A stretch of DNA of 60,445 nucleotides, the filler included, from Hausera hauseri (taxonomy: Eukaryota), in NCBI GenBank assembly GCA_046269625.1. It is 12 parts of 12 records of this genome, joined end to end, with 100 filler letters (N's around TTAATTAATTAA, not from the genome) between each part and the next. Parts side by side here need not be neighbours in the genome. Positions count along the whole stretch, not along the records: positions 11,056 to 16,458 come from JBJURY010262065.1; 11 more parts are not named here. One strand, written 5' to 3'. Each line of letters starts with the position of its first letter. Positions within the stretch are counted from its first letter, which is position 1. The position numbers and the translations under genes are program-made. Below, piece after piece: positions 1 to 60,445 of the stretch. Under the pieces are notes generated by a model. That model searched no databases and was not told the origin of the DNA. It saw only the letters and a list, made by a program, of their open reading frames with translations.

Positions 1-44
1 CCACTATGCCAATAATGACTTCCATGCCTAAGCAAAATCAAAGA

Positions 45-3000
45 TGCAGTTCATATGTGTATTGTACATGTGCAATATAGAACCCTCGGAACTGTCGTAA
101 TACTATGAGGAGCTATTATGGATACAAATTCAAGAGAATCCTCTATTATATTTTCCCAGTATGTGAGGCTGTATTTTATGGAGAATACATTAAGTTTTAC
201 GAAGATCATATTGCGCATATGAAAGACTTCAAGTCAAAGTCAAAAAAGGTCATCTTTAATGAGCAGCAGCCTGCTTTGGCAGCACAACCAGTTGTATAGA
301 CTGTTTTGGCAGCAAAGCCAGTTATACAGCTTGCTTTGGCAGCAAGGTCCGATGCAGGACTAAGACGCAGAGCAGCAAGAGATGCTCCATTAAAAGGCCA
401 AAAAGAGTGGTCAGTTGATGCGGCAGCATTAAATAGAAAATGGCGCAGATATGTTATTGACGCAACTGGTCAAACAACCCTACAAGATTTCCTCTTATAA
501 ACAAAGGACGAGACAGAGGGAATTCTTCAGAACAACATGGTTGATGTCAAAGCCTTTAAGGCCAATATGAAACTGGAGGGCACGTACATCAATGTTGATG
601 GCGAAGAATCTAATAGGGCCTTCAAGACCAAAAATAGGTCCATATTGGAAAACAACAATATAGTAGAATGGATGCAAGAGGCGCACGAGAAGCTGATCCG
701 TGAATCCGGGAAGAGCCAAGATAAGAAGAGCTGATAGACTCTGGCAACCATCAACAGATTGCTTGTGTATGTGCACAAGTACTCTCCCATGCCGGGTAGT
801 TCATATATTCAGTTCCCTGATTGAATCGCTAATAAAAAGGCATGCATCAATGTCCTTAATGATGACAATAAGTGTTTCATGTATGCCATTTTATATAAAC
901 TCGCACGGGATCAAAAACACGCAGCAGATCGAGTTTGGCTATATAATTATTTGCATCACAACTATGACTTTCAGTGTATTAAGTTCCCGCCATCCATAAA
1001 TGAAGTTAAGAAGTTTATTCGAATCAACAATATATCCATCAATGTCTTTGGATTGGATGATGAAGAAAAATTCTATTCCCTAAAGACATGTGATGCTGAA
1101 TTGGAAGATCATAGGGATCTTCTCCTACTAGACGACGGAGAAAAGAAACATTATGTTTGGATCAAGAACTTTGAGCATTTAGTCAGATCCCAAATTACGA
1201 ATGATCATGGACAAATAGAAATATGTAAACGATGCTTGTCCCATTTCAGCGGCGATGTAGCTGTATTGAAGCTGAAAGAGCACAAGATGCGCTGCAACAA
1301 CAATTATTGTATCAGGCCAGAATTTCCCAAGGAGGATTACATTGAATTCAAGGAGTTCGAGAAGAAGATAAAGGTCCCAGTAGTTATCTATTGCGACTTT
1401 GATGCTATTTTGCGTCCAGTTCAGAGTTGCAGTCCTAATCTCCAACACAGCAGCACAACGACATACCAATATCATGACCTATCATCATATCGCATGTGCC
1501 AAACGATTGGACAGTGAACCATATCTATTCAGAGGTCCAGGCGCAGCAGCATATTTCATGAAACGACTTGAAGATATGGCTCATAGGATTGGAGATATGC
1601 AGCAGCAGCAGCAGCATAAGGATAAAATGAGCATGTCGAAGCAGCAAGAAGAATGGCGCAAGGCAACAGCATGTTACTTGTGCTCCAAATCATTCACTAA
1701 GGAGAATCATAAAGTCTGGAATCATTGCCATTTTAGATGCAAATATTGGGCGCAGCATGCAACAAATGCAATCTACGTTGCAAAACATGTACATGTGCCT
1801 GTAGTGTTCCATAATCTCAGTCGCCATGATTCCCATTTTATTGTTCGGGAACTGGGCAGCATTGAAGGAAACATTGATGTGATCCCTAATAGTGAGAAGT
1901 ATATCACCTTTAGAAAGCATGTTGGTAAAATCCGACTTCGCTTCGTAGACAGCTTTCTTTTTATATGGTCTTCACTTGACAGTTTAGTGAAGAACTTCCC
2001 TGTAGAAAAACTCAAGGAGACGAAGCGATTCCTCCCCACTGCATTTGACATAGTCAAGAGGAAGAGTGTTTCTCTATGACTATATAACTTCATGGAAAAC
2101 AATGGATGAGACCTCATTGCCAGACAAAGAGGGCTTTTATAGCCAGCTGTCGGACTGTGATATCAGTAATGAGGACTACCAGCATGTCCAGATCGTCTGG
2201 CAGGCATTCCAATGCAGGACAATAGAGGAATATAGTGATATATATCTCCAAACCGATGTGCTGCTGCTGACAGACGTCTTTGAGAGTTTCAGTGATGTTA
2301 CAGTGGAGAGCCATGCATTGGATCCAGCTCATTTCTTTACGGCTCCAAGGATGAGTTGGGCAGCTACGTTGAGATATACGGGTCAGGCTGTAAACCATAA
2401 AGGATTATGACATGATCCTCATGATCGAGAGACATAAGAGGCGGAATATGCCAGTCCATTCATCGGTATAGTGAGGCCAACAACAAGTATATGCCAACAA
2501 CTTGTATTGATGGGCAATGAGCGCCCCCATTGCCATATGATAACTTCAAATGGGTCGAGAATCCTGAAAACATACTTATACTGGACCTGTATCCCACTGG
2601 AGATACGTGATACATACTGAAGGTGGATATGGAATATCAGGCTTCCATCCACACAAGGCATCAACAGCTGCCTTTCCTCCCTGAGAGCAAAAGACCACCG
2701 AATGGGGATTAGAAAAGTTACTATGCCATCTTGGAAATCGGGAAAGATATGTAGTTCACTACATAAATCTCCAGCAGGCGGTCAGGAATGGACTTCGTAT
2801 TACTAAGGTCCATAGAGCCCTGCAGTTCAGCCAGTCCATGTGGCTGCAGTCATACATAGACCTCAATACGAAGCTGCGAACCAACGCCAAGAACGACCTT
2901 GAGAAAGACCAATTCAAACGATATAACAACAGCGTTTTTGACAAGACCATGGGGAATATCCGCAACAAGATCAACATCTAACTGGTCTCTGAGTTGAAGC

Positions 3001-3678
3001 GGGTAAAGAAGCTCACGGCAAGCCTAACTTCCACAGAAGCACCATATATGATGAGAATTTGGTCAGCATCCATATGCTGAAAACATCCTTGCAATTCAAC
3101 AAGCCCATATATGTGGGTATGGCAATATTGGATCTATCAAAGACTTTGATGTATCAATTGAATTATGACATCATGGTCCCAAAGTTCAAGTCCATGCAGC
3201 TGATGTATATGGATACTGATAGTTTCATCTATCAGATTCAAACAGATGATATTTATCAAGACTTTGCCCAATTGGCCAAACATATGGATACCTCGGACTA
3301 TCCGAAACAACATCCCAACTATTCAATTGCCAATAAGAAAGTCCTTGGTAAATTCAAAGACGAGATGAATGGAGCAATCATCTCGATACTTCTAGGTCTT
3401 AGGTACAAAATGTAAGCAATTGATGTATGTGGTCAGATCAAAAAGAGAGCCAAGGGCGTTCAAAGGTCTACATTGGCCAAGAAGATCAATTTTGAGGACT
3501 GTGAGAGTTCTGCAGGAGCAGACTTACATCATATCGGAAATGAGAATGATCCACTTTAGGGATCATAACATCCATACAGTAACACTGCATAAGAAAAGCC
3601 TAGATAGGAATGGATGACAAGAAACAGATCCTGAGCGATGGAATCCATACACTACCTCACGGACATGTGGCATTGTAA
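45..3678 (+). pseudogene. Polinton/Maverick protein-primed family B DNA polymerase, degenerate (many stops and frameshifts)
   Basis: Fragments read in order: INNISINVFG, HYVWIKNFEHL, C-x2-C..H, VIYCDFD (exo I), CYLC..HCH (EndoVII-like insert), VVFHNL, RFVDSF, YLQTDVLLL, KPIYVGMAILDLSK, YMDTDS, GKFKDE, C-terminal DDK..LPHGH. 105..299, 306..500 and 537..734 share one frame. Confidence 0.93.
271..346 (+). repeat. 30-bp coding tandem repeat (~2.5 units, PALAAQPVV-like linker) in the pPolB N-terminal region
   Basis: ctgctttggcagcacaaccagttgtataga / ctgttttggcagcaaagccagttatacagc / ttgctttggcagcaag. Confidence 0.85.
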
Positions 3679-3818
3679 ATATTGTTATTCATTGTTAATA
3701 AATGGTGTATAGAAATATCGTGTTTTCTTCTTAATCAAGTAATGTGGGATATAGAATAAGGCCAAGTAAAACTAAGTAACTACTATATAGGTTAAGAAAA
3801 ACTAATTTCACAACACAT

Positions 3819-4350
3819 TTATTTAGTAACAATGTAACTTTGACATAACGCTAAACACTTTTTATATGAACAACGTAAACCATGTTCACGATAAATACAT
3901 GTACTGTTCATTGGTATAGCTACCAATTTGTTACATTCATATGCACATATTCGCAATTTTGGAAATGTGCTATTAAATATCTTCTTCTTTCGCCCATCAG
4001 CATGATCTTTGACATAGAACATGGATTCATTTATATCATACATATTCTCAATATCTCTCATAAGGAAATCTCTGAAAAACCGGTTAGTATATTCTTCCCA
4101 AGTCAGCTTATGATGGTGTTGTGTCAAATAAGCAGTTGGTGCTTGAGCCTTGTTTGTACAACAATGTAGTGTAGGCCTAAAAATAGCATAAATTACATGT
4201 ACTATACTAAAATTCACTGACACAAATACGTAATGTAGTGGCCGAAACATATTATCCACTGGCATTATATATAGCTCCTTTATGATGTATTCATTATTAT
4301 TATCCACAAATCCCTCCAAGTCAATTAAAACGACAGATATTATTTGAACA
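3819..4350 (-). CDS. Polinton accessory protein, DEDD-nuclease-like N-terminus with Cys/His C-terminus (start uncertain)
   Basis: VVLIDLEGF..YIIKEL..HYVF..HHHKLTW..FYVK..C..H..C..KC pattern; convergent with pPolB and downstream of the protease. Confidence 0.6.
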
Positions 4351-4385
4351 AAACATTTATTAACACAACAAGGTTTATAACAATT

Positions 4386-4720
4386 TTATGTACATTGGCG
4401 TCTAAGCCAATCCACACAATAATTCCCACATATAAATGTCATCGGATTTTGGTGAATAATATCATTGTATTTTATGAATTGCCGCATACGTTCCAATTTT
4501 GTCACCAGCCATTATAGGTAATACATCCCAAGTAGATCAAACACTTGAATATGATCTGGTGATACATATACTGCTATACAGTGTTCGCCTGGTAAATTAT
4601 CAGAATGTGTGTTAATCACATATCCTCCATTCAATAGTTAGTGCGGGACTTTGTCCAATGGATATACTCCACGGAAATTTCTGAGTCCGCCCAAGGCCTT
4701 TTCAATCTGAAATATATAAG
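4386..4720 (-). pseudogene. Polinton adenain-like (adenoviral-type) cysteine maturation protease
   Basis: Manual translation: FRGVYPLDKVP..YVINTHSDNLPGEHCIAVYV..VFDLLG..HQNPMTFICGNYC (H/D/Q/C catalytic pattern) with two in-frame stops; absent from the ORF track. Confidence 0.85.
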
Positions 4721-4785
4721 TCTAAATATAAAAGTCTATAAAAACATACTTCATATCAATATCCAACATTAATTACAGGTACTGT

Positions 4786-4888
4786 TTATGCAATAATTAG
4801 TCCATCTTTGAGAATTTGTATTTCACTATCGAAAACTCCATATACATACATTGTGACTGCATTGTCCAATGCCTTATGAAATCTTAAA
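4786..4888 (-). CDS. C-terminal fragment of Polinton major capsid protein (cut by spacer)
   Basis: LRFHKALDNAVTMYVYGVFDSEIQILKDGLIIA* resembles the Polinton double-jelly-roll MCP C-terminus and lies directly upstream of the protease. Confidence 0.65.
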
Positions 4889-4988
4889 NNNNNNNNNNNN
4901 NNNNNNNNNNNNNNNNNNNNNNNNNNNNNNNNTTAATTAATTAANNNNNNNNNNNNNNNNNNNNNNNNNNNNNNNNNNNNNNNNNNNN
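4889..4988. other. Artificial contig spacer 44N-TTAATTAATTAA-44N; also at 10956, 16459, 21222, 26089, 30543, 35295, 39512, 43721, 48818, 56072
   Basis: Identical 100-nt linker with stops in all six frames repeated 11 times; separate 10-N scaffold gaps at 41630 and 53321. Confidence 0.98.
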
Positions 4989-6913
4989 TACTTGTTATGT
5001 TTCATAATTTGCGTGGATATGATCTTCATCATATCTTAAAACATGAAGTAAGTAAATTCAATAGTTGGGAATTAAGTATTATTCCGCAAACAACAGAGAA
5101 GTTCCTAGCAATGAATACAATGATAAGATGTTCGGGTAAAAAGTCAGTTACTATTTGATTTCTAGACACTTTGCAGTTTCTACCGACTTCACTTAAGACT
5201 TTGGCTTCAAACTTAGACAACTACCCATTGACAGAATCGGCTTTTCCATCTGACATTATTAAGGAAAAGGAATTTTTCCATACACTGCTGCCAAATCTTT
5301 CAGTGACTTGCAGTCTATTTCTGAATTACCACCGAAATGGGATGGAGTTAGTGACAGTGATTATGAAGAAGCACAATTGGTTTGGTCAAAATACAGTTGC
5401 AATTGTCTGTTAGATTATATGTTGGTATATATGAAGCTCGACGTATACTTGTTAAGTGATGTCTTTAAACGGTTTAGACAGGAGGTTAAGTTGCAGGATG
5501 GTTTAGAAGCCGTTAACTTTGTCTTAATTCCAGGTTTAAGTTAATCAACAGCACTGTAAACCAGTCCTTGTAAGATTGAGCTTATACAGGATACTGAGGT
5601 GTATCATTTCTTTCAGTCGGGTATTTGCGGTGGCATGACTTTTGTAAATAAGCATAGGATTGTCTCTGATGAAAGCACCAGTCTTTTGTATATAGATGTA
5701 AATGATTTATATGGTTGGGCTTTATCACAACCTTTGCCATTTGCGAATTTGACTTGGATTTACCATGAGGACGTCTTGACCAGTCTGATCTAACAATTAC
5801 CTTTTATTGACTGTGTTAAGGAAAAACGAGGCTTAGTCTTTGAAGTTGACATAAGCATTCCAGCCGACAAGCATGATAAGTTGGACCAACTGCCTTTAGC
5901 CCCAATCAACCAATGTCCACCAGGTTCTAAAGTTAAGAAACTGTTGCTGACACATGAGCGTAAGTCCTACTATGTTGTTTACTATCGGCTCTTACAGTTG
6001 TACATTGAGTTAGGCGCTGTAGTTGAAAAGGTACATCAGGCTGTTGAGTTTGATCAATGCTGTCTTTAAGGATTACATCGATCTAAACACTGCTAAGAGG
6101 GCTAAAGCGAAACATCCTTTTGAAAAGCTTTTTTAAGCTCAAGAACAATAGCTTATATGGAAAAACGGTTGAAAACCTCTTAAAAAGGTCAAATTTGAGA
6201 CTGTGTAATAATGCTAGAAAGCTTATTACATATGCTAGTAAGGCCCAGTTTAAAGAGAGCATTCTTATAACCGATGATCTAATTGCTGTTCTTCTCGATA
6301 AAGACATGGTCACCTTAGATAGACTCTCACACATTGGTCAGGACGTACTTGATCTTTCTAAGTTGAGAATGTATGAGCTGAATTACATTGAGTTGGAGTC
6401 ATATAGGCAACAGTTCAATTGTGACCTTAATGTTGTTGCCGGTGACACTGACAGTTTCTTTCTTGAGTGTCGTGGAGTTGATTTGCGGTCTCAACTCTTA
6501 CCAGCAATGATAGCCAATGAACAGTTGGACACTTCGAACTATGACAAGAGTGATCCACTGTACTCGACTCGTTTCGCATCTGTAATTGGCAAATTTAAAG
6601 ACGAAAGTAAGGGCTGCGTTGAATATCAAGAGGCAATTTTCCTACGACCGAAATCCTATGCCCTCAAAACCCAAACCAAACCAGTGCTCAAATGCAAGGG
6701 CATCAATCTCAAACAGTCCGATTTGCAGTTCAGCAACTACTTACAAGCATATGAAACCGGTTGCAGCACCATGGTGGATCAGGAACAAATTGGAACCAAA
6801 AACCATCAGCTGATGACAATCCATTCGAGAAAAAGGCGTTGAATTCATTCGATGACAAACGCCAGTGGATAACAAAGAACAAAAGTGTCGCATATGGATA
6901 TCATTGTATATGA
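4989..6913 (+). pseudogene. Polinton pPolB (second subfamily), degenerate, 5'-truncated by spacer
   Basis: VMFHNLRGYD, FLDTLQFL, YMKLDVYLL, GGMTFV..YIDVNDLYGWALS, FKLKNNSLYGKT, GDTDS, GKFKDE, LRPKSY, DDKR..AYGY*. Confidence 0.92.
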
Positions 6914-7419
6914 TTATTGTATATATTTCATGTTAATAAATATTTCATTCTTTACCGTGTTTGTTTTATTAACAAGGTTTTTTAATCATTGTAAATACGT
7001 TTTGGTATTTTGATTATTTACAACGTTTTGTGAAGATTTATAACATAAAAAGGTTAAACACATTTATTATCGAACAAACCTATATAAAAATATTACAACT
7101 GCACCAGTAAGTGTACTACACACAAGTAAAACATTTCTATGTCTCTTTCCAAATTCATCTCTAATATTTGTCATTAATATCGATCGAACAACAAGTTCTA
7201 CATAGTCTTCTTTTGATAAAAAGTATTCATTCTCCAGTTCATTTAGAAATTGGACACAGTCTATTTTCCCACTGCATATTTCATATGTGAGCCTTTTAAT
7301 TTCAGCTTCTAAATCTATTTTGTAATTCTAATTATATAAATAATTTCGGATAACACATTAAAAATCATACCATTTGTCGTACTATTCCTTGAAACAACGC
7401 CATGCTATTAGCCCACCTT

Positions 7420-7773
7420 TATTTATACCCGACCACCAAAATTAAAACAAAATTTTTTGACACAAACCGACCAATCAGATTGCACCAAAATTAAGTGGGG
7501 GTGGGAATAGTGAAACCACGAACAGATCAGCTTTGTTCACAACCAAAATTTAAACAAAATTTTTGGCGCCAAATTCAAAATTTTACACGTACCTAAAAAC
7601 CATACAGTACGCTTAATTGTGTGTATCCACTTTGTGACTATGTGTCTCCTATCTCCGCCCTATTAACCGTGCATGTGTGTATCGTTTTTTCTACCCCATG
7701 ACTCATCCCAAAGCACATCAATTTTCCTTCCCTGGGGTGGGGGTCTGATCCAGTGCACTCCTCTCCTACTACT
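7420..7773 (+). mobile_element. Polinton terminal (TIR) region ending in ...CCTACTACT
   Basis: More GC-rich non-coding tract after pPolB, ending in the canonical Polinton 3' terminus ACTACT at 7768-7773, then an abrupt switch to an unrelated ORF. Confidence 0.75.
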
Positions 7774-9226
7774 TGCTAGAAGCCATGAATGATGAACGAT
7801 TTAAATTTCCTAAATTGATATCAGCAAGTCAACGAACGAGGCTTATAAAAGATACTTATGCCTCACTACGATGCGAACATGAGTGGAAGCCTAGGAACCC
7901 TACACAAAATGTGATGTCAGACAGCAATCCAAGAATTTTAATACAAAAATTCCGAACAGGATTTAGCGAATACCCAATATATAGACAAGTGGAGCCTCAA
8001 GGACACAACATATTTCAAGTGACCGTTCACAACAGCTCAGTTAGAACGGCCTGCAACCAACAAAACCCATCGACCAGCCAAGCTCGAAACGAAATGGAAA
8101 TAGTCCCCAAAAGAGCAACAGAAAGTCTGAAACCGAGTATCAGAGAAGTTCCAAGAGGACAAAAGACAAAAACTTCTTTTTTGGAGTACATTAGGAAGAA
8201 GAGAAGTAAAATCAGTAAGAACCTGAGCGAAGAAATGAAACCATCTTCTGGCCGTCTCACGCTCAACGAACAAGCAAACGGATGTAAGGAGGAACCCAAA
8301 AGGAAGGAAGCCGAAAATTACGACGAGATCCAGATGAGAACTGCCGATACAAAGCCCCGTAAGACAGAAGTAAACGTTCTTCGGAAGAATTGGGAAGAAG
8401 ATGAACCGATCATATTCACGGAATTTGGCCAAGTAAAGGAATATACCAGAATGCTCGTCATGGCCAAATATTACAGCAAAGGCAAGATCAAGGAAGCCAT
8501 ATTCTACGTATCCACTGTTCCTAGAAGAATCGTAAGTGTGAATGGATACGCTCGGGAGGACATAACCATTGGCAAATACTTAGCCCCAATATTACAGTCG
8601 AAAAACGGTACCAATAGATTAACCATTCCGGAAGATAACCAAGTCCGAATACAATTAAAAAGGTAATATAAGAAAACCGGAATACCACATTTAGACCAAC
8701 AAGATATCGTTGAATGGACGTTCGTCACCGTGTCAGATGACCCCAAGAAAAGCTCTATAGACCCAAAACAAAAACGACTACATGGATACTTATATCAAGA
8801 TAAAAAGGGACTAGTATTTGAACGAATAGAAGTCGACGAAAACCTCGTAGACATAGACGGAGGGGAGAAAGAAGAGTGCCCTGTTTGTGATGCCAATCTT
8901 TACCAAGGACTCGTGCTGTTGGATAATAAAGACTGTACCCACAAGTACTGCAGGTACTGTTTAGAAACATGGACCCTGAAAATGGGAAGACGACCTGCCC
9001 CGTATGTAGGACTGAGGCCACAAGACTGAGATACTACGCCAATGGGGAAAATAAAAAGATAGTGGAGATATTGTCCCAAAACCCACTACATCCTACCAAT
9101 TTGATCCGCAATCACCGCAAGAAGAATCGGATTCGGAAGCGGACCTACGTGGACGAATGAACCGGTTACGCGGCACCTCTTCTGACGCAATGGGCACATT
9201 CCAGAGTGCCGTTCAGGGAGGAGAAA
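7774..9226 (+). pseudogene. 3'-terminal ORF of an LTR retrotransposon ending in a C3HC4 RING finger (one in-frame stop at 8664-8666, frameshift near 8990)
   Basis: 7773..8666 and 8730..9029 are in frame; CPVC..CTHKYCRYC..W..TCPVCR; followed by PPT and LTR; homologous to 55785..56071. Confidence 0.75.
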
Positions 9227-9927
9227 TGTTATAGAGAGCTGAGAATCACAAATTGTATATATGTACAGTAAATTAAAAACGAAAGTGAAACTGAAAGCGA
9301 AAACCGAAAGAGAAACAATACATCATTGCAATTAAAATCAATTAATTTCTTGGATTATTCAGAGAAAAGACAGAAAATTTGCTAGAATTCCGCACACTAA
9401 ATGTCGAGAAAATAACTGCTACCTACGATTAATCAATATGAAATTGAGAAAAATTAGAAAGAATTAGAAATCTCTATTACCAATCCCGTATACAAATTAC
9501 TATATAAACGCAATGAAACAGTGTACAGTGTAGAACTGCATAGAATTCTAAACGTTTTATGAATCGATTGATACGGAAAAGGACTTGATTGTTATTTGAA
9601 TTTGCACCGTGAAAATTATTCGCTGTTCATTATCGGTATTGATTATTTATGTTATTAATAAAGTTTCTTTTTAAAGTTATTATAGTTTTTCGTCGCTCCT
9701 TACGAGGGACTTGTACTACACTAAAGATTAAAATCGTATTCAACTTTATAGTTAAGTCGAGAATTCCTAAATTACGCAAGGCACAGCACGCAGTATAAGC
9801 ATCATAAACTAGTGCAAATATTATAACGAGAACGGTAGGACTTATCTGCTTATAATTATTGTTCAAATTTAAGTTTCGATATTGTTATAGTTGGGTGTTG
9901 AATAGGGCCCACCTTCAACTACTAACA
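9227..9927 (+). mobile_element. 3' LTR (~700 bp) preceded by PPT (agggaggagaaa)
   Basis: TGTTA...TAACA termini; purine tract immediately 5'; end (gggcccacc...taaca) resembles the end of the LTR at 55125; no PBS follows. Confidence 0.75.
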
Positions 9928-9938
9928 TTTCGAATGAA

Positions 9939-10385
9939 ATGCTCGAAAAAGAACTAGGAAGCATACCGGTTAAGATTTTGGCAAAAAGTAATAAAATTCT
10001 ATTTTACGCTGAAGAAACGTTAAATCAAGACGTGAAAATTGAATGTCGCACCCTGCACACCAATCAAATTATAATCCTAAGAAAGAATAGTCAGAAAACC
10101 GAATGCAAATCATTACGACCGCAGCATAACAACATAATCCGAATCAACGCGAAAGGTAAAAACATTAAGACTATTACAGTACGAACTCTTGACAACAAAA
10201 ATGAAGTAATGAAATATAAAGATCTTATTACTCAAAATGCACTTACCACAAAGGGTTCCATTGAGCCAAACAATTTACCGATAATAGCTATATTTAGTTT
10301 GTCCGTTTTCGTTCTTGTCACATTAACGGCCATGATTTTCCTAGTTTCCAAAAATTGTAATAAACGCGGTGAAAATCGAAAGTGA
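9939..10385 (+). CDS. Hypothetical protein (possibly partial) with C-terminal transmembrane helix
   Basis: Open 148-aa frame; IIAIFSLSVFVLVTLTAMIFLV followed by a basic tail. Confidence 0.35.
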   Translation: MLEKELGSIPVKILAKSNKILFYAEETLNQDVKIECRTLHTNQIIILRKNSQKTECKSLRPQHNNIIRINAKGKNIKTITVRTLDNKNEVMKYKDLITQNALTTKGSIEPNNLPIIAIFSLSVFVLVTLTAMIFLVSKNCNKRGENRK

Positions 10386-11055
10386 CATAAACGGGTAAAA
10401 AGGTACCGAGACGAATTTTATGATAGCATAACCTGACAATTATAGATCAGTTTATCCTCTCATCAGACAGAGAAAATGTTTTGTTTCAAAACGATGATCT
10501 GTCTTAAGATTGACCTTTATTTTTATTTTAGCAGCGTAAGTATGGCCGAAAAGACGAAGAATTCAGCCATAAACTCCAATCGTAACATCGAAGATTTCCT
10601 ACAACAACATGTAGCAATCATCAAGCCACTACCTAAAAGTTTATATCGCCAAATTGGAGAGAATCTGAAAAACAAAACTTGCGCCGAAATTGATCAGGAA
10701 AGTAAAATACCAAATGGATTGAAATGTGGTTTTGAGGAAAATCGACTGATTGGGCTATACGCAATGCGAAGCCCTAGAGATGCACGAGCATACCTCTTGA
10801 GAGATATGATTCCATATGAACCGACACAAGAGCAATTGTACATACATATCGCTGATGGAGAAATTCAATGCAGGATCCTAGGACAATTCTGGAGCACACA
10901 AAATGGACAACAATGGAAATTTAGCACTTATGAATTATGTTGCTATAGTCTTATGNNNNNNNNNNNNNNNNNNNNNNNNNNNNNNNNNNNNNNNNNNNNT
11001 TAATTAATTAANNNNNNNNNNNNNNNNNNNNNNNNNNNNNNNNNNNNNNNNNNNN

Positions 11056-12958
11056 TAAATCAAATCAAAAAGGCAGGACTGAGAATAAACCCAGAAAAAT
11101 GCCACATTTTGAAAAAGGAGGTAAAATTCTTGAGACACATTGTGAATAACAAAGGCATACAAACGGATCCATCCAAGCTTGACGCCATAAAATCATTCGA
11201 CAAACCAAAATGTGTAAAAAATCTGAGAAGCTTTTTAGGAATTTGCAATTTATTCAAGGATACGCCACAAATGCTAGGACATTAGAACAAATGAGCGGAC
11301 TGAACAACAAAAAACTGGTATGGACCAAGTCTTGCAACGAAGCATTTGAAGCAATGAAGATGGCGTTGGCATCTCCACCAATACTAGGGTTCCTAGACTT
11401 CAAGAACGAATTTATTCTGAATACCGATGCTAGCTTTGATACGATTGGAGCAGTATTATCACAGAAAGGCAGCACCGGGCATGAAAGAGTGATTGCATAC
11501 TGGTCACACGCAATGAATAATCACGAAAATGGCTATTGCATTACACGGAAGGAGTTGCTAGCTATATATTACTTCTGTCAGCATTTAATCGTTACTTGTA
11601 TGGGAGAAGGTTTACACTGAAGACGGATCACAAGGCAAATCCTTCATGTTGAAAACAAAAAAGCCGATAACAGCACAATTCCAAACATTGATAAACTATT
11701 TATCAAGTCTAGACATAAAATCGAAATATAGGAAAGGTACAGATCATGCAAACGCTGACATGTTAGCCCAAACCAATTGCGGCACATGCTGCCAATGCAT
11801 GTTAGTTCACGAAGAGTCCAAAACCCATAATATTAATACTCGGAGGATAAATGCAGTAGAATCGACAGAAGCATTTTCGTCTCAAAGAGACAGCAAAAAG
11901 AGTGAAGAAATAAAAGAAGATATCTCAAAGAAAGAGCATTGGAAATTCGAAGTAGAAAAGTGCGTAGTAAAGACAAGAAAAGGTAAGATATGGATACCAA
12001 TGGATAAGAGGGGAGAAATGATAAAGCAATGCCAGGTTATGCTAACACAAGCTCAAATAGAAAAAGTAACAAAATCCATAAGCAATAACTACGATATGAC
12101 AAATATGAAAGACACCGTCATTGAAGTGATTTGGCGCTGTGAGGCATGTCAGCGAAACAAAACCATGACAACGGATACGAAGGAAGAGATCCTGAGACTC
12201 TCGGCAAATGAATCATTCGAGAAGATCCACATTGATATTTTCGGACCGTCAAAAGAAACCTAAAAGAAGAAAAAATACATATTGACCATTATAGACTAGT
12301 TTAGCAGATATATATCACTATCACCAATAGAAAAATAGGACGAAGTTACAATAAAAGACACCGTACTAAAAACATGGATTCTCAAATTCGGCGCACCGAA
12401 AGAGATACACACAGATTGCGGAAAAGCATTTAAATCTAAGGTATTTAAAGCCATGACGGCGTCAATGGACATAAAGATGTGCTATTCGAGCCCGTATCAT
12501 CACGACACCAATGGCATAGTGGAAAAGCAATTCCTGAGTATATAGGTGCGACTCTCCACGATCGATTACGAACAGACTGGGAAGAGATACTACCAGAGAT
12601 AGAATTTACACTGAAGGCGACAGTTCAGAAAACAACAGGGAAGAACTCAGCAGAAATAATATTTTGAAGAAAAATACATAGAGAGAGATGGCATGGACAG
12701 GACAAACAAATGGAATCAACAAAGAGCAACGACCCAGAAAGGATACCAGTAAAAATGGTATTCCAGGTCGGCGAAAGCGTACTAATACAGAGGGAATCAG
12801 GAGCAGAAGATAATGACAAATATGAAGTGCCATACGAAGTCATTAAGAGAAAACACGACCGGCGATATGTACTACAACACGCGGACGGCAGAATCTTGGA
12901 AGGAAATGTGGAAAAACTGCGAAAATTCTTAAAGGAGGGGGATGTGAGGAGGAATTGA
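11056..12958 (+). pseudogene. pol: Ty3/gypsy pol (RT C-terminus, RNase H, integrase), degenerate
   Basis: GLRINPEKC..FLRH, LRSFLG, FILNTDASFDTIGAVLSQ..KELLAI, TDHKA, HANAD, CEACQ, IHIDIFGP, PKEIHTDCG, SSPYHHDTNGIVE. Confidence 0.95.
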
Positions 12959-13125
12959 AATGGAAATTAAGATTTAAATTTAATTCAAAGTTAATTCAAT
13001 AAACAGACAACAGAAAATAAGGAAACTCAAAAAGGAAGGAAAATAAGGCTCATTTCCCGAATGAAGGAGGTAAATGTTATATAAAACTTTCATAATAAAT
13101 ATCTTATGGATAATTCAATCTTACA
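12943..13125 (+). mobile_element. Short 3' LTR (~183 bp) with PPT aaaggaggggga
   Basis: TGTGAG...CTTACA termini, internal AATAAA, PPT at 12931-12942. Confidence 0.75.
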
Positions 13126-13869
13126 ATTATCAAGTGATGTTGAGGTCGGCATGGTAGAAACGCCATCTACTAACAGAGAGAAAATGGTGTCTACGTAAAG
13201 GAGGAAAAGTCAAAAGGAGGAGAACGTCGACCAGGAAGAAAGAAAGGTAATAAAAAGGTAATAGAAGAGGTGGAATCCAGAGAAACTTCTGTAGAAAAAA
13301 GTGATGTAGGACAAAAGAAAAGAGGACGAAAGAAAAGTAAGTCTGGCAAGTCAAGGTCAGAGGAAAGAGAGAAAGAAACTCAACCCATAAAAATTTTTGA
13401 CGAAACCGTCATCAAACAAGTAATACGTGACATAGACATAGACTTAGATACTGAAGATGATCTTATCCAATCAGTAATCGCTATAGATCCTGAAAATATA
13501 ATAGATGTAAACCAAGCAACAAGCACCATATTACAATTAATAGATAGTAAGGTATCTACATTTACGATAAACAAAATTTTATTTCAGTTCTTAATACTGG
13601 CCCATGACACTAGTCCAATAAGAAATAGCACGGACAATATTAGCTAAAGTAGCTGAAGATAAAAGATGAAGAAATGAAACAGTAAGAATAACGTTAAAAG
13701 AAGGAAATCAAGATATGAGAGTTATTCGAATAAATGAGACAGATGGTAAACTAACGCTGAGAGAAAAGATTAAAGAGTTAGAACCTTTCTACGAAGGAAA
13801 GGTATACGGATTAAATTTTTACGGCAGAACGTTGTATGGGTACGATAAACTACTAAGAATTTGATGTAG
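13126..13869 (+). pseudogene. Fragment of post-gag ORF (basic tract, helical domain, ubiquitin-like domain) of the family at 44900..47140; target of the gypsy insertion
   Basis: KIFDETVI..AHDTSP.R..VRITLKEGNQDMRVIRINETD..LREKIKELEPFY..YGLNFYGRTL closely matches 45190..45700 (-). Confidence 0.8.
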
Positions 13870-14075
13870 TTTTTTTTGCATCCAAAACCATTTTTATCTC
13901 CTCCTCCATTCCAAATGCTCCGACTTTAATTAACGTTTCTTCTAGCTTTCGTAATTTGCTTGTTCATTCTTTGGGTAATTGACTTTTCCCATTATTGTGA
14001 TAGTAGATCCGGTATCTATCAGGGCCACTAATGGATATCCACCTACTTCGATATATATTTCTGGTCTTAGTGCAG
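13870..14075 (-). pseudogene. Retropepsin (aspartic protease) N-half
   Basis: Manual translation RPEIYIEVGGYPLVALIDTGSTITIMG (DTG at 14008-14016), then IKVGAFG flap-like segment; absent from the ORF track. Confidence 0.8.
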
Positions 14076-14229
14076 ACTTGAGTCCGTTTTTATTACTCAT
14101 TGAGAACGCATGCTCACGATTATATTGTGAAAAATTTTCTTCGTAATCCTTTTTAGGCGTAGTACTTAGTATGTGGGGTACATTCCTCCATGCTTCACAT
14201 AGTGAAGGGCTAATGGACTTATCAACATT

Positions 14230-16142
14230 TATTCGTTATATACTTGTCCGTTATATTCGTCTGTAGGATCTAACTGAGGTAAGTCAATAATTAGTTTTCG
14301 TTTATACTTCTGCCTTCGTGATTTTAACGAAAATCGTCTACGTTTTGTCAAATATCTACCACTTCTAAATTTGATATTCGAATCATTTTTATCATTGACA
14401 TTTTTGACGTTTAGGGTACTATATGGCAAATACTTTTCAATATGGTTATTTCTTTTTCTTGGTATTTGCCTTTTCCATCTTACGTCATGATTTGCTAAAC
14501 AACAACTGGCAACTGCCGGTATTACCTCTATAAGGATTTTCCATGAGCATCCTACTGCTGCATGTATTCCATAAGCCTTACCAAGTGCAGTGAATATCGT
14601 CCGTAGGGCACTGATGATGAAATATATTGCTAAAATGTCCTAAATCAGCCTGAACAAAATACAGGAATTTTCCACACATCCTTTCCATAACGTTTCTTGT
14701 GACTTTCTTCAAATAGTTTGTTCCCGTTAAATTTTCCCATTGTGGTGAACCTTCTCCGTCCCACATCACTATTTTTGTTAACTCCATTATTACTTGTTGT
14801 CTGTGCTGGGGAAACAATAACATTCGCCGATAGTCCTCTAAATTCTATTGTGTATAAATTCCGCCTTGTGATATGCCGGTAAGGGGTTCAAATTTCTGAT
14901 TTCTCTGCAAATTAATCAGACTTAACGCCTCTGGTTTCGTTACCGGTTTATTTTTTGGCATTCTAATCCATTTATTGTCCAGTTTAAACATTGGCGACAT
15001 ACTGAAAGTACAATTATCCAACTGAGTCGGTCTTGTATTAGCGTCTAGTAATATTCTTGTTACCGGCATTACGTATCAAGGTTCCATATTATAGATTACC
15101 GGTAGTTATGAAGTACATTCCTCCGTTGGCCTAATTGCTACTTCTACCTTTCTACACTCAATAGTTATTAGTAATTCGCCCATTACTCTTCCAATTACCC
15201 CATCGCCGAATGGCATCACCGGAGCTACCATTTCGGGATTAGTTATTATTAATGCCATCTTATTCCGTATTATTTCATAATTCAGTTTACATTCGTTTAG
15301 TATAATTTCCATATATAGACTTCCTATCTTTTTTCTGACGTAATTAATTAGAAAGTCAATTTTATTATCAAAGTTTTGCGTTAACTTTATATTCTTCTTG
15401 TCTATTTTTGTTTTAGCTTGGGCTGCTTCTTTAGACAAAAGGTATACACTTTTATAATTGGATTTGAACATTTCTTCGTTATTCTTATTAATCGTTTCGA
15501 TGATTTTAAATCGCATCATTTCTTCGGGATTTTCCGAGTATACCACATGGCTACTTACGTCATTTTTACCTCTCTAACTCCTTCATTGTATGTTGTTGAT
15601 ACTTTTTCGGCCACCTTTTCTATCTTCTTATTAAATTTTCCTTCCTTTAATAACGTAAGATGACACCGATTCGAGGATAATTCTCAGGTCATTTTAGATT
15701 CTCCAGTATTGCATTCCGCGTTGTCGTATTCACATTCACTCACAGTTGTCATAATTTTAGTTTGAGTCAAATAACCCTTCATATTCTTTCAATTGAACTT
15801 GATAATTTTCGATGACAACTGTGCTTGGTGCAATGGTGCATCCAACATCATAATCCACTCCTTTACGTGTACTTTCCATTGTTTTATCTATTTTTCCTGC
15901 TCTAAAAATTCGTGTGTAATTTATTTTATTTCATATTGCTGGTATTTGTGCGTTTTGTATTGTTATGACTACAATCTTAAATGCATCTTGGCATTCTGCC
16001 CGTGATATTATTATCGGTTCAAAGGTGTTGTTGGTTCGATAATAGAAGAATTTCCAGAATAATATGCGCAATTAAATAGGTAAAAGGATTTCTTTACGTA
16101 ACATTCTCGGACTTTAACTTTTATAAATTCTGATTCCTGGAA
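14230..16142 (-). pseudogene. env: Chuvirus-like (class III-type) envelope glycoprotein, degenerate
   Basis: EC..FNCA..SSIIEPTTP; KIDFL..LY..NECKL..NKMAL..NPE..GRVMGE..IECRKVEVAIRPTEEC; PVTRIL..C..PMFKL..W; GGIYT; AYGIHAAVGCSWKIL membrane-proximal segment. Confidence 0.82.
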
Positions 16143-16458
16143 AGTAGTATAAAAATGCGGGTTCTGGATCACCCCCTGCCCCCCATGCAGCCAATCCGAA
16201 GCGTGCTTGATGCGCACACCCATACGGATGGATAGATTCGGTGACGTTTGTTTTAAAAAACACACCGTGCACGATGCACCATGCACTCCGGAAGCAGGAG
16301 AGGTGCACGAAAAAATGCGGATGTAAGATGGAAGTGTTGCACGGCCATGTGTAGCACACAGAAATGATGGGGGGCGGAAGGCGCATCGAATGGTGAAGGA
16401 CCGAAGTCGATGGGGTGTCGGGGGAAAGAAAGGGGAAGGGGCAAAAAAGTGATCCAGA
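16143..16458 (+). mobile_element. Polinton-type terminus (AGTAGT...), possibly a miniature non-autonomous element, inserted in the glycoprotein gene
   Basis: AGTAGTA..CTGGATCA..CCCCC resembles the reverse complement of the 7773 terminus; GC jump; contig ends in GTGATCCAGA, the inverted copy of TCTGGATCAC near 16163. Confidence 0.6.
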
Positions 16459-16876
16459 NNNNNNNNNNNNNNNNNNNNNNNNNNNNNNNNNNNNNNNNNN
16501 NNTTAATTAATTAANNNNNNNNNNNNNNNNNNNNNNNNNNNNNNNNNNNNNNNNNNNNCCCCCCCCCCCCCCAAACTTCCTAATAAAAATTTAAAAAAAA
16601 AATGTAAATCTGGATGTTACCTGTCATCGATCTCGTTATGTGCCCTTTTCTTCTTTCATGAACTTATCTTTTTAGAACGGAGTTAGTCCAGTTACTCATG
16701 AAACATAATTAAAAGGAGGCAAGCAACCAATATTTAAATCGTCTGATAATGTGAAGAAGTGATCAGTGTAAAACTAAGGCCCAGAACAAAGACATCAGAG
16801 AATGATTAAAGCCAACCTTCATCGCGTGACGGCATGATAAAGGATACTATGTTGAACAGTATGTAATACAAAAACA

Positions 16877-17063
16877 CGGTAGAGTTGTGGTTAGTGCGCT
16901 CGCTAGCCAATCACAAGGTGGTGGATTAGATTCCCAGCAACGTTAAGGTCAAATTATTTAGTTAGTAAGTCGACAGATCGCCATCATTGCACGCGGAACA
17001 AGTCCATAAGTGTTCCGACCTCCCCCTCCGTACCTCCCGAGGGCAAATTAAAGTCCGTTCAAC
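16877..17063 (+). mobile_element. Degenerate tRNA-derived SINE
   Basis: A-box-like gtggttagtgcgc and decayed B-box ggattagattccc with tRNA-like spacing. Confidence 0.5.
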
Positions 17064-17069
17064 CTCTAA

Positions 17070-17326
17070 AGACAGGCTTATAGGTGAATGTGGAGTTAAT
17101 GTCTAGAGTTTTCTTGTCACCGGCACATGGTTTGGTTACGTTGTCAGCATAATGCCAGGGCGTCTTTACTTTCCCAGAGCATTTCTCCCGTACCATTTTT
17201 GATGTTTGATGGACCTTGGAGGCATTTTTTTGTTGGTCGAAAAAATTCAACCTGCCAAGCTGGGATTAAACCCATGACCACATGATCGACAAGCAAGTGC
17301 TCTAACCACTTTGTAACCGCGACTCA
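17070..17326 (-). mobile_element. Degenerate tRNA-derived SINE, possible Deu/Nin-like core
   Basis: agtggttagagcac ... gggtttaatccc head; downstream gtccatc...aaatggtac resembles the conserved gtccac...aaatgggtac SINE core. Confidence 0.5.
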
Positions 17327-17504
17327 GTAGTGGCAGGTCTAAGTTTGTTTGCGACCAAAATTTTCTTTAGGGTCAACCATGTCATAAAAACGTGGTAGCA
17401 AGAACTACTCTGGGAAGGAAAAAGGCGTCTTTGTGTTATGCTTTTTGTGGTACAAAATATATGTCAGAAAATTATAAGCCTGTATGGTGTGTATCTATAT
17501 ATGC

Positions 17505-18030
17505 AGTGGATACTAGGCCATACAAACATCTATTTCAGTGAGAAAGCCGATAAACTGGGAAAGAATTGAGCACAAATGCCCCTGGTAGAACATCAATTAA
17601 GTTTAGCAACAGCAAAACAGGTTGTTAAAAATAATTATAGAGAGGATTGGATGAATAAGTGGGCACAGACTAAAACCGGAAGGAAGCTTTTCAGACATCT
17701 TACAGCCCAGGTCACCGAAGATGCTATCAGCAGGACTGAACGCAAGCACCAACACAGATCTTCAGGATGAGAACTGGCCACTCTACACTAAATGCTCAGA
17801 GAAACAGACTAGTCCCACATGCTACAACAAGATGCAGACATTGTACACAACAAAATGAAACAGTGAAGCACCACTTGCTGTCTTTCTCCACACTCCAAGA
17901 GCTAAGACGGACTCTACTACATGACAACCTAAACAAAGACAGTGTTATATATGACAGCCCACTGCAGCTTATTAAAACTGCACAGTACCGCATACTGGCA
18001 TCAAAGTCAACAAAAGCTGATGCTCAATGA
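17505..18030 (+). mobile_element. 3' end of RNase H-containing non-LTR retrotransposon (I-group-like LINE ORF2)
   Basis: WILGHTN..EKADKLGK (RNase H end), W..KW..TGRKLF, RTGH.LN, CRHC..ETVKHHLL C-terminal zinc motif. Confidence 0.8.
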
Positions 18031-18269
18031 TTGTGGATCAAAAACAAGAAAAGACAATACTTGTAGTGTTGGTCAAAGAAAATATGTGTACTACATCCAT
18101 AATCTGCTATATCATGTCTCTAACCGTGGAAAACTGCTTTATCGGTTTCCACCTTCCAAAGAATTTTGTTAAAGCGCACAACCGTGTAAAGGGAAGACCG
18201 ATCTCATCACCTGGAAATCAGGCGAATTTTTAAATAGAAGTTTCAAGAGATAAAGTCTAAGTGCTTACA

Positions 18270-18336
18270 CCGGGATTTGAATCCGGTACCTCTAGTGTTC
18301 GAGACGGAATATTTACCTGGAGACCACCGAGCCCAC
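18270..18336 (-). mobile_element. tRNA-derived SINE head or tRNA pseudogene
   Basis: ggctcggtggtctccaggta...ccggattcaaatcccgg B-box/T-arm; not a clean cloverleaf. Confidence 0.45.
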
Positions 18337-18599
18337 ACATTGGATAACTGTAATTGAATGTAAATACAATTTACCAATATTTCTCCTCCTTCTTTATTGT
18401 TCCTGTGACATGGAAACGGGTTTGTTTTATTGAAGAAGGGAAGGTTGATGTGATACATTATATGAACATCTATGCCATGACTTCACGGTGGACTTCACGG
18501 TGGACTGCTCGCTGTCTTCAAATATGCTTTATGTTCATAAAGTTTACAGCATGCAGTTATAAGTTCGGAGATGGTCTTTTATTCCTTTGTGTCCAGAAA

Positions 18600-19480
18600 A
18601 TGCAGTGAAACTTCTATGATGCTCAATGAATTATGCTTCAGTCTCCATCAAAACATAAATCTTCAATTGATATGGGGTTTCGGTTCAGTCGATCTTACTG
18701 CCTCTTTTGCCCCGTTAGTCTATGTTAACTGAGATACATACGATGCGCGATGGAAGTGTTTAAGCAAGTTTCACTAGAGTTGTAATGCTATAGCTAATGT
18801 TCTTCTCAAATTAAAGTGACGAATAAATCCCAAAGTATTAAATTGTTTATGTTAACATTCTTTGTTTAAAAGATTAAATTTGTCTTGTTTACAAACATTT
18901 TTACCAAAGTTATTAAAAACATATTACCTCTTTGCAAAGGCAGAAGCTGCAAAATTCAACTTGCACTGTAGTCTTCGTGCTGAATTGTGATTTTAAGTGA
19001 AATGGATCTTTTATATCATTTTTTTACAGGATGTGTTTTTCAAACACAATAACAAGCGTGGGTTAGAACCTTAATACCTTCAAGGTGTCACGTGAGCGCA
19101 TGTAGGTGGTATTTTTAATAACTTTTAAAAATATATCAGACAGGATGGCACTCAATACTTGTTGATAGCATTTAGATAATTGTTGCAAATTATCAGTCGC
19201 AGGATGTCACATCCCAATGCGTAGGTGACACAAATGTAAAAACAAGTAAAAACTTACAAAAACATCATCATCATTACCAATTTAGCTTCACAAGAAGCAG
19301 TTTTTCAACCAAATTAGGTCGGATCCTTCTGTCCGGCGATAGTTGTTACAGTCCCATTCATAAAATGGTTTCCCGTTACCACTCAAAATATCTTTGCCGT
19401 ATTTGAAAAGCTGCGCAGATAGTCTGATGCTCTCCCAGGCAATACAGTGCGTGTGCCGCGTAAAAGTCAAATTTCACCAA
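18600..19480 (-). pseudogene. Highly decayed putative DNA-transposon nuclease (XPG/PIN-like)
   Basis: Manual fragments FVTYALGCD and LLKHFHRASYV resemble GCD and H-x2-RA-x-Y motifs; very fragmentary. Confidence 0.3.
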
Positions 19481-22400
19481 ATAAGAGATGCAATCGAAGC
19501 ACTCTAAAAGATTGAGGGAAGAAATATGTTGATTCTAACACTAAATCTTATGGCCAGAACTGTAACCATGAAATGGTTGAAACCGTGTCTAATGGTGGCA
19601 GTGAAAACGCTATAACAAATAGGCTGTACATCTCTTTACCGACTTGGCGCTGACGGTGTCGAAAAATGTCTAGTCTCAGCCGTGAGAGAAATCGAAATTT
19701 GTCAAAATCCCTCTAGAAGGGAAAATATTTTCGTTATTTCGCTATCTGCGCTATTTTTCAGCGAAATTCAAATATGTTCTGGAGCAATTTGTGTCTCAAA
19801 ATAATTATTTCAAACATTTCAGGCCAACTATAAAAATAGTTGATACAGGCAAAGTGGAAAGCAGGCAAGGACACATTTGCTAAACAGTACAGCACAGAAT
19901 GCAATATCGCAGAATCACAAGCAGTCCACGAGCGAGAAGTCTGCCAGGGATTAATTTACAATAAAGTAAAACTGAAGCAAATCAGATGCCATGTCAAAAC
20001 AGTATAAACAACAACATATTCATAACTAGCTCTGGGATGGCAGACAGAGTGTCGTAGGTATGGAGAGAGATTTAAATATCACCAGTGCACCAGAAGAATC
20101 AAAAGAGAGCTAATCAACAGTAGGATATCTGATCATCAAAAGTTTACCCCTTCGGACAAGTATTTCGGTCCTCGCTTCTTGATACTCTAGAGGATCATGA
20201 CGCCTAGGCGTCAATTTCCTGTTCATGTTATCGTACCTGTCTTTCCACCCAATATGGGCCAGTTGTATGTGTCTTTTGGTAATATGTTGAGAATCAAATT
20301 CGTCGAGCAAAACATGTCCATGACAGCATTCAAATCTACCCTCCGGGAGGGCTTATGTTGGATGCTAACAAGTTTCCATGTATCTCGAGACTATTGTTAC
20401 GGAGTCTGACCTTTCGACCGACATTTCCCGTTTCGTTTCCCTTGCTCGCCGTGCAAAATTACACATTTCGGACAGTTTTCTTCATAAATAGGGAACACTC
20501 GATTCCCAGGTCCACTCTTGCCTGCATTTACCGCCACGTCTACTCCGTTGAAAATATCTGGTTGTTGCAGTTTCGCCCGTGTGCTTACGTGTTATAACAA
20601 CTTGCCTCACATTTATGACACATTGGTTCCCGTCATTATCTGTGGTTTATCCGGACTCGATAATCATGGTAAAATTGACTGTGTTTGATGCCTGAACGAT
20701 CTTGAATGGCCGAAAGAGTTTGACACATCCCCTATGTGTGTCCTCGCTCGCCACGCCTGGTTTCTAACACCTGGCCGGTGGTAAAGGCCATTGATTCAGT
20801 TTGTCCCTGTAATTGGGAGGTTAGACTGAACTTGACCTCGCGGATTTTGACAAATAGTCTCCTTATCTTCACGTTCAGACGTCTGTTTTTTTCTTTCAAT
20901 TTCTTTCCCCGTATATTCATTATGTTCAATAAGAGTATTTTGCTGGCATGGCTTACTAGAGCGACGTGGCACAGTTGGTAAAATTACATTTGTAATAAAA
21001 CACTTGTGAAATATGAAGTTTCTTATTCTTGGACGCTGTTATGTCTTTATTTTTTTTTCTTTTCCTAATGTCTGGTCTGTAAAACAAAACAGGCAAAAGA
21101 AAGCAGCAAACTGTCTCAGGATAATGCAAGTGCAACATATGAAAAGGCACGAGAATAATTAGTAGCAGACACAGAGAAAAGTATTAGAAAGATCATCCAG
21201 GCTACAACAAAAATGACGCCTNNNNNNNNNNNNNNNNNNNNNNNNNNNNNNNNNNNNNNNNNNNNTTAATTAATTAANNNNNNNNNNNNNNNNNNNNNNN
21301 NNNNNNNNNNNNNNNNNNNNNTTAAAAGTCTCTTGATGAGATAATTTTGTGTCCTGGATTCAAATTAATGGAATAAAAGTTTCTGTCTTTTCCAAGGGTC
21401 TTGAGAGCCAAATTGATGGAGGAGGTATATCACTACAGGTGTGCACTTGTATGACAACCTCAGCTTGAACATTAAACCTTGATCTATGATATCACGTCTC
21501 AGATATGGATGCAAAGTGATAGATAAGACATTATTGATATTAGAGAAACATTACCGGTAAATGTGACTTCTGTGGCAAATGTGAGACTATAGAGCATACA
21601 GTACTTGGAAAAAAAAAAACATGGAAAAATATTAAACTGACTGACAGTCTCAATAAAATGAAAGTGAGGTTACATCCTATTGAACAATTACAGAGAAATA
21701 AAAAAAAATCATATAGATTTCAAAACAACACTCTCTGTTCTACAGCTTGTGAAGTCTCTAAGTGATTCATGAACTTTTCTACTTTAGGGTCATCTTTAGA
21801 ATGGAAATATTACAACCCACTTAATATTTTAAAAGATGCAACCTAGTAAAGGCATTGTAATAAATATAATATTAAAAAAGATCAGATAAACTGAAGAATG
21901 ACTGTTTAATATAAGATATATATTTACAAACAAATTAATGTCAGTAGAAATGACGACCACCAGGCCTTCTCTGGTCAGATACAACACAAAACAGGACGTT
22001 TAATATGCCTACCTTGTGGTCATAACAGATGTTTGCATGTCATTTCCTTTCAATTCTGCTCATCAAGTAGAAGTAGCTCTTCCGGAGACAAATATCGAGC
22101 ATTGTCCAAAGGTAGATCGAGATTGTACAAGTGGCTCCGGAGACCGTCAAATAAGTGGTATAAGCTAATGAGTTGTGTCGTCAAGTGATACATTGTATAA
22201 TCTTATGTGAGGAGAAGCACAAGTATTTATACTGCAATGTAGCTTGAACACACAATAGAAAATACGTAGCGAAATTATATATTTGTGATTAAATACGGTC
22301 AATCAACTTTTTCACTGCAATACAAAGCGAAGCAGAAAATACAAGTCCAATGAGGAAATTAATACGTTGCCATTTTCGTTTCTATTCATCCTCGATACGT

Positions 22401-22829
22401 TTTACGAAGAGAGATCGGAATATTAATTCAATATAATCTCGTCTGCTCATTTTCCTGGTTTATGTCAGCTCACATAGATACTTAACGTCAAATACATGTC
22501 CAGTCATTATTTCTTCTGTCAATTTCTGAATTTCACTCTCAGTGTAACCTTCCATATAAGTTGTAACATGTAATATGGCTGACATGTTTATACCTGCGTA
22601 AAAGAAATAAGTTAGTGTATATCAATTTATTATATAATTGTATTTAATGTTTTCAATTTAAAGTTAACATTTACTTTAATTTGTTTAAATTTAGAAATGT
22701 TCACAATATCCCATATACTGTGTCTCTCGCATACATGAGGTGGATCAGTGCCATCAACAGATGGCGAATTATTAGAAAATTGGCACGGACACTTGTGTGT
22801 ATCCAACGTGTGATGTTCTAACCCGCTGT

Positions 22830-25800
22830 CCGTACCCCGATTTTTATGAGATGCACAAGCATCATCTTGGACCGTTTACTCGGTCTAAGAAGATGATGAT
22901 TGTGCATTGCCCCACATACCCATGATAATGTAATAGTAGTAGAGTGCATGATGTTCATGGTTTCCATAGTGTAATGGAGCAGTACTATGGCGCCACAACG
23001 GTGCACGGTAAACGGGCCTACGTTTGTCCCGATTGTTCTGTACTTGATGAAGTCAACTATGACCAATTCTACAACATTCACAAGGACCACTTGAACCAGT
23101 TTCAGAGGTCTAAAAAGGAAATATTAATGTACGCAGCAAAAAGCAGCAACAGGAAACGTCAAGCATCAGCAGGCCTTGACGAATACTTTCAAAACAACAG
23201 AAGTCAGAAACAGCAGCAGCAGCAGGAACGTGAACCGCCCATTACTGTCAAGTACAACATGAACAGATCGTACGTGGACATGAAGGTAGACATGTCGGCG
23301 AAAATAGCAATGCAATTGAAGGATGTATCCGCTAATATGCCTAACCGGTTGGAATCAGAGGTGGCCAAATTCCAACAACACCTCTGCAAAGTGCAATATT
23401 ATGCAGATGCAGAATTTGAAAATCTGCAGGGTGGCAGGAAACAATGGTACCTGTCACATCGAGCCGTACCATATTCTGAGGATCTTATTGCCGATGTAGG
23501 CGAAAAGCTTGAAGAAAAAATCGCCACCTATACCGAAAAGGGCAGTGGCTGGCAAATTGTAAAGATGTCACTCTGGGCTTTATTCTGACCAAGACGACTG
23601 ACATGATTTATCTGTTCGGACGTTCATTCATACCGACACCTGCATCCTTGAAGCAGTCTCTGGCAGTAGTGAATGTACAAAATACTTAAGACGAATACTG
23701 CTTTATTTACAAAATTCTGGTTATATTGAAATATGATCAAGTGTCCAGACATCATGCAAATTGCCCAAAGCAGTACAGTAAGTATTTCTCAGAATTGGAC
23801 TAGGACGAGTGTTGTATGTCGACGAAACTCAAAACCATTCCGGTTTTTGAACGGCATAATCGTACACTGGCAATCAACGTGTTCCGGTTCAACACAATCG
23901 TACAATACCGGTGGGTGAGGAAATTTACAAGAATCCTTACGTGGACATAATTTACCGCAGTCAAAATTTAATTGGACGCCCAGTAAATTTGTTGCTGTTG
24001 GCGAATGAAGAAAAGTTTAATAACACGGCCGTGACCAATTTGGACAGATTGTTGAACATGCAGCATGACCAGTTCATCAAAAAGCGTATACAGTGCAAAT
24101 GGTGTCCCGTGTGTCTGCATGGATTCCGGTCAAATGAAACATGGGAAAAGCATGTGGCGCTGTGCAGGCAAACTTCGTCAGGAACCACAACGTATGTTAT
24201 ACCAGTCAAAAGGGAGTTGAGATTCAGTAACTGGTCAAAAATGGTCAGTCCTGAATATGTGGTGTATGCCGATATCGAAGCAATTCTACCGCGACACAAT
24301 GTATACGATCAAAAGCACGTTCCAATTGTTGTCGGTATGTTGCTAGTACCAATAAAAGCCGCCGGGCAATCTCATTATTACGTTTCCCATCGTTGAAACT
24401 GTGTACGTGATTTTCTGCAGCAGTTGGAAACCATAGTAGAAACGGAAATCGCGCCGTGGTATCGCAACAATTGAATAAGCCATTGATTTTGGCAGATGAA
24501 TATAAACCGTTGCTTTTCGTTGTCACCGATAAATGCTATCTGTGCCACAAAAATAATACCGTTTGATGCACAGGAACGGCTCATACCGGATCACGACCAA
24601 TTCATCGGCCGATACTTGAGAGCAGCATGCAATTCATGCAATTTAGCAAGATGAGTGCAACCATTCCTGCCGTTGATCTTTCATAATTTTTGAGGTTATG
24701 GCTGTCACTATATTCTGAAATTGGCCATTAATGGCTTTCCGCACTGGGAACACTCCATAATCTCAACGAAAATGGAGAAATACCTATTGCTGTCGGCACG
24801 CTAAACCAATTCCAGGTACGCTTCCTTGATTTATTGCAATTTATCAATGAATCATTGGCAAAACTAATAAATGCCTTGCCAGATGTGCCGATAGCACTGA
24901 CACAGTTCTCTGAACATATTGCACTCAGCAAAGGCATATTTCCATATGACTTTGCAACATTATATGAGCGACTCCAGACAGCATAGAAATTACCGTCGCG
25001 ATGGACATGTATTGCAGAAGATAAATATCGGAGAGCTCAAAAATCTTGGACAGAACTGGACTGTAGGAACATGTTGGATTACATTTTCCAGTATCTTAAA
25101 CTGAACGTGCACTTTTTAGCCGACGTGTTAGAAACATTTCGGACCAAAGCACTGGCGGAAGATAGGTTGGAGCCACTCAACGTTTATTCTATACCGGAAA
25201 TGAGTTGGGCGTCAGCTCTAATGTCACTGGATCGAGACATTTAGCTGCTGCAAGATCCGGAAATGTACAGAATGTTTGATGTTGGTATTCCTGGCGGCAT
25301 GACATTTGTCAACAAGCATCAGGTCAGTGCTACCTATATCACATCACTGCTGTATATTAATATTAATAACCTGTACGTCTGGGCGCTCTCGCAATCCTTG
25401 CCGTACGGTTTATTTGAATCGGTAGTCGACAGACAAGATCTGGACGACATAATGGTCAACCTACAACGAGCAGACATGGCAGGCTCAGTTGAATACCTGA
25501 TGGAGGTCGATCGCGAGATACCAGATGAGCTGACGACGTTTTAGACGATTTACCGGTCGCACCATTTAACCAATGTCCGCCAGACTCAAAAGTGAAGAAA
25601 CTGTTCATGACGTATAAACCGAAGCTGAATTACGTGGTCAATTGGCGTCTGCTACGGTTCTACATGCAGTTGGGTGTACGCGTCACACAGCTTCATCGTG
25701 CAATCTGATTTGCTCAGGCTCCAATATTCAAGGCGTACATAGATGGAAATTCTGATAAACGAGACGCAGCTTATGCAAAGTTCGAAAAGGGCTACTATAA

Positions 25801-26088
25801 TCTGAAAAACAATTTCCTGTACGGAAAAGCAGTGGAGAATCTGAAAAATCGGCTCAATGTGCGCCTATGTAACTCGGAAAAGAGGCTGATTACGTATACC
25901 AGAAAGGCACAGTTTCGGTGATTAATTCATATTGCCGATGGATTGGTTGCTGTGCTGTTGAACAGGGAAGAAGTCTTTTTGGACCGGCCAAGTTACATCG
26001 GACAAGTGGTATTGGACCTGAGCAAGTTGCGGATGTATGAGCTGCAGTATCGCGACTTGGCACGTTACCGGCAAATGTTCGACGGCTC
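22830..26088 (+). pseudogene. Polinton pPolB, degenerate, 3'-truncated by spacer; close relative of 56691..60445
   Basis: EKGSGW, WCPVCLHGF, VVYADIE, DHD..G..AACNSCN, GGMTFV..NNLY, LDLSKLRMYE. Confidence 0.93.
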
Positions 26089-26188
26089 NNNNNNNNNNNN
26101 NNNNNNNNNNNNNNNNNNNNNNNNNNNNNNNNTTAATTAATTAANNNNNNNNNNNNNNNNNNNNNNNNNNNNNNNNNNNNNNNNNNNN

Positions 26189-26277
26189 GGACTGCAATAG
26201 CTATGTCTACACGGCAGTGTAGTTTTGTCTTGCGTTATTTCCTCGAGGCAGATAGGACATTTTTCCGGTTCCATCAT
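26189..26277 (-). CDS. RING finger protein N-terminal part (cut by spacer)
   Basis: Manual translation MMEPEKCPICLEEITQDKTTLPCRHSYCS; absent from the ORF track. Confidence 0.8.
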
Positions 26278-26489
26278 ACTTTCACTTCTATTTGCGGTTC
26301 CATTTCCTTAAATGGTAACAATTTATTCCAAATATTTTCATATTTATTAATAATAATAATCATAATTCCCAATAAAACGTCTTCTTGTCGTATCATAATT
26401 GTTCACAATTTCTCGATTTTACCCATCAGCGCACATAGAAATGTAATACTAAATTTCACAAGGTACAATAATCAATTTAATTACACATT

Positions 26490-26735
26490 TTACAAATTCA
26501 ACCATCTATCAATCTCTTCTAAGTCATTCCCTGACAAGGAGCAAATAGGGCATACCAGAAAACAATTTGAGTCCATGATCATAATGCTTATGTTGACTTC
26601 CTCCCCGCAGTATGCGCACTCGAACTGATCTTCCCGATGCTTCATCTTTTCGACGAGATAACATAGCGGACATGAGTTTCTTCTTCCATTGTTAACTTCC
26701 GGAGATTCTTTGCATATAACGCATCCTAAAATCAA
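26490..26735 (-). CDS. Small Cys-rich protein with four CxxC pairs (putative double zinc ribbon)
   Basis: CVIC, CPLC, CAYC, CPIC; start codon uncertain. Confidence 0.55.
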   Translation of the reverse strand: MILGCVICKESPEVNNGRRNSCPLCYLVEKMKHREDQFECAYCGEEVNISIMIMDSNCFLVCPICSLSGNDLEEIDRWLNL

Positions 26736-26891
26736 TATTAATTCATTTAATTCTTCTATTTATTCTTTTCATGCTCCTATTGCTATTATAATCGGTTTAT
26801 TGTTTTTCATTGTTTATTATTAACTCTATCAGACTACCTATATTTCATTATCACATCTATATTTAAGGCCAACATTCAAAGTTTTATTTCG

Positions 26892-27194
26892 TTAAAGAGG
26901 CATATACACGATTCTGTTAGGTCCATACACATACAGATCGTGCTGATCTTCTGGCATTACTTCCTCGTCTTCTTCTTCTGTTCCACTTTCTTCTTCATCC
27001 GGGATTACCACTACGGTGGTTCCCCAGCACTGATAACATGTGGTTCTCCTTCTGCAAAAAGGACATGTTTGGTTTTTCATGAGCCATTTATCGGCGCAAC
27101 GAGTGCACATTATGTGAGTGCATCTCAGCAAAGCATATTTTCTCCCGAGGGGTCCATAGCATATGTTGCAAGGTGTTGTTCCTGAAATTGCCAA
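26892..27194 (-). CDS. C3HC4 RING finger protein with acidic tail (putative E3 ligase)
   Basis: CNIC..LRCTHIMCTRCADKW..TCPFCR; no in-frame ATG, preceded by a tttag acceptor-like sequence. Confidence 0.85.
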   Translation of the reverse strand: MAISGTTPCNICYGPLGRKYALLRCTHIMCTRCADKWLMKNQTCPFCRRRTTCYQCWGTTVVVIPDEEESGTEEEDEEVMPEDQHDLYVYGPNRIVYMPL

Positions 27195-27278
27195 AACTAA
27201 AATTCACTATGATGCTAAATATATTTTACAATAGATACTTTATTCCTTAAGTCCAAATCCTTATTACCATTATGTGCT

Positions 27279-27295
27279 CCTCACTCGGGGCACCA
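27279..27295 (-). promoter_or_regulatory. Primer-binding site (elongator tRNA-Met-like) next to a putative LTR end (..TAACA at 27303)
   Basis: TGGTGCCCCGAGTGAGG, complementary to a CCTCACTCGGGGCACCA tRNA 3' end. Confidence 0.7.
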
Positions 27296-30200
27296 GTTTA
27301 TATGTTAGGAGTAGGGGTTATACACCATGCAAGCATATAACCTTTATAACACTCCAACATATAAATGATTTGATATTTCATCTATCTCTTTCGTGAGTTC
27401 TTTAATTCTTATCTGTTTAACCATTCTTGATTAGCTAAAACCTTTCCTATTGTTTTAATGATGTTAATAGAATGTTTACGTTTTAATCAACAGATATTAT
27501 CTATGTCTATGTTTTATCCAACGTTTGATTGTTTCGTTAAATTCACCAAACTCCATAGGAAATTGTATAAATGTATATATTATCCATTAGGAGGATAATA
27601 ATAATATGTCTCGACTCTACGGTTTTAATGGACTTATCTATTTGGTTGACTTCTAGTTGTTCTATTAATCTCATTTGGATACTTCATTTGGATGGCTATA
27701 CTCCTCATTATCAGAACAATCAGGATACTATATTAAATAGTTGGCCCACCAGGATGTTTAACCATTTTTGGTATACTAACTAGAATTGTATTAAATGTTT
27801 TTACCATCATATCAGTCCTCATCATGAATGGTACAATTCCATGAAAATGTACTCAAGGTTCATCGGACAAGGTGAAGATGCTCTATCATTATAACAAACT
27901 CTTGAGTTCGATTTATTTGATGGGATATTACTCCAGTAATCTCGCTTGTCTGATCCTATCCTGCTAAAATCGGTTGTTCGAACAATTAATCACATCCTAA
28001 ATCGCAATAGTAATTTGGAACACAATCTATCCATCACAGGGTTCCTCACAATTAGCATTTATCTCGTTGATTACTTAGTTTATAGATATGTTTAGATCAA
28101 CACTACCCTCAGAAAGTCTGTCACAAATTCGATATTATCCTATGATGTTAATTAAAGATATCTTTAACCACACATTCCATTGTTTAATTTAACTCAATCT
28201 GACCGTCAGTCATTTACATTTCTTCTCTCATAAGTCCTAATCCTTATTAAATTCTATGACTGTAGTTCTATTTCGTCCAACCGTTGTTATTATTTAGTAT
28301 TCTTTTTACTATTCCAATAATCTAGGGGAAACCCACATACTCAACAAGATATTACCTACAAGGTTCATAAGTTATTCGGCATTTGGTGAATTCATTCGAA
28401 TCTATCAAATTCATTATAGAATGGCTCAGAGTAATATATCTATTATTCCTTAACAGTGTATTAATAACATGTTGTAATCATAGCAGACCTAGTGAGTTTA
28501 AATATTTATATAATCTACAATTGTCTAATAATTTCATTCGGGTAGTTATGACCTTCCTTCAGTAGTTCCAATACTCGGGGTACTACATTAAATGACTGTC
28601 TTGTTAGAAATAATTTGGGCAATGTCTGGAATTAATACTGATCATCTTCAGTCGTTCTACAATATTGATCACTTTCCGTCGTCCTACAAATGATCCGATC
28701 TTATGAAATTATGTCCAATGTTCCTTAAATGAGGCGAAGGTACCTTATCATCATAATAGACCCTGGGAGTTCTATTTTCGTATAATAATATTCTAATAAT
28801 TCTGTTTGTATGGTTTTATTCTACTAAAGTCAATTGTTAGAATAATCAAGATGTCATACCAGATCACCAGATTACTGTAATAATCATAATCACATCCTAA
28901 AAGGTAATTGGGAATTAGTACTAATCATTTTACTCCCTGTATCATTAAGATCTTGTACTATTTATTCATTACATCCGAGTTAACGTTCTAGACACCCTCT
29001 CAATTCAAAATGCAATCCATTCATTACTAAATCCCTTATAATCGGCACCTGCTTCATTGGTTACCTAGTATCAAATACGTACTGATTACTCTTAGGTTGG
29101 GCTATACTTCTGGCGGGCTTATCACAAATGGGATACGATTCTATGATGTTAATCGAGAGTGTCTTTAATTGTTCCATCTACTGTATGTTTCAACCATCAA
29201 CCATCTATATTTCTTCCCTTTTGTATCGTTTCATATCTTAACGGAGCTTATAGTAATCTTACAGGTTGGGTCACACCTTCTCATGATTCATTAATTTTCA
29301 TATATTTTAATCCACCTTTCATTACCCAAATATTATTTCTCTTCTTTTGTGTTTATCCGAATCCTCAATATAAATAGGATAAAATCAGGTTATCAAAGTC
29401 AAGTATACAATATGACCCGACGATGAAAAAATATAATTATTTGTGGCTTTTAAGGAAATGATACAAGACGACCGTTCGCAGTGACTTAGAAAATGATATA
29501 AAATAATTATTCGCCATAATTTAAAAATAAAACAATTGTTCTCGATTGTTTACGAAATAAAATAATTATTTATAATAATTTAAGAAACAAAATTAGAATT
29601 TCTTTACTGAAAATTCTCGAGACAATTTGTCTTCCGCTCGAAGCGACATCGGATTCTCTATCCATACAACAGACTGGGACCCGATATCAGTTGGAGTGAC
29701 GTCGTTAATTCAATACACGCTATATCCTTCAAGTTTCCCATCTGTCAACTAATTGTCACTCCCGTGTAGCACTTCTCCCAAATGCATGAGCTCGTCACAG
29801 GACACACTGGTTCGAACGGTTAATCAGTATCTGATTCTGTATCCATCCGGATATCTTCATCGTCATTCCTGTGTCGTTACGTAGTGATACGACGTACTGC
29901 CATACCAATTATTCAGGTCACAACTGACTAGATTAATTCTGTTAGCCGAGTCGTTTGTCAGGCAATATTCACATAAATGTTTTATACATCATCCGGGATA
30001 TGTTCGTAATTAACCCGCCTTCCTTTAACTCACTAAGATAGGACGTTATCATACATAATCAACAATTCCCTCATCAGATTTATATACCAAAATATTTATT
30101 TAAAATAAAATTATACAAGGAAACAAAAAACAGTTGACAAGTACTAGACAATCAAATAATTACCATTGTTGTATTGAGAAGTCGTAGATTCTGCTACATC

Positions 30201-30875
30201 TCTTTCGGCCATCTTTTTATTTCGTGAGATTATGATACAAATTAACAAAATATATATTTCAGTCGGGAACTTCGGTACAGAATATCAACTGGAATTACTA
30301 CTTTCTCGGAACGTTCTTTTGGTATTATAAACTTAGAGTACTATCTGAACTTATAATAATTCTTAACCTTACAATAGATAAGACAACCTTCCAAAGGTTT
30401 CGACTATACTGTCCTTTCAAATTCTTAATTCAACAAAATTTTTCGTAGAAATTTGTGTGTGTTGATAACGTTAACCTTAATCCTTTTATAGCAATTTTCA
30501 TTTATTACTATTCGATTTAGGAAATTGAATTTCCTGTTTTAANNNNNNNNNNNNNNNNNNNNNNNNNNNNNNNNNNNNNNNNNNNNTTAATTAATTAANN
30601 NNNNNNNNNNNNNNNNNNNNNNNNNNNNNNNNNNNNNNNNNNGGTTTCAAACTATTTTCTAATTTATCTATGCAATCTTCTAACATATCGCTGTAGCTCT
30701 TAAGCATATGTTTGTTCTGTTGTGTTGATTCAAGACTGACAATAATGGAAGGTATATCAGTGATTTCATTTTCCAAAACTTCAGTGGTAATTAATTCTGA
30801 TTTTTTGTCCTGATCCATGAGCTCGTCATCGATTAATTCACCACGTTTCTTTTTTCCTGCTTCCCATGGTATGTT

Positions 30876-33480
30876 TTAGTCTTTTCGTATTTCATCGGTT
30901 CTTGTCCAGAACGTTCTGATGAAATTAGTCCTTACTTTTTTCTTTTCGTCACGTATTACACCAACGCACGTCCATCCAAGTGGGGTTAATCTGGCTACAG
31001 GCTCGTTTATTTTTCCTGCTATTTCCTTTATAGACCTATGCAAGTGCATGTAGTTCGCACCAATTATCCCATCAAGCGATTTCGGCGATTTTTGAGCGGC
31101 GAACTTTATTTCTCTCAAATGTGGCCATTTGCTTTTCTCGACCTTCCAATTCACAGCCATTATTTTCTCAGTTGGATCATGGAGGACCAACGCTTCAAAT
31201 GGGATATTAACCTTCCCGTTTTTACTTCGTAACATCAGTTTTACCCTTTCCATTTTCGATTTAGTTGTCTTCCCACCTACTACCATAACAGACACATTCT
31301 CCTGAGTACTAACTAATCTTAATTGTTGTGCTACAGAACGCTTTATGAAGAATTCTCTACTCGCGTCATCTAACAACATACACACCTTTACTCTTCGTTC
31401 TCCACTTTCTAACCATACATCCACAGTACGCAGTGCTATTTTATTTCCTTTCGGAGCCTTTTCTGATCGCCAGGTCACGTAAGAGCTAACTTGCGCCTCT
31501 AATACATCACCTTCGCATTTATCCTTTTCTTTCCTTAATTCTCCATTACCTTGCTTGGTGTAAAATATTCTTTCTTGTTTTTTGGATGTATTTTTCTTAG
31601 ACAGTAAATCATAAACATAACGACATTTTCCTCCGTATTTGCAATTCCCTTTCACATAGTACTTACAAACTTGCACTTTACTATTTCCCGCATTAACATG
31701 TAGATACTTACATTTATTTCCAAATTTGCAATTTCCGTTTTTCTCAAATTCCCAACGTATTTGATTTTCGTTTTTCTTCATCGATTTAATACTACTCCTT
31801 TTTTACGTTTCGTTAATTGATATCTCATTTCTGTCGACATCTTTGTTCACATAGAAACTTCCTTGCGGTTTTCTTTGATACTCATGCCTTTTAGAAGATA
31901 CATGATCTTTATTATGAACAGGGAACCGTTTTTCAATTGTCAATTCATTCTTATCGTATGTCTGATCAGGCTTGTAGTCCCTTCTTGGGTTAAAAGTATT
32001 TATACCTCTGACTCTTTCAATTTTATTCCTTCGAACACTCGCGTCCAATTCAACCCATACCTTTAGTTCTTGAACTGTTCGACTCAACTTCTTTTCAGCA
32101 ACGTGTCGGGTAATTTTTCCATTAGGCTTTGGTACAACAGTCCTCCATCTAATTTTTTTTTCCTCCCCAGATTTTGTAGTCTCACTGTTATGCCATCTAA
32201 CAAAGCAACAAATCGGCCTAGGCCCGTGATGTCTTCTTCCTTGATTGGTTTAAAACGCATCACTTCAGTCATAAAGGCAGCATAACACCGTTGTTCTCCC
32301 CCATAATAAGAATCAAGCTTTCCCATTGCGGCCTTATAGCCTTCTTCAGATAGGTCGAAGTTCTCAATTAATCTCTTCGGTTCTCAATACAAGCATTGAT
32401 TTAACTGCAATTGTTTGTAGATGTCAGACATTGACGTCTTGTGAACGCAGGTGTCAAATGTTCTCTTCCATTTATCATACTCTGTGACTATACCGCCAAA
32501 CGTTGGAAGTTCTAACTTCTGCAATTTCGGCAGTATGACCTTTTCCTTCATACCACTATCTGCGCCTCTTGTTGTATTAATTTCCGATTTGCTTTCCCTT
32601 AGGCTTCTTTCATAGATAACTGCGTTGATCTTTTTATTCTTCTCATCTAATTTTTCTATTTCATTCTGTAGTAATGTTACATTTTCTTTTCTTTTTAATT
32701 TCCTGGCTGCGGTTGTCAATACACACAGTTCTTCTTGGACACTCGAAAAGATCTTCTTATAACTTTGATGGAATACGTTGTAATCATGTTCGTTCAAATT
32801 TACGTCCATCAATCTTCTTCGAATCAACGCCAATTCATTTATGGATCTTCGTCGCTCGGCAATACATTCCTCAAGTTCGTCCAATGTTATTTCGCTTCCT
32901 CCCCTTAACTGGAACGTTAAGTGAATTGTTGCGCCGTGTTGTAGGCTTTTCACTGTTTCATCGGTCTGTAGCGGTTTTCCAGCATGTAATAGACTGAACT
33001 CCTCATTTATCCTCAAGTTTTTCTTTATAATCCCAATTAGATCGCAATATGACTGAGATTCAGCTAAATCTCCGATGAAACTACGTCCACCACAACGTAC
33101 AATTGCTTGTCTTCTTATTTCTCCAACTCTAGTCATGTTATCGCCTTTTTCACCTTTTAAACTTGCATTGGCAGATTTCCCAACATCTTCCTTTGTCCAG
33201 CTAATTCTTCTTCTTCAATGTCGCCTCTAGGTTCGATATATTTTTTGACCCACTTGACCATCAACTGGTTCACTATTATGTCCTTTTCCCCCTTCCGGAC
33301 CATTCTTTTCAATTTCACCTTTATCTCCTTTAATTCTTTTTTCTCCTGGTCGTCCTGGATAACAGAAAGTCTCAATAGAAAACCGTTGTCTATTCTCTAT
33401 TTGTTTAGAGGCATAGACACTCGATATATCTTCCAAGTTTTCATTGCCTTAGGCGCAAGATTTCACGAATCTTCAATTTA
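30876..33480 (-). pseudogene. gag: BEL/Pao gag-protease with ubiquitin-like domain (32897..33109) and two CCCH zinc fingers (~31610..31760)
   Basis: LPKLQKLELPTFGG..W..F..VH..K...L.QCL (DUF1759-type), MEKLP, MLLDDAS (decayed DSG), WPHL..I..IIGANY..PVARLTPLGWTCVG (Pao protease). Confidence 0.88.
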
Positions 33481-33691
33481 GCGTCACCTCTGCAAAATAG
33501 TCACGGCGTTTCCTTTTTTTTATTTCCCAATAACTCCTCACACTGCATATTTTGCAAAAGATTCTCGCCGTTACTTCAACATTAAAACGGAGTGAATAAG
33601 ATCCAAAAACAAAAAGGCGGACATACAGAATACCTCGGAAGACCAAAACATCACGTGGTTTGTACCCGCGGAACACGTTGCGGAGCACAAA

Positions 33692-33707
33692 TCAAGCTCT
33701 GCTACCA
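33692..33707 (-). promoter_or_regulatory. PBS (initiator tRNA-Met-like) of the BEL/Pao element; LTR 3' end (CA) near 33713
   Basis: TGGTAGCAGAG matches the complement of the tRNAi-Met 3' end. Confidence 0.7.
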
Positions 33708-35094
33708 TAAAATGGAGATTTCATAGTTAGATGGTGTAACAAAATCATTATACTATTATACGTCTTCCCCACCGAACAAAAAACCATATCAATTAATTCA
33801 TTAACCGTATAACGTTTTGACACCACTCTTACCAATCTCCCATCGGGCCCATATTTTTTGCATACAATTTTATAACTCCCCCTCCACCAATCATACGTGT
33901 TTGAACCATCGAATCTTCTGATCCTTCAGCTATCTCATGTTGATTCTTTCCTATCATTATTGAAATAATACAGTAATCAATAATTTCGTTCCTTCCATAT
34001 CTCATACCAACTTTCCCGATCAAACACACCCTTCACCACGCACTCACTCTTGGAGACAGAAAAGAGGAAATAACTACAGAAAATATTATTAAATTCATAT
34101 CTAACCGTAATAATTGTAGATTTTCTGATATTACAATTCTCACAGAAGCCTCGATGGTAGCACAGATGATTTAAGATAGAAGCATCGACCAGGTCTCCCG
34201 AGTTTTTTGTATCATATAAATGGCTTCGATGAGTGAATGAAATTTGTCGTAGAGAGCTATAGGAAATATTGTTGATAAGTCCTTGTGCGAGAGACTTCGC
34301 TCCTTATTTTATAATCTCTTAGTCATTTTCTCTCTTCTTATCTCCTAGAGTTAACATTTCACAACGACAAGTATATAGATTAGTGAGAATTTTGAATATT
34401 CTATGATAAGATTCCAACGATTTCAATAATCCTTTTGGAAGATATTTGGTATCATAACACTTTACCGTGTTTTAAATTATTAATGTCAAACTTCCATAAT
34501 TCTGACGATTTTCACCACCAACACTATCTCTCAGTTTTAGACAGTTGGATTTCGCATAATATAATTTCCATAATTCTCTTTCATGTGAAATAAGCTTTAG
34601 AGGCATCGGTCTTGGCATGAATTTTATGCAATAATTCCCATTCATTTGTTTTGTAGAGTTAGAGCCTTCAATATACAACTAACATAATTTTCTTCAACTT
34701 ATTTTATTTCATTATTAAATTTTCAAACTTCAAATTTTCAAAATTACCATCAATATTAATATTTTCCATTTTAATCTGTACATATGTACATTCACATATT
34801 TGTATTAATGCACATATACACAACCCCCTCTTTCTGTCTCCTTGAATCTCTACACACAAACACGCACTCATACACACTATAATAACATTATAAACGCAAT
34901 TCTCATTTACAATATGTATATATAAATTCAACATACCACACCTATTCACACACCCCTATGTACAAATATATCTATTTACACATATTATATGTACACACAT
35001 ATATACATTTATATTTATATTATATACAGTTTTATCCACTCGATATCCCCTTTAAACGTCTTGATACTGACTGAATTACCCAACTAAACAATTG

Positions 35095-35294
35095 GGTTCC
35101 AACATACAAAATGACGGAACAGAACGCGTTGTGGCGTATGGTTCTAGAACGCTGAATGACCATAATAAGGGATATTGTGTAACTAGGAAGGAGTTGCTTG
35201 CTTTAAGAGAGTTTATTGTACACTTCAAATATTATTTGTATGGGAAACAGTTCGTGGCCCGCACAGATCATAAGGCATTGGTGTTCATGACTCA
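35095..35294 (+). pseudogene. pol: Ty3/gypsy RNase H fragment
   Basis: ERVVAYGSRTL..YCVTRKELLA..FKYYLYGKQFVARTDHKAL. Confidence 0.9.
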
Positions 35295-36268
35295 NNNNNN
35301 NNNNNNNNNNNNNNNNNNNNNNNNNNNNNNNNNNNNNNTTAATTAATTAANNNNNNNNNNNNNNNNNNNNNNNNNNNNNNNNNNNNNNNNNNNNGAGTAA
35401 AAGATCATGATTATTTAACAGGTAAATATAAAGGAGCAGCACATAATAAATGTAATAATTAAAAATACAAAAACCAATGACTATTCTAAAAATTCGATGA
35501 AATCAATTTTAATACCAAGTGACGAAAGCAAACGCATATATGAAAACAAAAAACAGAACCAAACCTATCATGATTTTGAATTAAATGATTTAACGTGTGT
35601 CACATCGCGAAATTCTTATGATATTATTGATGCAGATTTAAATTTACTCTATCAAAAATGTAGTAGTAATTACAAAATAACAGTGAATAGTAATTCCTCC
35701 CGTAATTTATATGTTTATGAATCATATAATAGTCTGCTTCAAATATTCAATAAAAACTTGGAAAATATTTTTCATAAGTGTGTAAATCAGAACGATGTAG
35801 ATAATGATTACGAGGTACCGCCCAATACAGCAACGAGAAGTACTACCTCTATTGATCGCTTCGATAATGTCGTAAAACAGAGTAATTTTCCCATTGAATT
35901 TGATCACCATTAAACTGGAAAACGCAATGACACAAATGGTTATTTATTTGTAATCGTACCATCCGATATTTGTGTTACTTCAAGACTTTTAAAGAGATTT
36001 TACATTAGACAATAATGTAACAATTTCTGATAGTGAATTATTAGACAAATAGGAATTTTATGAAACGCACTCGGAACAATTTATCATATTCAATCCAATA
36101 TTATGTATGCCGATTATAAAACAATAAACAAATGACTAATACTCCATATCAAAGTGAAGAAGAGCTAATCGATAAAACTGTGCATAAAAACATCGTCAAA
36201 ATTCTTCAGAGCAATTAATGGTTGATATGAACACCACTTTGAATCGCAATTAGGCAGTCATTTGTAAT

Positions 36269-36811
36269 TTGAATATTCCATCCGATGCCCATTCTTGTAC
36301 TTATACGATTATACACGATGATCCATATGACGATTTCATATCAAACCATCCCATGACAACGAGCCATACCGTTGCCTCACTCTACGTATCGGGACTTTCC
36401 AACAAGAAACAAACACTTTTCGAAGATAAGACCAGTTTGGTTGCAGATGACTACTCTAGCATGTTACCAAATTCCTTTTTTCGAAAAACATCACCTTCAC
36501 CAGCACCGACGCATTCACGACCGAATACTTATTTTTCATTACCTATACCGCCACAATCCGGAATGAAACGATCACCGGATTTGGATGGAGTTTGCGATCT
36601 GTTGAAAAAGACAGATTCGGAATTAGAGAAAATTCAACAAGACGCCTTTATGATTATTGATAATGACGTTTCTATTCGGATTCAGTGGCGCCGTTTGAAG
36701 AGGAAAACCATTTACGAATTGGCGATAGTTGTGACGATATTCCTTTTACTGATGATGATGCATGTTATACCGATTCTTTCTATGGTTATTCGAATTATAA
36801 GGTGTGGTTAA
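36269..36811 (+). CDS. Hypothetical protein or exon with C-terminal hydrophobic helix (tail-anchor-like)
   Basis: 180-aa open frame ending WRRLKRK..LAIVVTIFLLLMMMHVIPIL; no family recognised. Confidence 0.35.
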   Translation: MNIPSDAHSCTYTIIHDDPYDDFISNHPMTTSHTVASLYVSGLSNKKQTLFEDKTSLVADDYSSMLPNSFFRKTSPSPAPTHSRPNTYFSLPIPPQSGMKRSPDLDGVCDLLKKTDSELEKIQQDAFMIIDNDVSIRIQWRRLKRKTIYELAIVVTIFLLLMMMHVIPILSMVIRIIRCG

Positions 36812-39450
36812 TTAAACATCCACGACTCTCTAAACTTATTGACATATACGGAGCACCCGAACAGTCTGCGATGAACACTAGCCATCAGAGATCGGTTTTG
36901 GTGACTGCCCCCTCGGCTATACGACCCGAACATCATCTGGTCGGAAACCTGGGGGCGTCCGTGATCCGTGCGCCACAACACGCCTCTGGCATCACTCGTC
37001 AACCCCTTTCTTTTTGTTTTTAAAAATAACACATATTTCTACCATACACACTAGTAACACGGACATAGTTTATACCCTCTATATATCTCTATCCTCATTC
37101 CTACACACTTTCGACCTTTATTTGTCGCACAATGGTTCTGTGCTACACCTGTCTGACTCACCTTCTTTTTTCACTTCTCCGATCATTCATCTCACCCTTT
37201 ACTTTCACATCCGGGGTGGTTCGGACCCTGACTTTTCTGCTGAAAATTCCTCCAAAACAAGATCTGGTCGTCGCCCTCCTGATTTTGCACAATCTGCTTC
37301 TCCTTAACCTTCCTTGCACAGAGTTTTTCCTCGATAAAACTAATTCAAGCCGCACTTGGCTACAATTTCATTTACAATGGCTTAAAGCCAATCATATTAG
37401 CGATTCTTTCTTGCGCGCCTAATGACATGCTTCATGTATCTGTTCTTCATATTACTGATCCATCGATTGATAATATAATACAGAAATACTTCAACAAACA
37501 TGCTATAGGCAATCAAAAGCCTTCTAACTTTCTGCAGACCTCTATTTCACACCAAAGTGGTCTTGGCGTTACCCCCACCAACAGTGAAGACTTTATTGGT
37601 TGTTATTTCCTCTCCTCCTTGCCCACTTCCATCAGAGCCCTCCTTACTGTCGTTGACGACTCGACGGTGATTGAAAAACTTGTTCTATTGACCGATAAAA
37701 GTTTGGAAATTTTACTAACTAACAATTCACAACCCGTAGCTGCAGCATCCACGCCTACTCCATCGCACGTAGACACCATTGTTTTCGCACAGCAACTACA
37801 ATTAATGCAAAAACAATACGATATTATACAACATTCAATTTCTGCCACCACGGCCCAACTAAGTAATCTGCCTAGGTCTCGGCAAGGGGAGACCTGTGCA
37901 TCGCGTGAGTGTAGCCTCTCCAGGCACTCATTTCGTTCTAAATATCTTGGCGGACGAATAATTTAGTTTTATCACAATAAATTTCGTAGAAACGCAGAAA
38001 AATGTCTCTTCGGATGTAAATTTTATGACGAGCGTTTTGCGGTGTACAGCCCTATCTGTATTTATCACACAAAATTCCACTCTCTAGCCAGATCCGTGTG
38101 TTCCGGGATGTAAACATTATAAACCAACTTCAGTTTTTTTTCATTTTCTTCTCCTCCCCTTCTTCTTATCAGTCATCTTCTTTTCCTCCACAATCTTCAA
38201 AAAACTAAAAAAGCCGCCAGATGTCACGGCACATTCTGGCATAGGCAATACCGCTCAGTCTTCTGGCCGTCTTAAACCGCCTCCGCATTTTTTTTGTTAA
38301 AAGCTGCACTGTTCTCTGGCAATGCTCCACATATCGATTTTCTTATCGATTCAGGAGCTGCCTTTTCTCTCCTCCATTTGTCCTTCTTCCCTACATCCAC
38401 TGCAGTTTCTTATCCCCTGCTTTTCACTACCAGCGGTCAAGCTTTCCGAATCGCAGGTACCACGGAACTGATTTTTACATTTTCAAACTTTCCAGGCAGG
38501 TTTTTCTGGAAATTCCACATGACCAATATTAAATCGCCAATAATCGGCTCAGATTTTTTGGCCGCACACGACCTGTTAGTTGACTGCAAGTATGGCTGTT
38601 TGCTACGTAGAGACACCGTCGTGAACGTTAACAATTGCCTACCAGACAGCTCAACAGGCACTTTGTCTGCGAACTTACATGTGAATTTGGCATATTGCTC
38701 GTCGGTTGATAACGATACATTTTGTAGTTTATCTATTTTTTCAATTACATTTCAAACATCGAAGTGGATTTTAAAACAATCCGTTAAACCTAATATTAAT
38801 GGCGACGATGTCGTTCGTTCTTCGCCAGTCACAGTTACCGCCTCCTCTAATAATATGCCTCAATCATTTTTATCACTAAATTCCAACCTCAAATCCTATA
38901 TCATTTCTTCTTGTTCTTGCATACTCAAAAAGGACTTTAGTTTTAAGTTCCAATCAACAACTTATCACCACACTGTCACCCAACACCAAAGACCTATCAG
39001 ACAAAAGGTGAGACCATTATCTACTTGTAGACGAAAAGCCGTGGAATTAGAATTTAACGAACTCGAAAAATCTGGTATTATTCGGAGGTCAAAATCACCA
39101 TGGAATTTACCATTACATGTAGTAGGAAAAAAGGACGGTACTTTTTGACCATGTGGTGACTACCGGCAGGTAAACAATCTAACCATCATGGACGCTTACC
39201 CATTACCGCTCATGAAAGACATCCTGCACAGTCTTAACAACACCAATACGTATTCCACAATAAATCTGCACAAAGCCTACCATCAAATTCCCGTTGCACC
39301 CGATGACATTCCAAAGACTGCTGTCATCACTCCATGTGGCATTTACGAATACATCTTTATGCCATTCGGTTTACATAACGCAGCCCAAACCTTTTAACGC
39401 CACATCGACACCGTTCTCTCAAGCCTTAATTTTGCTGATCCTTACATCAG
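36803..39450 (+). mobile_element. Ty3/gypsy CsRN1-like element, degenerate: possible LTR (~36803..37209), gag, protease, RT N-half
   Basis: QKPS..FLSSLP..IRALL gag, YH.KF..A.KC..C knuckle, FLIDSGA..IIGSDFL, SPW..PLHVV.KKDG..CGDYR, DAYPLP, KTAVITP.G.YE..MPFGL.NAAQTF; LTR limits tentative. Confidence 0.85.
38199..38240 (+). promoter_or_regulatory. Putative -1 ribosomal frameshift signal at the gag-pol junction
   Basis: A AAA AAC immediately before TAA, followed by gccgccagatgtcacggcacattctggc with pairing potential (gccg/cggc; ccaga/tctgg). Confidence 0.6.
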
Positions 39451-39915
39451 TGAAGTATGGGGAAAGGAGGACACCGCGTCAAGCTTATTTTCCTATCTCG
39501 AGACCCCCCAGNNNNNNNNNNNNNNNNNNNNNNNNNNNNNNNNNNNNNNNNNNNNTTAATTAATTAANNNNNNNNNNNNNNNNNNNNNNNNNNNNNNNNN
39601 NNNNNNNNNNNGCAGAAATTAGTAAAGTTGTACAATTCTTTGTATATGAAAATTTTCGTACACATATAATGTAAAGCACTTATGGAATAAGTTTCGCAAT
39701 ATTCATTAAATTACTTTTATACTGAAACAACTTATCATTTTTTACTTGTTTCTGGATGGTTGTAAAAATTATTTAAATATTTGAACTGATAGTAGCACTC
39801 GTGACTTCTTGGCACCAAACTACATAAACGTGCAAAATTAATATTTTCCAAATTTATTTAATATACAAATATAATTGACAGTGTATCACAAGAATGAAGA
39901 TATCACAAATGCCCC

Positions 39916-41364
39916 TTAACCGAACGTCCGAATTATATTAGCAATACTGCTGTATGTTCCCAGTCCAATAGAACACACACCCAACGTAAAAATTGCTCCA
40001 TTTACCACCAATTCATATTTCCAAAATCGTCCACACTTCGTCGACCATAAAACGACCGAATAACAAATCACCGGAAAAATGTACATCAAAGAAGTCTCCG
40101 TCGTTGCACCGATTAACGACACGAACAAATCCAACTGAGGAACGGCCACCGATAACAAAGTCGTAATTGCGACGACCGCAACTCGAACGCCAATATTCGA
40201 TAGTTTTTTGACCTTTGCCGTTTTAATATGTTCAAAAAATTTTTTCCAAACTGCGCTGAAAAATACGAAACCTTGGAGAGCATAACTGATGAAAATCGAG
40301 AGGATGTAGAGTGGTTTGCATAAAAAGTAATACCAAGGACTAATAGGGATGGATAAGATAATCGAACTGCTGATTGAATCACCGAATTTCCAGTATCCGG
40401 CGAATCCGACAAGTAGATATATACACAGAACGGTTGACGTTCCAATGTTCAGAACACCACACGGTTTCAAGATGTTGTTCTTATTTTTCATATGACTCTC
40501 TAGCGGGTTTATTAACATAATGGATTCGAAGGCAAATGTTACGATGCCCAGAAACATTGGCATAGCATCAGTTAGTCTGAACATTGGTAGCTGACAAATC
40601 GGAAGCGGATCTTGAAAGCAATAAACAAGCGCTATTAAAATACTTATAGCCATCAATACGTTTGCTACTTGAGAGAAGTAAGCAAGTCCTCTGAGAGTCT
40701 TGATGAACAGTAAAGGTAAAAATATGATGAACAAACCAAGTAAATAAAGTCGAACGGATATGGAATCCTTCTGTATGGAAGCGTAATAATCAACAATAGA
40801 TTTCGTATTTTCAACAACAAATATTTGATATGATGACATACTGCCTATTTGAACACTAAACAAAAACCAATACAATGCATGGTGCAGCCAATAAAATTTC
40901 CTAAACTTCATTTCTGCACATTCAAAGCACAGTTTGACTGTTTTTTCATAGTCCAAATTGTCGATGGGTGTCTTATAAACAGATCGTATATGCATCACTA
41001 CTCGAAGCAGTAGCCTCATACAATATATGGAAACAATCGATAGAAATAAAATCGACAGAATTCCCAGAACCCATCCAGCATATTTCAGTGCTGAAGGCAG
41101 AGCCAAAATACCAGTACCCGCACTGGCTTTGATTAAATTCATTATTGCCTGAAAGTCAGTGAGTTCGTGATAATCGTTCGTTTCCACAGTGGGTTCAATA
41201 GACGGCAGTTTGCTCCACTGAAATTCGGATTTGTCTCGGTAGACATAACCTTTTAATTTGGTAGAATTATCTGGATTAGGCACTGGTACTTCATTTTCGG
41301 TTTGGTGGAGTAATAGTGGTAAACATTCGGAGCTGTAGTGTTTGTTGGGTGTATCTAAACTCAT
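39916..41364 (-). CDS. Proton-coupled amino acid transporter (SLC36/PAT, Aa_trans family), intronless
   Basis: Intact 482 aa; NLIKASAGTGILALP.A..AG, FAFES..PLESHM..P.GVLN, GFAGYWKFG, SYALQ, VPQLDLFVSLIGA; about 11 hydrophobic segments. Confidence 0.95.
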   Translation of the reverse strand: MSLDTPNKHYSSECLPLLLHQTENEVPVPNPDNSTKLKGYVYRDKSEFQWSKLPSIEPTVETNDYHELTDFQAIMNLIKASAGTGILALPSALKYAGWVLGILSILFLSIVSIYCMRLLLRVVMHIRSVYKTPIDNLDYEKTVKLCFECAEMKFRKFYWLHHALYWFLFSVQIGSMSSYQIFVVENTKSIVDYYASIQKDSISVRLYLLGLFIIFLPLLFIKTLRGLAYFSQVANVLMAISILIALVYCFQDPLPICQLPMFRLTDAMPMFLGIVTFAFESIMLINPLESHMKNKNNILKPCGVLNIGTSTVLCIYLLVGFAGYWKFGDSISSSIILSIPISPWYYFLCKPLYILSIFISYALQGFVFFSAVWKKFFEHIKTAKVKKLSNIGVRVAVVAITTLLSVAVPQLDLFVSLIGATTETSLMYIFPVICYSVVLWSTKCGRFWKYELVVNGAIFTLGVCSIGLGTYSSIANIIRTFG

Positions 41365-42016
41365 TTAATGAATACTGAACTTTATCAATATTACTTTATT
41401 TACTCAGCGTATGTAAGTGCCATTACAGATAATCTGAGGTCGATTAAGTGACATCTGACATTTCAGAGTTATAGTAAATGCAAATATTTTATGTATAATG
41501 AGGGGGGGGGTTAAATGAATAAGTTAATTAAATGAAATTAAAATTTATTTACGGTTTTTTTGTTTCCGGCCATCTTCAATTTTTCCATAACGCACAGAAG
41601 AATTTTTGGATAAAACCAAATTCTCGCCCNNNNNNNNNNCGCCCATTTTCGACCAATAATATTTGAAATATTGTGTTCTCTTGATGCTCTATCCAATCAA
41701 AACGGTGTTCGTTAATGTGTGAAGCTACACAACTGATAATCAAAAGAGGGCGAGTAAAGAAGTGCGTAGTGACGTAACCTTTAAAAACACTGATTACACA
41801 ATATTAGTCCTACTTGCAAAAATCATTTACTATATTAAATTTTGTACCCCAGTTAGCAGTAATGTTACAAAGAGCTGAATTTTATTGTCTACTTGCACCA
41901 AGAACTTTTTCATGAGTCATTGATATAATACGTCATTTTGATTGGATAAAGGAATTTCTTGTGAATTAAAGAAAGAAAGTGTTAGGTTTAGTCTGTATTT
42001 CGAAAAATAAAAATCG

Positions 42017-43474
42017 TCAGAAAAATGTTTTGATGATCGTAGCAAGGCTGCTATACGTACCAAATGAAGCAGCGAAAATCCCCAATGAAAATATCCCTCC
42101 ATTAAGAACCAATTGAAATTTCCAAAATCGTCCAGATCTCGTCGAATATACAATGACCGAATGGCAAATCACTGGAAACAGAAACATCAAACTCATTTCG
42201 GCTACTGCTCCGAATAACGAAGCAAACAGATCCAACTGTGGCACAGCCACTGATAATACTGTTGTAATGACTACTATACCAATTCGAATACAGATATCCG
42301 AAATGAATTTTGCCCGGCCACTTTTAGCCTTTACCACAACTCGTTCCCAAATCATTTCAAACAACACAAACCCTTGTAAAGGGTAACTAATGAGAATGGA
42401 AATGATGAACAAAGGCTTGCACATGAAGTAATACCATGGGGTTACCGGTATCATCACCATAATGGAACTGCTTATTTCATCCCCAAATTTCCAGTAACTA
42501 GCGAATGAGATGAGCAAATAAAAACCGAGCACGATTGACGCACCAATATTGATAACACCACACGGTTTTAGTAAATTCTCCCGTTTCTTAATGTGACATT
42601 CAATTGGATTGATCAGTACAATGGACTGGAATGCAAACATTATGATACCGAATGATGCTGGAGTGGTAACTGTGAATTTGGCCAGCGGCAGTTTATTGAT
42701 CGGAATGGGATCATGAAAACAATAAACGAGTGCTATGGTAATACTGATCATCGTCAAGACATTTGCCCCCTCAGAAAAATACGCAATACAACGAAGAGTT
42801 CGGATGAACATCAGCGGCAAAAACAAGACAAACAAACCAAGCAAATACAGTCGAATTGATACCGAATTTTCCCCCATCGGAATGTAATAATCAACAATAG
42901 ATTTCGTATTTTCAGCTACGAAAATTTGATACGAAGATAACGTTCCTATCTGGGCCAAAAACAGACACAAATACAGTGCATGGTGCATCCAGCAAAATTT
43001 TCGAAATCGTTCGTCGGCAGTTTCGAAACATAACTTTACAGTCTTTTCGTAGTCTAAATTGTTGATATATGTTGGACAAACTGATCGTAAATGGATGACG
43101 ACTCGCAGAAGTAACCGAACACAATAAACAGAAATGGTCAAAATGAATACTATTAAGAAAATCCCCAGAACCAAACCGGAATATTTGAGAACCGAAGGCA
43201 AAGCTAAAATTCCCGTATCTGCACTGGCTTTGATCAGATTCATCAAAGCCTGGAAACTCGTTAGTTCTTTGACTTCGTACTGTTCATCCATAGCATCGAT
43301 GGATATGGACCTCCTTTCGTAAAATGCAAATTGTGTTGCGTAAGGCGAATAAGAAGAATAATCAAATCTTATAGTACTTTTGTACCTCCTTACCGGTCGC
43401 TCATTTTCTATTTGGTTTTGCAGTAGTGGCAGGATTTCTAAGCTGCGACATTTTCTGTGGTTTGAAAGATTCAT
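42017..43474 (-). CDS. Proton-coupled amino acid transporter (SLC36/PAT), tandem paralogue, intronless
   Basis: Intact ORF collinear with 39916..41364; first ATG (MNLSNH) at 43474. Confidence 0.93.
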   Translation of the reverse strand: MNLSNHRKCRSLEILPLLQNQIENERPVRRYKSTIRFDYSSYSPYATQFAFYERRSISIDAMDEQYEVKELTSFQALMNLIKASADTGILALPSVLKYSGLVLGIFLIVFILTISVYCVRLLLRVVIHLRSVCPTYINNLDYEKTVKLCFETADERFRKFCWMHHALYLCLFLAQIGTLSSYQIFVAENTKSIVDYYIPMGENSVSIRLYLLGLFVLFLPLMFIRTLRCIAYFSEGANVLTMISITIALVYCFHDPIPINKLPLAKFTVTTPASFGIIMFAFQSIVLINPIECHIKKRENLLKPCGVINIGASIVLGFYLLISFASYWKFGDEISSSIMVMIPVTPWYYFMCKPLFIISILISYPLQGFVLFEMIWERVVVKAKSGRAKFISDICIRIGIVVITTVLSVAVPQLDLFASLFGAVAEMSLMFLFPVICHSVIVYSTRSGRFWKFQLVLNGGIFSLGIFAASFGTYSSLATIIKTFF

Positions 43475-44899
43475 TAGACGACAGTTGAACTTTATCAGCA
43501 CACTTCATTAACGCAGTTTATGTAAATATGATTAATCCACTGTTCAATTATTACGCACGTGGCCTTCAATTTGATGACGATAAAATGTTTGTTAGATAAT
43601 AAAGTAGATTCACTGTTTGGTGTATAGTTGGGTAATTTGAGCATGAATTAAAAACGAAGGCAATGAACAAGCTTACTATTTTGATTCCATATTATAGATA
43701 TGAATTTTTCATTCGTTCATNNNNNNNNNNNNNNNNNNNNNNNNNNNNNNNNNNNNNNNNNNNNTTAATTAATTAANNNNNNNNNNNNNNNNNNNNNNNN
43801 NNNNNNNNNNNNNNNNNNNNAGGCTAGAGAAAGTGGAAAGCCCTTAATATTTCCTCAAGTACCATGTGACACTGATTCATCATTATATGTCCTTAAGTAC
43901 ACTGTCAAAACGGTCGATGTTCATAACATCTTGTGGTGTATCATAGTACAGCAAGTGCTCTACACTTACCTCGATCTGCAACCAGTCCTTGTATAGTGCC
44001 CCAGCTATGCTACATGTTAGTCATTTCTCACGGTTAGTCATGTCTCTCTTGAATGTTTCTGGGTCAGATAATAGACTTCTATTTACCCCAGAAGACTAGT
44101 TAGATGAGCTCTATCACTGCTAGGATAGTGTGTGCTTGCGACACTATACAATTACACTCAGAGATATGTAGATGAAACCCTTTTTTAATTGTCTCAATCA
44201 ATATTTATTAACTTATCCCACTGCATGCTGTTTAATGTTAACTTGTCTGACAGTTTCAATTATCACTTCCATCTACTGGACCGCTAGCTCTTTTGCCATC
44301 TGAGCAGTATGACTAGGATGGTCTTCATCAACAATTATTGAACACCTTTCAGGGAATTCTTGGGACAGCTGTCACTTCTTTACATGACAAAAAAAAACTT
44401 GTTAACAGAAACAAGAAGCATGCTCTTTTTCAGAAAATATCTCTGTGGACAGAAACCAGACAACAGAACACAGCTCTTCTAAACTCCGTGTGCATGGCAA
44501 CCATTTTAAGATGGAACATAATATCAAGTTGAATTGTAATGTCGGTTAATACTTAGAATCTTCTCGCTGATGTTTACAGGTATCCCACATCAGTATTTCG
44601 TCTAACCGCTGCCTTGCTTTCATGGTTTTTACAAGACTATAACGGCAAATAGATAAAAGATAACGGTCTGTGTACACTGAAATCTTGACAAATTCCTGGA
44701 CTTTCATTATCTGGTACACATTACTATCCTCTCTCCGTGGGAATGTAGCAACAGAACAGAAGAGCTGCATGTCCTTTTTCTTTCATTTTAATAATTTTTC
44801 GAGCTTCTTTTTTATCATAGGCCAGTCGATATGGTCTTTTCTTTATTGGTTTATCTTGACCCTCTTAATTTAATGGTCGCTTTATTACATTCATCATTC

Positions 44900-46967
44900 T
44901 TATATCATAGAGCATTATGATCCACGTCTTATCGTCAAATTTAAACATGGGTGCATTGTATCTGTTCCTGCTAATAATATTCGTCGTACTATTTCTTCGT
45001 TCCTATCTCTTATTTCGGATATCACTTATTCTTGTTCTTTTTGTCCTTCCTCTTCTGGCTTCTGTTTGAACCGTGACATCCTGAGTGTCACCTAATAGTT
45101 GCTCTTCTGCTTCCTGAGGTTCCAGTTCCCTCATTATATTGTCTATTGTTTCTTCAGCTCTCGCATCAGGATGTATCTCTATTATCGCGATTGGGTTATA
45201 GTTTGCCCTTCTACATCCGATCCTCAGTAAATTATCATACCTGTATATCGGTCCTCAGTAAAAACTCAACCCATATACTTTTTCTTTATAAAAAGGTTCT
45301 ATCTTTTCAACCTTCTCTTATAATATTAACATGTCGTCCGTTTCATTTATTCTGATGACTCTCATATACTGATTTCCTTCCTTTAGCGTTAGTCTTACTG
45401 TTTTGTTTCTTCCTCTTTCGTCTTCAGCTACTTTGGCTAGTATCGTACGTGCTATTTCTCTGACTGGACTAGTATCGTGAGCAAATAATAATAATTTAAA
45501 CAAAATTTCATTTATTTTAGCTGTTCATACCTTACTATTTATCATCTTTAATATTGTGGCTGTTGCAATATTTACATAAATTATATTTTCAGGATCTATA
45601 GCAGTTACTGCTTGAATTAGATCATCTTCAGCATATAGATCCACTTCAATATCGTGCATTACTTGCTCAATCACGGTTTCGTCGAATATTTTTGTAGGTT
45701 GGACTTTTCCCCCACTTTTCTCCGACGTTGACTCTCCAGGATTACATTTCTTTCGTCCTCTTTTCCTCTTTCTGTGTCACTTTTTTCTGTAGAGGTTTCT
45801 TTTGATTCAACATCGTCGACTATCTTTTATTACCTTTCTTTATTCCTTTTCGAGATTTTTTACCTTTTTGTTTTACTTCCACTACATAAGTACTATTTTC
45901 TTTTAATTTTTTCTGTTGGATCTCGTAGTCTTTTAGTTCCATGGCCAATTAGGTTTTCATACGTTGAAATATAGTGTCGTTAACATAATTTACACTTTCT
46001 TATTATCTTTATTTTTAGTTTCATGCTCGCTGTCTTCCGCCTCAAATTCCTTATCGGATGATTTATCCGAGGTGGCTGATGTATAGTCGTTTTTCTTTTG
46101 TTTATTATTATTATTAGACTTTGAGGGCTCTCTTTTACGTGACCTACATGATTTTGCTATGTGGCCATATTTATTATAGTTAAAACACTTTAATTGTCCT
46201 TCCGAATCTATATTGGTAATGTTCTTCCCTCCTTCATTGGATATTTTTTTTTATAATTTGACTTCTCCCATCATTCTTTAGTTTAAACCTTACTTTTCTA
46301 CGTCTAATTCAGCATATGTGACTGATATTTGTGAGGAGCTTTGGTTTCTCTCATAACATTGATACTTTTGCGTACTATTAGTCTTCCGTTTATCGTGATT
46401 ACCGTCATAACTTTTAGGCTTTTTCCACCTATATAGTTCCGTATCTCGTTCGGCTTTGCGTGCCTTCCTTATGGTTTCCTGAAACGTAGGTGGGTCAGCA
46501 TGCAGAATTAATGTTCTTAATTTTCCTTCCAGTCCGTATTGGAACTGAACGAACAATGCGTTACTTCTTATTGGTGCGTCACGGTATGCCCTTGCTGCAA
46601 ACTTTTTCGGTACACAGACAAAACTTTGGACCGTCTCATCCTTTAGTTGCTTTCTTCGTATAAATTCTTCTATTCTTCCCTTTCCAAAGGGATAAACTAG
46701 AAACTTTTGAGGTAACTTATTTTTGACGGTTTTCCAATCGTTTTCGTCATCTTCTGGCATCTGGAAGTAAATCGTTAAGGCTTTCCCTTTTAAGTGAAGA
46801 TGTAACCTATTCATCCTTTGGTCATTCCAACCAAAACTTTTTGAGTGTACTTCATACTCCGTGATAAAATCCGGTATGTCTTCCTTTCATGAAAACTTCT
46901 TCATGGGCAAAGTGATATCAGCCTTAGACCGTATCACCTGCTCTACGTTATGATCGCTTCGGGCCAT
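44900..46967 (-). pseudogene. gag: Ty3/gypsy-type gag (CCHC at 46146..46187) followed by charged tract, helical domain and ubiquitin-like domain; no protease or RT seen
   Basis: L.LHLKGKAL..W..K..RKQ..DETV..F..F.YGL; CFNYNKYGHIAKSC; VRLTLKEGNQYMRVIRINETD..EPFY..YGLSFY. Confidence 0.82.
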
Positions 46968-47120
46968 TCCGTTTTCTTCTTCCTCACTTATATTATTTAT
47001 AAATTCCAATCAGAGTGCTAAATTATCTTTTGGGTCTACTTAGTATGGTGTCCCCTTCCTAGTCGTAATTTTGATAACTTAGTTACTTCTTCTTATCTAA
47101 AGGTCTTCTAGGATGAGTTA

Positions 47121-47138
47121 TCTCGGGTCATGGCACCA
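47121..47138 (-). promoter_or_regulatory. PBS (tRNA-His-like) adjacent to LTR end (CA at 47140)
   Basis: TGGTGCCATGACCCGAGA about 150 nt upstream of the gag ATG. Confidence 0.7.
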
Positions 47139-48917
47139 GTGGTTCAAATACCGCTAATAATTGAGATAGAAGAGCAATAATATCTATTCCGTTAAATCAG
47201 TTACTGAAGATAACAATAACGTTATTAGAATATAAGGATTTTACCTAACTATCCCATAGGTTGTATATAAGAGTCCCCGTAAATAAATTAATTTACTTAC
47301 TTTGGTTTTACTTTAGGGTGTCGGACCGACCGTGTGTCGGGACCTGTGCCAAATTAATAAGAACAATTACTTAGATTACTTAGTTCTCTAGAGATAAAAT
47401 AAAAACGATATATACTCTGTAATGTAAAACCAACAATAAGATATAACTCATATGAAAAGTTTAACAACGATAAACAAGAATATCAATAAAAACTTACAGC
47501 TTTACATCTCGGATGAGTTTCAAAGTCTCGCAGTTTTTTCCAAAGTTCTAGTTTACATGCAATTCTATATATAGTACCTCGCTGGGTACTATAAAATAAA
47601 AGGAGCAAATAAAAATTAATCGGTATATAAATTAAAACACCAAAATACACATAATATGATCGTATGACCATAATTCAAACCATAGAATATCAACACAACA
47701 TATATTAATTATCAATAGTCAGTTCGATAGGAGAAATTAATACACATAATCACTTCGACGAAAGAATTTAATTCAACATCTATTTGTTGTCAGTAATCTA
47801 GTCAATTCGACAAAGGAAATTAATTTCATATATGTTCGCTGTCCATAATCAGTTCGACAAATTTAAAATATGAAAATCTTCTATGAATGAATTAAAATTT
47901 ATCTTAAAAACGTATTATTCTATACATAAAGCCTAAACTCTGAAATCAATTTGCAAACAGGTTTTTTAATGTTATCTTTCCCCAAAGAACAACAATACAT
48001 ACATTTGCAATACGACCATAAATTATACGCATACTGCTATGACGTGGTAAACGTTAACTCAACGTTCACCGATTTTATTTAACCACAATTTAAATTCTTG
48101 AAATGAATATTATATCGAGTGACGTTAAAAATGCATTTCATAAGCCGCTTCGTTTATGAATTGTTACAATCACTAATTAGACATTACAAACAGATATTAC
48201 CAGTTTTTTATTTGAATTCTCGTACTACTTTTTGTTGTTTTGTACGGTTTATTTGTTATTCTAATAGTACTCTGACACCTTTTTAACATTGTTTATGATT
48301 ACAAAAATAAATTTTATTGACACTTCCTTGTTATATTGCGAAAAATAAACATTCACAACTTCCCATAAGCTAAACGTAGATATCCGGCATAAATTTACCT
48401 CGCAGAATGAATATAATGTTTATACTTAGTTAATTTTAGTTTCATCTGAACATCATGATACGAAAATATCGATGAATAAAATTTAGAAGTCAAAACCAAA
48501 TAGGAATTTCCATGGTATTTTGTCCAGCATTTTGGCATTTATGATCATCTCTATGTAACATTATAGTTTTATGTAGTAAACATTTTTAACATCTAAACTG
48601 GAATTAGAATTTTGTATTTCAAGTTTTGTTTTCAAACTTGTATAATTCCATGGGAAAAACTCGAAATATGTTATAAATATTTTAAGACTATACGTTTCAT
48701 CATTTGATATATATCTTAGAATTCGGTTGGTGAAATAAAATCCAAAATTTATTTATTTTAAATTTTATACCAATTGTCTTTACGATTGTTTGTGTTCTGG
48801 AAAGGTTAGGTGAATAANNNNNNNNNNNNNNNNNNNNNNNNNNNNNNNNNNNNNNNNNNNNTTAATTAATTAANNNNNNNNNNNNNNNNNNNNNNNNNNN
48901 NNNNNNNNNNNNNNNNN

Positions 48918-49951
48918 TAGTTCTCCTGATTTCTGTATCCATTTTGCAGTTATTCATTATTATTTTATGATATAATTCCGTTATTCCGACTTGTTTTTTA
49001 TAGTAGAAGTAATCGTCTCTATTTTTCAGGTAGTCCTCAATCCGAACATCTTGCGTTTCCAATTTGTAGGTCCTCGCGTTTATCTCCGTTTCGGCTACAA
49101 AGAAGGCTTTATAGTTCGTGGCCAACATTACTACATCGCTGCGAGTTATCTCTTTTTTTATAAATTTTAATCCATGCGGATCTGAGATTAATATAGTCGG
49201 TGTAGGGTGTTCCGATACATCTTCGCTTGTTCTCTAATTAGTCTCCGATTTGTCTATATATCGTTTTCCGGTAGTTTCATTAAACTTTAACTCTTTAATT
49301 TTGATAAAGTTACGCTTCTTCCAGAGGGAGGTTCCCATATTATAACCGAACTTCTAAAAGCACAAGTTCCGTCTTGTAAATGGCATTTCTGATTCACAGT
49401 GTATAACTTAGTGACACTATGGAACATTACCTTTTGTGACCGCATTTTCGATTCGTAGAAATCCACAACTACCACGTTTGGTTCTAATCCTTTTCCAGTA
49501 TCGTATTCTGCTCCACTACAATGTCCGCTATGCATATCCAGCCTTCAAGCTACTACTTTGTATGCTATGATGATCTTTCCTGGTTGCATTTCTAGTTGCA
49601 TACTGTCCCATTTTCTTTAGCTTGTTTGCAATATTGGCGTTCTGAATTCATTGGAATTAGCGGAGTAGTTGGCTTAATTAGGGAGGAATGTCCGTGTATT
49701 AGGCCACAGTGGAAGATACTACGGGATCGTCTCAACATGCACTCCATTCCGTCTAACGATATCAATTCTTGTTGTTGATACAGGAAATAACTTTTCTCTC
49801 TCGTTTCCAATTTGTGCGGTCTGGCGTCCTCGCATACTTCCAGGTCCATTAAGGAATATCTCTGTCCTAGTTTAAACTTATCGCAATCATAGACGGTTGC
49901 CGCACTTATATGCTTTATTAGCATCATTAAGGTAAGTAAGCTAATTAGCCA
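48918..49951 (-). pseudogene. env: Chuvirus-like envelope glycoprotein N-half with internal signal peptide (cut by spacer)
   Basis: WLISLLTLMMLIKHISA|ATVYDC..YSLMDLEVC..YQQ..EC..FHCG..HSSLIKPTTP; GHCSG..Y; CHLQDGTC..IIW; LYHKIIMNNCK. Confidence 0.85.
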
Positions 49952-52900
49952 ATTTGATTCATTTTTCCGACCTCCAACGTCTAACGTCGTCAAGCTACGT
50001 AACATATAGTCGAGTTTATTGTTGTTTCGTTTGTCTTCTTCCTTGTCAAATAGTCTCGCCCAATTTACTTTGCAAGGCATTCTTCTTGCTGCTCTCCGTG
50101 CTAAGCTTATAGCCCGATTGATTTCATTCTCTCGATTAGGATTTATTTTGATGACTAAGTATAGCAATACTTTTCTCAATTCTTCATTCGTGTTTTCTAC
50201 CATGGTTTTTCGATTACCGATTCATCAGTTAAATTACTTTTCGATAGTTTTAAACGCGAACTTCGCATCATTTTGGCTGCATCGAAAATTATCTTTTCTT
50301 TATCATCTAACACATCCCCTTGAAAACTAGAATAATTCACAATTCATATTAAGTTTTTTATTAACTCGCCTAATTCCTCGTTATCTGGGCTAAGAGTCGG
50401 AATCGACATTTGTCTCAATTCTCTAATTAATTCTCCGTTATAATCCACTTCACCTCCCACTTTTCTAAGTCTGCCTACTGGGCGTTTCGGTCTTGGACCT
50501 TTAGTGGTTGTTTCACTCAGTGGTACTAAATTTATGTCGTATTGTTCTTTATCTTCGTCCGTTTGCAAACACTCAAAATATAGTGCAGCATCTCGAACTC
50601 CCATAATTTGTCCTACTCATTGTTCTGTTTTGGCTTTACGTGTAGCTTCTTCTTTTGACTGTTCGTTAGTTATTACTACTACTATCCGATTTATTTCGTC
50701 GGGAATAATCCCGACATCTATTAGTTGTTTTAAGTCATCGAGTATTCTACCTCTAAAATAAAATCTGTAGTTTAACTCGTTCATTTCACCATTGTTTATT
50801 AGCCATTCTCTTATATCCTTTACGTAGGAATGTGTAGTCAGCTCGCATTCTTTTTCGTTCATCCATTTGGATGACAACATCACTTTCATCGCTATCTCAG
50901 GTTTATTCCTTAAAATTTTAGCATACTTCCTTATCGAAAGCTTCGGCACCGTGCTATAAATCGTGTTTTCACTGGACAATTTAGTTAAAGTTGGAATAAG
51001 TTGTCTTAATTCGTTTTCAGTAATATTTACATCAATTAATTCAATCAAATCCCTTTCAGTTAGCCCTGAATCTAATAGTATTTCCACATTGAATCTACTG
51101 GTTTTTGGACATGTTTCTATTTCGCTTAGCTGTACTGGAGTCATAAGCTTTCCAGCAAGTATTTCGTCAAAGTATGCATCCCATTCTGGCTCGTTACTGA
51201 CCTCGGGAAGTCCAGTGTCTATTTCACTTGTTTTTCTCTTTGTACAATTTCTCTAATTTCTTTCAATCTTCGTGGTATTTCCTTCATCTGCGTAGTCTGA
51301 AAACCTACTCCATTTCCACAGGCATACTGAATCATTTTCAGTAATTTGCCCAATTTGTTCGGGCCAACCAGCCCTTTGTGATGATAATCTGTCAATTCAA
51401 GAATTACATCTTTTTGCCATCTTTGAACAAATTCTCGTTTATTCTTAATCTCTGATTCGGTGAAAGCATATTTGTTTCTATAGACTTCAAGCTCTTTTTT
51501 TATTTCATCTAACCTTGTCGCTCTTCGTTTCGTTTTGATACATGTTTCTTCTACTTTCTGTATCTTGGGCATCAGTTGCTTCATTTGCTCATTACTGATT
51601 TCTGCCATTTCCACTAATAAATAGCTCATTTATAACCTTTGAATCAGGGTCTATCGCATCGGACAATTTCTTTATAAACTTGTGTTCCTGAAAGCTAAAA
51701 TGTGCGTCATTTCCGATTTTTATCAACTTGGTATGGAAATTCTGGTCTGATCCGGCCATCCATTCTTGAGATTTGTGTATAAACCTTATTGCATTTGTTA
51801 ACGTATCCCAATATTCTGGACAAATATCCAAGATTCCAATATCTGGTACAGAAATTTTGTCGATTGGTTTCCCGGTTAAATATTGAATCCCTTCTAGTCG
51901 GACATTCCTTAACTTGTAATTTACATCGTAAATCACATTTTCATTCTCCGTAAAATTTGTCTCTTCGATCAATTTGTAGATTTCCTCCATCATCGACGCT
52001 TCTTCTTCCTTTTTTAAAAATTTTAGTCGTCGTAGCGCTTCAAATTGAGTACGGGTGTCTATGTCTATCCGTAACGTGGCTAAATTGTGTGCACTTTCCT
52101 CTAGTTGCTTCTTCACCGTTGGCTCGCTTTGCGGAAATTTTGTTTTACGATCTTCTACCAATTTGGTTAGTTGCGTTACTAATTCGGACCACTCGGACAG
52201 TTAATTTGCGATTACAGGTTTCGCCATTATGGCTTTATCTAGCATCTTACAGGCTTCTTCTAACTCATCGTCTGGTCCTTTTAGGAAATTCATAACTCGA
52301 CCGACATAACTAAACTCGTCCTTGTACTCGTCCAATTCTACGATACAAGTCTTTACTGTATATTGAGTATCCTCGTTGTTTTGGAACATAATTCTATTCA
52401 TCAAATTATAAATCTGTGCTCGTATTTTATTTTCTATTTTTACACGATCCTCTAAATTCGTATACCGTCTAGGTACAGCGAACGTGAGTTTAATCATCTC
52501 CATTAAGGGAGAAATATCTACTATGTATATACCCAATATTTCTAAGTCGATATTACTTCGATTACTGACCGGTTTTTCTCTCAGCCGGTAAGTCATTACA
52601 AGGCGAATTTTACCCATCATACGTTCTAAATTGCGAGCTGCTCGTTTTAATTTTGGGTTTACTTCTAAGGTGGACAGTAATGTCTGAGCTTTAGTGACTT
52701 TTATGTCGACTATATCTTTGTTTTTATTTCATCCTTCTGAAATTTCTACTCCGCTTTTAATCCATGATTCTAATTCCCGCTTCCATTTTAACAACATTTC
52801 GGTTGATACCTCTTCGGGTTGTTCCAAGTCAATTGCTTCTGCGAACTTTCCTTCGCTATTCAGTTTTAAATTTTTATATAACTTCTCAGCGAATTGTTGT

Positions 52901-53680
52901 TCTTTTCCATATATGTCTACTTGTTCGCTAATTTGTTTAAGCCTTTCTAGGTCAGATTGTAGTATTCCTGACTCATAACGTTTGTTTTTCAATTTTCTTA
53001 ATTCATTGGCGTTTTTCCATGAATGCCGGACTTTCCACTTCTTGGAATCGAAATCATCCGTATTCGTTGTTTCTTCCTCACTAATAGGAAGTGGGCAGAT
53101 CACGTTAATTTCTTTAGTTGACTCTACAGACTCTGCTACTCCGACAGGTGTGTGTAAACCAATTTCTGGTGTATCCAAACTATGTTCCGTGTTGCCTCCT
53201 ACAACGGCGTTCGGGTTTTCCGTTTCTTCAGTTTTCTCTCTGGTTATTTTAGAGCGTGAAAGGCTTTTACGTTTTGTTTTTAATGAAAAACTAAGGCCTC
53301 TATTTTTTTTCCTTTTCAATNNNNNNNNNNAAGTTAACTGCCGTCGATGTGCCTGGTTTAGCAGATGGCTTATTGCTTGTCGTAACACTCTTCTTCCGTG
53401 TTATATCAATTCGTTTTGGTGCTATCGTGTGTTCGTATTCAGTTTCCAGTTCTGTTAAGCCATTGTATACTTCTAATAATCTCAATTTATCTCCGTATTC
53501 TCTTCTAGACATTAGAATTTGTAAGTTAGTAGTGTCCGGCTAAGCGCCTAAGAATTTTCTCAAATCCTGTATATCGATGACAGTGCCTGTATCCCCAAGA
53601 ACGCCATACTTTGCTTCTAGCTTCTCATTGATTCTAATCATACTAGTCATATTTGACTCAGTAAATAAGACGCTACGTGG
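49952..53680 (-). pseudogene. ~3.7 kb interrupted coding tract between gag and env: unknown charged/helical domains plus a ubiquitin-like domain (~50670..50895)
   Basis: Chain of same-strand ORFs (219, 139, 189, 136, 175, 86 aa); IAMKVML..YVKDIREWL..YRFYFRGRILDDLKQLIDVGI..IVVVI fits a beta-grasp pattern; no RT, RNase H or integrase motifs. Confidence 0.7.
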
Positions 53681-54727
53681 GTTTGGACATGACCTTGAAA
53701 TATGTCCTTCTTTGCCACAAGTAAAACAAACTATATTTCCATTTCTGCCGACTCTCTATCGACCGTCTTTGTTTACTGGTGACTTAGATCTATTTATACT
53801 CTTACTATACTGATTTGGCAAACTTTGCACATTGTCGGAATTTTGTCTATTATAGTTATTTTGGTTATCACCGTTTTGGTTTGCGTAGTTTGAGCCTTTA
53901 AAATTTCCTCTATTTCTATCCCAGTTAGAGTCTGATCTGTTCGTATTTGTATAATTCCTACCTCTTCCATTTCTGGAACCGCCATTATTATTTCTATTCC
54001 TATCATTTCTGTTACCTGTAAATCGTCTGTCGTCTCTTCCACTATTATCATTGCGATTTCTATCGTTCCGGTCATTTCGATCATTATTCTTGTTATTTCT
54101 CTCGTTATGTCTAGCGTATCTATCTAGCGTCATTTCTAAGTCTTGAGCTAATCGCAACGTTCCTTCAAAAATCTCAGGTCTAGCTAAAATCAATTGTTTA
54201 ACTAAGTCTCGCGACCAAATACCATTTATTAGTTGCGTCGTTATTATAACATCTAAATCTGGTGGTGAGGCCTTCTCTGCGGCGTCACGTTCCGCGTCTG
54301 TCTTAGCTTTAGCTACGTTGGCTATCCTTAATGTGCTAATATAACTATTAGCAAGCTTCTTCAGCGCAAATGCGAACTGAGTTACTGATTCACCCTTTTG
54401 CTGTACTCTGTTCTGAAATGCCATAAGCTTTTGATGCGGCGTTACTGTCGACAACAGTTTGCGACTTAATGCTCCTACTAGGGAGGATTAAGATTTCTTC
54501 TCTCCGTTAGTGAGTTCACTATAGGCATCAGCGGCTAGATTTTTCAGATACAACGACAATCGCTTAATCATCACTTCAGGAGTCAGACTAGCACCTTCTG
54601 CGTGCAATTTATAAGTTCTAAAAAATTCGTTAAGCCCGTCCGGGTCTCCGTCATATGCCGGCATGTTTAGGGAATAGAACGTTAAGATGTCCAGCTTCTG
54701 CGCTACTGGTGAATTATCTGCTGCCAT
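53680..54727 (-). pseudogene. gag: Ty3/gypsy-type gag with Asn/Arg-rich tract and CCHC knuckle (53687..53728)
   Basis: MPAYDGDP..FF..Y..LYLKNLAADAY; RVQQKGESVTQFA..L..L; QLINGI; CFTCGKEGHISRSC. Confidence 0.9.
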
Positions 54728-55104
54728 ATTATTTACGTTATTTAACTCTAAATTTGCTTTATTTACTTTAGGTTTCTCGAGTTGAATTTTAAACTGTTTA
54801 TTTTGTGCAACGACGTCTAGTTTAATTCTATTTCCGGAATTTGAACGTTTATCTACTTTTTCTGTTTCTCTATATATGTTTCGACGTGTCTCACGTATAG
54901 GTAAATTAATTTTTAATATACAATTTACTTTCAACTTATCAATGTTTGTTCTCAAACGGTTTTTAAGTTATTTATCCACGTCAATAACCTTATATCCCAA
55001 ATCGATTTTAGTTTCCAAATATCCGATTAATTGATGTGAATGGCGCTGTTTGCCGATATGTAATTAATTAACTCTGAGAAAGTAAGGCTAGCAAGGTACA
55101 TACT

Positions 55105-55122
55105 GTCCTGCTTGGGTCGCCA
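55105..55122 (-). promoter_or_regulatory. PBS (tRNA-Arg-like)
   Basis: TGGCGACCCAAGCAGGAC two nt after the LTR end TAACA. Confidence 0.8.
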
Positions 55123-55124
55123 AA

Positions 55125-55784
55125 TGTTATATATTGGGGTGGCCCTTAAGTTTTACTTGAAATTTATTTGCTATGCAATTCGATCTACCGTTATCGCTTA
55201 GATAGAATGTACCTTAACGATTTTAAAATCAATGTGCGGTTATATGCGTGCGGTCCTGTGCCAACGGTTTTAAAATCTCTCTTTTAACTATATAATTTAA
55301 ATAGAACGTTAACCTTATTGTTGTCTAATCAACCTTAAGGGGCGATGGAAATTATCAGGAGATTTTAGAAAATAAAATCACGAAATACCTTTAATTCTTA
55401 CTATACGACACAGAAATCGATATCAGTTCAGAAAGTATGATCAACGATTAGTCAATAGTCAATTCAATTTGATCAGTGATCTTGCTGCTTCTCCAACAAA
55501 ATTTCTCATTTCTCACTTTCTTGCTTTACTTTATATAGCTTACGTCCCATAATTTATTTATTTCACAATTGATTTATATTCAATTCTTCCAGAATACTTT
55601 TCTAATAAAACTCAATTCTACGCATTAATAATTAAATTTTTTACTACTACTACATTGTGGCTTCCTTCCGATTTCAATAGACGGTATAAATAATAAATGA
55701 TAATACTAATTAAATATTTACATATGCACATCTAGTGTTGTCTCCGTTATGTCATTTTTTATATTATTGCCTCTGTTTGCAACA
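55125..55784 (-). mobile_element. LTR (660 bp) flanked by a PPT on one side and a PBS on the other
   Basis: TGTTG...TAACA on the minus strand; PPT agggaggaaaaa at 55785-55796. Confidence 0.85.
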
Positions 55785-56071
55785 TTTTTCCTCCCTGAGC
55801 GGCATCCTCGGATGTGCCCATTGCGTCAGGAGAGGTGCCGTGAGAACAAGGAGAACGCAAAATTTTTATGCGTCTTCTCAGACTGAGTCCATAACTGGCA
55901 CTAGGTTGGCTTTCTCTGGGATTCGTGTCCAATTCATAACTGTGGTAGGGTTTAATTCTAACTATTCTGGTATAGCTACCGTTTGAGTAGTACTTTAGGT
56001 CGGCAGCTTTAGCTCGGCACACTGGACATGTGGTCTTTGCACTATCCAACGTCCATTTCTCTAGGCAGTCT
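55759..56071 (-). CDS. C-terminal half of a RING finger ORF running through the PPT into the LTR
   Basis: DCLEKWTLDSAKTTCPVCRAKAADLKYYSNG matches CLETWT..GKTTCPVCRTEATRLRYYANG near 8960..9050. Confidence 0.8.
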
Positions 56072-56690
56072 NNNNNNNNNNNNNNNNNNNNNNNNNNNNN
56101 NNNNNNNNNNNNNNNTTAATTAATTAANNNNNNNNNNNNNNNNNNNNNNNNNNNNNNNNNNNNNNNNNNNNGTGATTTGGCGTTGAGTAACGATATCCGA
56201 GATACATCGTCGATTTTTCTCAAAGGAAATATGGCGAAAATTGTCAGTTCACATAGTGGCGAAACAGCAGCAGCAGCAAAAGTAGTTTTGCCACCGGAAG
56301 GGGTTAAAAGACACTAAAGCTCAAAGGATTCAAGGAAAGGAGCGGCGTCAAATCCACAATATGGAAAATGGGGAAGTTTACTATAATTTAACTGACTTAC
56401 TGTGTATTTTTGTGATTTTAGTTTTTCTCCGATCAATGAATACATGTATTCGAGTTACATATTTTGTTATCTCGTTCAAGGTTATTGTTTTACTTTTACT
56501 TCTATTTTACTTAATAATAATAGTCTAAGTAAGTAACCGAAAACAAAACACAAGAGACACCGTAAAAAATATGTTATTGAAATATAAAAAACAATATGCA
56601 TCGGATAATTGACAATGATTGTCACAATAACTAAACTGAACTGAACTGATTTGTCTGAACCGACAGAGCACCGATTGTTTAGAAGTGCGT

Positions 56691-59600
56691 TTATTTCAGC
56701 CGCCAGTGTCCATACGCCCAACTCTTATTTCGCCCCACCCAATTTGGTTTATCATCGTTACATGAAAAAGCGACTTTCGCATTAGTTATTGTGTACAGCT
56801 AGTGCTCAATTGATCGGATGATCGTTTGAGACACCTCAGCCGCTGATTGTCCTCCTTCTTCTGCTACTGCTTCTTCATGTATGTAGCGATAATCACCGTG
56901 GTCAATTTCCGGATGTTTCATCTGGATTCCTTTTTCCCGAATTTTCGGTCCACAGTCCGTCAGAATAATGTAGCACTTTAAGCGTAGGAATATCCATTCC
57001 CGATAATAAACCCTGCCTTCACTTTCATCCTTGAAGCAGCCGATTTCGTTGGTGATCGCACTGCTGTAAAACGGATGATCCGGTGGATAGTTGGACGTGT
57101 CCAGTAATCCGTCTGACTGCATTTTCTGCAGTAGCTTTTCGCGAATGATTTTTCCAGCCGTAGAAAAAAACGATCTGTATCACCAGCAATTATACTAATG
57201 TCACAGCCGTCAAACATTTTCCGGTAACGCGCCAAATCGCGATACTGTAGCTCATACATCCTCAACTTGCTCAGGTCAAATACCACTTCTCTGATATAAC
57301 TTGGCCGGTCCAAAACGATGTCTTCTCTGTTTAGCAACATCGCAGTCAATCCACCAACAATATGCATTGACCGCCGAAACTGTACCTTGCTCGTGTATGT
57401 AACCAACCGCTTTTTGCTATTGCATAGGCGTACATTGGGCCACTTTTCAGATTTTTCACTGTTTTTCCGTACTGGGAATTGCTTTTCAGCTTGAAGTAGT
57501 CCTTTTCGAACTTCGTACAAGCTGCGGCTCGTTTCTCCGAATTTCCATCTATGTACGCCTTGAATATAAGCGTCTGAGCAAATCGGATTGCACGATGCAG
57601 CTGTGTGATGCGTACACCGAGCTGCATGTAGAACTGTAGCAGATGCCAGTGGACCACATAATTCAGCTTCGGTTCATGCGTCATGAGCAGTTTCTTCGCT
57701 TTGAGCCTGGCGGATATTGGTTAAATGGTACGATTAGTAAATCGTCCAAAACGTCATGCAACTTATCTGATACTACGAAACCGACCTCCATCTGATATTC
57801 GAATGAGCCTGCCATGTCTGCTCGTTATAGGTTGACCACTAATTCGTCCAAATCTTGTCTGTCGACTACCCATTCGAATGAACCGTAAGGCAAGGGTTGT
57901 GGAAGCGCCCAGTGGTACAGGTTATTAATATCAATATACAACAGTGATGTGGTATCGGTAGCACTGATCTGATGCTTGTTGACAAATGTCATGCCACCGC
58001 TAATACCAACATCAAACAGCCGGTATATATTTGGGTCTTGCAGCAGCTCAATGTTCGATCCAGTGACACTAGAGCTGATGCCCAACTCACTCCCGGTATG
58101 GAATAAAAGTGGAGTGGTTCCAGCCTACCTTCAGACAATGCTTTCCCTCGAAACGCTTGGAACACATCAGCTAATAAGTACATGTCCAGTTTAAGATACT
58201 AAAGCATGTAATCCAACATTTTTCTACAGCCTAGTTCTGTGCAACACCACTGTGCTTTCCGGTATTCATCCTCTGCGATACTTATTCATCGTGGCGGTAA
58301 TTCCTCTGCTATCCGGAGATGCTCATACGATGTTGCAAAGTCATATGTGAATATGCCTCTGCTGTGTGCAATATGTGCGGGTAATTGCTTCAGTGCTATC
58401 GGCACATTTTTCAAGGCCAATGTGCCAATGATTCATTGAGAAATTGTAATGAATCGAGGAAGTGCACCTGGAACTGGTTTACACGAGCAGACAGTGACAG
58501 ATATTTCGCCATTGTAGCCTGAATTATAGATAGTTCCCAGTGCGGAAATTCATCTATTGCCCATTTCAAAATATGGTCACAATCATGACCCCTGAAGTTA
58601 TGAAATACCACCGGTAAAAATGGCCGCACACGCCTTGCCAAATTGCATGAATTACATGCTGCTCCGAGATATCGACCAGTAAAATGATCGTGATCCGGTA
58701 CCAGCCGTTTCAGTGCGTCAAACGGTAATATTTTGTGGCACAAGTAACATTCACCTGTGACTGCAAACGTCAGGCATTCATCTTCATCTGTCCACATCAT
58801 GGATTTATTAAAATTTTTACTGTACCAGGGTGCAATTTCAGTTTCCACTATTGTTTGCAACTGCTGCAAGAAATCGCGTATACAATTCCATCCGTGGAAA
58901 ACAATATGGAAGTTGACCTGCGGCTTTTATTGGGACAACCAACATACCGACGGCGATTGGAACATGTTTTTTGTAATATGTATGTTGTGCCGCGGTAATA
59001 TAGCTTCGATATCGGCATGTACGGAATGTCTATTTCTGACCAATCAGTGAACCTCAGTTCCTGTTTGACGGGCATGACATACATTGTGGTTCATGAAGAA
59101 TTTCGTCTGCACAGAGTCACATGTTTCTTCCATGTTGTTTTCGACCTGAATCCATGAAGACACACAGGACACCATTTACACTGTATCCGTTTTTGGAGGA
59201 AATAGTTCAGTAATCTGTCCAGATTTGTAATTGCAAAGTAATGGTACTTTTCTTTTTGTTCCAGTAGCAACAAATTTATTGAGTGGCCATTTTTGTTCCG
59301 AGTACGAAAGATTATATGCATATGAGGATTTTTGTAAATTTTTTCATCCGCTGGTATTTCTACGAATGTGTTGTACCGGAAAACGTTGATTGCCAGTGTC
59401 GGCTTATGCCGTTCAAAAGCAGGAATGGATTTCAGTTTCAGCGGCATCAAACTTTCATCGAAATCCAATTCGGAAAAATATTTCTGATACTGTTTTGGAC
59501 GACATGCACTATGTCTGCAAAATTTGTCATATTTCAATACCGTCAGAATACTGTAAAGGAAACAGTATTCATCGTTAGTATTTTTTACATTCACTACCAC

Positions 59601-60445
59601 CAGAGACTGCTTCAGAGCTGCGGGTGTCGGTATGAATGATCGGCCAAACAAATATATTGTCACTCGACTTTGTTATGATAAAGCCGAGGGTGACAATTCG
59701 TATAATGCGCCATCCACTACCCTTTTCCGTGTAGTTGGCGATTTTCTCCTCGAGATTTTCGCCTACGTCGGCAATAAAAACATTGGTATATGGTACAGCT
59801 CAATGTGATAGGTACCATTGTTTCCTGTCACCTTAAAAGTTTTCGAATTCTGCAAGTGCATGATATTGCACTTTGCAGTGTTGGTGTTAGAATTTCTCCA
59901 CTTCTGATTCCAACCGGTTGCGCATATTTTGAGGTACATGTGTCACTTGCGTTGTTGTTTTCGCCGATATATTCGCTTTTATATCCACGTACGATCTGCT
60001 CAGATTGTACTTGACATTAATGTCGAGTTCCTGTTGTATCTGTTCCTCTTACTGTTGAAGCTCCTGCTCATCCTCCTGTTGCTCTTCTTCTTGCAGCTCG
60101 GTACTGGTTCTGATGTATTTGTCCAGACCTGTTCATGCCTTACGTTTCCGACTGGTTTTTCGACCACCGCTGAAACTGGTTTAAGTGGTCCTGGTGCTCA
60201 CTGTAAAATTGTTCATAGTTGATTTCATCAACTATTGAACAACCAGGACAAATATAGGCCCGTTTACCGTGCACCCTTGTAGCGCCATAGTATTGCTCCA
60301 TGGCACTATGGCAACCATCAACGTCGTGCACTGTACTTGTACAGTACTGTGGACACATGGGGTAATGCATTAGCATCATCTTTGACCGTGTAAACGGTCC
60401 GAGATGATGCTTGTGCATCTCATAAAAATCTGGGTACTACATTGG
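56691..60445 (-). pseudogene. Polinton pPolB, degenerate, nearly full length
   Basis: VVNVKN..CFLYSIL, LAINVF, CYLC..DHDHFTGRYLGAACNSCNL, FHNFRGHD, YIDINNLY, GDTDR, FKDES, DDK..AYGHW. Confidence 0.94.

Follow-up and report, generated by a model that had tools for sequence, protein, structure and literature searches.

A selected pseudo-nuclease-RING gene carried by LTR elements in Hausera hauseri, with a predicted ubiquitin-ligase function

Sequence comparison points to a real, selected and element-borne gene that joins a pseudo-nuclease domain to a RING finger, for which a ubiquitin-ligase function is predicted and of which the copy at 7774-9231 is dead. The RING is tentatively assigned to the C-terminus of an accessory protein of about 815-870 residues ('ORF3'), encoded by the last gene of an env-bearing clade of Ty3/gypsy type. 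For this protein, as a putative nucleic-acid-binding E3 ligase, host silencing or sensing factors are proposed as the targets with a probability of roughly 45%, the data fitting host and element substrates alike.

The window, that is, the whole 60,445-nt stretch of DNA that was analysed, is composed of 12 contigs of 4.1-7.2 kb each, which are separated by spacers of the form N44-TTAATTAATTAA-N44, and the neighbours on the two sides of a spacer are unrelated. Its content is AT-rich and consists chiefly of decayed mobile elements, the types of which suggest an invertebrate; two tandem amino-acid transporter genes of the Aa_trans family on contig 9 (39919-41364 and 42020-43504, minus strand), intact and intronless, are the sole clear host genes within it. 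On contig 3 (11183-15573) a plus-strand RNase H and integrase face a remnant of a gB-type fusion glycoprotein on the minus strand, and a BEL/Pao-like gag region on contig 7 (30879-33214, minus strand) has a ubiquitin-like domain at its N-terminus (E 0.005) together with two CCCH zinc fingers upstream of the protease. Small zinc-finger frames are clustered on contig 6 (26191-27203, minus strand), with Pfam RINGs at 26895-27203 and 26191-26307 and a Cys-rich frame between these two (26493-26759); a Pfam match was obtained for 2 of the 34 frames scanned on this contig, and the cluster is possibly a remnant of a DNA virus or a Polinton. Decayed Polinton-type polymerases are present as four separate remnants, on contigs 1, 2, 5 and 12, those on contigs 5 and 12 being about 80% alike. 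The features of the two contigs that carry the RING gene are listed in Table 1.

Table 1. Positions of the RING gene copies and of neighbouring features, counted along the whole window
Feature	Position	Strand	Remarks
Contig 2	4989-10955		Carries the first RING copy (+)
Decayed Polinton/Maverick-type protein-primed DNA polymerase B	4989-6880	+	End approximate; inserted element, outside the LTR element
ACTACT, Polinton-type 3' end motif	7768-7773	+	Exactly where similarity to P0001 starts (residue 380)
Gene piece 1: exonuclease-like region (end), basic linker and beta-rich domain (start)	7774-8663	+	P0001 about 380-675
Break 1: in-frame stop TAA	8664-8666	+	Splits the frame into 305 + 120 codons
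Gene piece 2: remainder of conserved beta-rich domain	8667-8876	+	Versus P0001 601-735
C3HC4 RING finger	8877-9010	+	Pfam zf-C3HC4, E 3e-4 for the N-half
Break 2: shift of frame within the RING	between 8975 and 8981	+
Post-RING motif and tail	9011-9234	+	Frame runs through the purine tract and stops at 9232-9234 within the LTR
Break 3: another shift of frame	between about 9070 and 9082	+
Nucleic-acid-conserved block before LTR, candidate cis signal	9171-9230	+	Includes purine tract 9215-9226
LTR, 701 bp, TGTTA...TAACA	9227-9927	+	Contig 2
151-codon open frame	9930-10382	+	C-terminal hydrophobic helix, hydropathy 2.64 at residues 118-136; abuts the contig 2 LTR
Splice-acceptor-like tract	10514-10531	+	Before the second gene copy
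N-domain of second gene copy (P0001 57-182)	10542-10955	+	Cut by contig end; aligned with P0001 and P0004
Contig 11	48918-56071		Carries the second RING copy (-), cut by contig end at 56071
Decayed gB-type (Monjiviricetes-like) fusion glycoprotein	48919-49948	-	PF24664, E 2.5e-9 and 0.008; cut by contig end
Decayed helix-rich region between gag and env	49949-53400	-	Includes ubiquitin-like piece 50850-50620
Decayed gag, one CCHC knuckle	53626-54967	-	zf-CCHC, E 5e-8
Primer-binding site	55105-55122	-	Contig 11; starts TGG two bases after the LTR
Second LTR, 660 bp	55125-55784	-	Contig 11
RING C-half and tail of second family	55759-56071	-	Frame stays open until a stop within the LTR; truncated by the contig end

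A HMMER search over 1.84 billion representatives gave three matches, of which one was real: P0001, a protein of 870 aa from a 16.2-kb ENA contig (E 1e-74). The other two were discarded, P0002 as a low-complexity match in MucBP repeats and P0003 as a generic four-RING protein that is unrelated. In word-index protein searches none of 1742 candidates was confirmed with the window frame, and P0001 returned itself alone among 4979 candidates; at shorter lengths one of 1795 candidates was a relative, namely P0004, which is 333 aa long, spans the N-terminal part and is 53% identical to P0001. A scan of bacterial and archaeal genomes left none of 49 pattern matches confirmed. The sample behind the family consists of two database relatives and three fragments in the window. 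All four window pieces match P0001 in order, with 38-41% identity for the pieces on contig 2, and share its final residues at the LTR edge. By tblastn, P0001 380-870 corresponds to 7773-9231 across three frames, in order (38% identity over 444 columns for 7773-9002), P0001 57-182 to 10584-10955 downstream of the contig 2 LTR (41% over 126 aa, E 9e-29), and P0001 774-870 to 56067-55780 on the minus strand (45%, E 1e-17).

At 7774 the preliminary description had seen an ORF of more than 400 codons that ends in a RING just upstream of a polypurine tract and an LTR. The reading frame is not intact, being interrupted by one stop and two frame changes; the placement of the RING holds, since a C3HC4 finger is the last domain before the purine tract and the LTR (Table 1). 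Directly downstream of the RING lies the motif [LR]-x-Y-Y, and the frame, followed across the purine tract, has the same last residues as P0001. Because these residues belong to a frame that stops within the LTR, P0001 is also placed at the 3' end of an element. The copy on contig 2 is a dead fossil, and we infer that its 5' half was cut off by the insertion of a Polinton. The decayed polymerase on the same contig matches DNA_pol_B (E 0.0042 at 6087-6839) and has DNA similarity to the pPolB remnants of contigs 5 and 12. (ACT)2 is a Maverick end motif according to the available text of PMC8097293, and as ACTACT, a hexamer with 17 occurrences on the plus strand of the whole window, sits exactly where similarity to P0001 begins, the Polinton was presumably inserted into the RING gene at about codon 380. 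Two direct repeats of 26-35 nt and G-rich tracts are found in the presumed terminal region of the Polinton (7432-7573, plus strand). A frame with a D-x-E motif on contig 1 (3822-4385) is unrelated to P0001, and the derivation of the exonuclease-like domain from this DEDD-like Polinton frame was rejected as unsupported (best E 0.14).

The proposed recurrence of the RING beside a diverged LTR was confirmed on the minus strand of contig 11, where the C-half of the RING and its downstream motif are succeeded by the purine tract and then by an LTR of 660 bp, from 56067 to 55125 (tblastx 55% over 31 aa between the copies). The two LTRs are related in their 3' halves (local score 67, where 200 shuffles averaged 26 and reached at most 44) and are at shuffle level in their 5' halves (score 30 vs a mean of 33); being similar in the 3' halves only, they represent two families of one clade. 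That the RING is element-borne is borne out by the same gene end running across the purine tract in both families. The Ty3/gypsy features, namely a TG...CA LTR, a purine tract, a primer-binding site and a CCHC gag, are all present on contig 11, and the LTR and the purine tract are the only ones on contig 2. The primer-binding site of contig 11 is assumed to be tRNA-Arg-like, and no tRNA was found in the window. Contig 11 reads from gag through a weak ubiquitin-like piece (50850-50620, E 0.017) to env, with no pol between the LTR and the contig end inside env, and the gene order of the whole element is a reconstruction. A single LTR is shared by the RING-bearing 3' end and the gag-bearing 5' end, which means either tandem copies or an assembly collapse and, in both cases, one family.

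No primer-binding site follows the LTR of contig 2. For the 151-codon frame that abuts this LTR there was no Pfam match below E 0.03, no NCBIfam match and no PDB match below E 1, and a fibronectin-like reading of it was dropped for lack of database support; the frame probably represents an accessory gene from the upstream part of a sibling element. The second gene copy begins after a stop-bounded gap. The stretch before it (10514-10544, plus strand) has a pyrimidine tract with AG, four bases later GTAAGT, and then ATG, and near the equivalent place both database relatives, P0001 and P0004, show a run rich in Phe that closes with V-S; together these are a hint of a conserved splice signal or micro-exon, and the RING protein is probably expressed from a spliced RNA. 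In the simplest reading the contig 2 LTR was inserted into a sibling element, the alternatives being a join made in assembly and a tandem unit. That the stretch from the LTR to 10955 arose as a spliced subgenomic retrocopy was set aside because of the missing primer-binding site.

The domain order in P0001 is an N-domain without a family (57-235), a DEDDh exonuclease-like domain (match 246-331), a basic linker, a beta-rich domain without a family (601-735) and the C3HC4 RING (747-790). The RING is the sole match in a Pfam scan of P0001, which returned no B-box, and an Atlas search with residues 595-825 returned RING clusters alone and no family for 601-735. Two AlphaFold2 runs without alignments gave a pLDDT of 35.2 and 30.9. 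P0001 has no transmembrane stretch past residue 55 and has a basic patch (KKRRK/RKKR), features that fit a soluble, possibly nuclear protein. To the question of the preliminary description whether the ORF is fused to integrase, the answer is negative: there is no integrase in P0001 or P0004, no integrase-fused form appeared in the word-index searches, which covered lengths up to 1523 aa, or in a length-free HMMER search, and contigs 2 and 11 have no match to three pol pieces from other contigs. The RING gene is thus a separate ORF and not an integrase extension.

The exonuclease-like domain was recognized through matches that are weak overall (E 6e-4 to 4e-3) and give concordant leads. P0001 246-331 matches DnaQ (8h18, E 8e-4) and the PolC exonuclease (2p1j, E 0.003) among structures, and Pol III epsilon (E 0.004) and a dnaq model (E 0.011) in NCBIfam; Pfam RNase_T has no match in P0001 or P0004, and P0004 alone has no PDB match. 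In the Atlas, where a score under 0.9 counts as a lead only, the top three rows are RNase_T clusters (0.89, 0.88 and 0.87), and the ten best family-bearing matches all belong to one clan, a result that a third of shuffled proteins give as well. The alignment spans ExoI and ExoII. The D-x-E of ExoI aligns with A-x-N in both relatives, and the Asp of ExoII aligns with Met in P0001, the sole relative covering that site. The domain at 246-331 is read here, from its sequence, as a pseudo-exonuclease of DEDDh/DnaQ-like type that is devoid of the catalytic acids. A nuclease that is still active through an altered site, degrading RNA or cDNA to which the host would otherwise be alerted, with the RING in a secondary role, is the least probable of the readings considered. 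It could appeal to the acidic residues that sit a few positions past the ExoI strand, to the arenavirus nucleoprotein C-terminal family in the fourth row of the Atlas (0.87) and to the DEDD-type ORF3s described for rotifer LTR elements in the available text of PMC5408684; however, those ORF3s retain their catalytic residues according to the same text, and here Ala, Asn and Met stand in the alignment at three of the metal-binding acid positions.

The RING of P0001 matches PF00097 with 30.8 bits against a cut-off of 21 bits, and the RING on contig 2, split by a frame change, has all eight zinc ligands in C3HC4 spacing. The sequences CLE-x-W and CPVCR are kept in three of three copies and, with them, the Trp that follows the third Cys pair, the Pro and the linchpin Arg; we take these positions to be the E2-binding Trp/Pro and the linchpin Arg. 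RINGs can act as scaffolds without ligase activity. Judged from its sequence, the RING keeps residues typical of E2-binding RINGs, and the role of the linchpin Arg in RINGs has been described (PMC12259006, available text).

Selection was evaluated in one pair of window copies over 36 ungapped codons of the RING C-half and the following motif, the codons at the break being excluded. Between contigs 2 and 11, 22 residues are identical, and identity by codon position is 26/36, 27/36 and 10/36. The values are pN 0.24 and pS 0.97, and their ratio (0.24) ranged from 0.13 to 0.41 on resampling, with none of 2000 replicates at or above 1; as a pS of 0.97 is saturated, dS is not estimable. Saturated synonymous sites beside a pN of 0.24 indicate that selection acted on the protein, so that the earlier suggestion of protein-level selection is upheld as purifying selection on this half of the RING, and neutral evolution, named in the preliminary description as the contrary outcome, was not seen in this one pair of 36 codons. 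In the comparison with P0001 the RING region is the best-conserved segment (68%, 30/44), followed by the preceding domain (51%, 68/134), the part after the nuclease-like region (40%, 34/86) and the gap-rich linker (34%, 35/102).

These data bear on the very improbable reading that a captured host or viral gene has been riding neutrally, or that the arrangement is a mis-assembly of short contigs. All copies in the window are broken, the contigs are 4-7 kb long with internal sequence flanking a single LTR on both, and RING genes are common in the mobile DNA of this sample (two more Pfam RINGs on contig 6). Such a passenger or artefact is nevertheless hard to reconcile with a conserved protein at saturated synonymous sites, or with the fact that the gene ends in the same way, across the purine tract, in both LTR families as well as in a protein found independently in the databases; in addition, protein searches with P0001 found no cellular gene with the N-domain/pseudo-exonuclease/RING architecture.

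The sequence immediately before the LTR is conserved in a different manner. Positions 9171-9230 (plus strand) and 55840-55781 (minus strand) are 88% identical over 60 nt, and the 18 codons (54 nt) before the LTR have no synonymous difference at 13.3 sites and seven non-synonymous ones, third positions being identical in 18 of 18. The block is conserved as DNA or RNA and gives no evidence for the protein. A predicted hairpin keeps 20 of 20 pairs in both copies, one of them through a double change; the idea that a strong RNA hairpin precedes the purine tract was not supported, with z of -0.9 and -1.5 and 39/200 and 11/200 shuffles folding as well.

This block is relevant to an alternative that we consider unlikely, in which the protein would regulate the element's own RNA in the manner of CERV or retroviral Rev, its dead nuclease domain binding a signal of the genomic RNA for export, packaging or plus-strand priming, while the RING would be a scaffold or would turn over the element's own proteins. 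CERV of the C. elegans element Cer1 has an enzyme-like domain without catalytic residues, and the RING gene shares with it the same position and a probable spliced expression (PMC10309623, available text). The 54-nt block without synonymous change, which overlaps the gene end, and the 20 of 20 hairpin pairs would suit such a signal, but the hairpin is no more stable than shuffles, and reverse transcription would by itself account for conservation beside the purine tract. The RING keeps its E2-binding hallmarks, which also speaks against this alternative, and CERV, as described in the same text, differs from the RING gene in having a G-like and a Cys-loop M domain and neither a RING finger nor a DEDD fold.

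The arrangement on contig 11 resembles that of Burro, the giant gypsy-like elements of planarians, for which the available text of PMC6431247 gives gag, a helix-rich region, a ubiquitin/SUMO-like piece and a mononegavirus-like env ahead of pol, as well as BCL2, BIR, MATH and ankyrin domains that link the elements to host ubiquitin and apoptosis pathways. Contig 11 has gag, a helix-rich region, a candidate ubiquitin-like piece with a weak match and a gB-type env in a comparable succession, and is known here without pol. In contrast to Burro, with internal regions of up to 25 kb, a total of over 30 kb and hence multi-kb LTRs (PMC6431247, available text), the LTRs here are 660 and 701 bp long, and no match to BIR, MATH, ankyrin or Bcl-2 domains was obtained in the decayed pieces of contig 11 that were scanned. 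A 3' RING or exonuclease gene is absent from this description of Burro, the sole mention of RING in the available text being the name of an AIR1 motif match. BH3-like and BH1-like motifs were noticed, by eye only, after the ubiquitin-like piece and before env (49924-50850, minus strand); a Bcl-2 reading of 49924-50616 was abandoned, as neither Pfam nor PDB gave a Bcl-2 match.

An apoptosis and ubiquitin toolkit as proposed for Burro, in which the RING, like that of IAP or TRAF, would keep host cells alive and the nuclease-like domain would be incidental, is distinctly improbable. The ubiquitin-like piece and the BH-like motifs just before a mononegavirus-like env do follow the Burro order (PMC6431247, available text), but no BIR, MATH or Bcl-2 match was found in the pieces scanned, and P0001 and P0004 agree well in the nuclease-like domain itself, which indicates that this domain is not incidental. 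GAG-ENV-POL errantiviruses with an HSV/gB-type env, described from nematodes, bryozoans and flatworms in the main text of PMC13524379, are likewise similar to contig 11 in that gag is followed by a gB-type env and pol does not intervene; that main text mentions no RING, exonuclease or accessory gene, and the element tables of its supplement could hold relatives.

Two further systems are informative for the function of the protein. In the Juno and Vesta LTR elements of bdelloid rotifers, ORF3 encodes a DEDDy exonuclease with intact catalytic residues (PMC5408684, available text). The gene described here is similar as a third ORF of its own that closes an LTR element on the 3' side and probably has a DEDD/DnaQ fold, to which the matches are weak; unlike the DEDDy ORF3s, it is closest to DEDDh/DnaQ/RNase T, has the acids replaced and is fused to a C-terminal RING and two further domains. 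PML (TRIM19) has a C-terminal DEDDh/PXL domain that binds G-rich RNA and DNA (PMC10123124 and PMC13659232, available texts), and in PML-1, where the RING is combined with a pseudo-exonuclease, the pseudo-exonuclease binds G-rich RNA (PMC13659232, available text). PML and the present protein have in common that a single chain holds a RING as well as an exonuclease or pseudo-exonuclease of DEDDh type. PML is a restriction factor of jawed vertebrates with an N-terminal RING-B-box-coiled coil, whereas the present protein has the reverse order, lacks a B-box match and is encoded by a mobile element; the likeness is an analogy and not a homology.

On the preferred reading of a nucleic-acid-binding E3 ligase directed at host factors, for which PML-1 is a host precedent in uniting a RING with a nucleic-acid-binding pseudo-exonuclease (PMC13659232, available text), the dead nuclease domain would bind RNA or DNA ends and the RING would recruit a ubiquitin-loaded E2, so that the pseudo-exonuclease-RING protein would ubiquitinate proteins residing on the same nucleic acid. 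The targets would most likely be host factors of small-RNA silencing or nucleic-acid sensing that act on element transcripts or cDNA. The more specific proposal, that the LTR lineage possesses its own nucleic-acid-guided ubiquitin ligase and destroys the piRNA-pathway or innate-sensing proteins on its RNA or cDNA, is rather doubtful.

DEDD-type ORF3s in rotifer elements and ubiquitin and apoptosis domains in Burro were known already. A RING or E3 ORF3 in LTR elements was not found in the literature searched, which comprised few subscription journals and did not extend to Repbase notes, supplements or the original Burro paper; the word RING has no match in the available texts of PMC5408684, PMC13524379, PMC6338049, PMC7264820 and PMC11963269. 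The accessory genes described so far for env-bearing gypsy-like elements include exonucleases, esterases and apoptosis domains, to which an E3-type domain would be added. It is a long-standing question, for which there are few candidates, whether transposons of animals use their own proteins to fight host silencing, beyond evading it, and a conserved pseudo-nuclease-RING gene with an intact natural copy (P0001) is a directly testable candidate for counter-defence. If the proposed function is true, it would represent an active, element-encoded counter-defence as known from viruses, and would be the mirror image of host factors like PML.

Follow-up and report, generated by a model that had tools for sequence, protein, structure and literature searches.

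A decayed retrotransposon copy with an envelope glycoprotein directly before its protease in Hausera hauseri, and arrays of retropepsin domains in its relatives

Results

Organisation of the locus

The window analysed here is a stretch of 60,445 nucleotides from the Hausera hauseri assembly GCA_046269625.1, consisting of 12 repeat-rich contigs joined by N spacers. The element under study lies on the minus strand of the contig at 11056-16458. The features of this contig, and of a second element used for comparison, are as follows.

11056-13126, plus strand: Ty3/gypsy element unrelated to the env-protease unit, with RT end, RNase H, integrase, purine tract and LTR-like end (Pfam RT_RNaseH_2, Integrase_H2C2, rve)
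13179-13869, plus strand: post-gag fragment of another element copy, outside the env-protease unit (74% DNA match, family of contig 43821-48817)
13869/13870, no strand: break point, where the minus-strand element meets the plus-strand fragment head to head
13870-14066, minus strand: N-terminal half of a retropepsin with DTGS triad (Pfam RVP; profile of the relatives' proteases)
14067-14432, minus strand: linker between env and protease, putatively a cytosolic tail (blastp HSP, tiling by contigs of run X1)
14433-16142, minus strand: broken Monjiviricetes-type (gB-like) fusion glycoprotein (PF24664, best E 5e-46)
about 16142-16047, minus strand: PF24664 profile positions 62-93 (E 0.027)
15534-14647, minus strand: PF24664 profile positions 254-550 (E 5e-46)
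14636-14433, minus strand: PF24664 profile positions 554-618 (E 0.028)
14669-14580, minus strand: membrane anchor (Kyte-Doolittle windows up to 2.17)
14555-14493, minus strand: second, weaker hydrophobic stretch (Kyte-Doolittle windows up to 1.63)
16143-16458, no strand: GC-rich insert, likely a MITE, interrupting the 5' part of env; the contig ends within it (10-nt inverted repeat by eye)
48918-54967, minus strand: second, diverged element, with gag first, then X (about 3.5 kb), a signal-like stretch and finally env, cut off where the contig stops (PF24664, E 2.5e-9)

The glycoprotein matches the 653-position PF24664 profile in three collinear pieces when stops are read as X, and its signal and first ~60 profile positions are absent on the contig. 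Following the literature, we take this Monjiviricetes-type gB-like glycoprotein to be a class III fusogen; a PDB sequence search with env returned no fusogen, only two chance matches (E 0.19 and 0.73). The hydrophobic region at 14493-14669 aligns to the corresponding region of the database proteins P0004, P0005, P0006, P0011 and P0021. Several stops and at least six frame changes mark the env-protease copy as a pseudogene, and this damage is likely to be decay after insertion. The glycoprotein had been described at first pass as homologous to that at 48918-49951, and blastp within the six frames of the window bears this out (26% over 121 residues, E 3e-7; 26% over 115 residues, E 6e-6), with I.PTTPL and LY..I....CK present at both loci. 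The likeness is real but distant.

Behind the glycoprotein, on the same strand, YPLVALIDTGSTITIMG is encoded at 14037-13987. The 97-residue open stretch containing it matches Pfam RVP with E 2e-4 and 22.1 bits (curated cut-off 20.7), and a profile built from the proteases of related proteins finds it at 14058-13951 (iE 9e-7). A frame change follows just after the triad strand, a further stretch at 13930-13910 is presumably flap-like, and the domain is cut at 13870, before the C-terminal motif, so that the first half alone is present. The motif begins 456-543 nt behind the hydrophobic stretches, in agreement with the spacing of about 500 nt originally given between the membrane-proximal end of the glycoprotein and the retropepsin. 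Expressed in codons, the env-protease spacing is 188 in the window and 99-359 residues in the 11 relatives with a protease. A blastp HSP starting in the membrane region extends along the linker against P0006/P0153 (20% over 171 residues, E 1e-4); in the window copy, the linker is disrupted by a single frame change and, in the frame of env, by two stops.

The claim that no LTR, PBS or gag separates env from protease held in motif, repeat and Pfam searches. Four PBS-like motifs and purine runs of 10 or more were absent from 14433-14067, Pfam gave no gag match between the two genes, and the contig at 11056-16458 carries no long direct repeat, the longest listed being 27 nt. There are no tRNA genes in the whole window.

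The flanks of the unit belong to other repeats. The break at 13869/13870 was placed by the 74% DNA match of 13179-13869 to 45901-45211, which ends at 13869 while the other contig continues; at least one contig of the public run X1, among the 8 of about 15,000 records listed, departs from the stretch at the same position. The plus-strand fragment at 13179-13869 gave no Pfam family above the cut-off, and its plus-strand ORF had no Atlas match. Farther along, the LTR-like end of the plus-strand Ty3/gypsy element, at about 12943-13126, is suggested by TGT..ACA. On the other side, the MITE-like insert shows its 10-nt inverted repeat, read by eye, near 16163 and at the contig end. One X1 contig joins 13175 to 16143, where the same MITE-like repeat has probably inserted in another copy.

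Two ways of linking these flanks to the env copy were considered. The plus-strand pol of the same contig is not the missing partner of env, because its RNase H is 37-42% identical to those of six env-first relatives, against 54-78% among five of these relatives themselves (44-53% for the sixth). Nor did the idea that the plus-strand X piece and the env-protease piece form one inverted element gain support, as the profile of env-first relatives did not find the X piece.

The junction of env and protease recurs in other copies

Contigs from one public run allow the junction to be viewed in other copies. Run X1 contains the stretch (share of words 0.44) and may be the window's own source; it therefore shows copies rather than an independent organism. 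On 12700-16458 it contributes 14,918 contigs, mostly at 80-95% identity and with depth in 30 of 30 bins, which indicates several diverged genomic copies, the depth giving no copy number. In the X1 tables, 40 of the 932 difference rows are listed, together with 8 records out of about 15,000. Among those 8 records, 13966-14367 is covered by three contigs that overlap one another, are about 80-86% alike and differ at 47, 33 and 49 positions in about 230-250 bases; another joins 14017, in the protease triad region, to 14536, in the membrane region, and none spans the whole stretch. Other genomic copies of the env-tail/protease junction, whose existence the first-pass annotation had left to be checked, are thus represented by diverged contigs that tile it, and the junction is not unique to the window copy.

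These copies bear on the suggestion that an env-last element merely came to adjoin the protease of another element by chance nesting. At least four repeats are mixed together on the contig, and the head-to-head break lies just 120 nt beyond the protease motif; such a setting could produce an accidental neighbour. Against this, the junction is found in diverged X1 copies and in all nine near relatives that are long enough (see below), and the interval between the genes is free of LTR, PBS-like motif and gag. Chance nesting is already largely refuted by these observations, and we leave it next to no probability.

Related proteins place protease, RT, RNase H and integrase behind env

Compared by phmmer with 1.84 billion representatives, the env piece had 666 matches, of which the best 150 were listed and 14 had E<=1e-30. 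Nine of these 14 nearest relatives extend at least 200 residues past the projected end of the query, and in all nine a retropepsin follows env in the same protein and reading frame. Env before protease is therefore the true order of the family, as X1 copies and near relatives both indicate. Among the best 150 of 666 matches, 16 extend at least 200 residues past the query end, and 11 of the 16 have a retropepsin by profile; the other five, all distant, comprise one with a DUF1758-type protease (P0121), one with RNase H and three with nothing. The 134 short-tailed matches in the same set extend beyond the end of the query by a median of 97 residues.

RT, RNase H and integrase, predicted at first pass to follow the protease, are present in relatives, the window copy itself being cut at 13870 and so without RT; its contig also ends before any gag, and neither end of the element lies on it. 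Three of the nine near relatives (P0005, P0008 and P0011) carry RVT_1 and RNase H, as do P0153 and P0155, cluster mates of two more. Pfam places env, protease, RVT_1 and RNase H in one protein in P0005, P0008, P0011, P0039, P0153 and P0155, and in P0005, P0008, P0039, P0153 and P0155 the order RT, RNase H, integrase behind the protease is that of Ty3/gypsy elements. At the other end, P0009 and P0012 read gag (zf-CCHC, Retrotrans_gag), X, env and protease in one frame, and a hydrophobic stretch lies ahead of env in P0005, P0008, P0010 and P0007. The relatives with pol are only 28-40% identical to the window in env, a range that describes the polyproteins P0003-P0012 as a whole. The sole close relative among the best 150 of 666 matches, P0002 (75% over 203 residues), is a 203-residue piece from a 693-nt contig, and P0003 (37%) ends about 35 residues behind the anchor, at a true stop or a lesion.

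It might be argued that the family is non-autonomous, or that the protease is an accessory, env-proximal one, with RT lying far downstream behind more proteases or lost altogether. Beyond the end of the query, P0004 and P0009 have another 877 and 848 residues, with three and four proteases, and stop short of RT, and a deletion copy made of gag, X and an RT start is present in the window. In addition, the window's 26-residue protease half scores best against the first, env-proximal domain in five of the six multi-protease relatives, with a query so short that this is a weak indication. On the other side, about 210-220 residues separate the lone protease of P0005 and P0011 from RT, and RT must come from somewhere if a family is to have many copies. 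Distance to RT would in any case leave the gene order unchanged, and only loss of RT from all copies would alter it. We regard this explanation as highly improbable.

A stand-alone endogenous chuvirus or mononegavirus glycoprotein was also considered and rejected. An env tree was built from 24 rows: that of the window, those of 13 matches that are near or long, and those of 10 hand-picked, top-ranked stand-alone glycoproteins. In it the window groups with 10 env-then-protease proteins, separated by a 100/100 branch from the 10 stand-alone glycoproteins of ~650 residues. The tree is rooted at the midpoint only and its long branches are flagged. The more distant phmmer matches are stand-alone glycoproteins of this size, on the other side of the tree.

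Other searches contributed little. Word-indexed protein searches with env (155 aa and 317 aa) and with linker plus protease found no longer relatives; these blanks reflect the sensitivity limit of the method, because the full HMMER search did find relatives. Viral contigs held no env related to the locus, and a protease match among them (L001, E 5e-4) was rejected as chance, lying inside a 2215-residue phage-type ORF. No related locus appeared in 211 candidate stretches of metagenome contigs.

Two further observations concern the relatives themselves. P0005 corresponds to HBK71150.1, a 2627-residue env-PR-RT-RH-IN polyprotein deposited under a Flavobacteriaceae MAG as a hypothetical protein, and is likely to be animal retroelement DNA binned into a bacterial genome. 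In P0005, P0008, P0039, P0153 and P0155 the ORF continues well beyond the integrase core, by several hundred to more than 1500 residues, and this extension contains one or two more membrane-like stretches.

Env and pol are probably read in one frame

The possibility of a programmed -1 frameshift near 14230, raised by the first-pass annotation, gained no ground from either relatives or copies. Were env and pol separate frames joined by such a frameshift or by readthrough, the level of Pol would be lowered relative to Env. Certain features of the window copy would fit: the frames of env tail and protease are one base apart in the -1 sense and overlap at about 14235-14100, and the stop at 14231 is absent from the 40 of 932 X1 difference rows listed. 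In the linker, length differences come from only three X1 contigs, 6% of the local depth. The relatives speak the other way, as the protease is in the env frame in all 11 with a protease. X1 contigs also differ in length from the window copy at four of its frame changes. Slippery-type heptamers in 14020-14520 number two, against 2.7 expected per 500 nt, and the one within the frame overlap is out of phase by reading of the frames. Of the two linker stops, one is private to the window copy relative to other X1 copies, so the env frame continues past 14230 in other copies. We consider a frameshift or readthrough arrangement quite unlikely, and favour a single continuous frame.

Two gag contigs, and what their lack of pol means

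It had been proposed that env preceding pol explains why two gag contigs of the window have no pol. This fits one contig and is not supported for the other. The contig at 48918-56071 lacks pol because it ends inside env; its gag matches P0010 and P0009, and an X unit at 51048-50674 on the minus strand is common to P0153, P0009, P0005 and P0021, where it is conserved ahead of env (iE 1.3e-11, reversed control empty). By eye this unit looks helical and ubiquitin-like; it has no Pfam family and no Pfam ubiquitin match. The contig at 43821-48817, by comparison, continues behind X, without env or protease, into a remnant of the start of RT at 44909-44775 on the minus strand (iE 1.5e-4 with a profile of six relatives; reversed-frame control empty). 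The remnant has no Pfam or PDB match, the profile of env-first relatives did not pick up the X of this contig, and the whole looks like an internal deletion copy.

The sequence after the RT-start remnant resembles, by eye, a piece of another transposon. PBS-like stretches lie ahead of both gag genes at about 47140 and 55120 on the minus strand, and we assume that they resemble the ends of tRNA-His and tRNA-Arg. Both contigs also have a short TGGCACAGG motif farther upstream of these stretches.

Other repeats and a few genes lie elsewhere in the window. A Ty3/gypsy element at 37283-39473 (plus strand) has the ordinary order gag-protease-RT and a DSG protease, and 30879-33214 (minus strand) looks like the gag region of a BEL/Pao element, containing two CCCH zinc fingers and preceded by a weak ubiquitin match. 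Four decayed copies of a DNA polymerase region (825-3412, 4994-6839, 22832-26087 and 57205-60437; two are 77% alike over 3.3 kb) are presumably of Polinton/Maverick type, going by their motifs. Host-type genes that are plainly intact number just two in the window, both of them open, intron-free amino-acid transporter genes arranged in tandem at 39919-41364 and 42020-43504 (minus strand) and 70% alike in DNA (Aa_trans E 6e-60 for the former). A 60-nt stretch, 88% alike between two contigs, occurs at 9171-9230 and 55781-55840 beside RING-finger pieces, with further RING ORFs at 8667-9026 and 26895-27203.

Arrays of protease domains in the relatives

More than one protease domain was found in six of the nine near relatives, which have two to four diverged domains each. 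P0004 has three, P0006, P0007 and P0012 have two each, and P0009 has four; P0008 has two before RT and one after integrase. The cluster mate P0155 reaches seven, five of them ahead of RT and the other two behind integrase. The E-values of the array profile are circular, because the profile was seeded from these same proteins, and one match, P0155 1918-1999, was dropped since it lies within the ankyrin repeats of that protein and is one of the profile's seeds. Independently, Pfam recognises up to six protease stretches in P0155 and three in P0009.

The catalytic triad and the C-terminal hydrophobic-Gly motif are both kept in 23 of 28 domains (a total that includes the dropped P0155 match). Domains within one protein are 19-51% identical, and seven neighbouring pairs lie 35-60 residues apart. 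In a tree of 25 protease domains, two of 22 inner branches are starred; this tree is unsettled, and we therefore claim no order of duplications.

One tandem pair, from P0007, was modelled with AlphaFold2 using five sequences (pLDDT 70.6, pTM 0.68). In a structure search with this model, tethered HIV-1 protease dimers took ranks 1-16, with a TM-score of up to 0.77 (target length), and superposed over both domains (Z 17.6, rmsd 2.6, 183 aligned). The predicted fold of the P0007 pair is thus that of a tethered HIV protease dimer, a match that is weak evidence because two retropepsin domains tend to pack like solved dimers. The likeness is to engineered molecules (PDB 3ka2 and 4ep2), whereas the P0007 pair is natural and belongs to a relative, outside the window. 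In pepsins, the inter-lobe sheet differs.

Discussion

We conclude that the locus is very probably what remains, after truncation and decay, of one member of a multi-copy retrotransposon family that has env directly before the protease and is likely to be a Burro-like gag-env-pol Ty3/gypsy lineage. The order itself is already published and is not new; an env-before-protease copy adds little on its own, because it rediscovers that order in one more decayed family.

The closest described systems include flatworm elements. In a review by Arkhipova and Yushenova (2019, PMC6431247), Burro, a giant gypsy-like element of planarians, has env in frame between gag and pol and is called the first such case. 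For Burro/GYPSM1 the review also describes an env that matches fusion glycoproteins of mononegaviruses and is preceded by a long accessory region with ubiquitin/SUMO-like and BCL2-like domains, an internal region of up to 25 kb, and one protease plus a dUTPase-like domain before RT. Env placement and env type resemble those of the window family, a comparison made by description and with a window copy that is a 2.3-kb decayed piece. A weak Bcl-2 match just ahead of env is present in P0003 only and below the cut-off (E 1e-3), and P0155 has ankyrin repeats. Burro, as described there, has one protease, whereas the relatives here have one to five before RT and up to two after integrase. The frame is broken in the window copy; env, protease and RT are in one frame in the relatives. 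Pfam gave no dUTPase match in the six relatives with RT, the review having used HHpred; the protease-RT gap in the relatives is 210-240 residues.

A recent survey (Chary and Hayashi, eLife 2026, PMC13524379) describes GAG-ENV-POL Ty3/gypsy errantiviruses with HSV/gB-type env in Platyhelminthes, Nematoda and Bryozoa, and lists nine such flatworm elements. Order, env type and multi-copy state are as in the window family; the survey covers intact copies, whereas the window copy is broken. Six Schmidtea env rows of its supplement share short motifs with the window env, by eye and with order kept (QES.F...EC, Y..[EQ]L[KR]E[YF].G.F[DE], C.TG.S, MRF and TNY/SNY). Its main text uses 'protease' once and 'polyprotein' and 'Burro' never, so protease number is not treated there. 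Elsewhere, as cited in that survey, non-canonical nematode ERVs have a flipped ENV/POL order (Sacco et al. 2022, J Gen Virol 103:001739), the same env-before-pol order as in the window family but in nematode hosts, and chuvirus-like glycoproteins, of the same Pfam env family as the window env, occur in mosquito BEL/Pao elements (Dezordi et al. 2020). A BEL/Pao element with such a glycoprotein was rejected as an identification of the locus: RVP and gag-asp_proteas are found here and in near relatives, with no DUF1758 in the 15 + 3 proteins scanned, and among proteins scanned DUF1758 is confined to the distant P0121.

The anatomy of the relatives allows a general mechanism to be outlined for Burro-like elements of this family. 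Active copies would make one polyprotein, Gag-X-Env-PR-RT-RH-IN. From this layout and general knowledge of membrane insertion, an internal signal sequence would send the Env ectodomain into the ER, and host signal peptidase would free Gag-X. The membrane anchor would then stop transfer, so that the protease and the rest of Pol would remain cytosolic and attached to the tail of Env. Neither frameshifting nor splicing would be involved, the ratio of Gag to Env to Pol would be 1:1:1, and Pol would reach the particle on the tail of Env, not as Gag-Pol. Finally, the retropepsin would cut Pol loose, and Env trimers could favour its dimerisation.

The protease arrays raise a more speculative proposal, namely an env-first lineage with arrays of two to seven old, motif-complete retropepsins, in which pairs 35-60 residues apart are natural single-chain dimers and the window half corresponds to the first domain. 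We put this forward tentatively and think it on balance doubtful. We found no description of retropepsin arrays in the literature; Grohme 2018, Jurka 2007, Sacco 2022 and published figures may contain them. According to Llorens et al. (2009, PMC2642776), the peptidases of LTR elements are single-domain and pepsins are assumed to derive from a duplication.

Were the proposal true, single-chain dimers would be the intermediate predicted by the duplication model for the origin of pepsins, and if the close pairs are active in this form, the step from dimer to pepsin would become testable with natural proteins. With a single-chain dimer, a Pol still attached to the tail of Env could also release itself with no need of a second molecule to pair with. 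Single ORFs with env first would further imply that it is the host that separates Gag from Pol, and that Pol is carried by the Env tail.

Follow-up and report, generated by a model that had tools for sequence, protein, structure and literature searches.

A tRNA-Met primer-binding site followed by RING and zinc-finger reading frames in Hausera hauseri: a candidate accessory block of a Burro-like retroelement

Giant gypsy-like LTR retrotransposons have been described as Burro1-4/GYPSM1 in Schmidtea mediterranea and as a Burro-like element in Dugesia tigrina (PMC6431247, in the available part of its text). According to the same part of that paper, Burro-like elements carry accessory ORFs with ubiquitin-pathway domains upstream of gag, and Burro elements place env ahead of the protease in a giant gag-env-pol polyprotein. 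Other marks of the group are a Dugesiidae/Geoplanidae host, BIR, MATH, ankyrin or BCL2 motifs, a length >30 kb, and grouping with Burro1-4 by sequence or in an RT tree. Ogre, a large-LTR plant element, appears there with an extra ORF of unknown function before gag. For Burro1, the available portion of PMC13465017 credits Lee et al. (2026 Dev Cell) with a functional RING+BIR region in B-IAP, and reports that the element protects planarian stem cells via a captured RING+BIR protein.

The window analyzed here, a stretch of 60,445 nucleotides in all, consists of 12 unplaced contigs and 11 identical 100-nt spacers. One contig (26189-30542, 4.35 kb, hereafter contig A) carries a RING/zinc-finger block on its minus strand, at the 3' end, which we read, with a little more than even confidence, as a 5' accessory E3-ligase block ahead of gag in a Burro-like element. 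The artificial spacer at 26089-26188 separates unrelated contigs, and a Polinton-type polymerase to its left has no linkage to contig A. The host is likely a triclad flatworm, as judged from a transporter on a contig other than A whose nearest relative is S. mediterranea slc36a-1 (49%, 466 bits; next match 187 bits).

The primer-binding site and the DNA upstream of it

An 18-nt primer-binding site (PBS) at 27295-27278 on the minus strand is the complement of the tRNA-Met 3' terminus with its CCA, and its extent is exactly that of a tRNA 3' end. It agrees at 16 of 18 nt with the tRNA-Met PBS given in PMC1084362 and at 17 of 18 nt with a variant in the same table. With one tRNA type tried, this is the sole match in the window at ≤3 mismatches, and 0 of 100 shuffles gave one. 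ARAGORN finds no tRNA genes in the window, and no tRNA is present among the four weak Rfam matches in contig A (E ≤ 5). A retroposed tRNA fragment or tRNA pseudogene is excluded, as there is no tRNA body beyond the 3' 18 nt. We take the tRNA-Met in question, for which the paper names neither initiator nor elongator, to be of the elongator type.

Immediately 5' of the PBS sits a long hairpin (27292-27369, minus strand), a candidate R/U5 stem, with a folding energy of -26.1 kcal/mol (z -4.9) that is matched by 0 of 200 shuffles. It is also the top of 1069 80-nt windows of contig A (z -5.8), the next non-overlapping window scoring z -2.4 or weaker. The 57-bp core of the hairpin (27359-27303) runs from TG to CA between two TATA motifs, and its ends are nearly perfect inverted repeats of each other; it has no second copy in the window, where each of its ends occurs once.

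Farther upstream, the contig contains an A-rich, non-coding, diverged tandem duplication of about 1.9 kb (27364-29251, minus strand; approximately 29251-28208 aligned with 28257-27364). The alignment has 539 of 861 columns identical (63%), with 223 transitions and 99 transversions, and scores 955 against a best of 581 among 50 shuffles (nhmmer E 3.6e-18). The duplication is ancient, and most of its blocks lack codon periodicity. It may represent U3 sequence from a long LTR, or else older DNA that served as the insertion target. Pfam returns no matches in any of the six frames of 27290-30542, the 3.2 kb upstream of the PBS, and a decayed pol/env 5' of the PBS is rejected on that ground. The homology ends at 27364, even with extension allowed, 5 nt before the TG of the hairpin core; it stops short of the hairpin and PBS, and a TRIM-like array of repeated PPT-LTR-PBS units is thereby rejected. 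Contig A also has a 28-nt match between 28249 and 27266.

We interpret this site as an LTR-PBS junction, on the grounds that the hairpin directly borders the PBS, that a tRNA body is missing and that the DNA upstream is non-coding and duplicated. The preliminary description had proposed an LTR end with a PBS, to be discounted if the PBS were a tRNA fragment and no second LTR or copy existed. The PBS holds and is not such a fragment, while the LTR end stays putative: the CA at 27303 lies 7 nt away from the PBS, where the gap is usually 0-3 nt, and neither a second LTR nor a second copy lies within the window. At nhmmer E ≤ 1, the other 11 contigs contain nothing that resembles any part of contig A at the DNA level. 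The reading as an LTR element is supported by the PBS, the hairpin, the missing tRNA body and the non-coding upstream DNA. The further statements that the element is non-autonomous and that the genes stand where gag should be are not inferable, since contig A stops 1.1 kb past the PBS (edge 26189); gag, pol with its protease, RT, RNase H and integrase, a second LTR and a target-site duplication are all absent from the contig as it stands.

The reading frames behind the primer-binding site

As first described, a complete C3HC4 RING ORF and an ORF with four CxxC pairs follow the PBS, all on the minus strand. The first of these, RING1 (27203-26892, 103 aa), begins 75 nt past the PBS and contains a whole RING domain (27170-27054), along with one additional CxxC and a tail that is acidic. 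Two Pfam profiles, zf-RING_5 (E 4.6e-10) and zf-C3HC4 (E 1.9e-7), match the whole domain and beat their curated cut-offs, and all eight zinc ligands are kept with RING-HC spacing. Against the PDB, 32 of 177635 sequences match at E ≤ 0.001, all of them RING proteins, with RNF4 the best at 1e-8. RING1 keeps the Ile, Trp, Pro and post-C8 Arg of the aligned E3 RINGs RNF4 and ZNRF3, residues that serve E2 binding. Among candidate homologs of near length, as distinct from longer or fused forms, 0 of 7 passed. As RING1 is small and complete, it is directly testable.

The second frame (26759-26490, minus strand, 89 aa) is an orphan, putatively zinc-binding ORF with four CxxC pairs. Its sole Pfam match is the Elf1 zinc ribbon (E 0.099), and its best match in the PDB has an E of only 0.31. 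A word-indexed protein search gave no candidates, and a search of 1.84 billion representatives gave four matches at E ≤ 0.001, which we judged to be unrelated repeat or Cys-rich proteins. A second RING had also been claimed, and RING2 is indeed present with its own ATG at 26277 (26189-26277, minus strand), albeit as a first half with five zinc ligands that is truncated by the contig end (zf-C3HC4, E 8.9e-7, profile positions 1-23 of 40; zf-RING_2, positions 2-26 of 44). No BIR, MATH, ankyrin or BCL2 match is found by Pfam in the three ORFs, and the block continues past the contig edge. For eight ORFs, exact look-up and PHROGs each returned 0 of 8, and AlphaFold models built from the single sequences reached pLDDT values of 41 and 43, too low for use.

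RING1 has no in-frame ATG ahead of its first Cys, the first in-frame Met (27110) lying inside the domain, and it follows TTTYAG motifs at 27197 and 27182, as had been noted. What had been overlooked is that the four-CxxC ORF likewise has no ATG before its first Cys; two stops separate it from an in-frame ATG at 26810. It too has a TTTYAG acceptor-like site, at 26726, and all three sites are in phase 1. The joint chance of same-phase acceptors at both ATG-less ORFs is 0.002-0.04, which lends modest support to the suggestion of spliced expression, while no splice donor stood out in contig A; a weak site at 27341 is one of 10 upstream phase-1 candidates. These ORFs probably obtain their ATG from an exon farther upstream that is joined by splicing, unless the copy has decayed. 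Flatworm spliced leaders end in AUG (PMC12582326, available part), and trans-splicing of such a leader as the source of the ATG is rejected, as it needs phase 0; the same phase mismatch disqualifies the ATG at 27267 that precedes a GT. A plain exon chain from RING1 to the four-CxxC ORF is also discarded, there being no strong phase-1 donor.

Competing readings of the locus

If contig A is the accessory block of a Burro-like element, it would form the 5' end of a large triclad retroelement of the Ty3/gypsy LTR type, built as the giant Burro elements are, in the order long LTR, structured U5, tRNA-Met PBS, small accessory genes and, beyond the contig end, gag. In such an element tRNA-Met would serve at the PBS as the primer of minus-strand synthesis. 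The RING proteins, as putative small E3 ubiquitin ligases, would recruit charged E2 and might tag host factors in apoptosis or in antiviral defense/silencing, thus helping element-expressing cells to survive, and the four-CxxC protein could act as a zinc-binding adaptor. This arrangement is the second option of the preliminary description, accessory genes 5' of gag, and it fits the published planarian layout (PMC6431247, available part). Counting in its favor are also the PBS beyond chance, the hairpin, the non-coding upstream DNA with its transition-biased duplication, the residues kept by RING1, the host clade, the pieces in Burro order elsewhere in the window and two further RING ORFs on its transposon-bearing contigs. 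Counting against it are the 7-nt gap between CA and PBS, the lack of gag, pol, a second LTR and a target-site duplication on the contig, the absence of any sequence tie, of a close RING relative in the window and of BIR, MATH or ankyrin domains, the absence of homologs of the two complete ORFs in the searches above, a host clade read from another contig, and a second contig of the window, contig B, that has no accessory ORF between its PBS-like site and gag.

Contig B has an LTR-end/PBS-like junction at 55122, with gag about 400 nt beyond and no accessory ORF in between. Its Burro-like gag ... env region includes a CCHC knuckle (E 3e-6) and a fusion glycoprotein (E 2.5e-9). The second half of a RING lies at the contig start, upstream of the junction (55759-56071, minus strand; zf-RING_2 positions 28-44 of 44, E 0.007). 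Contig B is rejected as a plain supplier of gag for the contig A PBS, having its own junction with the RING half upstream of it. We presume its PBS-like site to be of the tRNA-Arg type. Elsewhere in the window, env pieces (fusion glycoprotein, PF24664, E 7e-18 and 0.024) are directly followed by an aspartyl protease (RVP, E 2e-4) at 13942-15573 on the minus strand, the order given for Burro in the available part of PMC6431247.

We regard it as unlikely that the locus is instead, as in the first option of the preliminary description, a non-autonomous, LARD-like LTR element whose interior is solely RING/zinc-finger cargo and which depends on an autonomous relative for mobilization in trans. In its favor are the probable LTR-PBS junction, the lack of gag in the 1.1 kb seen, and other LTR elements of the window that reach gag sooner, as contig B does at about 400 nt. 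However, an interval of 1.1 kb cannot exclude gag when the accessory ORFs of Burro-like elements precede it (PMC6431247, available part). Nor does this interval contain a polypurine tract and LTR that would close such an element, or the window a second copy.

Less probable is an element that starts at 27359, with the hairpin core as a 57-bp TG...CA LTR inserted at a TATA site in an older 0.9-kb tandem repeat; the RING genes would then be cargo of a family of short-LTR elements with no relation to Burro. The TG...CA ends, the TATA on either side and the end of the repeat homology 5 nt ahead of the TG all agree with such an insertion, but a repeat-rich U3 meeting a structured R/U5 gives the same picture. 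The 7-nt PBS spacer, moreover, lies in the hairpin stem, and the 57-mer stands as a single copy in the window. At 57 bp, this LTR would, to our knowledge, be shorter than known LTRs.

About as doubtful is that contigs A and B represent successive segments of a single locus or family, in which an outer LTR and its tRNA-Met PBS would drive a RING/zinc-finger block lying upstream of an inner, older LTR-end and second PBS, followed by gag-env-pol. Contig A ends just past RING ligand 5 and contig B begins at ligand 6, a coincidence with a rough, post-hoc chance of about 6e-4. Against this reading, the two ends do not overlap, and the RING half of contig A is no nearer to the homolog of B's RING on a third contig (C) than a generic RING is. 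Two more RING ORFs on transposon-bearing contigs of the window are mutually related (33 bits); RING1 and RING2 match them at ≤11 bits, below generic PDB RINGs, so that the contig A RINGs have no family-specific link. Under such nesting the RING block might be expressed by alternative splicing from one short R/U5 ATG exon, like the accessory genes of complex retroviruses, and planarian giant retroelements, if this were true, would have grown by nesting, in which the inner promoter was retained and an E3-ligase module was added on the outside. A plain nested insertion accounts for the same layout.

Least probable of all is that host RING/zinc-finger exons of one spliced gene, or the genes of another mobile element, are chance neighbors of a relic LTR-PBS: the AT-rich stretches of 132 and 182 nt that separate the ORFs and the acceptor-like sites ahead of both ATG-less ORFs would suit exons, but none of the four strong donor-like sites in RING1 is in the phase required by the four-CxxC acceptor, every ORF closes with its own stop, no host ortholog was found while the host transporter gave one at once, and the insertion would have to be truncated ≤75 nt from its PBS.

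Comparison with known systems

At the level of single proteins, RING1 shares ligand spacing and E2-facing residues with cellular and viral C3HC4 RING E3s among its PDB matches, such as RNF4, RNF141 and the equine herpesvirus-1 RING, although the likeness is at the domain level only (≤38 bits) and no substrate-binding domain is recognized. Ogre-type elements resemble our reading of contig A in their long LTR and extra internal ORFs, but they are plant elements whose ORFs are not RINGs. As with B-IAP, a RING appears to be carried by a planarian retroelement; in contig A, however, the RINGs are short, separate ORFs, with no BIR in the 1.1 kb seen.

The comparison with Burro itself is made by the described layout, not by Burro sequence. 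The likely triclad host, the putative position of the ORFs ahead of gag, their probable tie to ubiquitination and the env-before-protease pieces, though these lie on other contigs of the window, would all agree with Burro. In contrast, the cargo of contig A consists of stand-alone RINGs and an orphan four-CxxC ORF, with none of the BIR, MATH, ankyrin or BCL2 motifs and no gag-env-pol on the contig. Among the literature matches listed, which lay outside most subscription papers, Repbase and two key Burro papers, no paper describes LTR elements with RING ORFs ahead of gag. The surprise is limited, because ubiquitin-pathway cargo upstream in planarian giant LTR elements has already been published; most likely, the cargo set is new and the kind of element is known. 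If our Burro-like reading is correct, the presence of E3-ligase and zinc-finger genes, with no BIR among them, just behind the PBS would mean that flatworm retroelements repeatedly gain and swap ubiquitin-pathway modules, as complex viruses do.

The probable LTR-PBS junction of contig A

Accessory genes of predicted ubiquitin-ligase type follow what is most likely a genuine LTR-PBS junction on contig A (26189-30542, 33% GC), at its minus-strand 3' end. The primer-binding site (PBS, 27295-27278) proposed in the preliminary description is borne out, as 16 of its 18 nt match the tRNA-Met PBS tabulated in PMC1084362 and 17 match a variant in the same table. It is the sole site in the window with three or fewer mismatches, and 0 of 100 shuffles contained one; this test used one tRNA type, so the real probability exceeds this by a factor of some tens, yet stays small. 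The match takes in the complement of CCA. That description had also considered a tRNA fragment without a second LTR or copy: a tRNA body is absent (ARAGORN predicts no tRNA gene anywhere in the window, and Rfam shows no tRNA in contig A), while it is true that nhmmer (E<=1) finds no partner for any part of contig A in the other 11 contigs. The 75 nt before the PBS form a long hairpin (-26.1 kcal/mol, z -4.9, 0/200 shuffles as stable) that is the most stable of 1069 contig A windows (z -5.8), with the next five non-overlapping windows reaching -2.4 at best. A structured U5 beside the PBS is a feature of retroelements.

Further upstream, none of the six frames of 27290-30542 gives a Pfam match when stops are read as X. 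About 1.9 kb of this region is a tandem duplication with 63% identity over 861 columns, far above shuffles, showing 223 transitions against 99 transversions and mismatches distributed over the codon positions. Its homology ends at 27364, where the hairpin starts. Two readings remain, one being a long LTR with a U3 built of repeats and a short, structured R/U5. The other, a short-LTR family whose 57-bp TG...CA LTR (27359-27303) was inserted in an older repeat, has TATA on both flanks of the candidate in its favor and is improbable. Just past the PBS, 27239-27266 (minus strand) matches the junction of two upstream repeat units (28219-28249) at 25 of 28 nt (0/100 shuffles). An island of higher GC (42%) with stops rarer than in its flanks (29590-30050, minus strand), followed by an AT-rich 29-nt tandem repeat (29498-29570), could represent either an ORF in decay or a promoter.

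The RING and zinc-finger ORFs and their expression

Downstream of the PBS, contig A holds every other part listed in the preliminary description, all on the minus strand. RING1 (27203-26892) matches 11 Pfam RING models over the whole domain, five of them above cut-offs, and the 32 of 177635 PDB sequences that match it are all RING proteins. When aligned to RNF4 and ZNRF3, it shares with them an Ile behind the first Cys, the Trp of the helix, and a Pro in the last CPxC with the Arg that follows; these residues contribute to binding and activating the E2. Four CxxC pairs mark the middle ORF (26759-26490), to which Pfam, PDB and PHROGs searches assigned no family; for neither of these two complete ORFs did protein searches detect a relative. 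RING2 runs from an ATG at 26277 to the contig end at 26189, where it is cut after its fifth ligand. An ATG-led 40-aa ORF (26274-26402, minus strand; no Pfam family) has a stop overlapping both start codons of RING2, an arrangement that could couple translation and may be chance.

RING1 indeed lacks an ATG and has acceptor-like TTTYAG sites shortly before its first Cys (27197 and 27182), and the likewise ATG-less middle ORF has one at 26726, whereas RING2, with its ATG, has none. All three are in phase 1 and make up three of the seven such sites on this strand of contig A, the remaining four falling within the 3247 nt upstream. The joint chance of sites before both ORFs, calculated post hoc, is 0.002-0.024 from the background rate, depending on the window, and about 0.04 (0.29 x 0.13) with amino acids held fixed. 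An ATG from a spliced-leader AUG or from the ATG-GT at 27267 was rejected as out of phase, and an exon chain from RING1 to the middle ORF was also discarded, none of the four strong donor-like sites in RING1 fitting. Eleven upstream ATG/donor pairs (10 donors) have the right phase, the nearest being weak and located within the hairpin (27341), and with so many no donor is singled out. The suggested spliced expression has modest support from the same-phase acceptor-like sites. The alternative is that the ORFs are ATG-less through decay rather than splicing; in keeping with it, the in-frame ATG of the middle ORF (26810) lies behind two stops, and stops abound in neighboring elements.

Mobile DNA on the other contigs

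Eleven identical spacers part 12 contigs of 4.1-7.2 kb, and the window is therefore discontinuous DNA. An intronless amino-acid transporter (contig 39612-43720) has Schmidtea mediterranea slc36a-1 as its best match (49% identity, 466 bits), with an insect protein as runner-up at 187 bits (2 matches at E<=1e-40 among 8000 scored), which makes the host most likely a triclad flatworm, as judged from a contig other than contig A. Two such SLC36-type transporters, both intronless, lie in tandem at 39916-43504 (minus strand), their DNA about 70% identical.

Decayed mobile elements fill most of the other contigs, with Polinton-type DNA polymerase, BEL/Pao gag, gypsy gag/pol and fusion-glycoprotein pieces. 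The polymerase occurs as four decayed pieces (1-4888, 4989-6900, 21322-26088 and 56172-60445), two of them 77% identical over 3.3 kb, and one gypsy family has two copies, at 43821-48817 (minus strand) and 13179-13869 (plus strand), that are 74% identical across 693 nt on the 3' side of gag. A BEL/Pao-type gag region (30876-33214, minus strand; DUF1759 E 1e-8) has, ahead of the protease, a weak ubiquitin-like match at its N-terminus (E 0.005) and a pair of CCCH zinc fingers (E 7e-11), so that cargo of ubiquitin and zinc-finger type also occurs in another LTR superfamily.

Contig B (48918-56071, minus strand) is a decayed Burro-like element, having a gag-like region with one CCHC knuckle, a long insertion whose one match, ubiquitin-like, is weak (E 0.07), and a fusion glycoprotein (E 2.5e-9). 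At its start is the latter half of a RING, a frameshifted homolog of which lies on contig C (4989-10955; 33 bits, 88% identical over 60 nt); RING ORFs therefore recur in the mobile DNA of this genome. On contig C, 7749-10955 (plus strand), after the Polinton-type polymerase, holds an orphan 305-aa ORF, this RING, a 159-aa ORF with a hydrophobic stretch at its end and an orphan 170-aa ORF; Pfam, PHROGs and other protein searches gave these ORFs no convincing family, and the region is possibly another accessory block. In Pfam zf-RING_2, RING2 of contig A covers positions 2-26 of 44 and the contig B half 28-44, such that contig A ends after ligand 5 and contig B begins with ligand 6, a coincidence with a chance near 6e-4 by a rough, post hoc estimate. 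Continuity from contig A to contig B is a lead only, because the two ends do not overlap and assembly breaks favor repeats. Counting against a direct link, the RINGs of contig A score at most 11 bits against those of contigs B or C, and contig B contains a separate LTR-end/PBS-like junction of its own (55122), where a folding test found no hairpin. The RING half of contig B lies upstream of this junction and not between PBS and gag.

Comparison with Burro elements

With moderate confidence, contig A is most plausibly part of a giant, Burro-like element, namely its block of accessory genes upstream of gag. Origin from a non-autonomous element is considerably less likely; only 1.1 kb of contig A lies past the PBS, so neither a missing gag nor non-autonomy follows. 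That the RING and zinc-finger ORFs are host exons is more doubtful still.

As described in PMC6431247, the Burro/GYPSM1 retroelements of planarians exceed 30 kb, carry BIR, ankyrin, MATH, ubiquitin-like and BCL2 motifs, and have env between gag and protease, and in the D. tigrina element an accessory ORF lying upstream encodes a MATH domain. Env before protease occurs here too, at 13942-16500 (contig 11056-16458, minus strand), where a fusion glycoprotein (E 7e-18) is directly followed by an aspartyl protease (E 2e-4); this element faces the RNase H/integrase of another gypsy element (11056-12960, plus strand). A Burro1 RING+BIR region protects stem cells, according to Lee et al. 2026 as reported in PMC13465017. 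The contig A block would work in the manner of the Burro accessory region. Cargo of the contig A type is undescribed in the portions of the literature surveyed, although the figures and supplements of Lee et al. 2026 and Grohme et al. 2018 may show such RING ORFs. The kind of system to which this cargo belongs is already known; whereas Burro1 is reported to carry RING+BIR (PMC13465017), contig A carries stand-alone RINGs without a BIR together with an orphan 4xCxxC protein.

Follow-up and report, generated by a model that had tools for sequence, protein, structure and literature searches.

The element on the focal contig is best explained as an errantivirus of the GAG-ENV-POL type, compact and Burro-like, from a free-living flatworm, a reading to which we give a probability of about 75%. 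This copy is dead and belongs to a high-copy family. The window, i.e. the entire 60,445-nucleotide stretch of DNA analysed, consists of 12 contigs joined by N spacers, and the focal contig spans positions 48918-56071 (7154 bases). Its minus strand carried, in this order, the tail of a RING finger ORF, a polypurine tract (PPT), an LTR, a primer-binding site (PBS), a gag gene with a CCHC knuckle, an insert hereafter called X, a ubiquitin-like (Ubl) domain, a signal peptide and an env gene. A first-pass annotation had proposed this anatomy, with an Arg-like PBS and a glycoprotein at its end, and it was confirmed on a single 7.15-kb contig, apart from the signal, which is not in frame with the Ubl. 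The LTR, the PBS, the PPT, the order of the parts from gag to env, the decay and the copy number were all read directly from the DNA.

The coding path, picked by eye and counted with stops at frame junctions excluded, contained 7 stops in 1704 codons versus 367 in 3403 codons of the other two frames. About 1590 codons plus a scaffold gap separate the start of gag from the env signal, and the decayed coding sequence between the CCHC knuckle and the signal peptide is ~3.7 kb long. Pfam scans of the coding path returned no match to reverse transcriptase (RT), RNase H, integrase or protease, and the YxDD and HHCC motifs were absent from every minus frame of the focal contig. Domain and motif scans, all empty, thus upheld the proposal that gag and env have no RT, RNase H or integrase between them, but the 10-N gap in this interval was bridged by no listed contig. 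Within the window, no pol was linked to the focal family. No tRNA gene was found and Rfam gave no match.

The hallmarks of an LTR retroelement were present, with one LTR only on the contig. This 660-bp LTR (55125..55784, minus strand, TG...CA) sits between the PPT (55785..55797, minus strand) and a tRNA-Arg type PBS located two bases past its end (55111..55122, minus strand). The PBS matched 11 of 12 letters of the 3' end of the Arg-CCG primer tabulated in supplementary file 1 of PMC13524379. The middle of the LTR (55371-55609) was scarce among sister contigs, with a depth of 16 compared to 2373 and 18077 in the adjacent bins. Upstream, the 3' end of an accessory ORF encoding the C-terminal half of a RING finger (55759..56070, minus strand) is cut by the contig end, and its frame continues through the PPT into the LTR. 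The Pfam zf-RING_2 match was below cut-off (E 0.0072); the tail was nonetheless homologous to the end of a RING ORF on contig 2 (blastp E 7e-6). There, a free-standing ORF ending in a RING (Pfam E 3.5e-5) is followed by a PPT and TG (7749..9230, plus strand), forming a related 3' end; the PPT is identical, with the TG at 9214, and lies within a 60-bp block of 88% identity. The RING tail of the focal contig lies outside the gag-env frame and is part of the 3' end of the copy before it. The arrangement RING-PPT-LTR-PBS-gag on one contig likely reflects either two head-to-tail copies with a common LTR or an assembler merging both LTRs.

The gag gene (53333..54727, minus strand, 3 stops) comprises a capsid-like part, an Asn/Arg-rich linker and one CCHC knuckle (53731-53681, minus strand; zf-CCHC E 1.3e-7), and runs on into the insert. 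Its capsid part matched a retrotrans_gag-like ORF of contig 10 (blastp E 1e-5; sub-threshold PF03732), and the Pfam scan gave no direct PF03732 match for the focal gag itself. The insert X (50893..53319, minus strand) is charged, has ~800 codons with frame changes near 51600 and 51255, and contains no known domain. Searching 1.84 billion representatives with a single-frame read-through of 1031 residues, ~115 of them out of frame, returned 0 matches at E<=0.001, and no Pfam or NCBIfam family reached cut-off. Two protease-like D-S/T-G strings in X (51222 and 51075) were rejected as they had no Pfam support. A BH3-like match in X was equalled by 204 of 1000 shuffles. MATH, BCL2, BIR and ankyrin domains were not detected by Pfam or NCBIfam in this decayed sequence, and a BIR would fall off the contig.

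X is followed by a Ubl/SUMO-like domain lacking a terminal di-glycine (50670..50892, minus strand), recognised with ESM Atlas and Pfam. The best named match in ESM Atlas was PF11976/PF00240 (score 0.92, 175 of 256 features); all 10 named matches fell in one clan and PF11976 made up 98% of the cluster. The Pfam ubiquitin match was below cut-off (E 0.015), and a PDB sequence search gave nothing significant, UBL4A being found at E 0.76. Structure prediction of the Ubl and the linker behind it, run without an alignment, was too poor to confirm the fold (pLDDT 39.9); this low-confidence model had no Foldseek match at E<=0.001, and its best VIA-align hit was a designed protein (Z 5.4). Judging from the sequence family, this PF11976-like domain appears to occupy the same place between gag and env as its counterpart in Burro. 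The idea that the element carries its own ubiquitin-system modules was overstated, since the Ubl of this copy does not end in a di-glycine and the RING, contributed by the 3' end of the preceding copy, lies outside the gag-env frame.

The linker between the Ubl and env (49952..50669, minus strand) corresponds to the slot of a BCL2-like motif in Burro and had no Pfam or PDB match. A BH3-like stretch near 50480 was rejected as being at chance level (reached by 37 of 1000 shuffles). The signal-peptide-like hydrophobic stretch that comes next (49901..49951, minus strand) forms the start of the PF24664 match, and its hydropathy window, at 1.79, was the highest along the scanned coding path. An internal signal is therefore present, as proposed, but because of a frame change near 50210-50220 it is out of frame with the Ubl in this copy; sister contigs differing by an indel at that position suggest that the two were once continuous. 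The N-terminal half of the env ectodomain (48918..49900, minus strand) is broken by stops and shifts of frame (near 49550 and 49315), and the contig runs out at roughly position 341 of the 653 in the model. Pfam assigned this half to PF24664 (Monjiviricetes-type) with a score of 36.1 bits, above the cut-off of 27 (E 2.5e-9 and E 0.009), which bears out at the level of sequence class the proposal of a gB/chuvirus-like glycoprotein, presumably of class III type.

Contigs lying on the element numbered 17803 from run X1 and 1136 from run X2, each set covering 30 of 30 bins. Sister contigs differed from the focal copy at three stops and at two frame changes, including the one before env. Near the gap, 19 of 39 variable sites were at third codon positions (p 0.03); across the whole element, only 5 of the 34 best-supported sites were, and these sites were mostly private changes of the focal copy (the count leaves aside 6 listed sites from the LTR, the RING part and the non-coding leader). 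Related loci were found neither in viral contigs nor in metagenome contigs, and no record longer than the focal contig spanned the element. Comparison with longer proteins yielded no match for the Ubl-bearing ORF (0 of 1392 candidates) or the env ORF (0 of 910), in searches that stop at 2000 residues and in which a Burro-size polyprotein could therefore not appear.

Contig 3 provided a view of what follows env in a different copy of a related family. It carries an env (PF24664 E 7e-18) and then an aspartic protease (RVP E 2e-4, above cut-off) on the same strand, cut off by another element (13945..16160, minus strand); the focal env is 26% identical to this env. The RT, RNase H and integrase of contig 3 are on the opposite strand and belong to another element. 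The first-pass annotation had pieced together a full layout LTR-gag-X-Ubl-env-pol-ORF-RING-LTR; since this pol faces the other way, the part beyond env-protease is not borne out in the window. Its description of a gypsy-type enveloped element with env ahead of pol held for the LTR, PBS and PPT, the gag-then-env order, the Ubl and the 3' RING, but env-then-protease was seen only on contig 3. Nesting of elements, as displayed by contig 3, is common in this genome. A host gene on contig 9 was closest to Schmidtea slc36a-1 (49%, E 6e-134), followed by a mosquito protein (29%), and the neighbour of this gene gave 43%. If contig 9 and the element share a source organism, as assumed here, these sequence similarities suggest that the host is likely a free-living, triclad-like flatworm.

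The missing pol might suggest a non-autonomous derivative made only of gag-X-Ubl-env and the RING ORF, borrowing RT and integrase from a helper. Besides the lack of a linked pol, contig 2 has non-coding DNA rather than an integrase ahead of its RING ORF, which would fit such an element. However, the absence of pol behind env is uninformative because the focal contig ends mid-env and pol would lie beyond; the related env on contig 3 is followed by a protease, and flatworm elements described with this type of env do have a pol (PMC13524379). We therefore consider a pol-less element unlikely. The more elaborate view of a compact lineage apart from Burro, with a new insert of ~1100 codons, a Ubl and a RING acting on host ubiquitin pathways, and pol dropped in favour of a helper-dependent enveloped particle, is similarly improbable.

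An independent lineage could also have converged on a Burro-like layout with its own captures of a Ubl and a RING, starting from another flatworm GAG-ENV-POL clade or from BEL/Pao elements with a chuvirus-like glycoprotein. Ubl domains do recur in retroelements; contig 7 carries one (Pfam ubiquitin E 0.005) ahead of another ORF, which may be a BEL/Pao gag. The gag of BEL/Pao elements has three zinc knuckles, and the single CCHC of the focal gag argues against the BEL/Pao form. The absence of detectable relatives of X and of the Burro MATH, BCL2, BIR and ankyrin domains speaks for independence, as does the finding that GAG-ENV-POL elements are not monophyletic (PMC13524379), but a Ubl of one and the same family at the corresponding place, the env class of Schmidtea C1a elements, a 3' RING and a triclad-like host all coincide, making convergence an unlikely explanation.

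The 10-N scaffold gap (53321..53330) lies within a Lys/Ser/Thr/Glu-rich linker, and the Ns do not fix its true length. In short-read scaffolds, a 10-N gap is usually shorter than the insert of a read pair. A mosaic in which nesting or mis-scaffolding has brought together, at the gap, the gag of one element and the X-Ubl-env of another, or a pol hidden inside it, would agree with the depth of 0, the lack of any listed X1 or X2 contig bridging it, the loose contig ends pointing into it from both flanks and the nesting on contig 3, but is very improbable given the usual size of such gaps, flanks that are both open on the same strand, similar in low-complexity composition and represented in both runs at depths of comparable magnitude, and a joined order identical to that published for Burro (PMC6431247).

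Under the preferred reading of a compact Burro-like errantivirus, contig 3 and the Burro literature suggest that the product of active members would be a single polyprotein with the order gag-X-Ubl-signal-env-TM-protease-RT-RNase H-integrase. Gag, X and Ubl would remain cytosolic, whereas the internal signal would direct env to the ER; the env anchor would bring Pol back to the cytosol, and the protease would separate the parts. A tRNA-Arg would prime minus-strand synthesis and the PPT plus-strand synthesis. Env, to judge by its sequence class, may act as a class III fusogen for cell-to-cell spread. Since the Ubl lacks a di-glycine, it probably serves the polyprotein as an integral binding or decoy module and not as a tag for conjugation, and the 3' RING, by analogy with the BIR-RING protein of Burro1, is likely a separately made E3 ligase.

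The focal element represents a further family in a class that is already published. It had been put forward as a candidate new lineage with a rearranged gene order; however, a gag-Ubl/SUMO-env-pol polyprotein is already described for Burro (PMC6431247), and GAG-ENV-POL elements with a gB-type env are catalogued in flatworms, bryozoans and nematodes (Chary and Hayashi, eLife, PMC13524379). A search of titles and abstract starts on gypsy LTR retrotransposons with a RING finger and a ubiquitin-like domain found no such element. The novelty is limited to a compact variant with an insert for which no relatives could be detected. It would be more significant if the family lacks pol, or if the host falls outside the land and freshwater planarian families reported for Burro1.

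Among known systems, the mosquito BEL/Pao elements with a chuvirus-like glycoprotein (Dezordi et al. 2020, cited in PMC13524379) share the broad glycoprotein class of the focal env, but represent a different superfamily and host; the focal gag combines a lone CCHC with a retrotrans_gag-like capsid. According to PMC13524379, flatworm errantiviruses have only gB-type env, in GAG-ENV-POL order, with 253 ENV-POL env ORFs in Schmidtea. Smed_errantivirus_1-6 (C1a) resemble the focal element in gag-env order, env class and short env motifs, compared by eye and common to the focal contig and contig 3; their regions of 14.5-18 kb leave room for an insert the size of X. The main text of that article contains 0 occurrences of RING or ubiquitin domains and gives no PBS for the six Schmidtea errantiviruses, whereas the focal element has an Arg-type PBS.

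The closest parallel is Burro, known as Burro1/GYPSM1 and Burro-2 to -4 in Schmidtea mediterranea, with a Burro-like element in Dugesia (Girardia) tigrina (Arkhipova and Yushenova 2019, PMC6431247). In that account, Burro polyproteins combine gag and a Ubi2/SUMO-like PF11976 domain with a mononegavirus-like env, which is placed in frame between the gag and pol parts. The focal element shares a CCHC gag, a long insert, a PF11976-type Ubl and a mononegavirus-like env ahead of a protease (the latter on contig 3 only), along with a RING-bearing accessory protein, a very high copy number and, probably, a flatworm host. Kinship is likely, as judged from layout, Pfam family and motifs compared by eye. 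Burro differs in having two or three knuckles instead of one. Its internal region reaches up to 25 kb with an ORF1 near 4900 aa, where the focal record is a 7154-base contig with a short LTR of 660 bp, and its gag, insert and env share one frame, where the focal copy is decayed and has stops, frame changes and an N gap; its MATH, BCL2, BIR and ankyrin cargo was not detected in the focal element. As a data point on Burro cargo, the comparison suggests that the Ubl before env and the 3' RING may be constant, and that MATH, BCL2, BIR, ankyrin and the extra knuckles may be optional. According to Lee et al. 2026, as cited in PMC13465017, Burro1 carries a protein with a BIR and a RING that reportedly protects the stem cells of planarians, and a compact relative whose insert differs could therefore help show which modules are needed.

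The focal element lies on the minus strand of the eleventh contig (48918-56071), whose first feature is a RING finger cut to its C-terminal half (Pfam E 0.007). The frame of this RING tail continues through the PPT (55797-55785) and stops 25 bases into a 660-bp LTR bounded by TG..CA (55784-55125). Two bases past the LTR, the PBS (from 55122) shares 11 of 12 letters with the Arg-CCG primer tabulated in PMC13524379. Gag begins at 54727 and contains one CCHC knuckle (E 1.3e-7); over the initial 200 residues it aligns with a retrotrans_gag-like ORF on contig 10 (E 1e-5). Beyond the knuckle, a further 3.7 kb of coding sequence leads to a hydrophobic signal at 49951, followed by a glycoprotein of the Monjiviricetes fusion protein family (36.1 bits; Pfam cut-off 27). 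Picked by eye, the coding path running from gag up to the earliest env stop contained 7 stops in 1704 codons, stops at frame junctions excluded, compared with 367 in 3403 codons in the other two frames. The anatomy proposed in the first-pass annotation was partly confirmed: its parts were recovered in order, from RING, PPT, LTR and PBS to gag, coding insert, signal and glycoprotein. The path changes frame near 51600, 51255, 50215, 49550 and 49315, and a 10-N gap is unbridged.

Contigs mapping on the element were found in two public sequencing runs, 17803 in X1 and 1136 in X2, covering 30 of 30 bins; X1 is possibly the source organism itself and hence not independent support. Most X1 contigs (14058 of 17803) were less than 95% alike. 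At three stops of the focal copy (54490, 53758 and 52731) sister contigs read differently, and they carried indels where it changes frame near 50210 and 49315. The family is thus large and the focal copy one of its decayed members; it is a fair inference that active members have one long frame. The family holds the PPT and the head and tail of the LTR constant and changes the LTR middle and the 3' ORF. The LTR middle (55371-55609) is nearly missing among sister contigs, with an X1 depth of 16 against 2373 and 18077 in the adjacent bins, and 70 sister contigs part from the focal sequence just upstream of 55837. A 60-bp PPT block (55781-55840) is 88% identical to 9171-9230 of contig 2, with flanks not alignable at such a level; this block, in which the RING ORF also has its coding tail, may have a double role.

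The ubiquitin-like domain (Ubl, 50892-50670, minus strand) matched Pfam ubiquitin (E 0.015) and Rad60-SLD_2 (E 0.07), both weakly. In ESM Atlas it scored 0.92, with 175 features shared with the PF11976/PF00240 cluster; its best named matches fell 10/10 in one clan, a result that one third of shuffled proteins likewise reach. The single-sequence model, at pLDDT 40, is too low in confidence to judge the fold, although a ubiquitin-like fold would be compatible with its strand-strand-helix-strand pattern. In the focal copy the final strand is not followed by a di-glycine, so conjugation is unlikely there.

We consider that active members are probably translated as a single polyprotein (probability about 0.75), and we infer every step of its route: the internal signal would direct env to the ER, Pol would come back to the cytosol through the env anchor, and the chain would be cut by the protease. 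Reverse transcription would be primed by tRNA-Arg and the PPT, env would permit cell-to-cell spread, the Ubl would bind or act as a decoy, and the RING protein, made separately, would be an E3 ligase.

Pfam and motif scans found no protease, RT, RNase H or integrase between gag and env; the proposed lack of RT, RNase H and integrase in this interval stands to that extent, the unbridged gap excepted. The env of contig 3, from a related family (26% identity to focal env; PF24664 E 7e-18), has a protease behind it in the same orientation (RVP, above cut-off), which supports env before pol, though in a different family. Contig 3 is a three-part mosaic (11056-16458): RT end, RNase H and integrase on the plus strand, a plus-strand fragment of the contig 10 family (693 bp at 74% DNA identity) and, on the minus strand, env-protease, truncated at about 13870. 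Its RT end, RNase H and integrase, opposite in strand to env, belong to another element, and the pieced layout LTR-gag-X-Ubl-env-pol-ORF-RING-LTR thereby loses its linked pol. Contig 2 carries a free-standing ORF (+) with a RING homologous to the focal one at its end, then the same PPT and TG, and no integrase lies upstream on that contig; pol is therefore linked to the focal family nowhere in the window. A pol-less, helper-dependent family would fit these absences and is unlikely given the env-protease order of contig 3; equally doubtful is a distinct enveloped lineage lacking pol and carrying a Ubl and RING of its own. Insert X, between gag and the Ubl, had no relatives among 1.84 billion representatives, weak evidence from a library possibly poor in planarian repeat proteins. 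An independent lineage is improbable. The claim of a new lineage is unsupported, gB-type env in GAG-ENV-POL order being known from flatworms (PMC13524379). At the 10-N gap, depth is 0 at 53315-53329, no joint is listed and loose ends are directed inward from both flanks; a mosaic joined there is very improbable.

Among the twelve contigs of the window, each 4-7 kb and separated by N spacers, decayed mobile elements predominate, in the form of pPolB-like fragments and fragments of LTR gag and pol; there is also one SLC36 gene pair, on contig 9. These tandem, intact, intron-less transporter genes (39919-43504, minus strand) are 70% alike in DNA. A search of 7998 candidates with one of them gave 2 matches at E<=1e-40, Schmidtea mediterranea slc36a-1 (49%, E 6e-134) and, at 29%, an Anopheles protein (E 2.5e-49); the other gene of the pair is 43% identical to the Schmidtea protein. 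Provided that all contigs derive from one animal, this affinity points to a triclad or near relative as host. 3' of the PPT and TG, contig 2 has two open frames (9906-10955, +), one with a transmembrane-like end; neither matched a Pfam or NCBIfam family at cut-off, and they are possibly host-gene pieces inside or beside the LTR. Contig 10 (43821-47400, minus strand) carries another gag with CCHC, next an additional unassigned domain and then the decayed start of an RT-like stretch. A second Ubl-bearing retroelement (30879-33214, minus strand; Ubl Pfam E 0.005) carries the Ubl upstream of gag, and its protease-like stretch is preceded by two CCCH zinc fingers; we take the element to resemble BEL/Pao. 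An AT-rich contig carries a full RING ORF (26189-27203, minus strand; Pfam E 5e-10), that does not match the focal RING (threshold E<=0.001); near 26640 and 26240 lie more Cys-rich frames resembling RINGs. Four stretches of decayed, DNA polymerase B-like sequence (1-4888, 4989-6840, 22832-26087 and 57205-60437; Pfam DNA_pol_B E 0.004 for one) look like Polintons or adintoviruses; contigs 5 and 12 are 77% identical across 3.3 kb.

The catalogue by Chary and Hayashi (PMC13524379) assigns to flatworms, bryozoans and nematodes GAG-ENV-POL elements with gB-type env only, six Schmidtea elements among them. Judged by eye, the focal and contig 3 envs share short motifs with these six: Y-x-x-Q-E, E-C, a C-G...H-S-S segment, M/L-R/K-F-I/L-K and A-T-N-Y. 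In the polyproteins of the giant planarian Burro elements, gag and pol flank a Ubi2/SUMO-like domain (PF11976) and an in-frame mononegavirus-like env (PMC6431247). Burro1 is reported to encode a BIR+RING protein guarding stem cells and to be present in both land and freshwater planarians (cited in PMC13465017), and BURRO1 is expressed and PIWI-controlled (PMC8532177). Unlike Burro, the focal element had no MATH, BCL2, BIR or ankyrin domain detected by Pfam/NCBIfam; a BH3-like stretch in the expected BCL2 slot was at chance level. It also differs in its single gag knuckle, in a span of about 1590 codons between the start of gag and the env signal (10-N gap aside) and in insert X. We file the focal element as Burro-like, probably inside the flatworm GAG-ENV-POL class with gB-type env and outside Burro in the strict sense.
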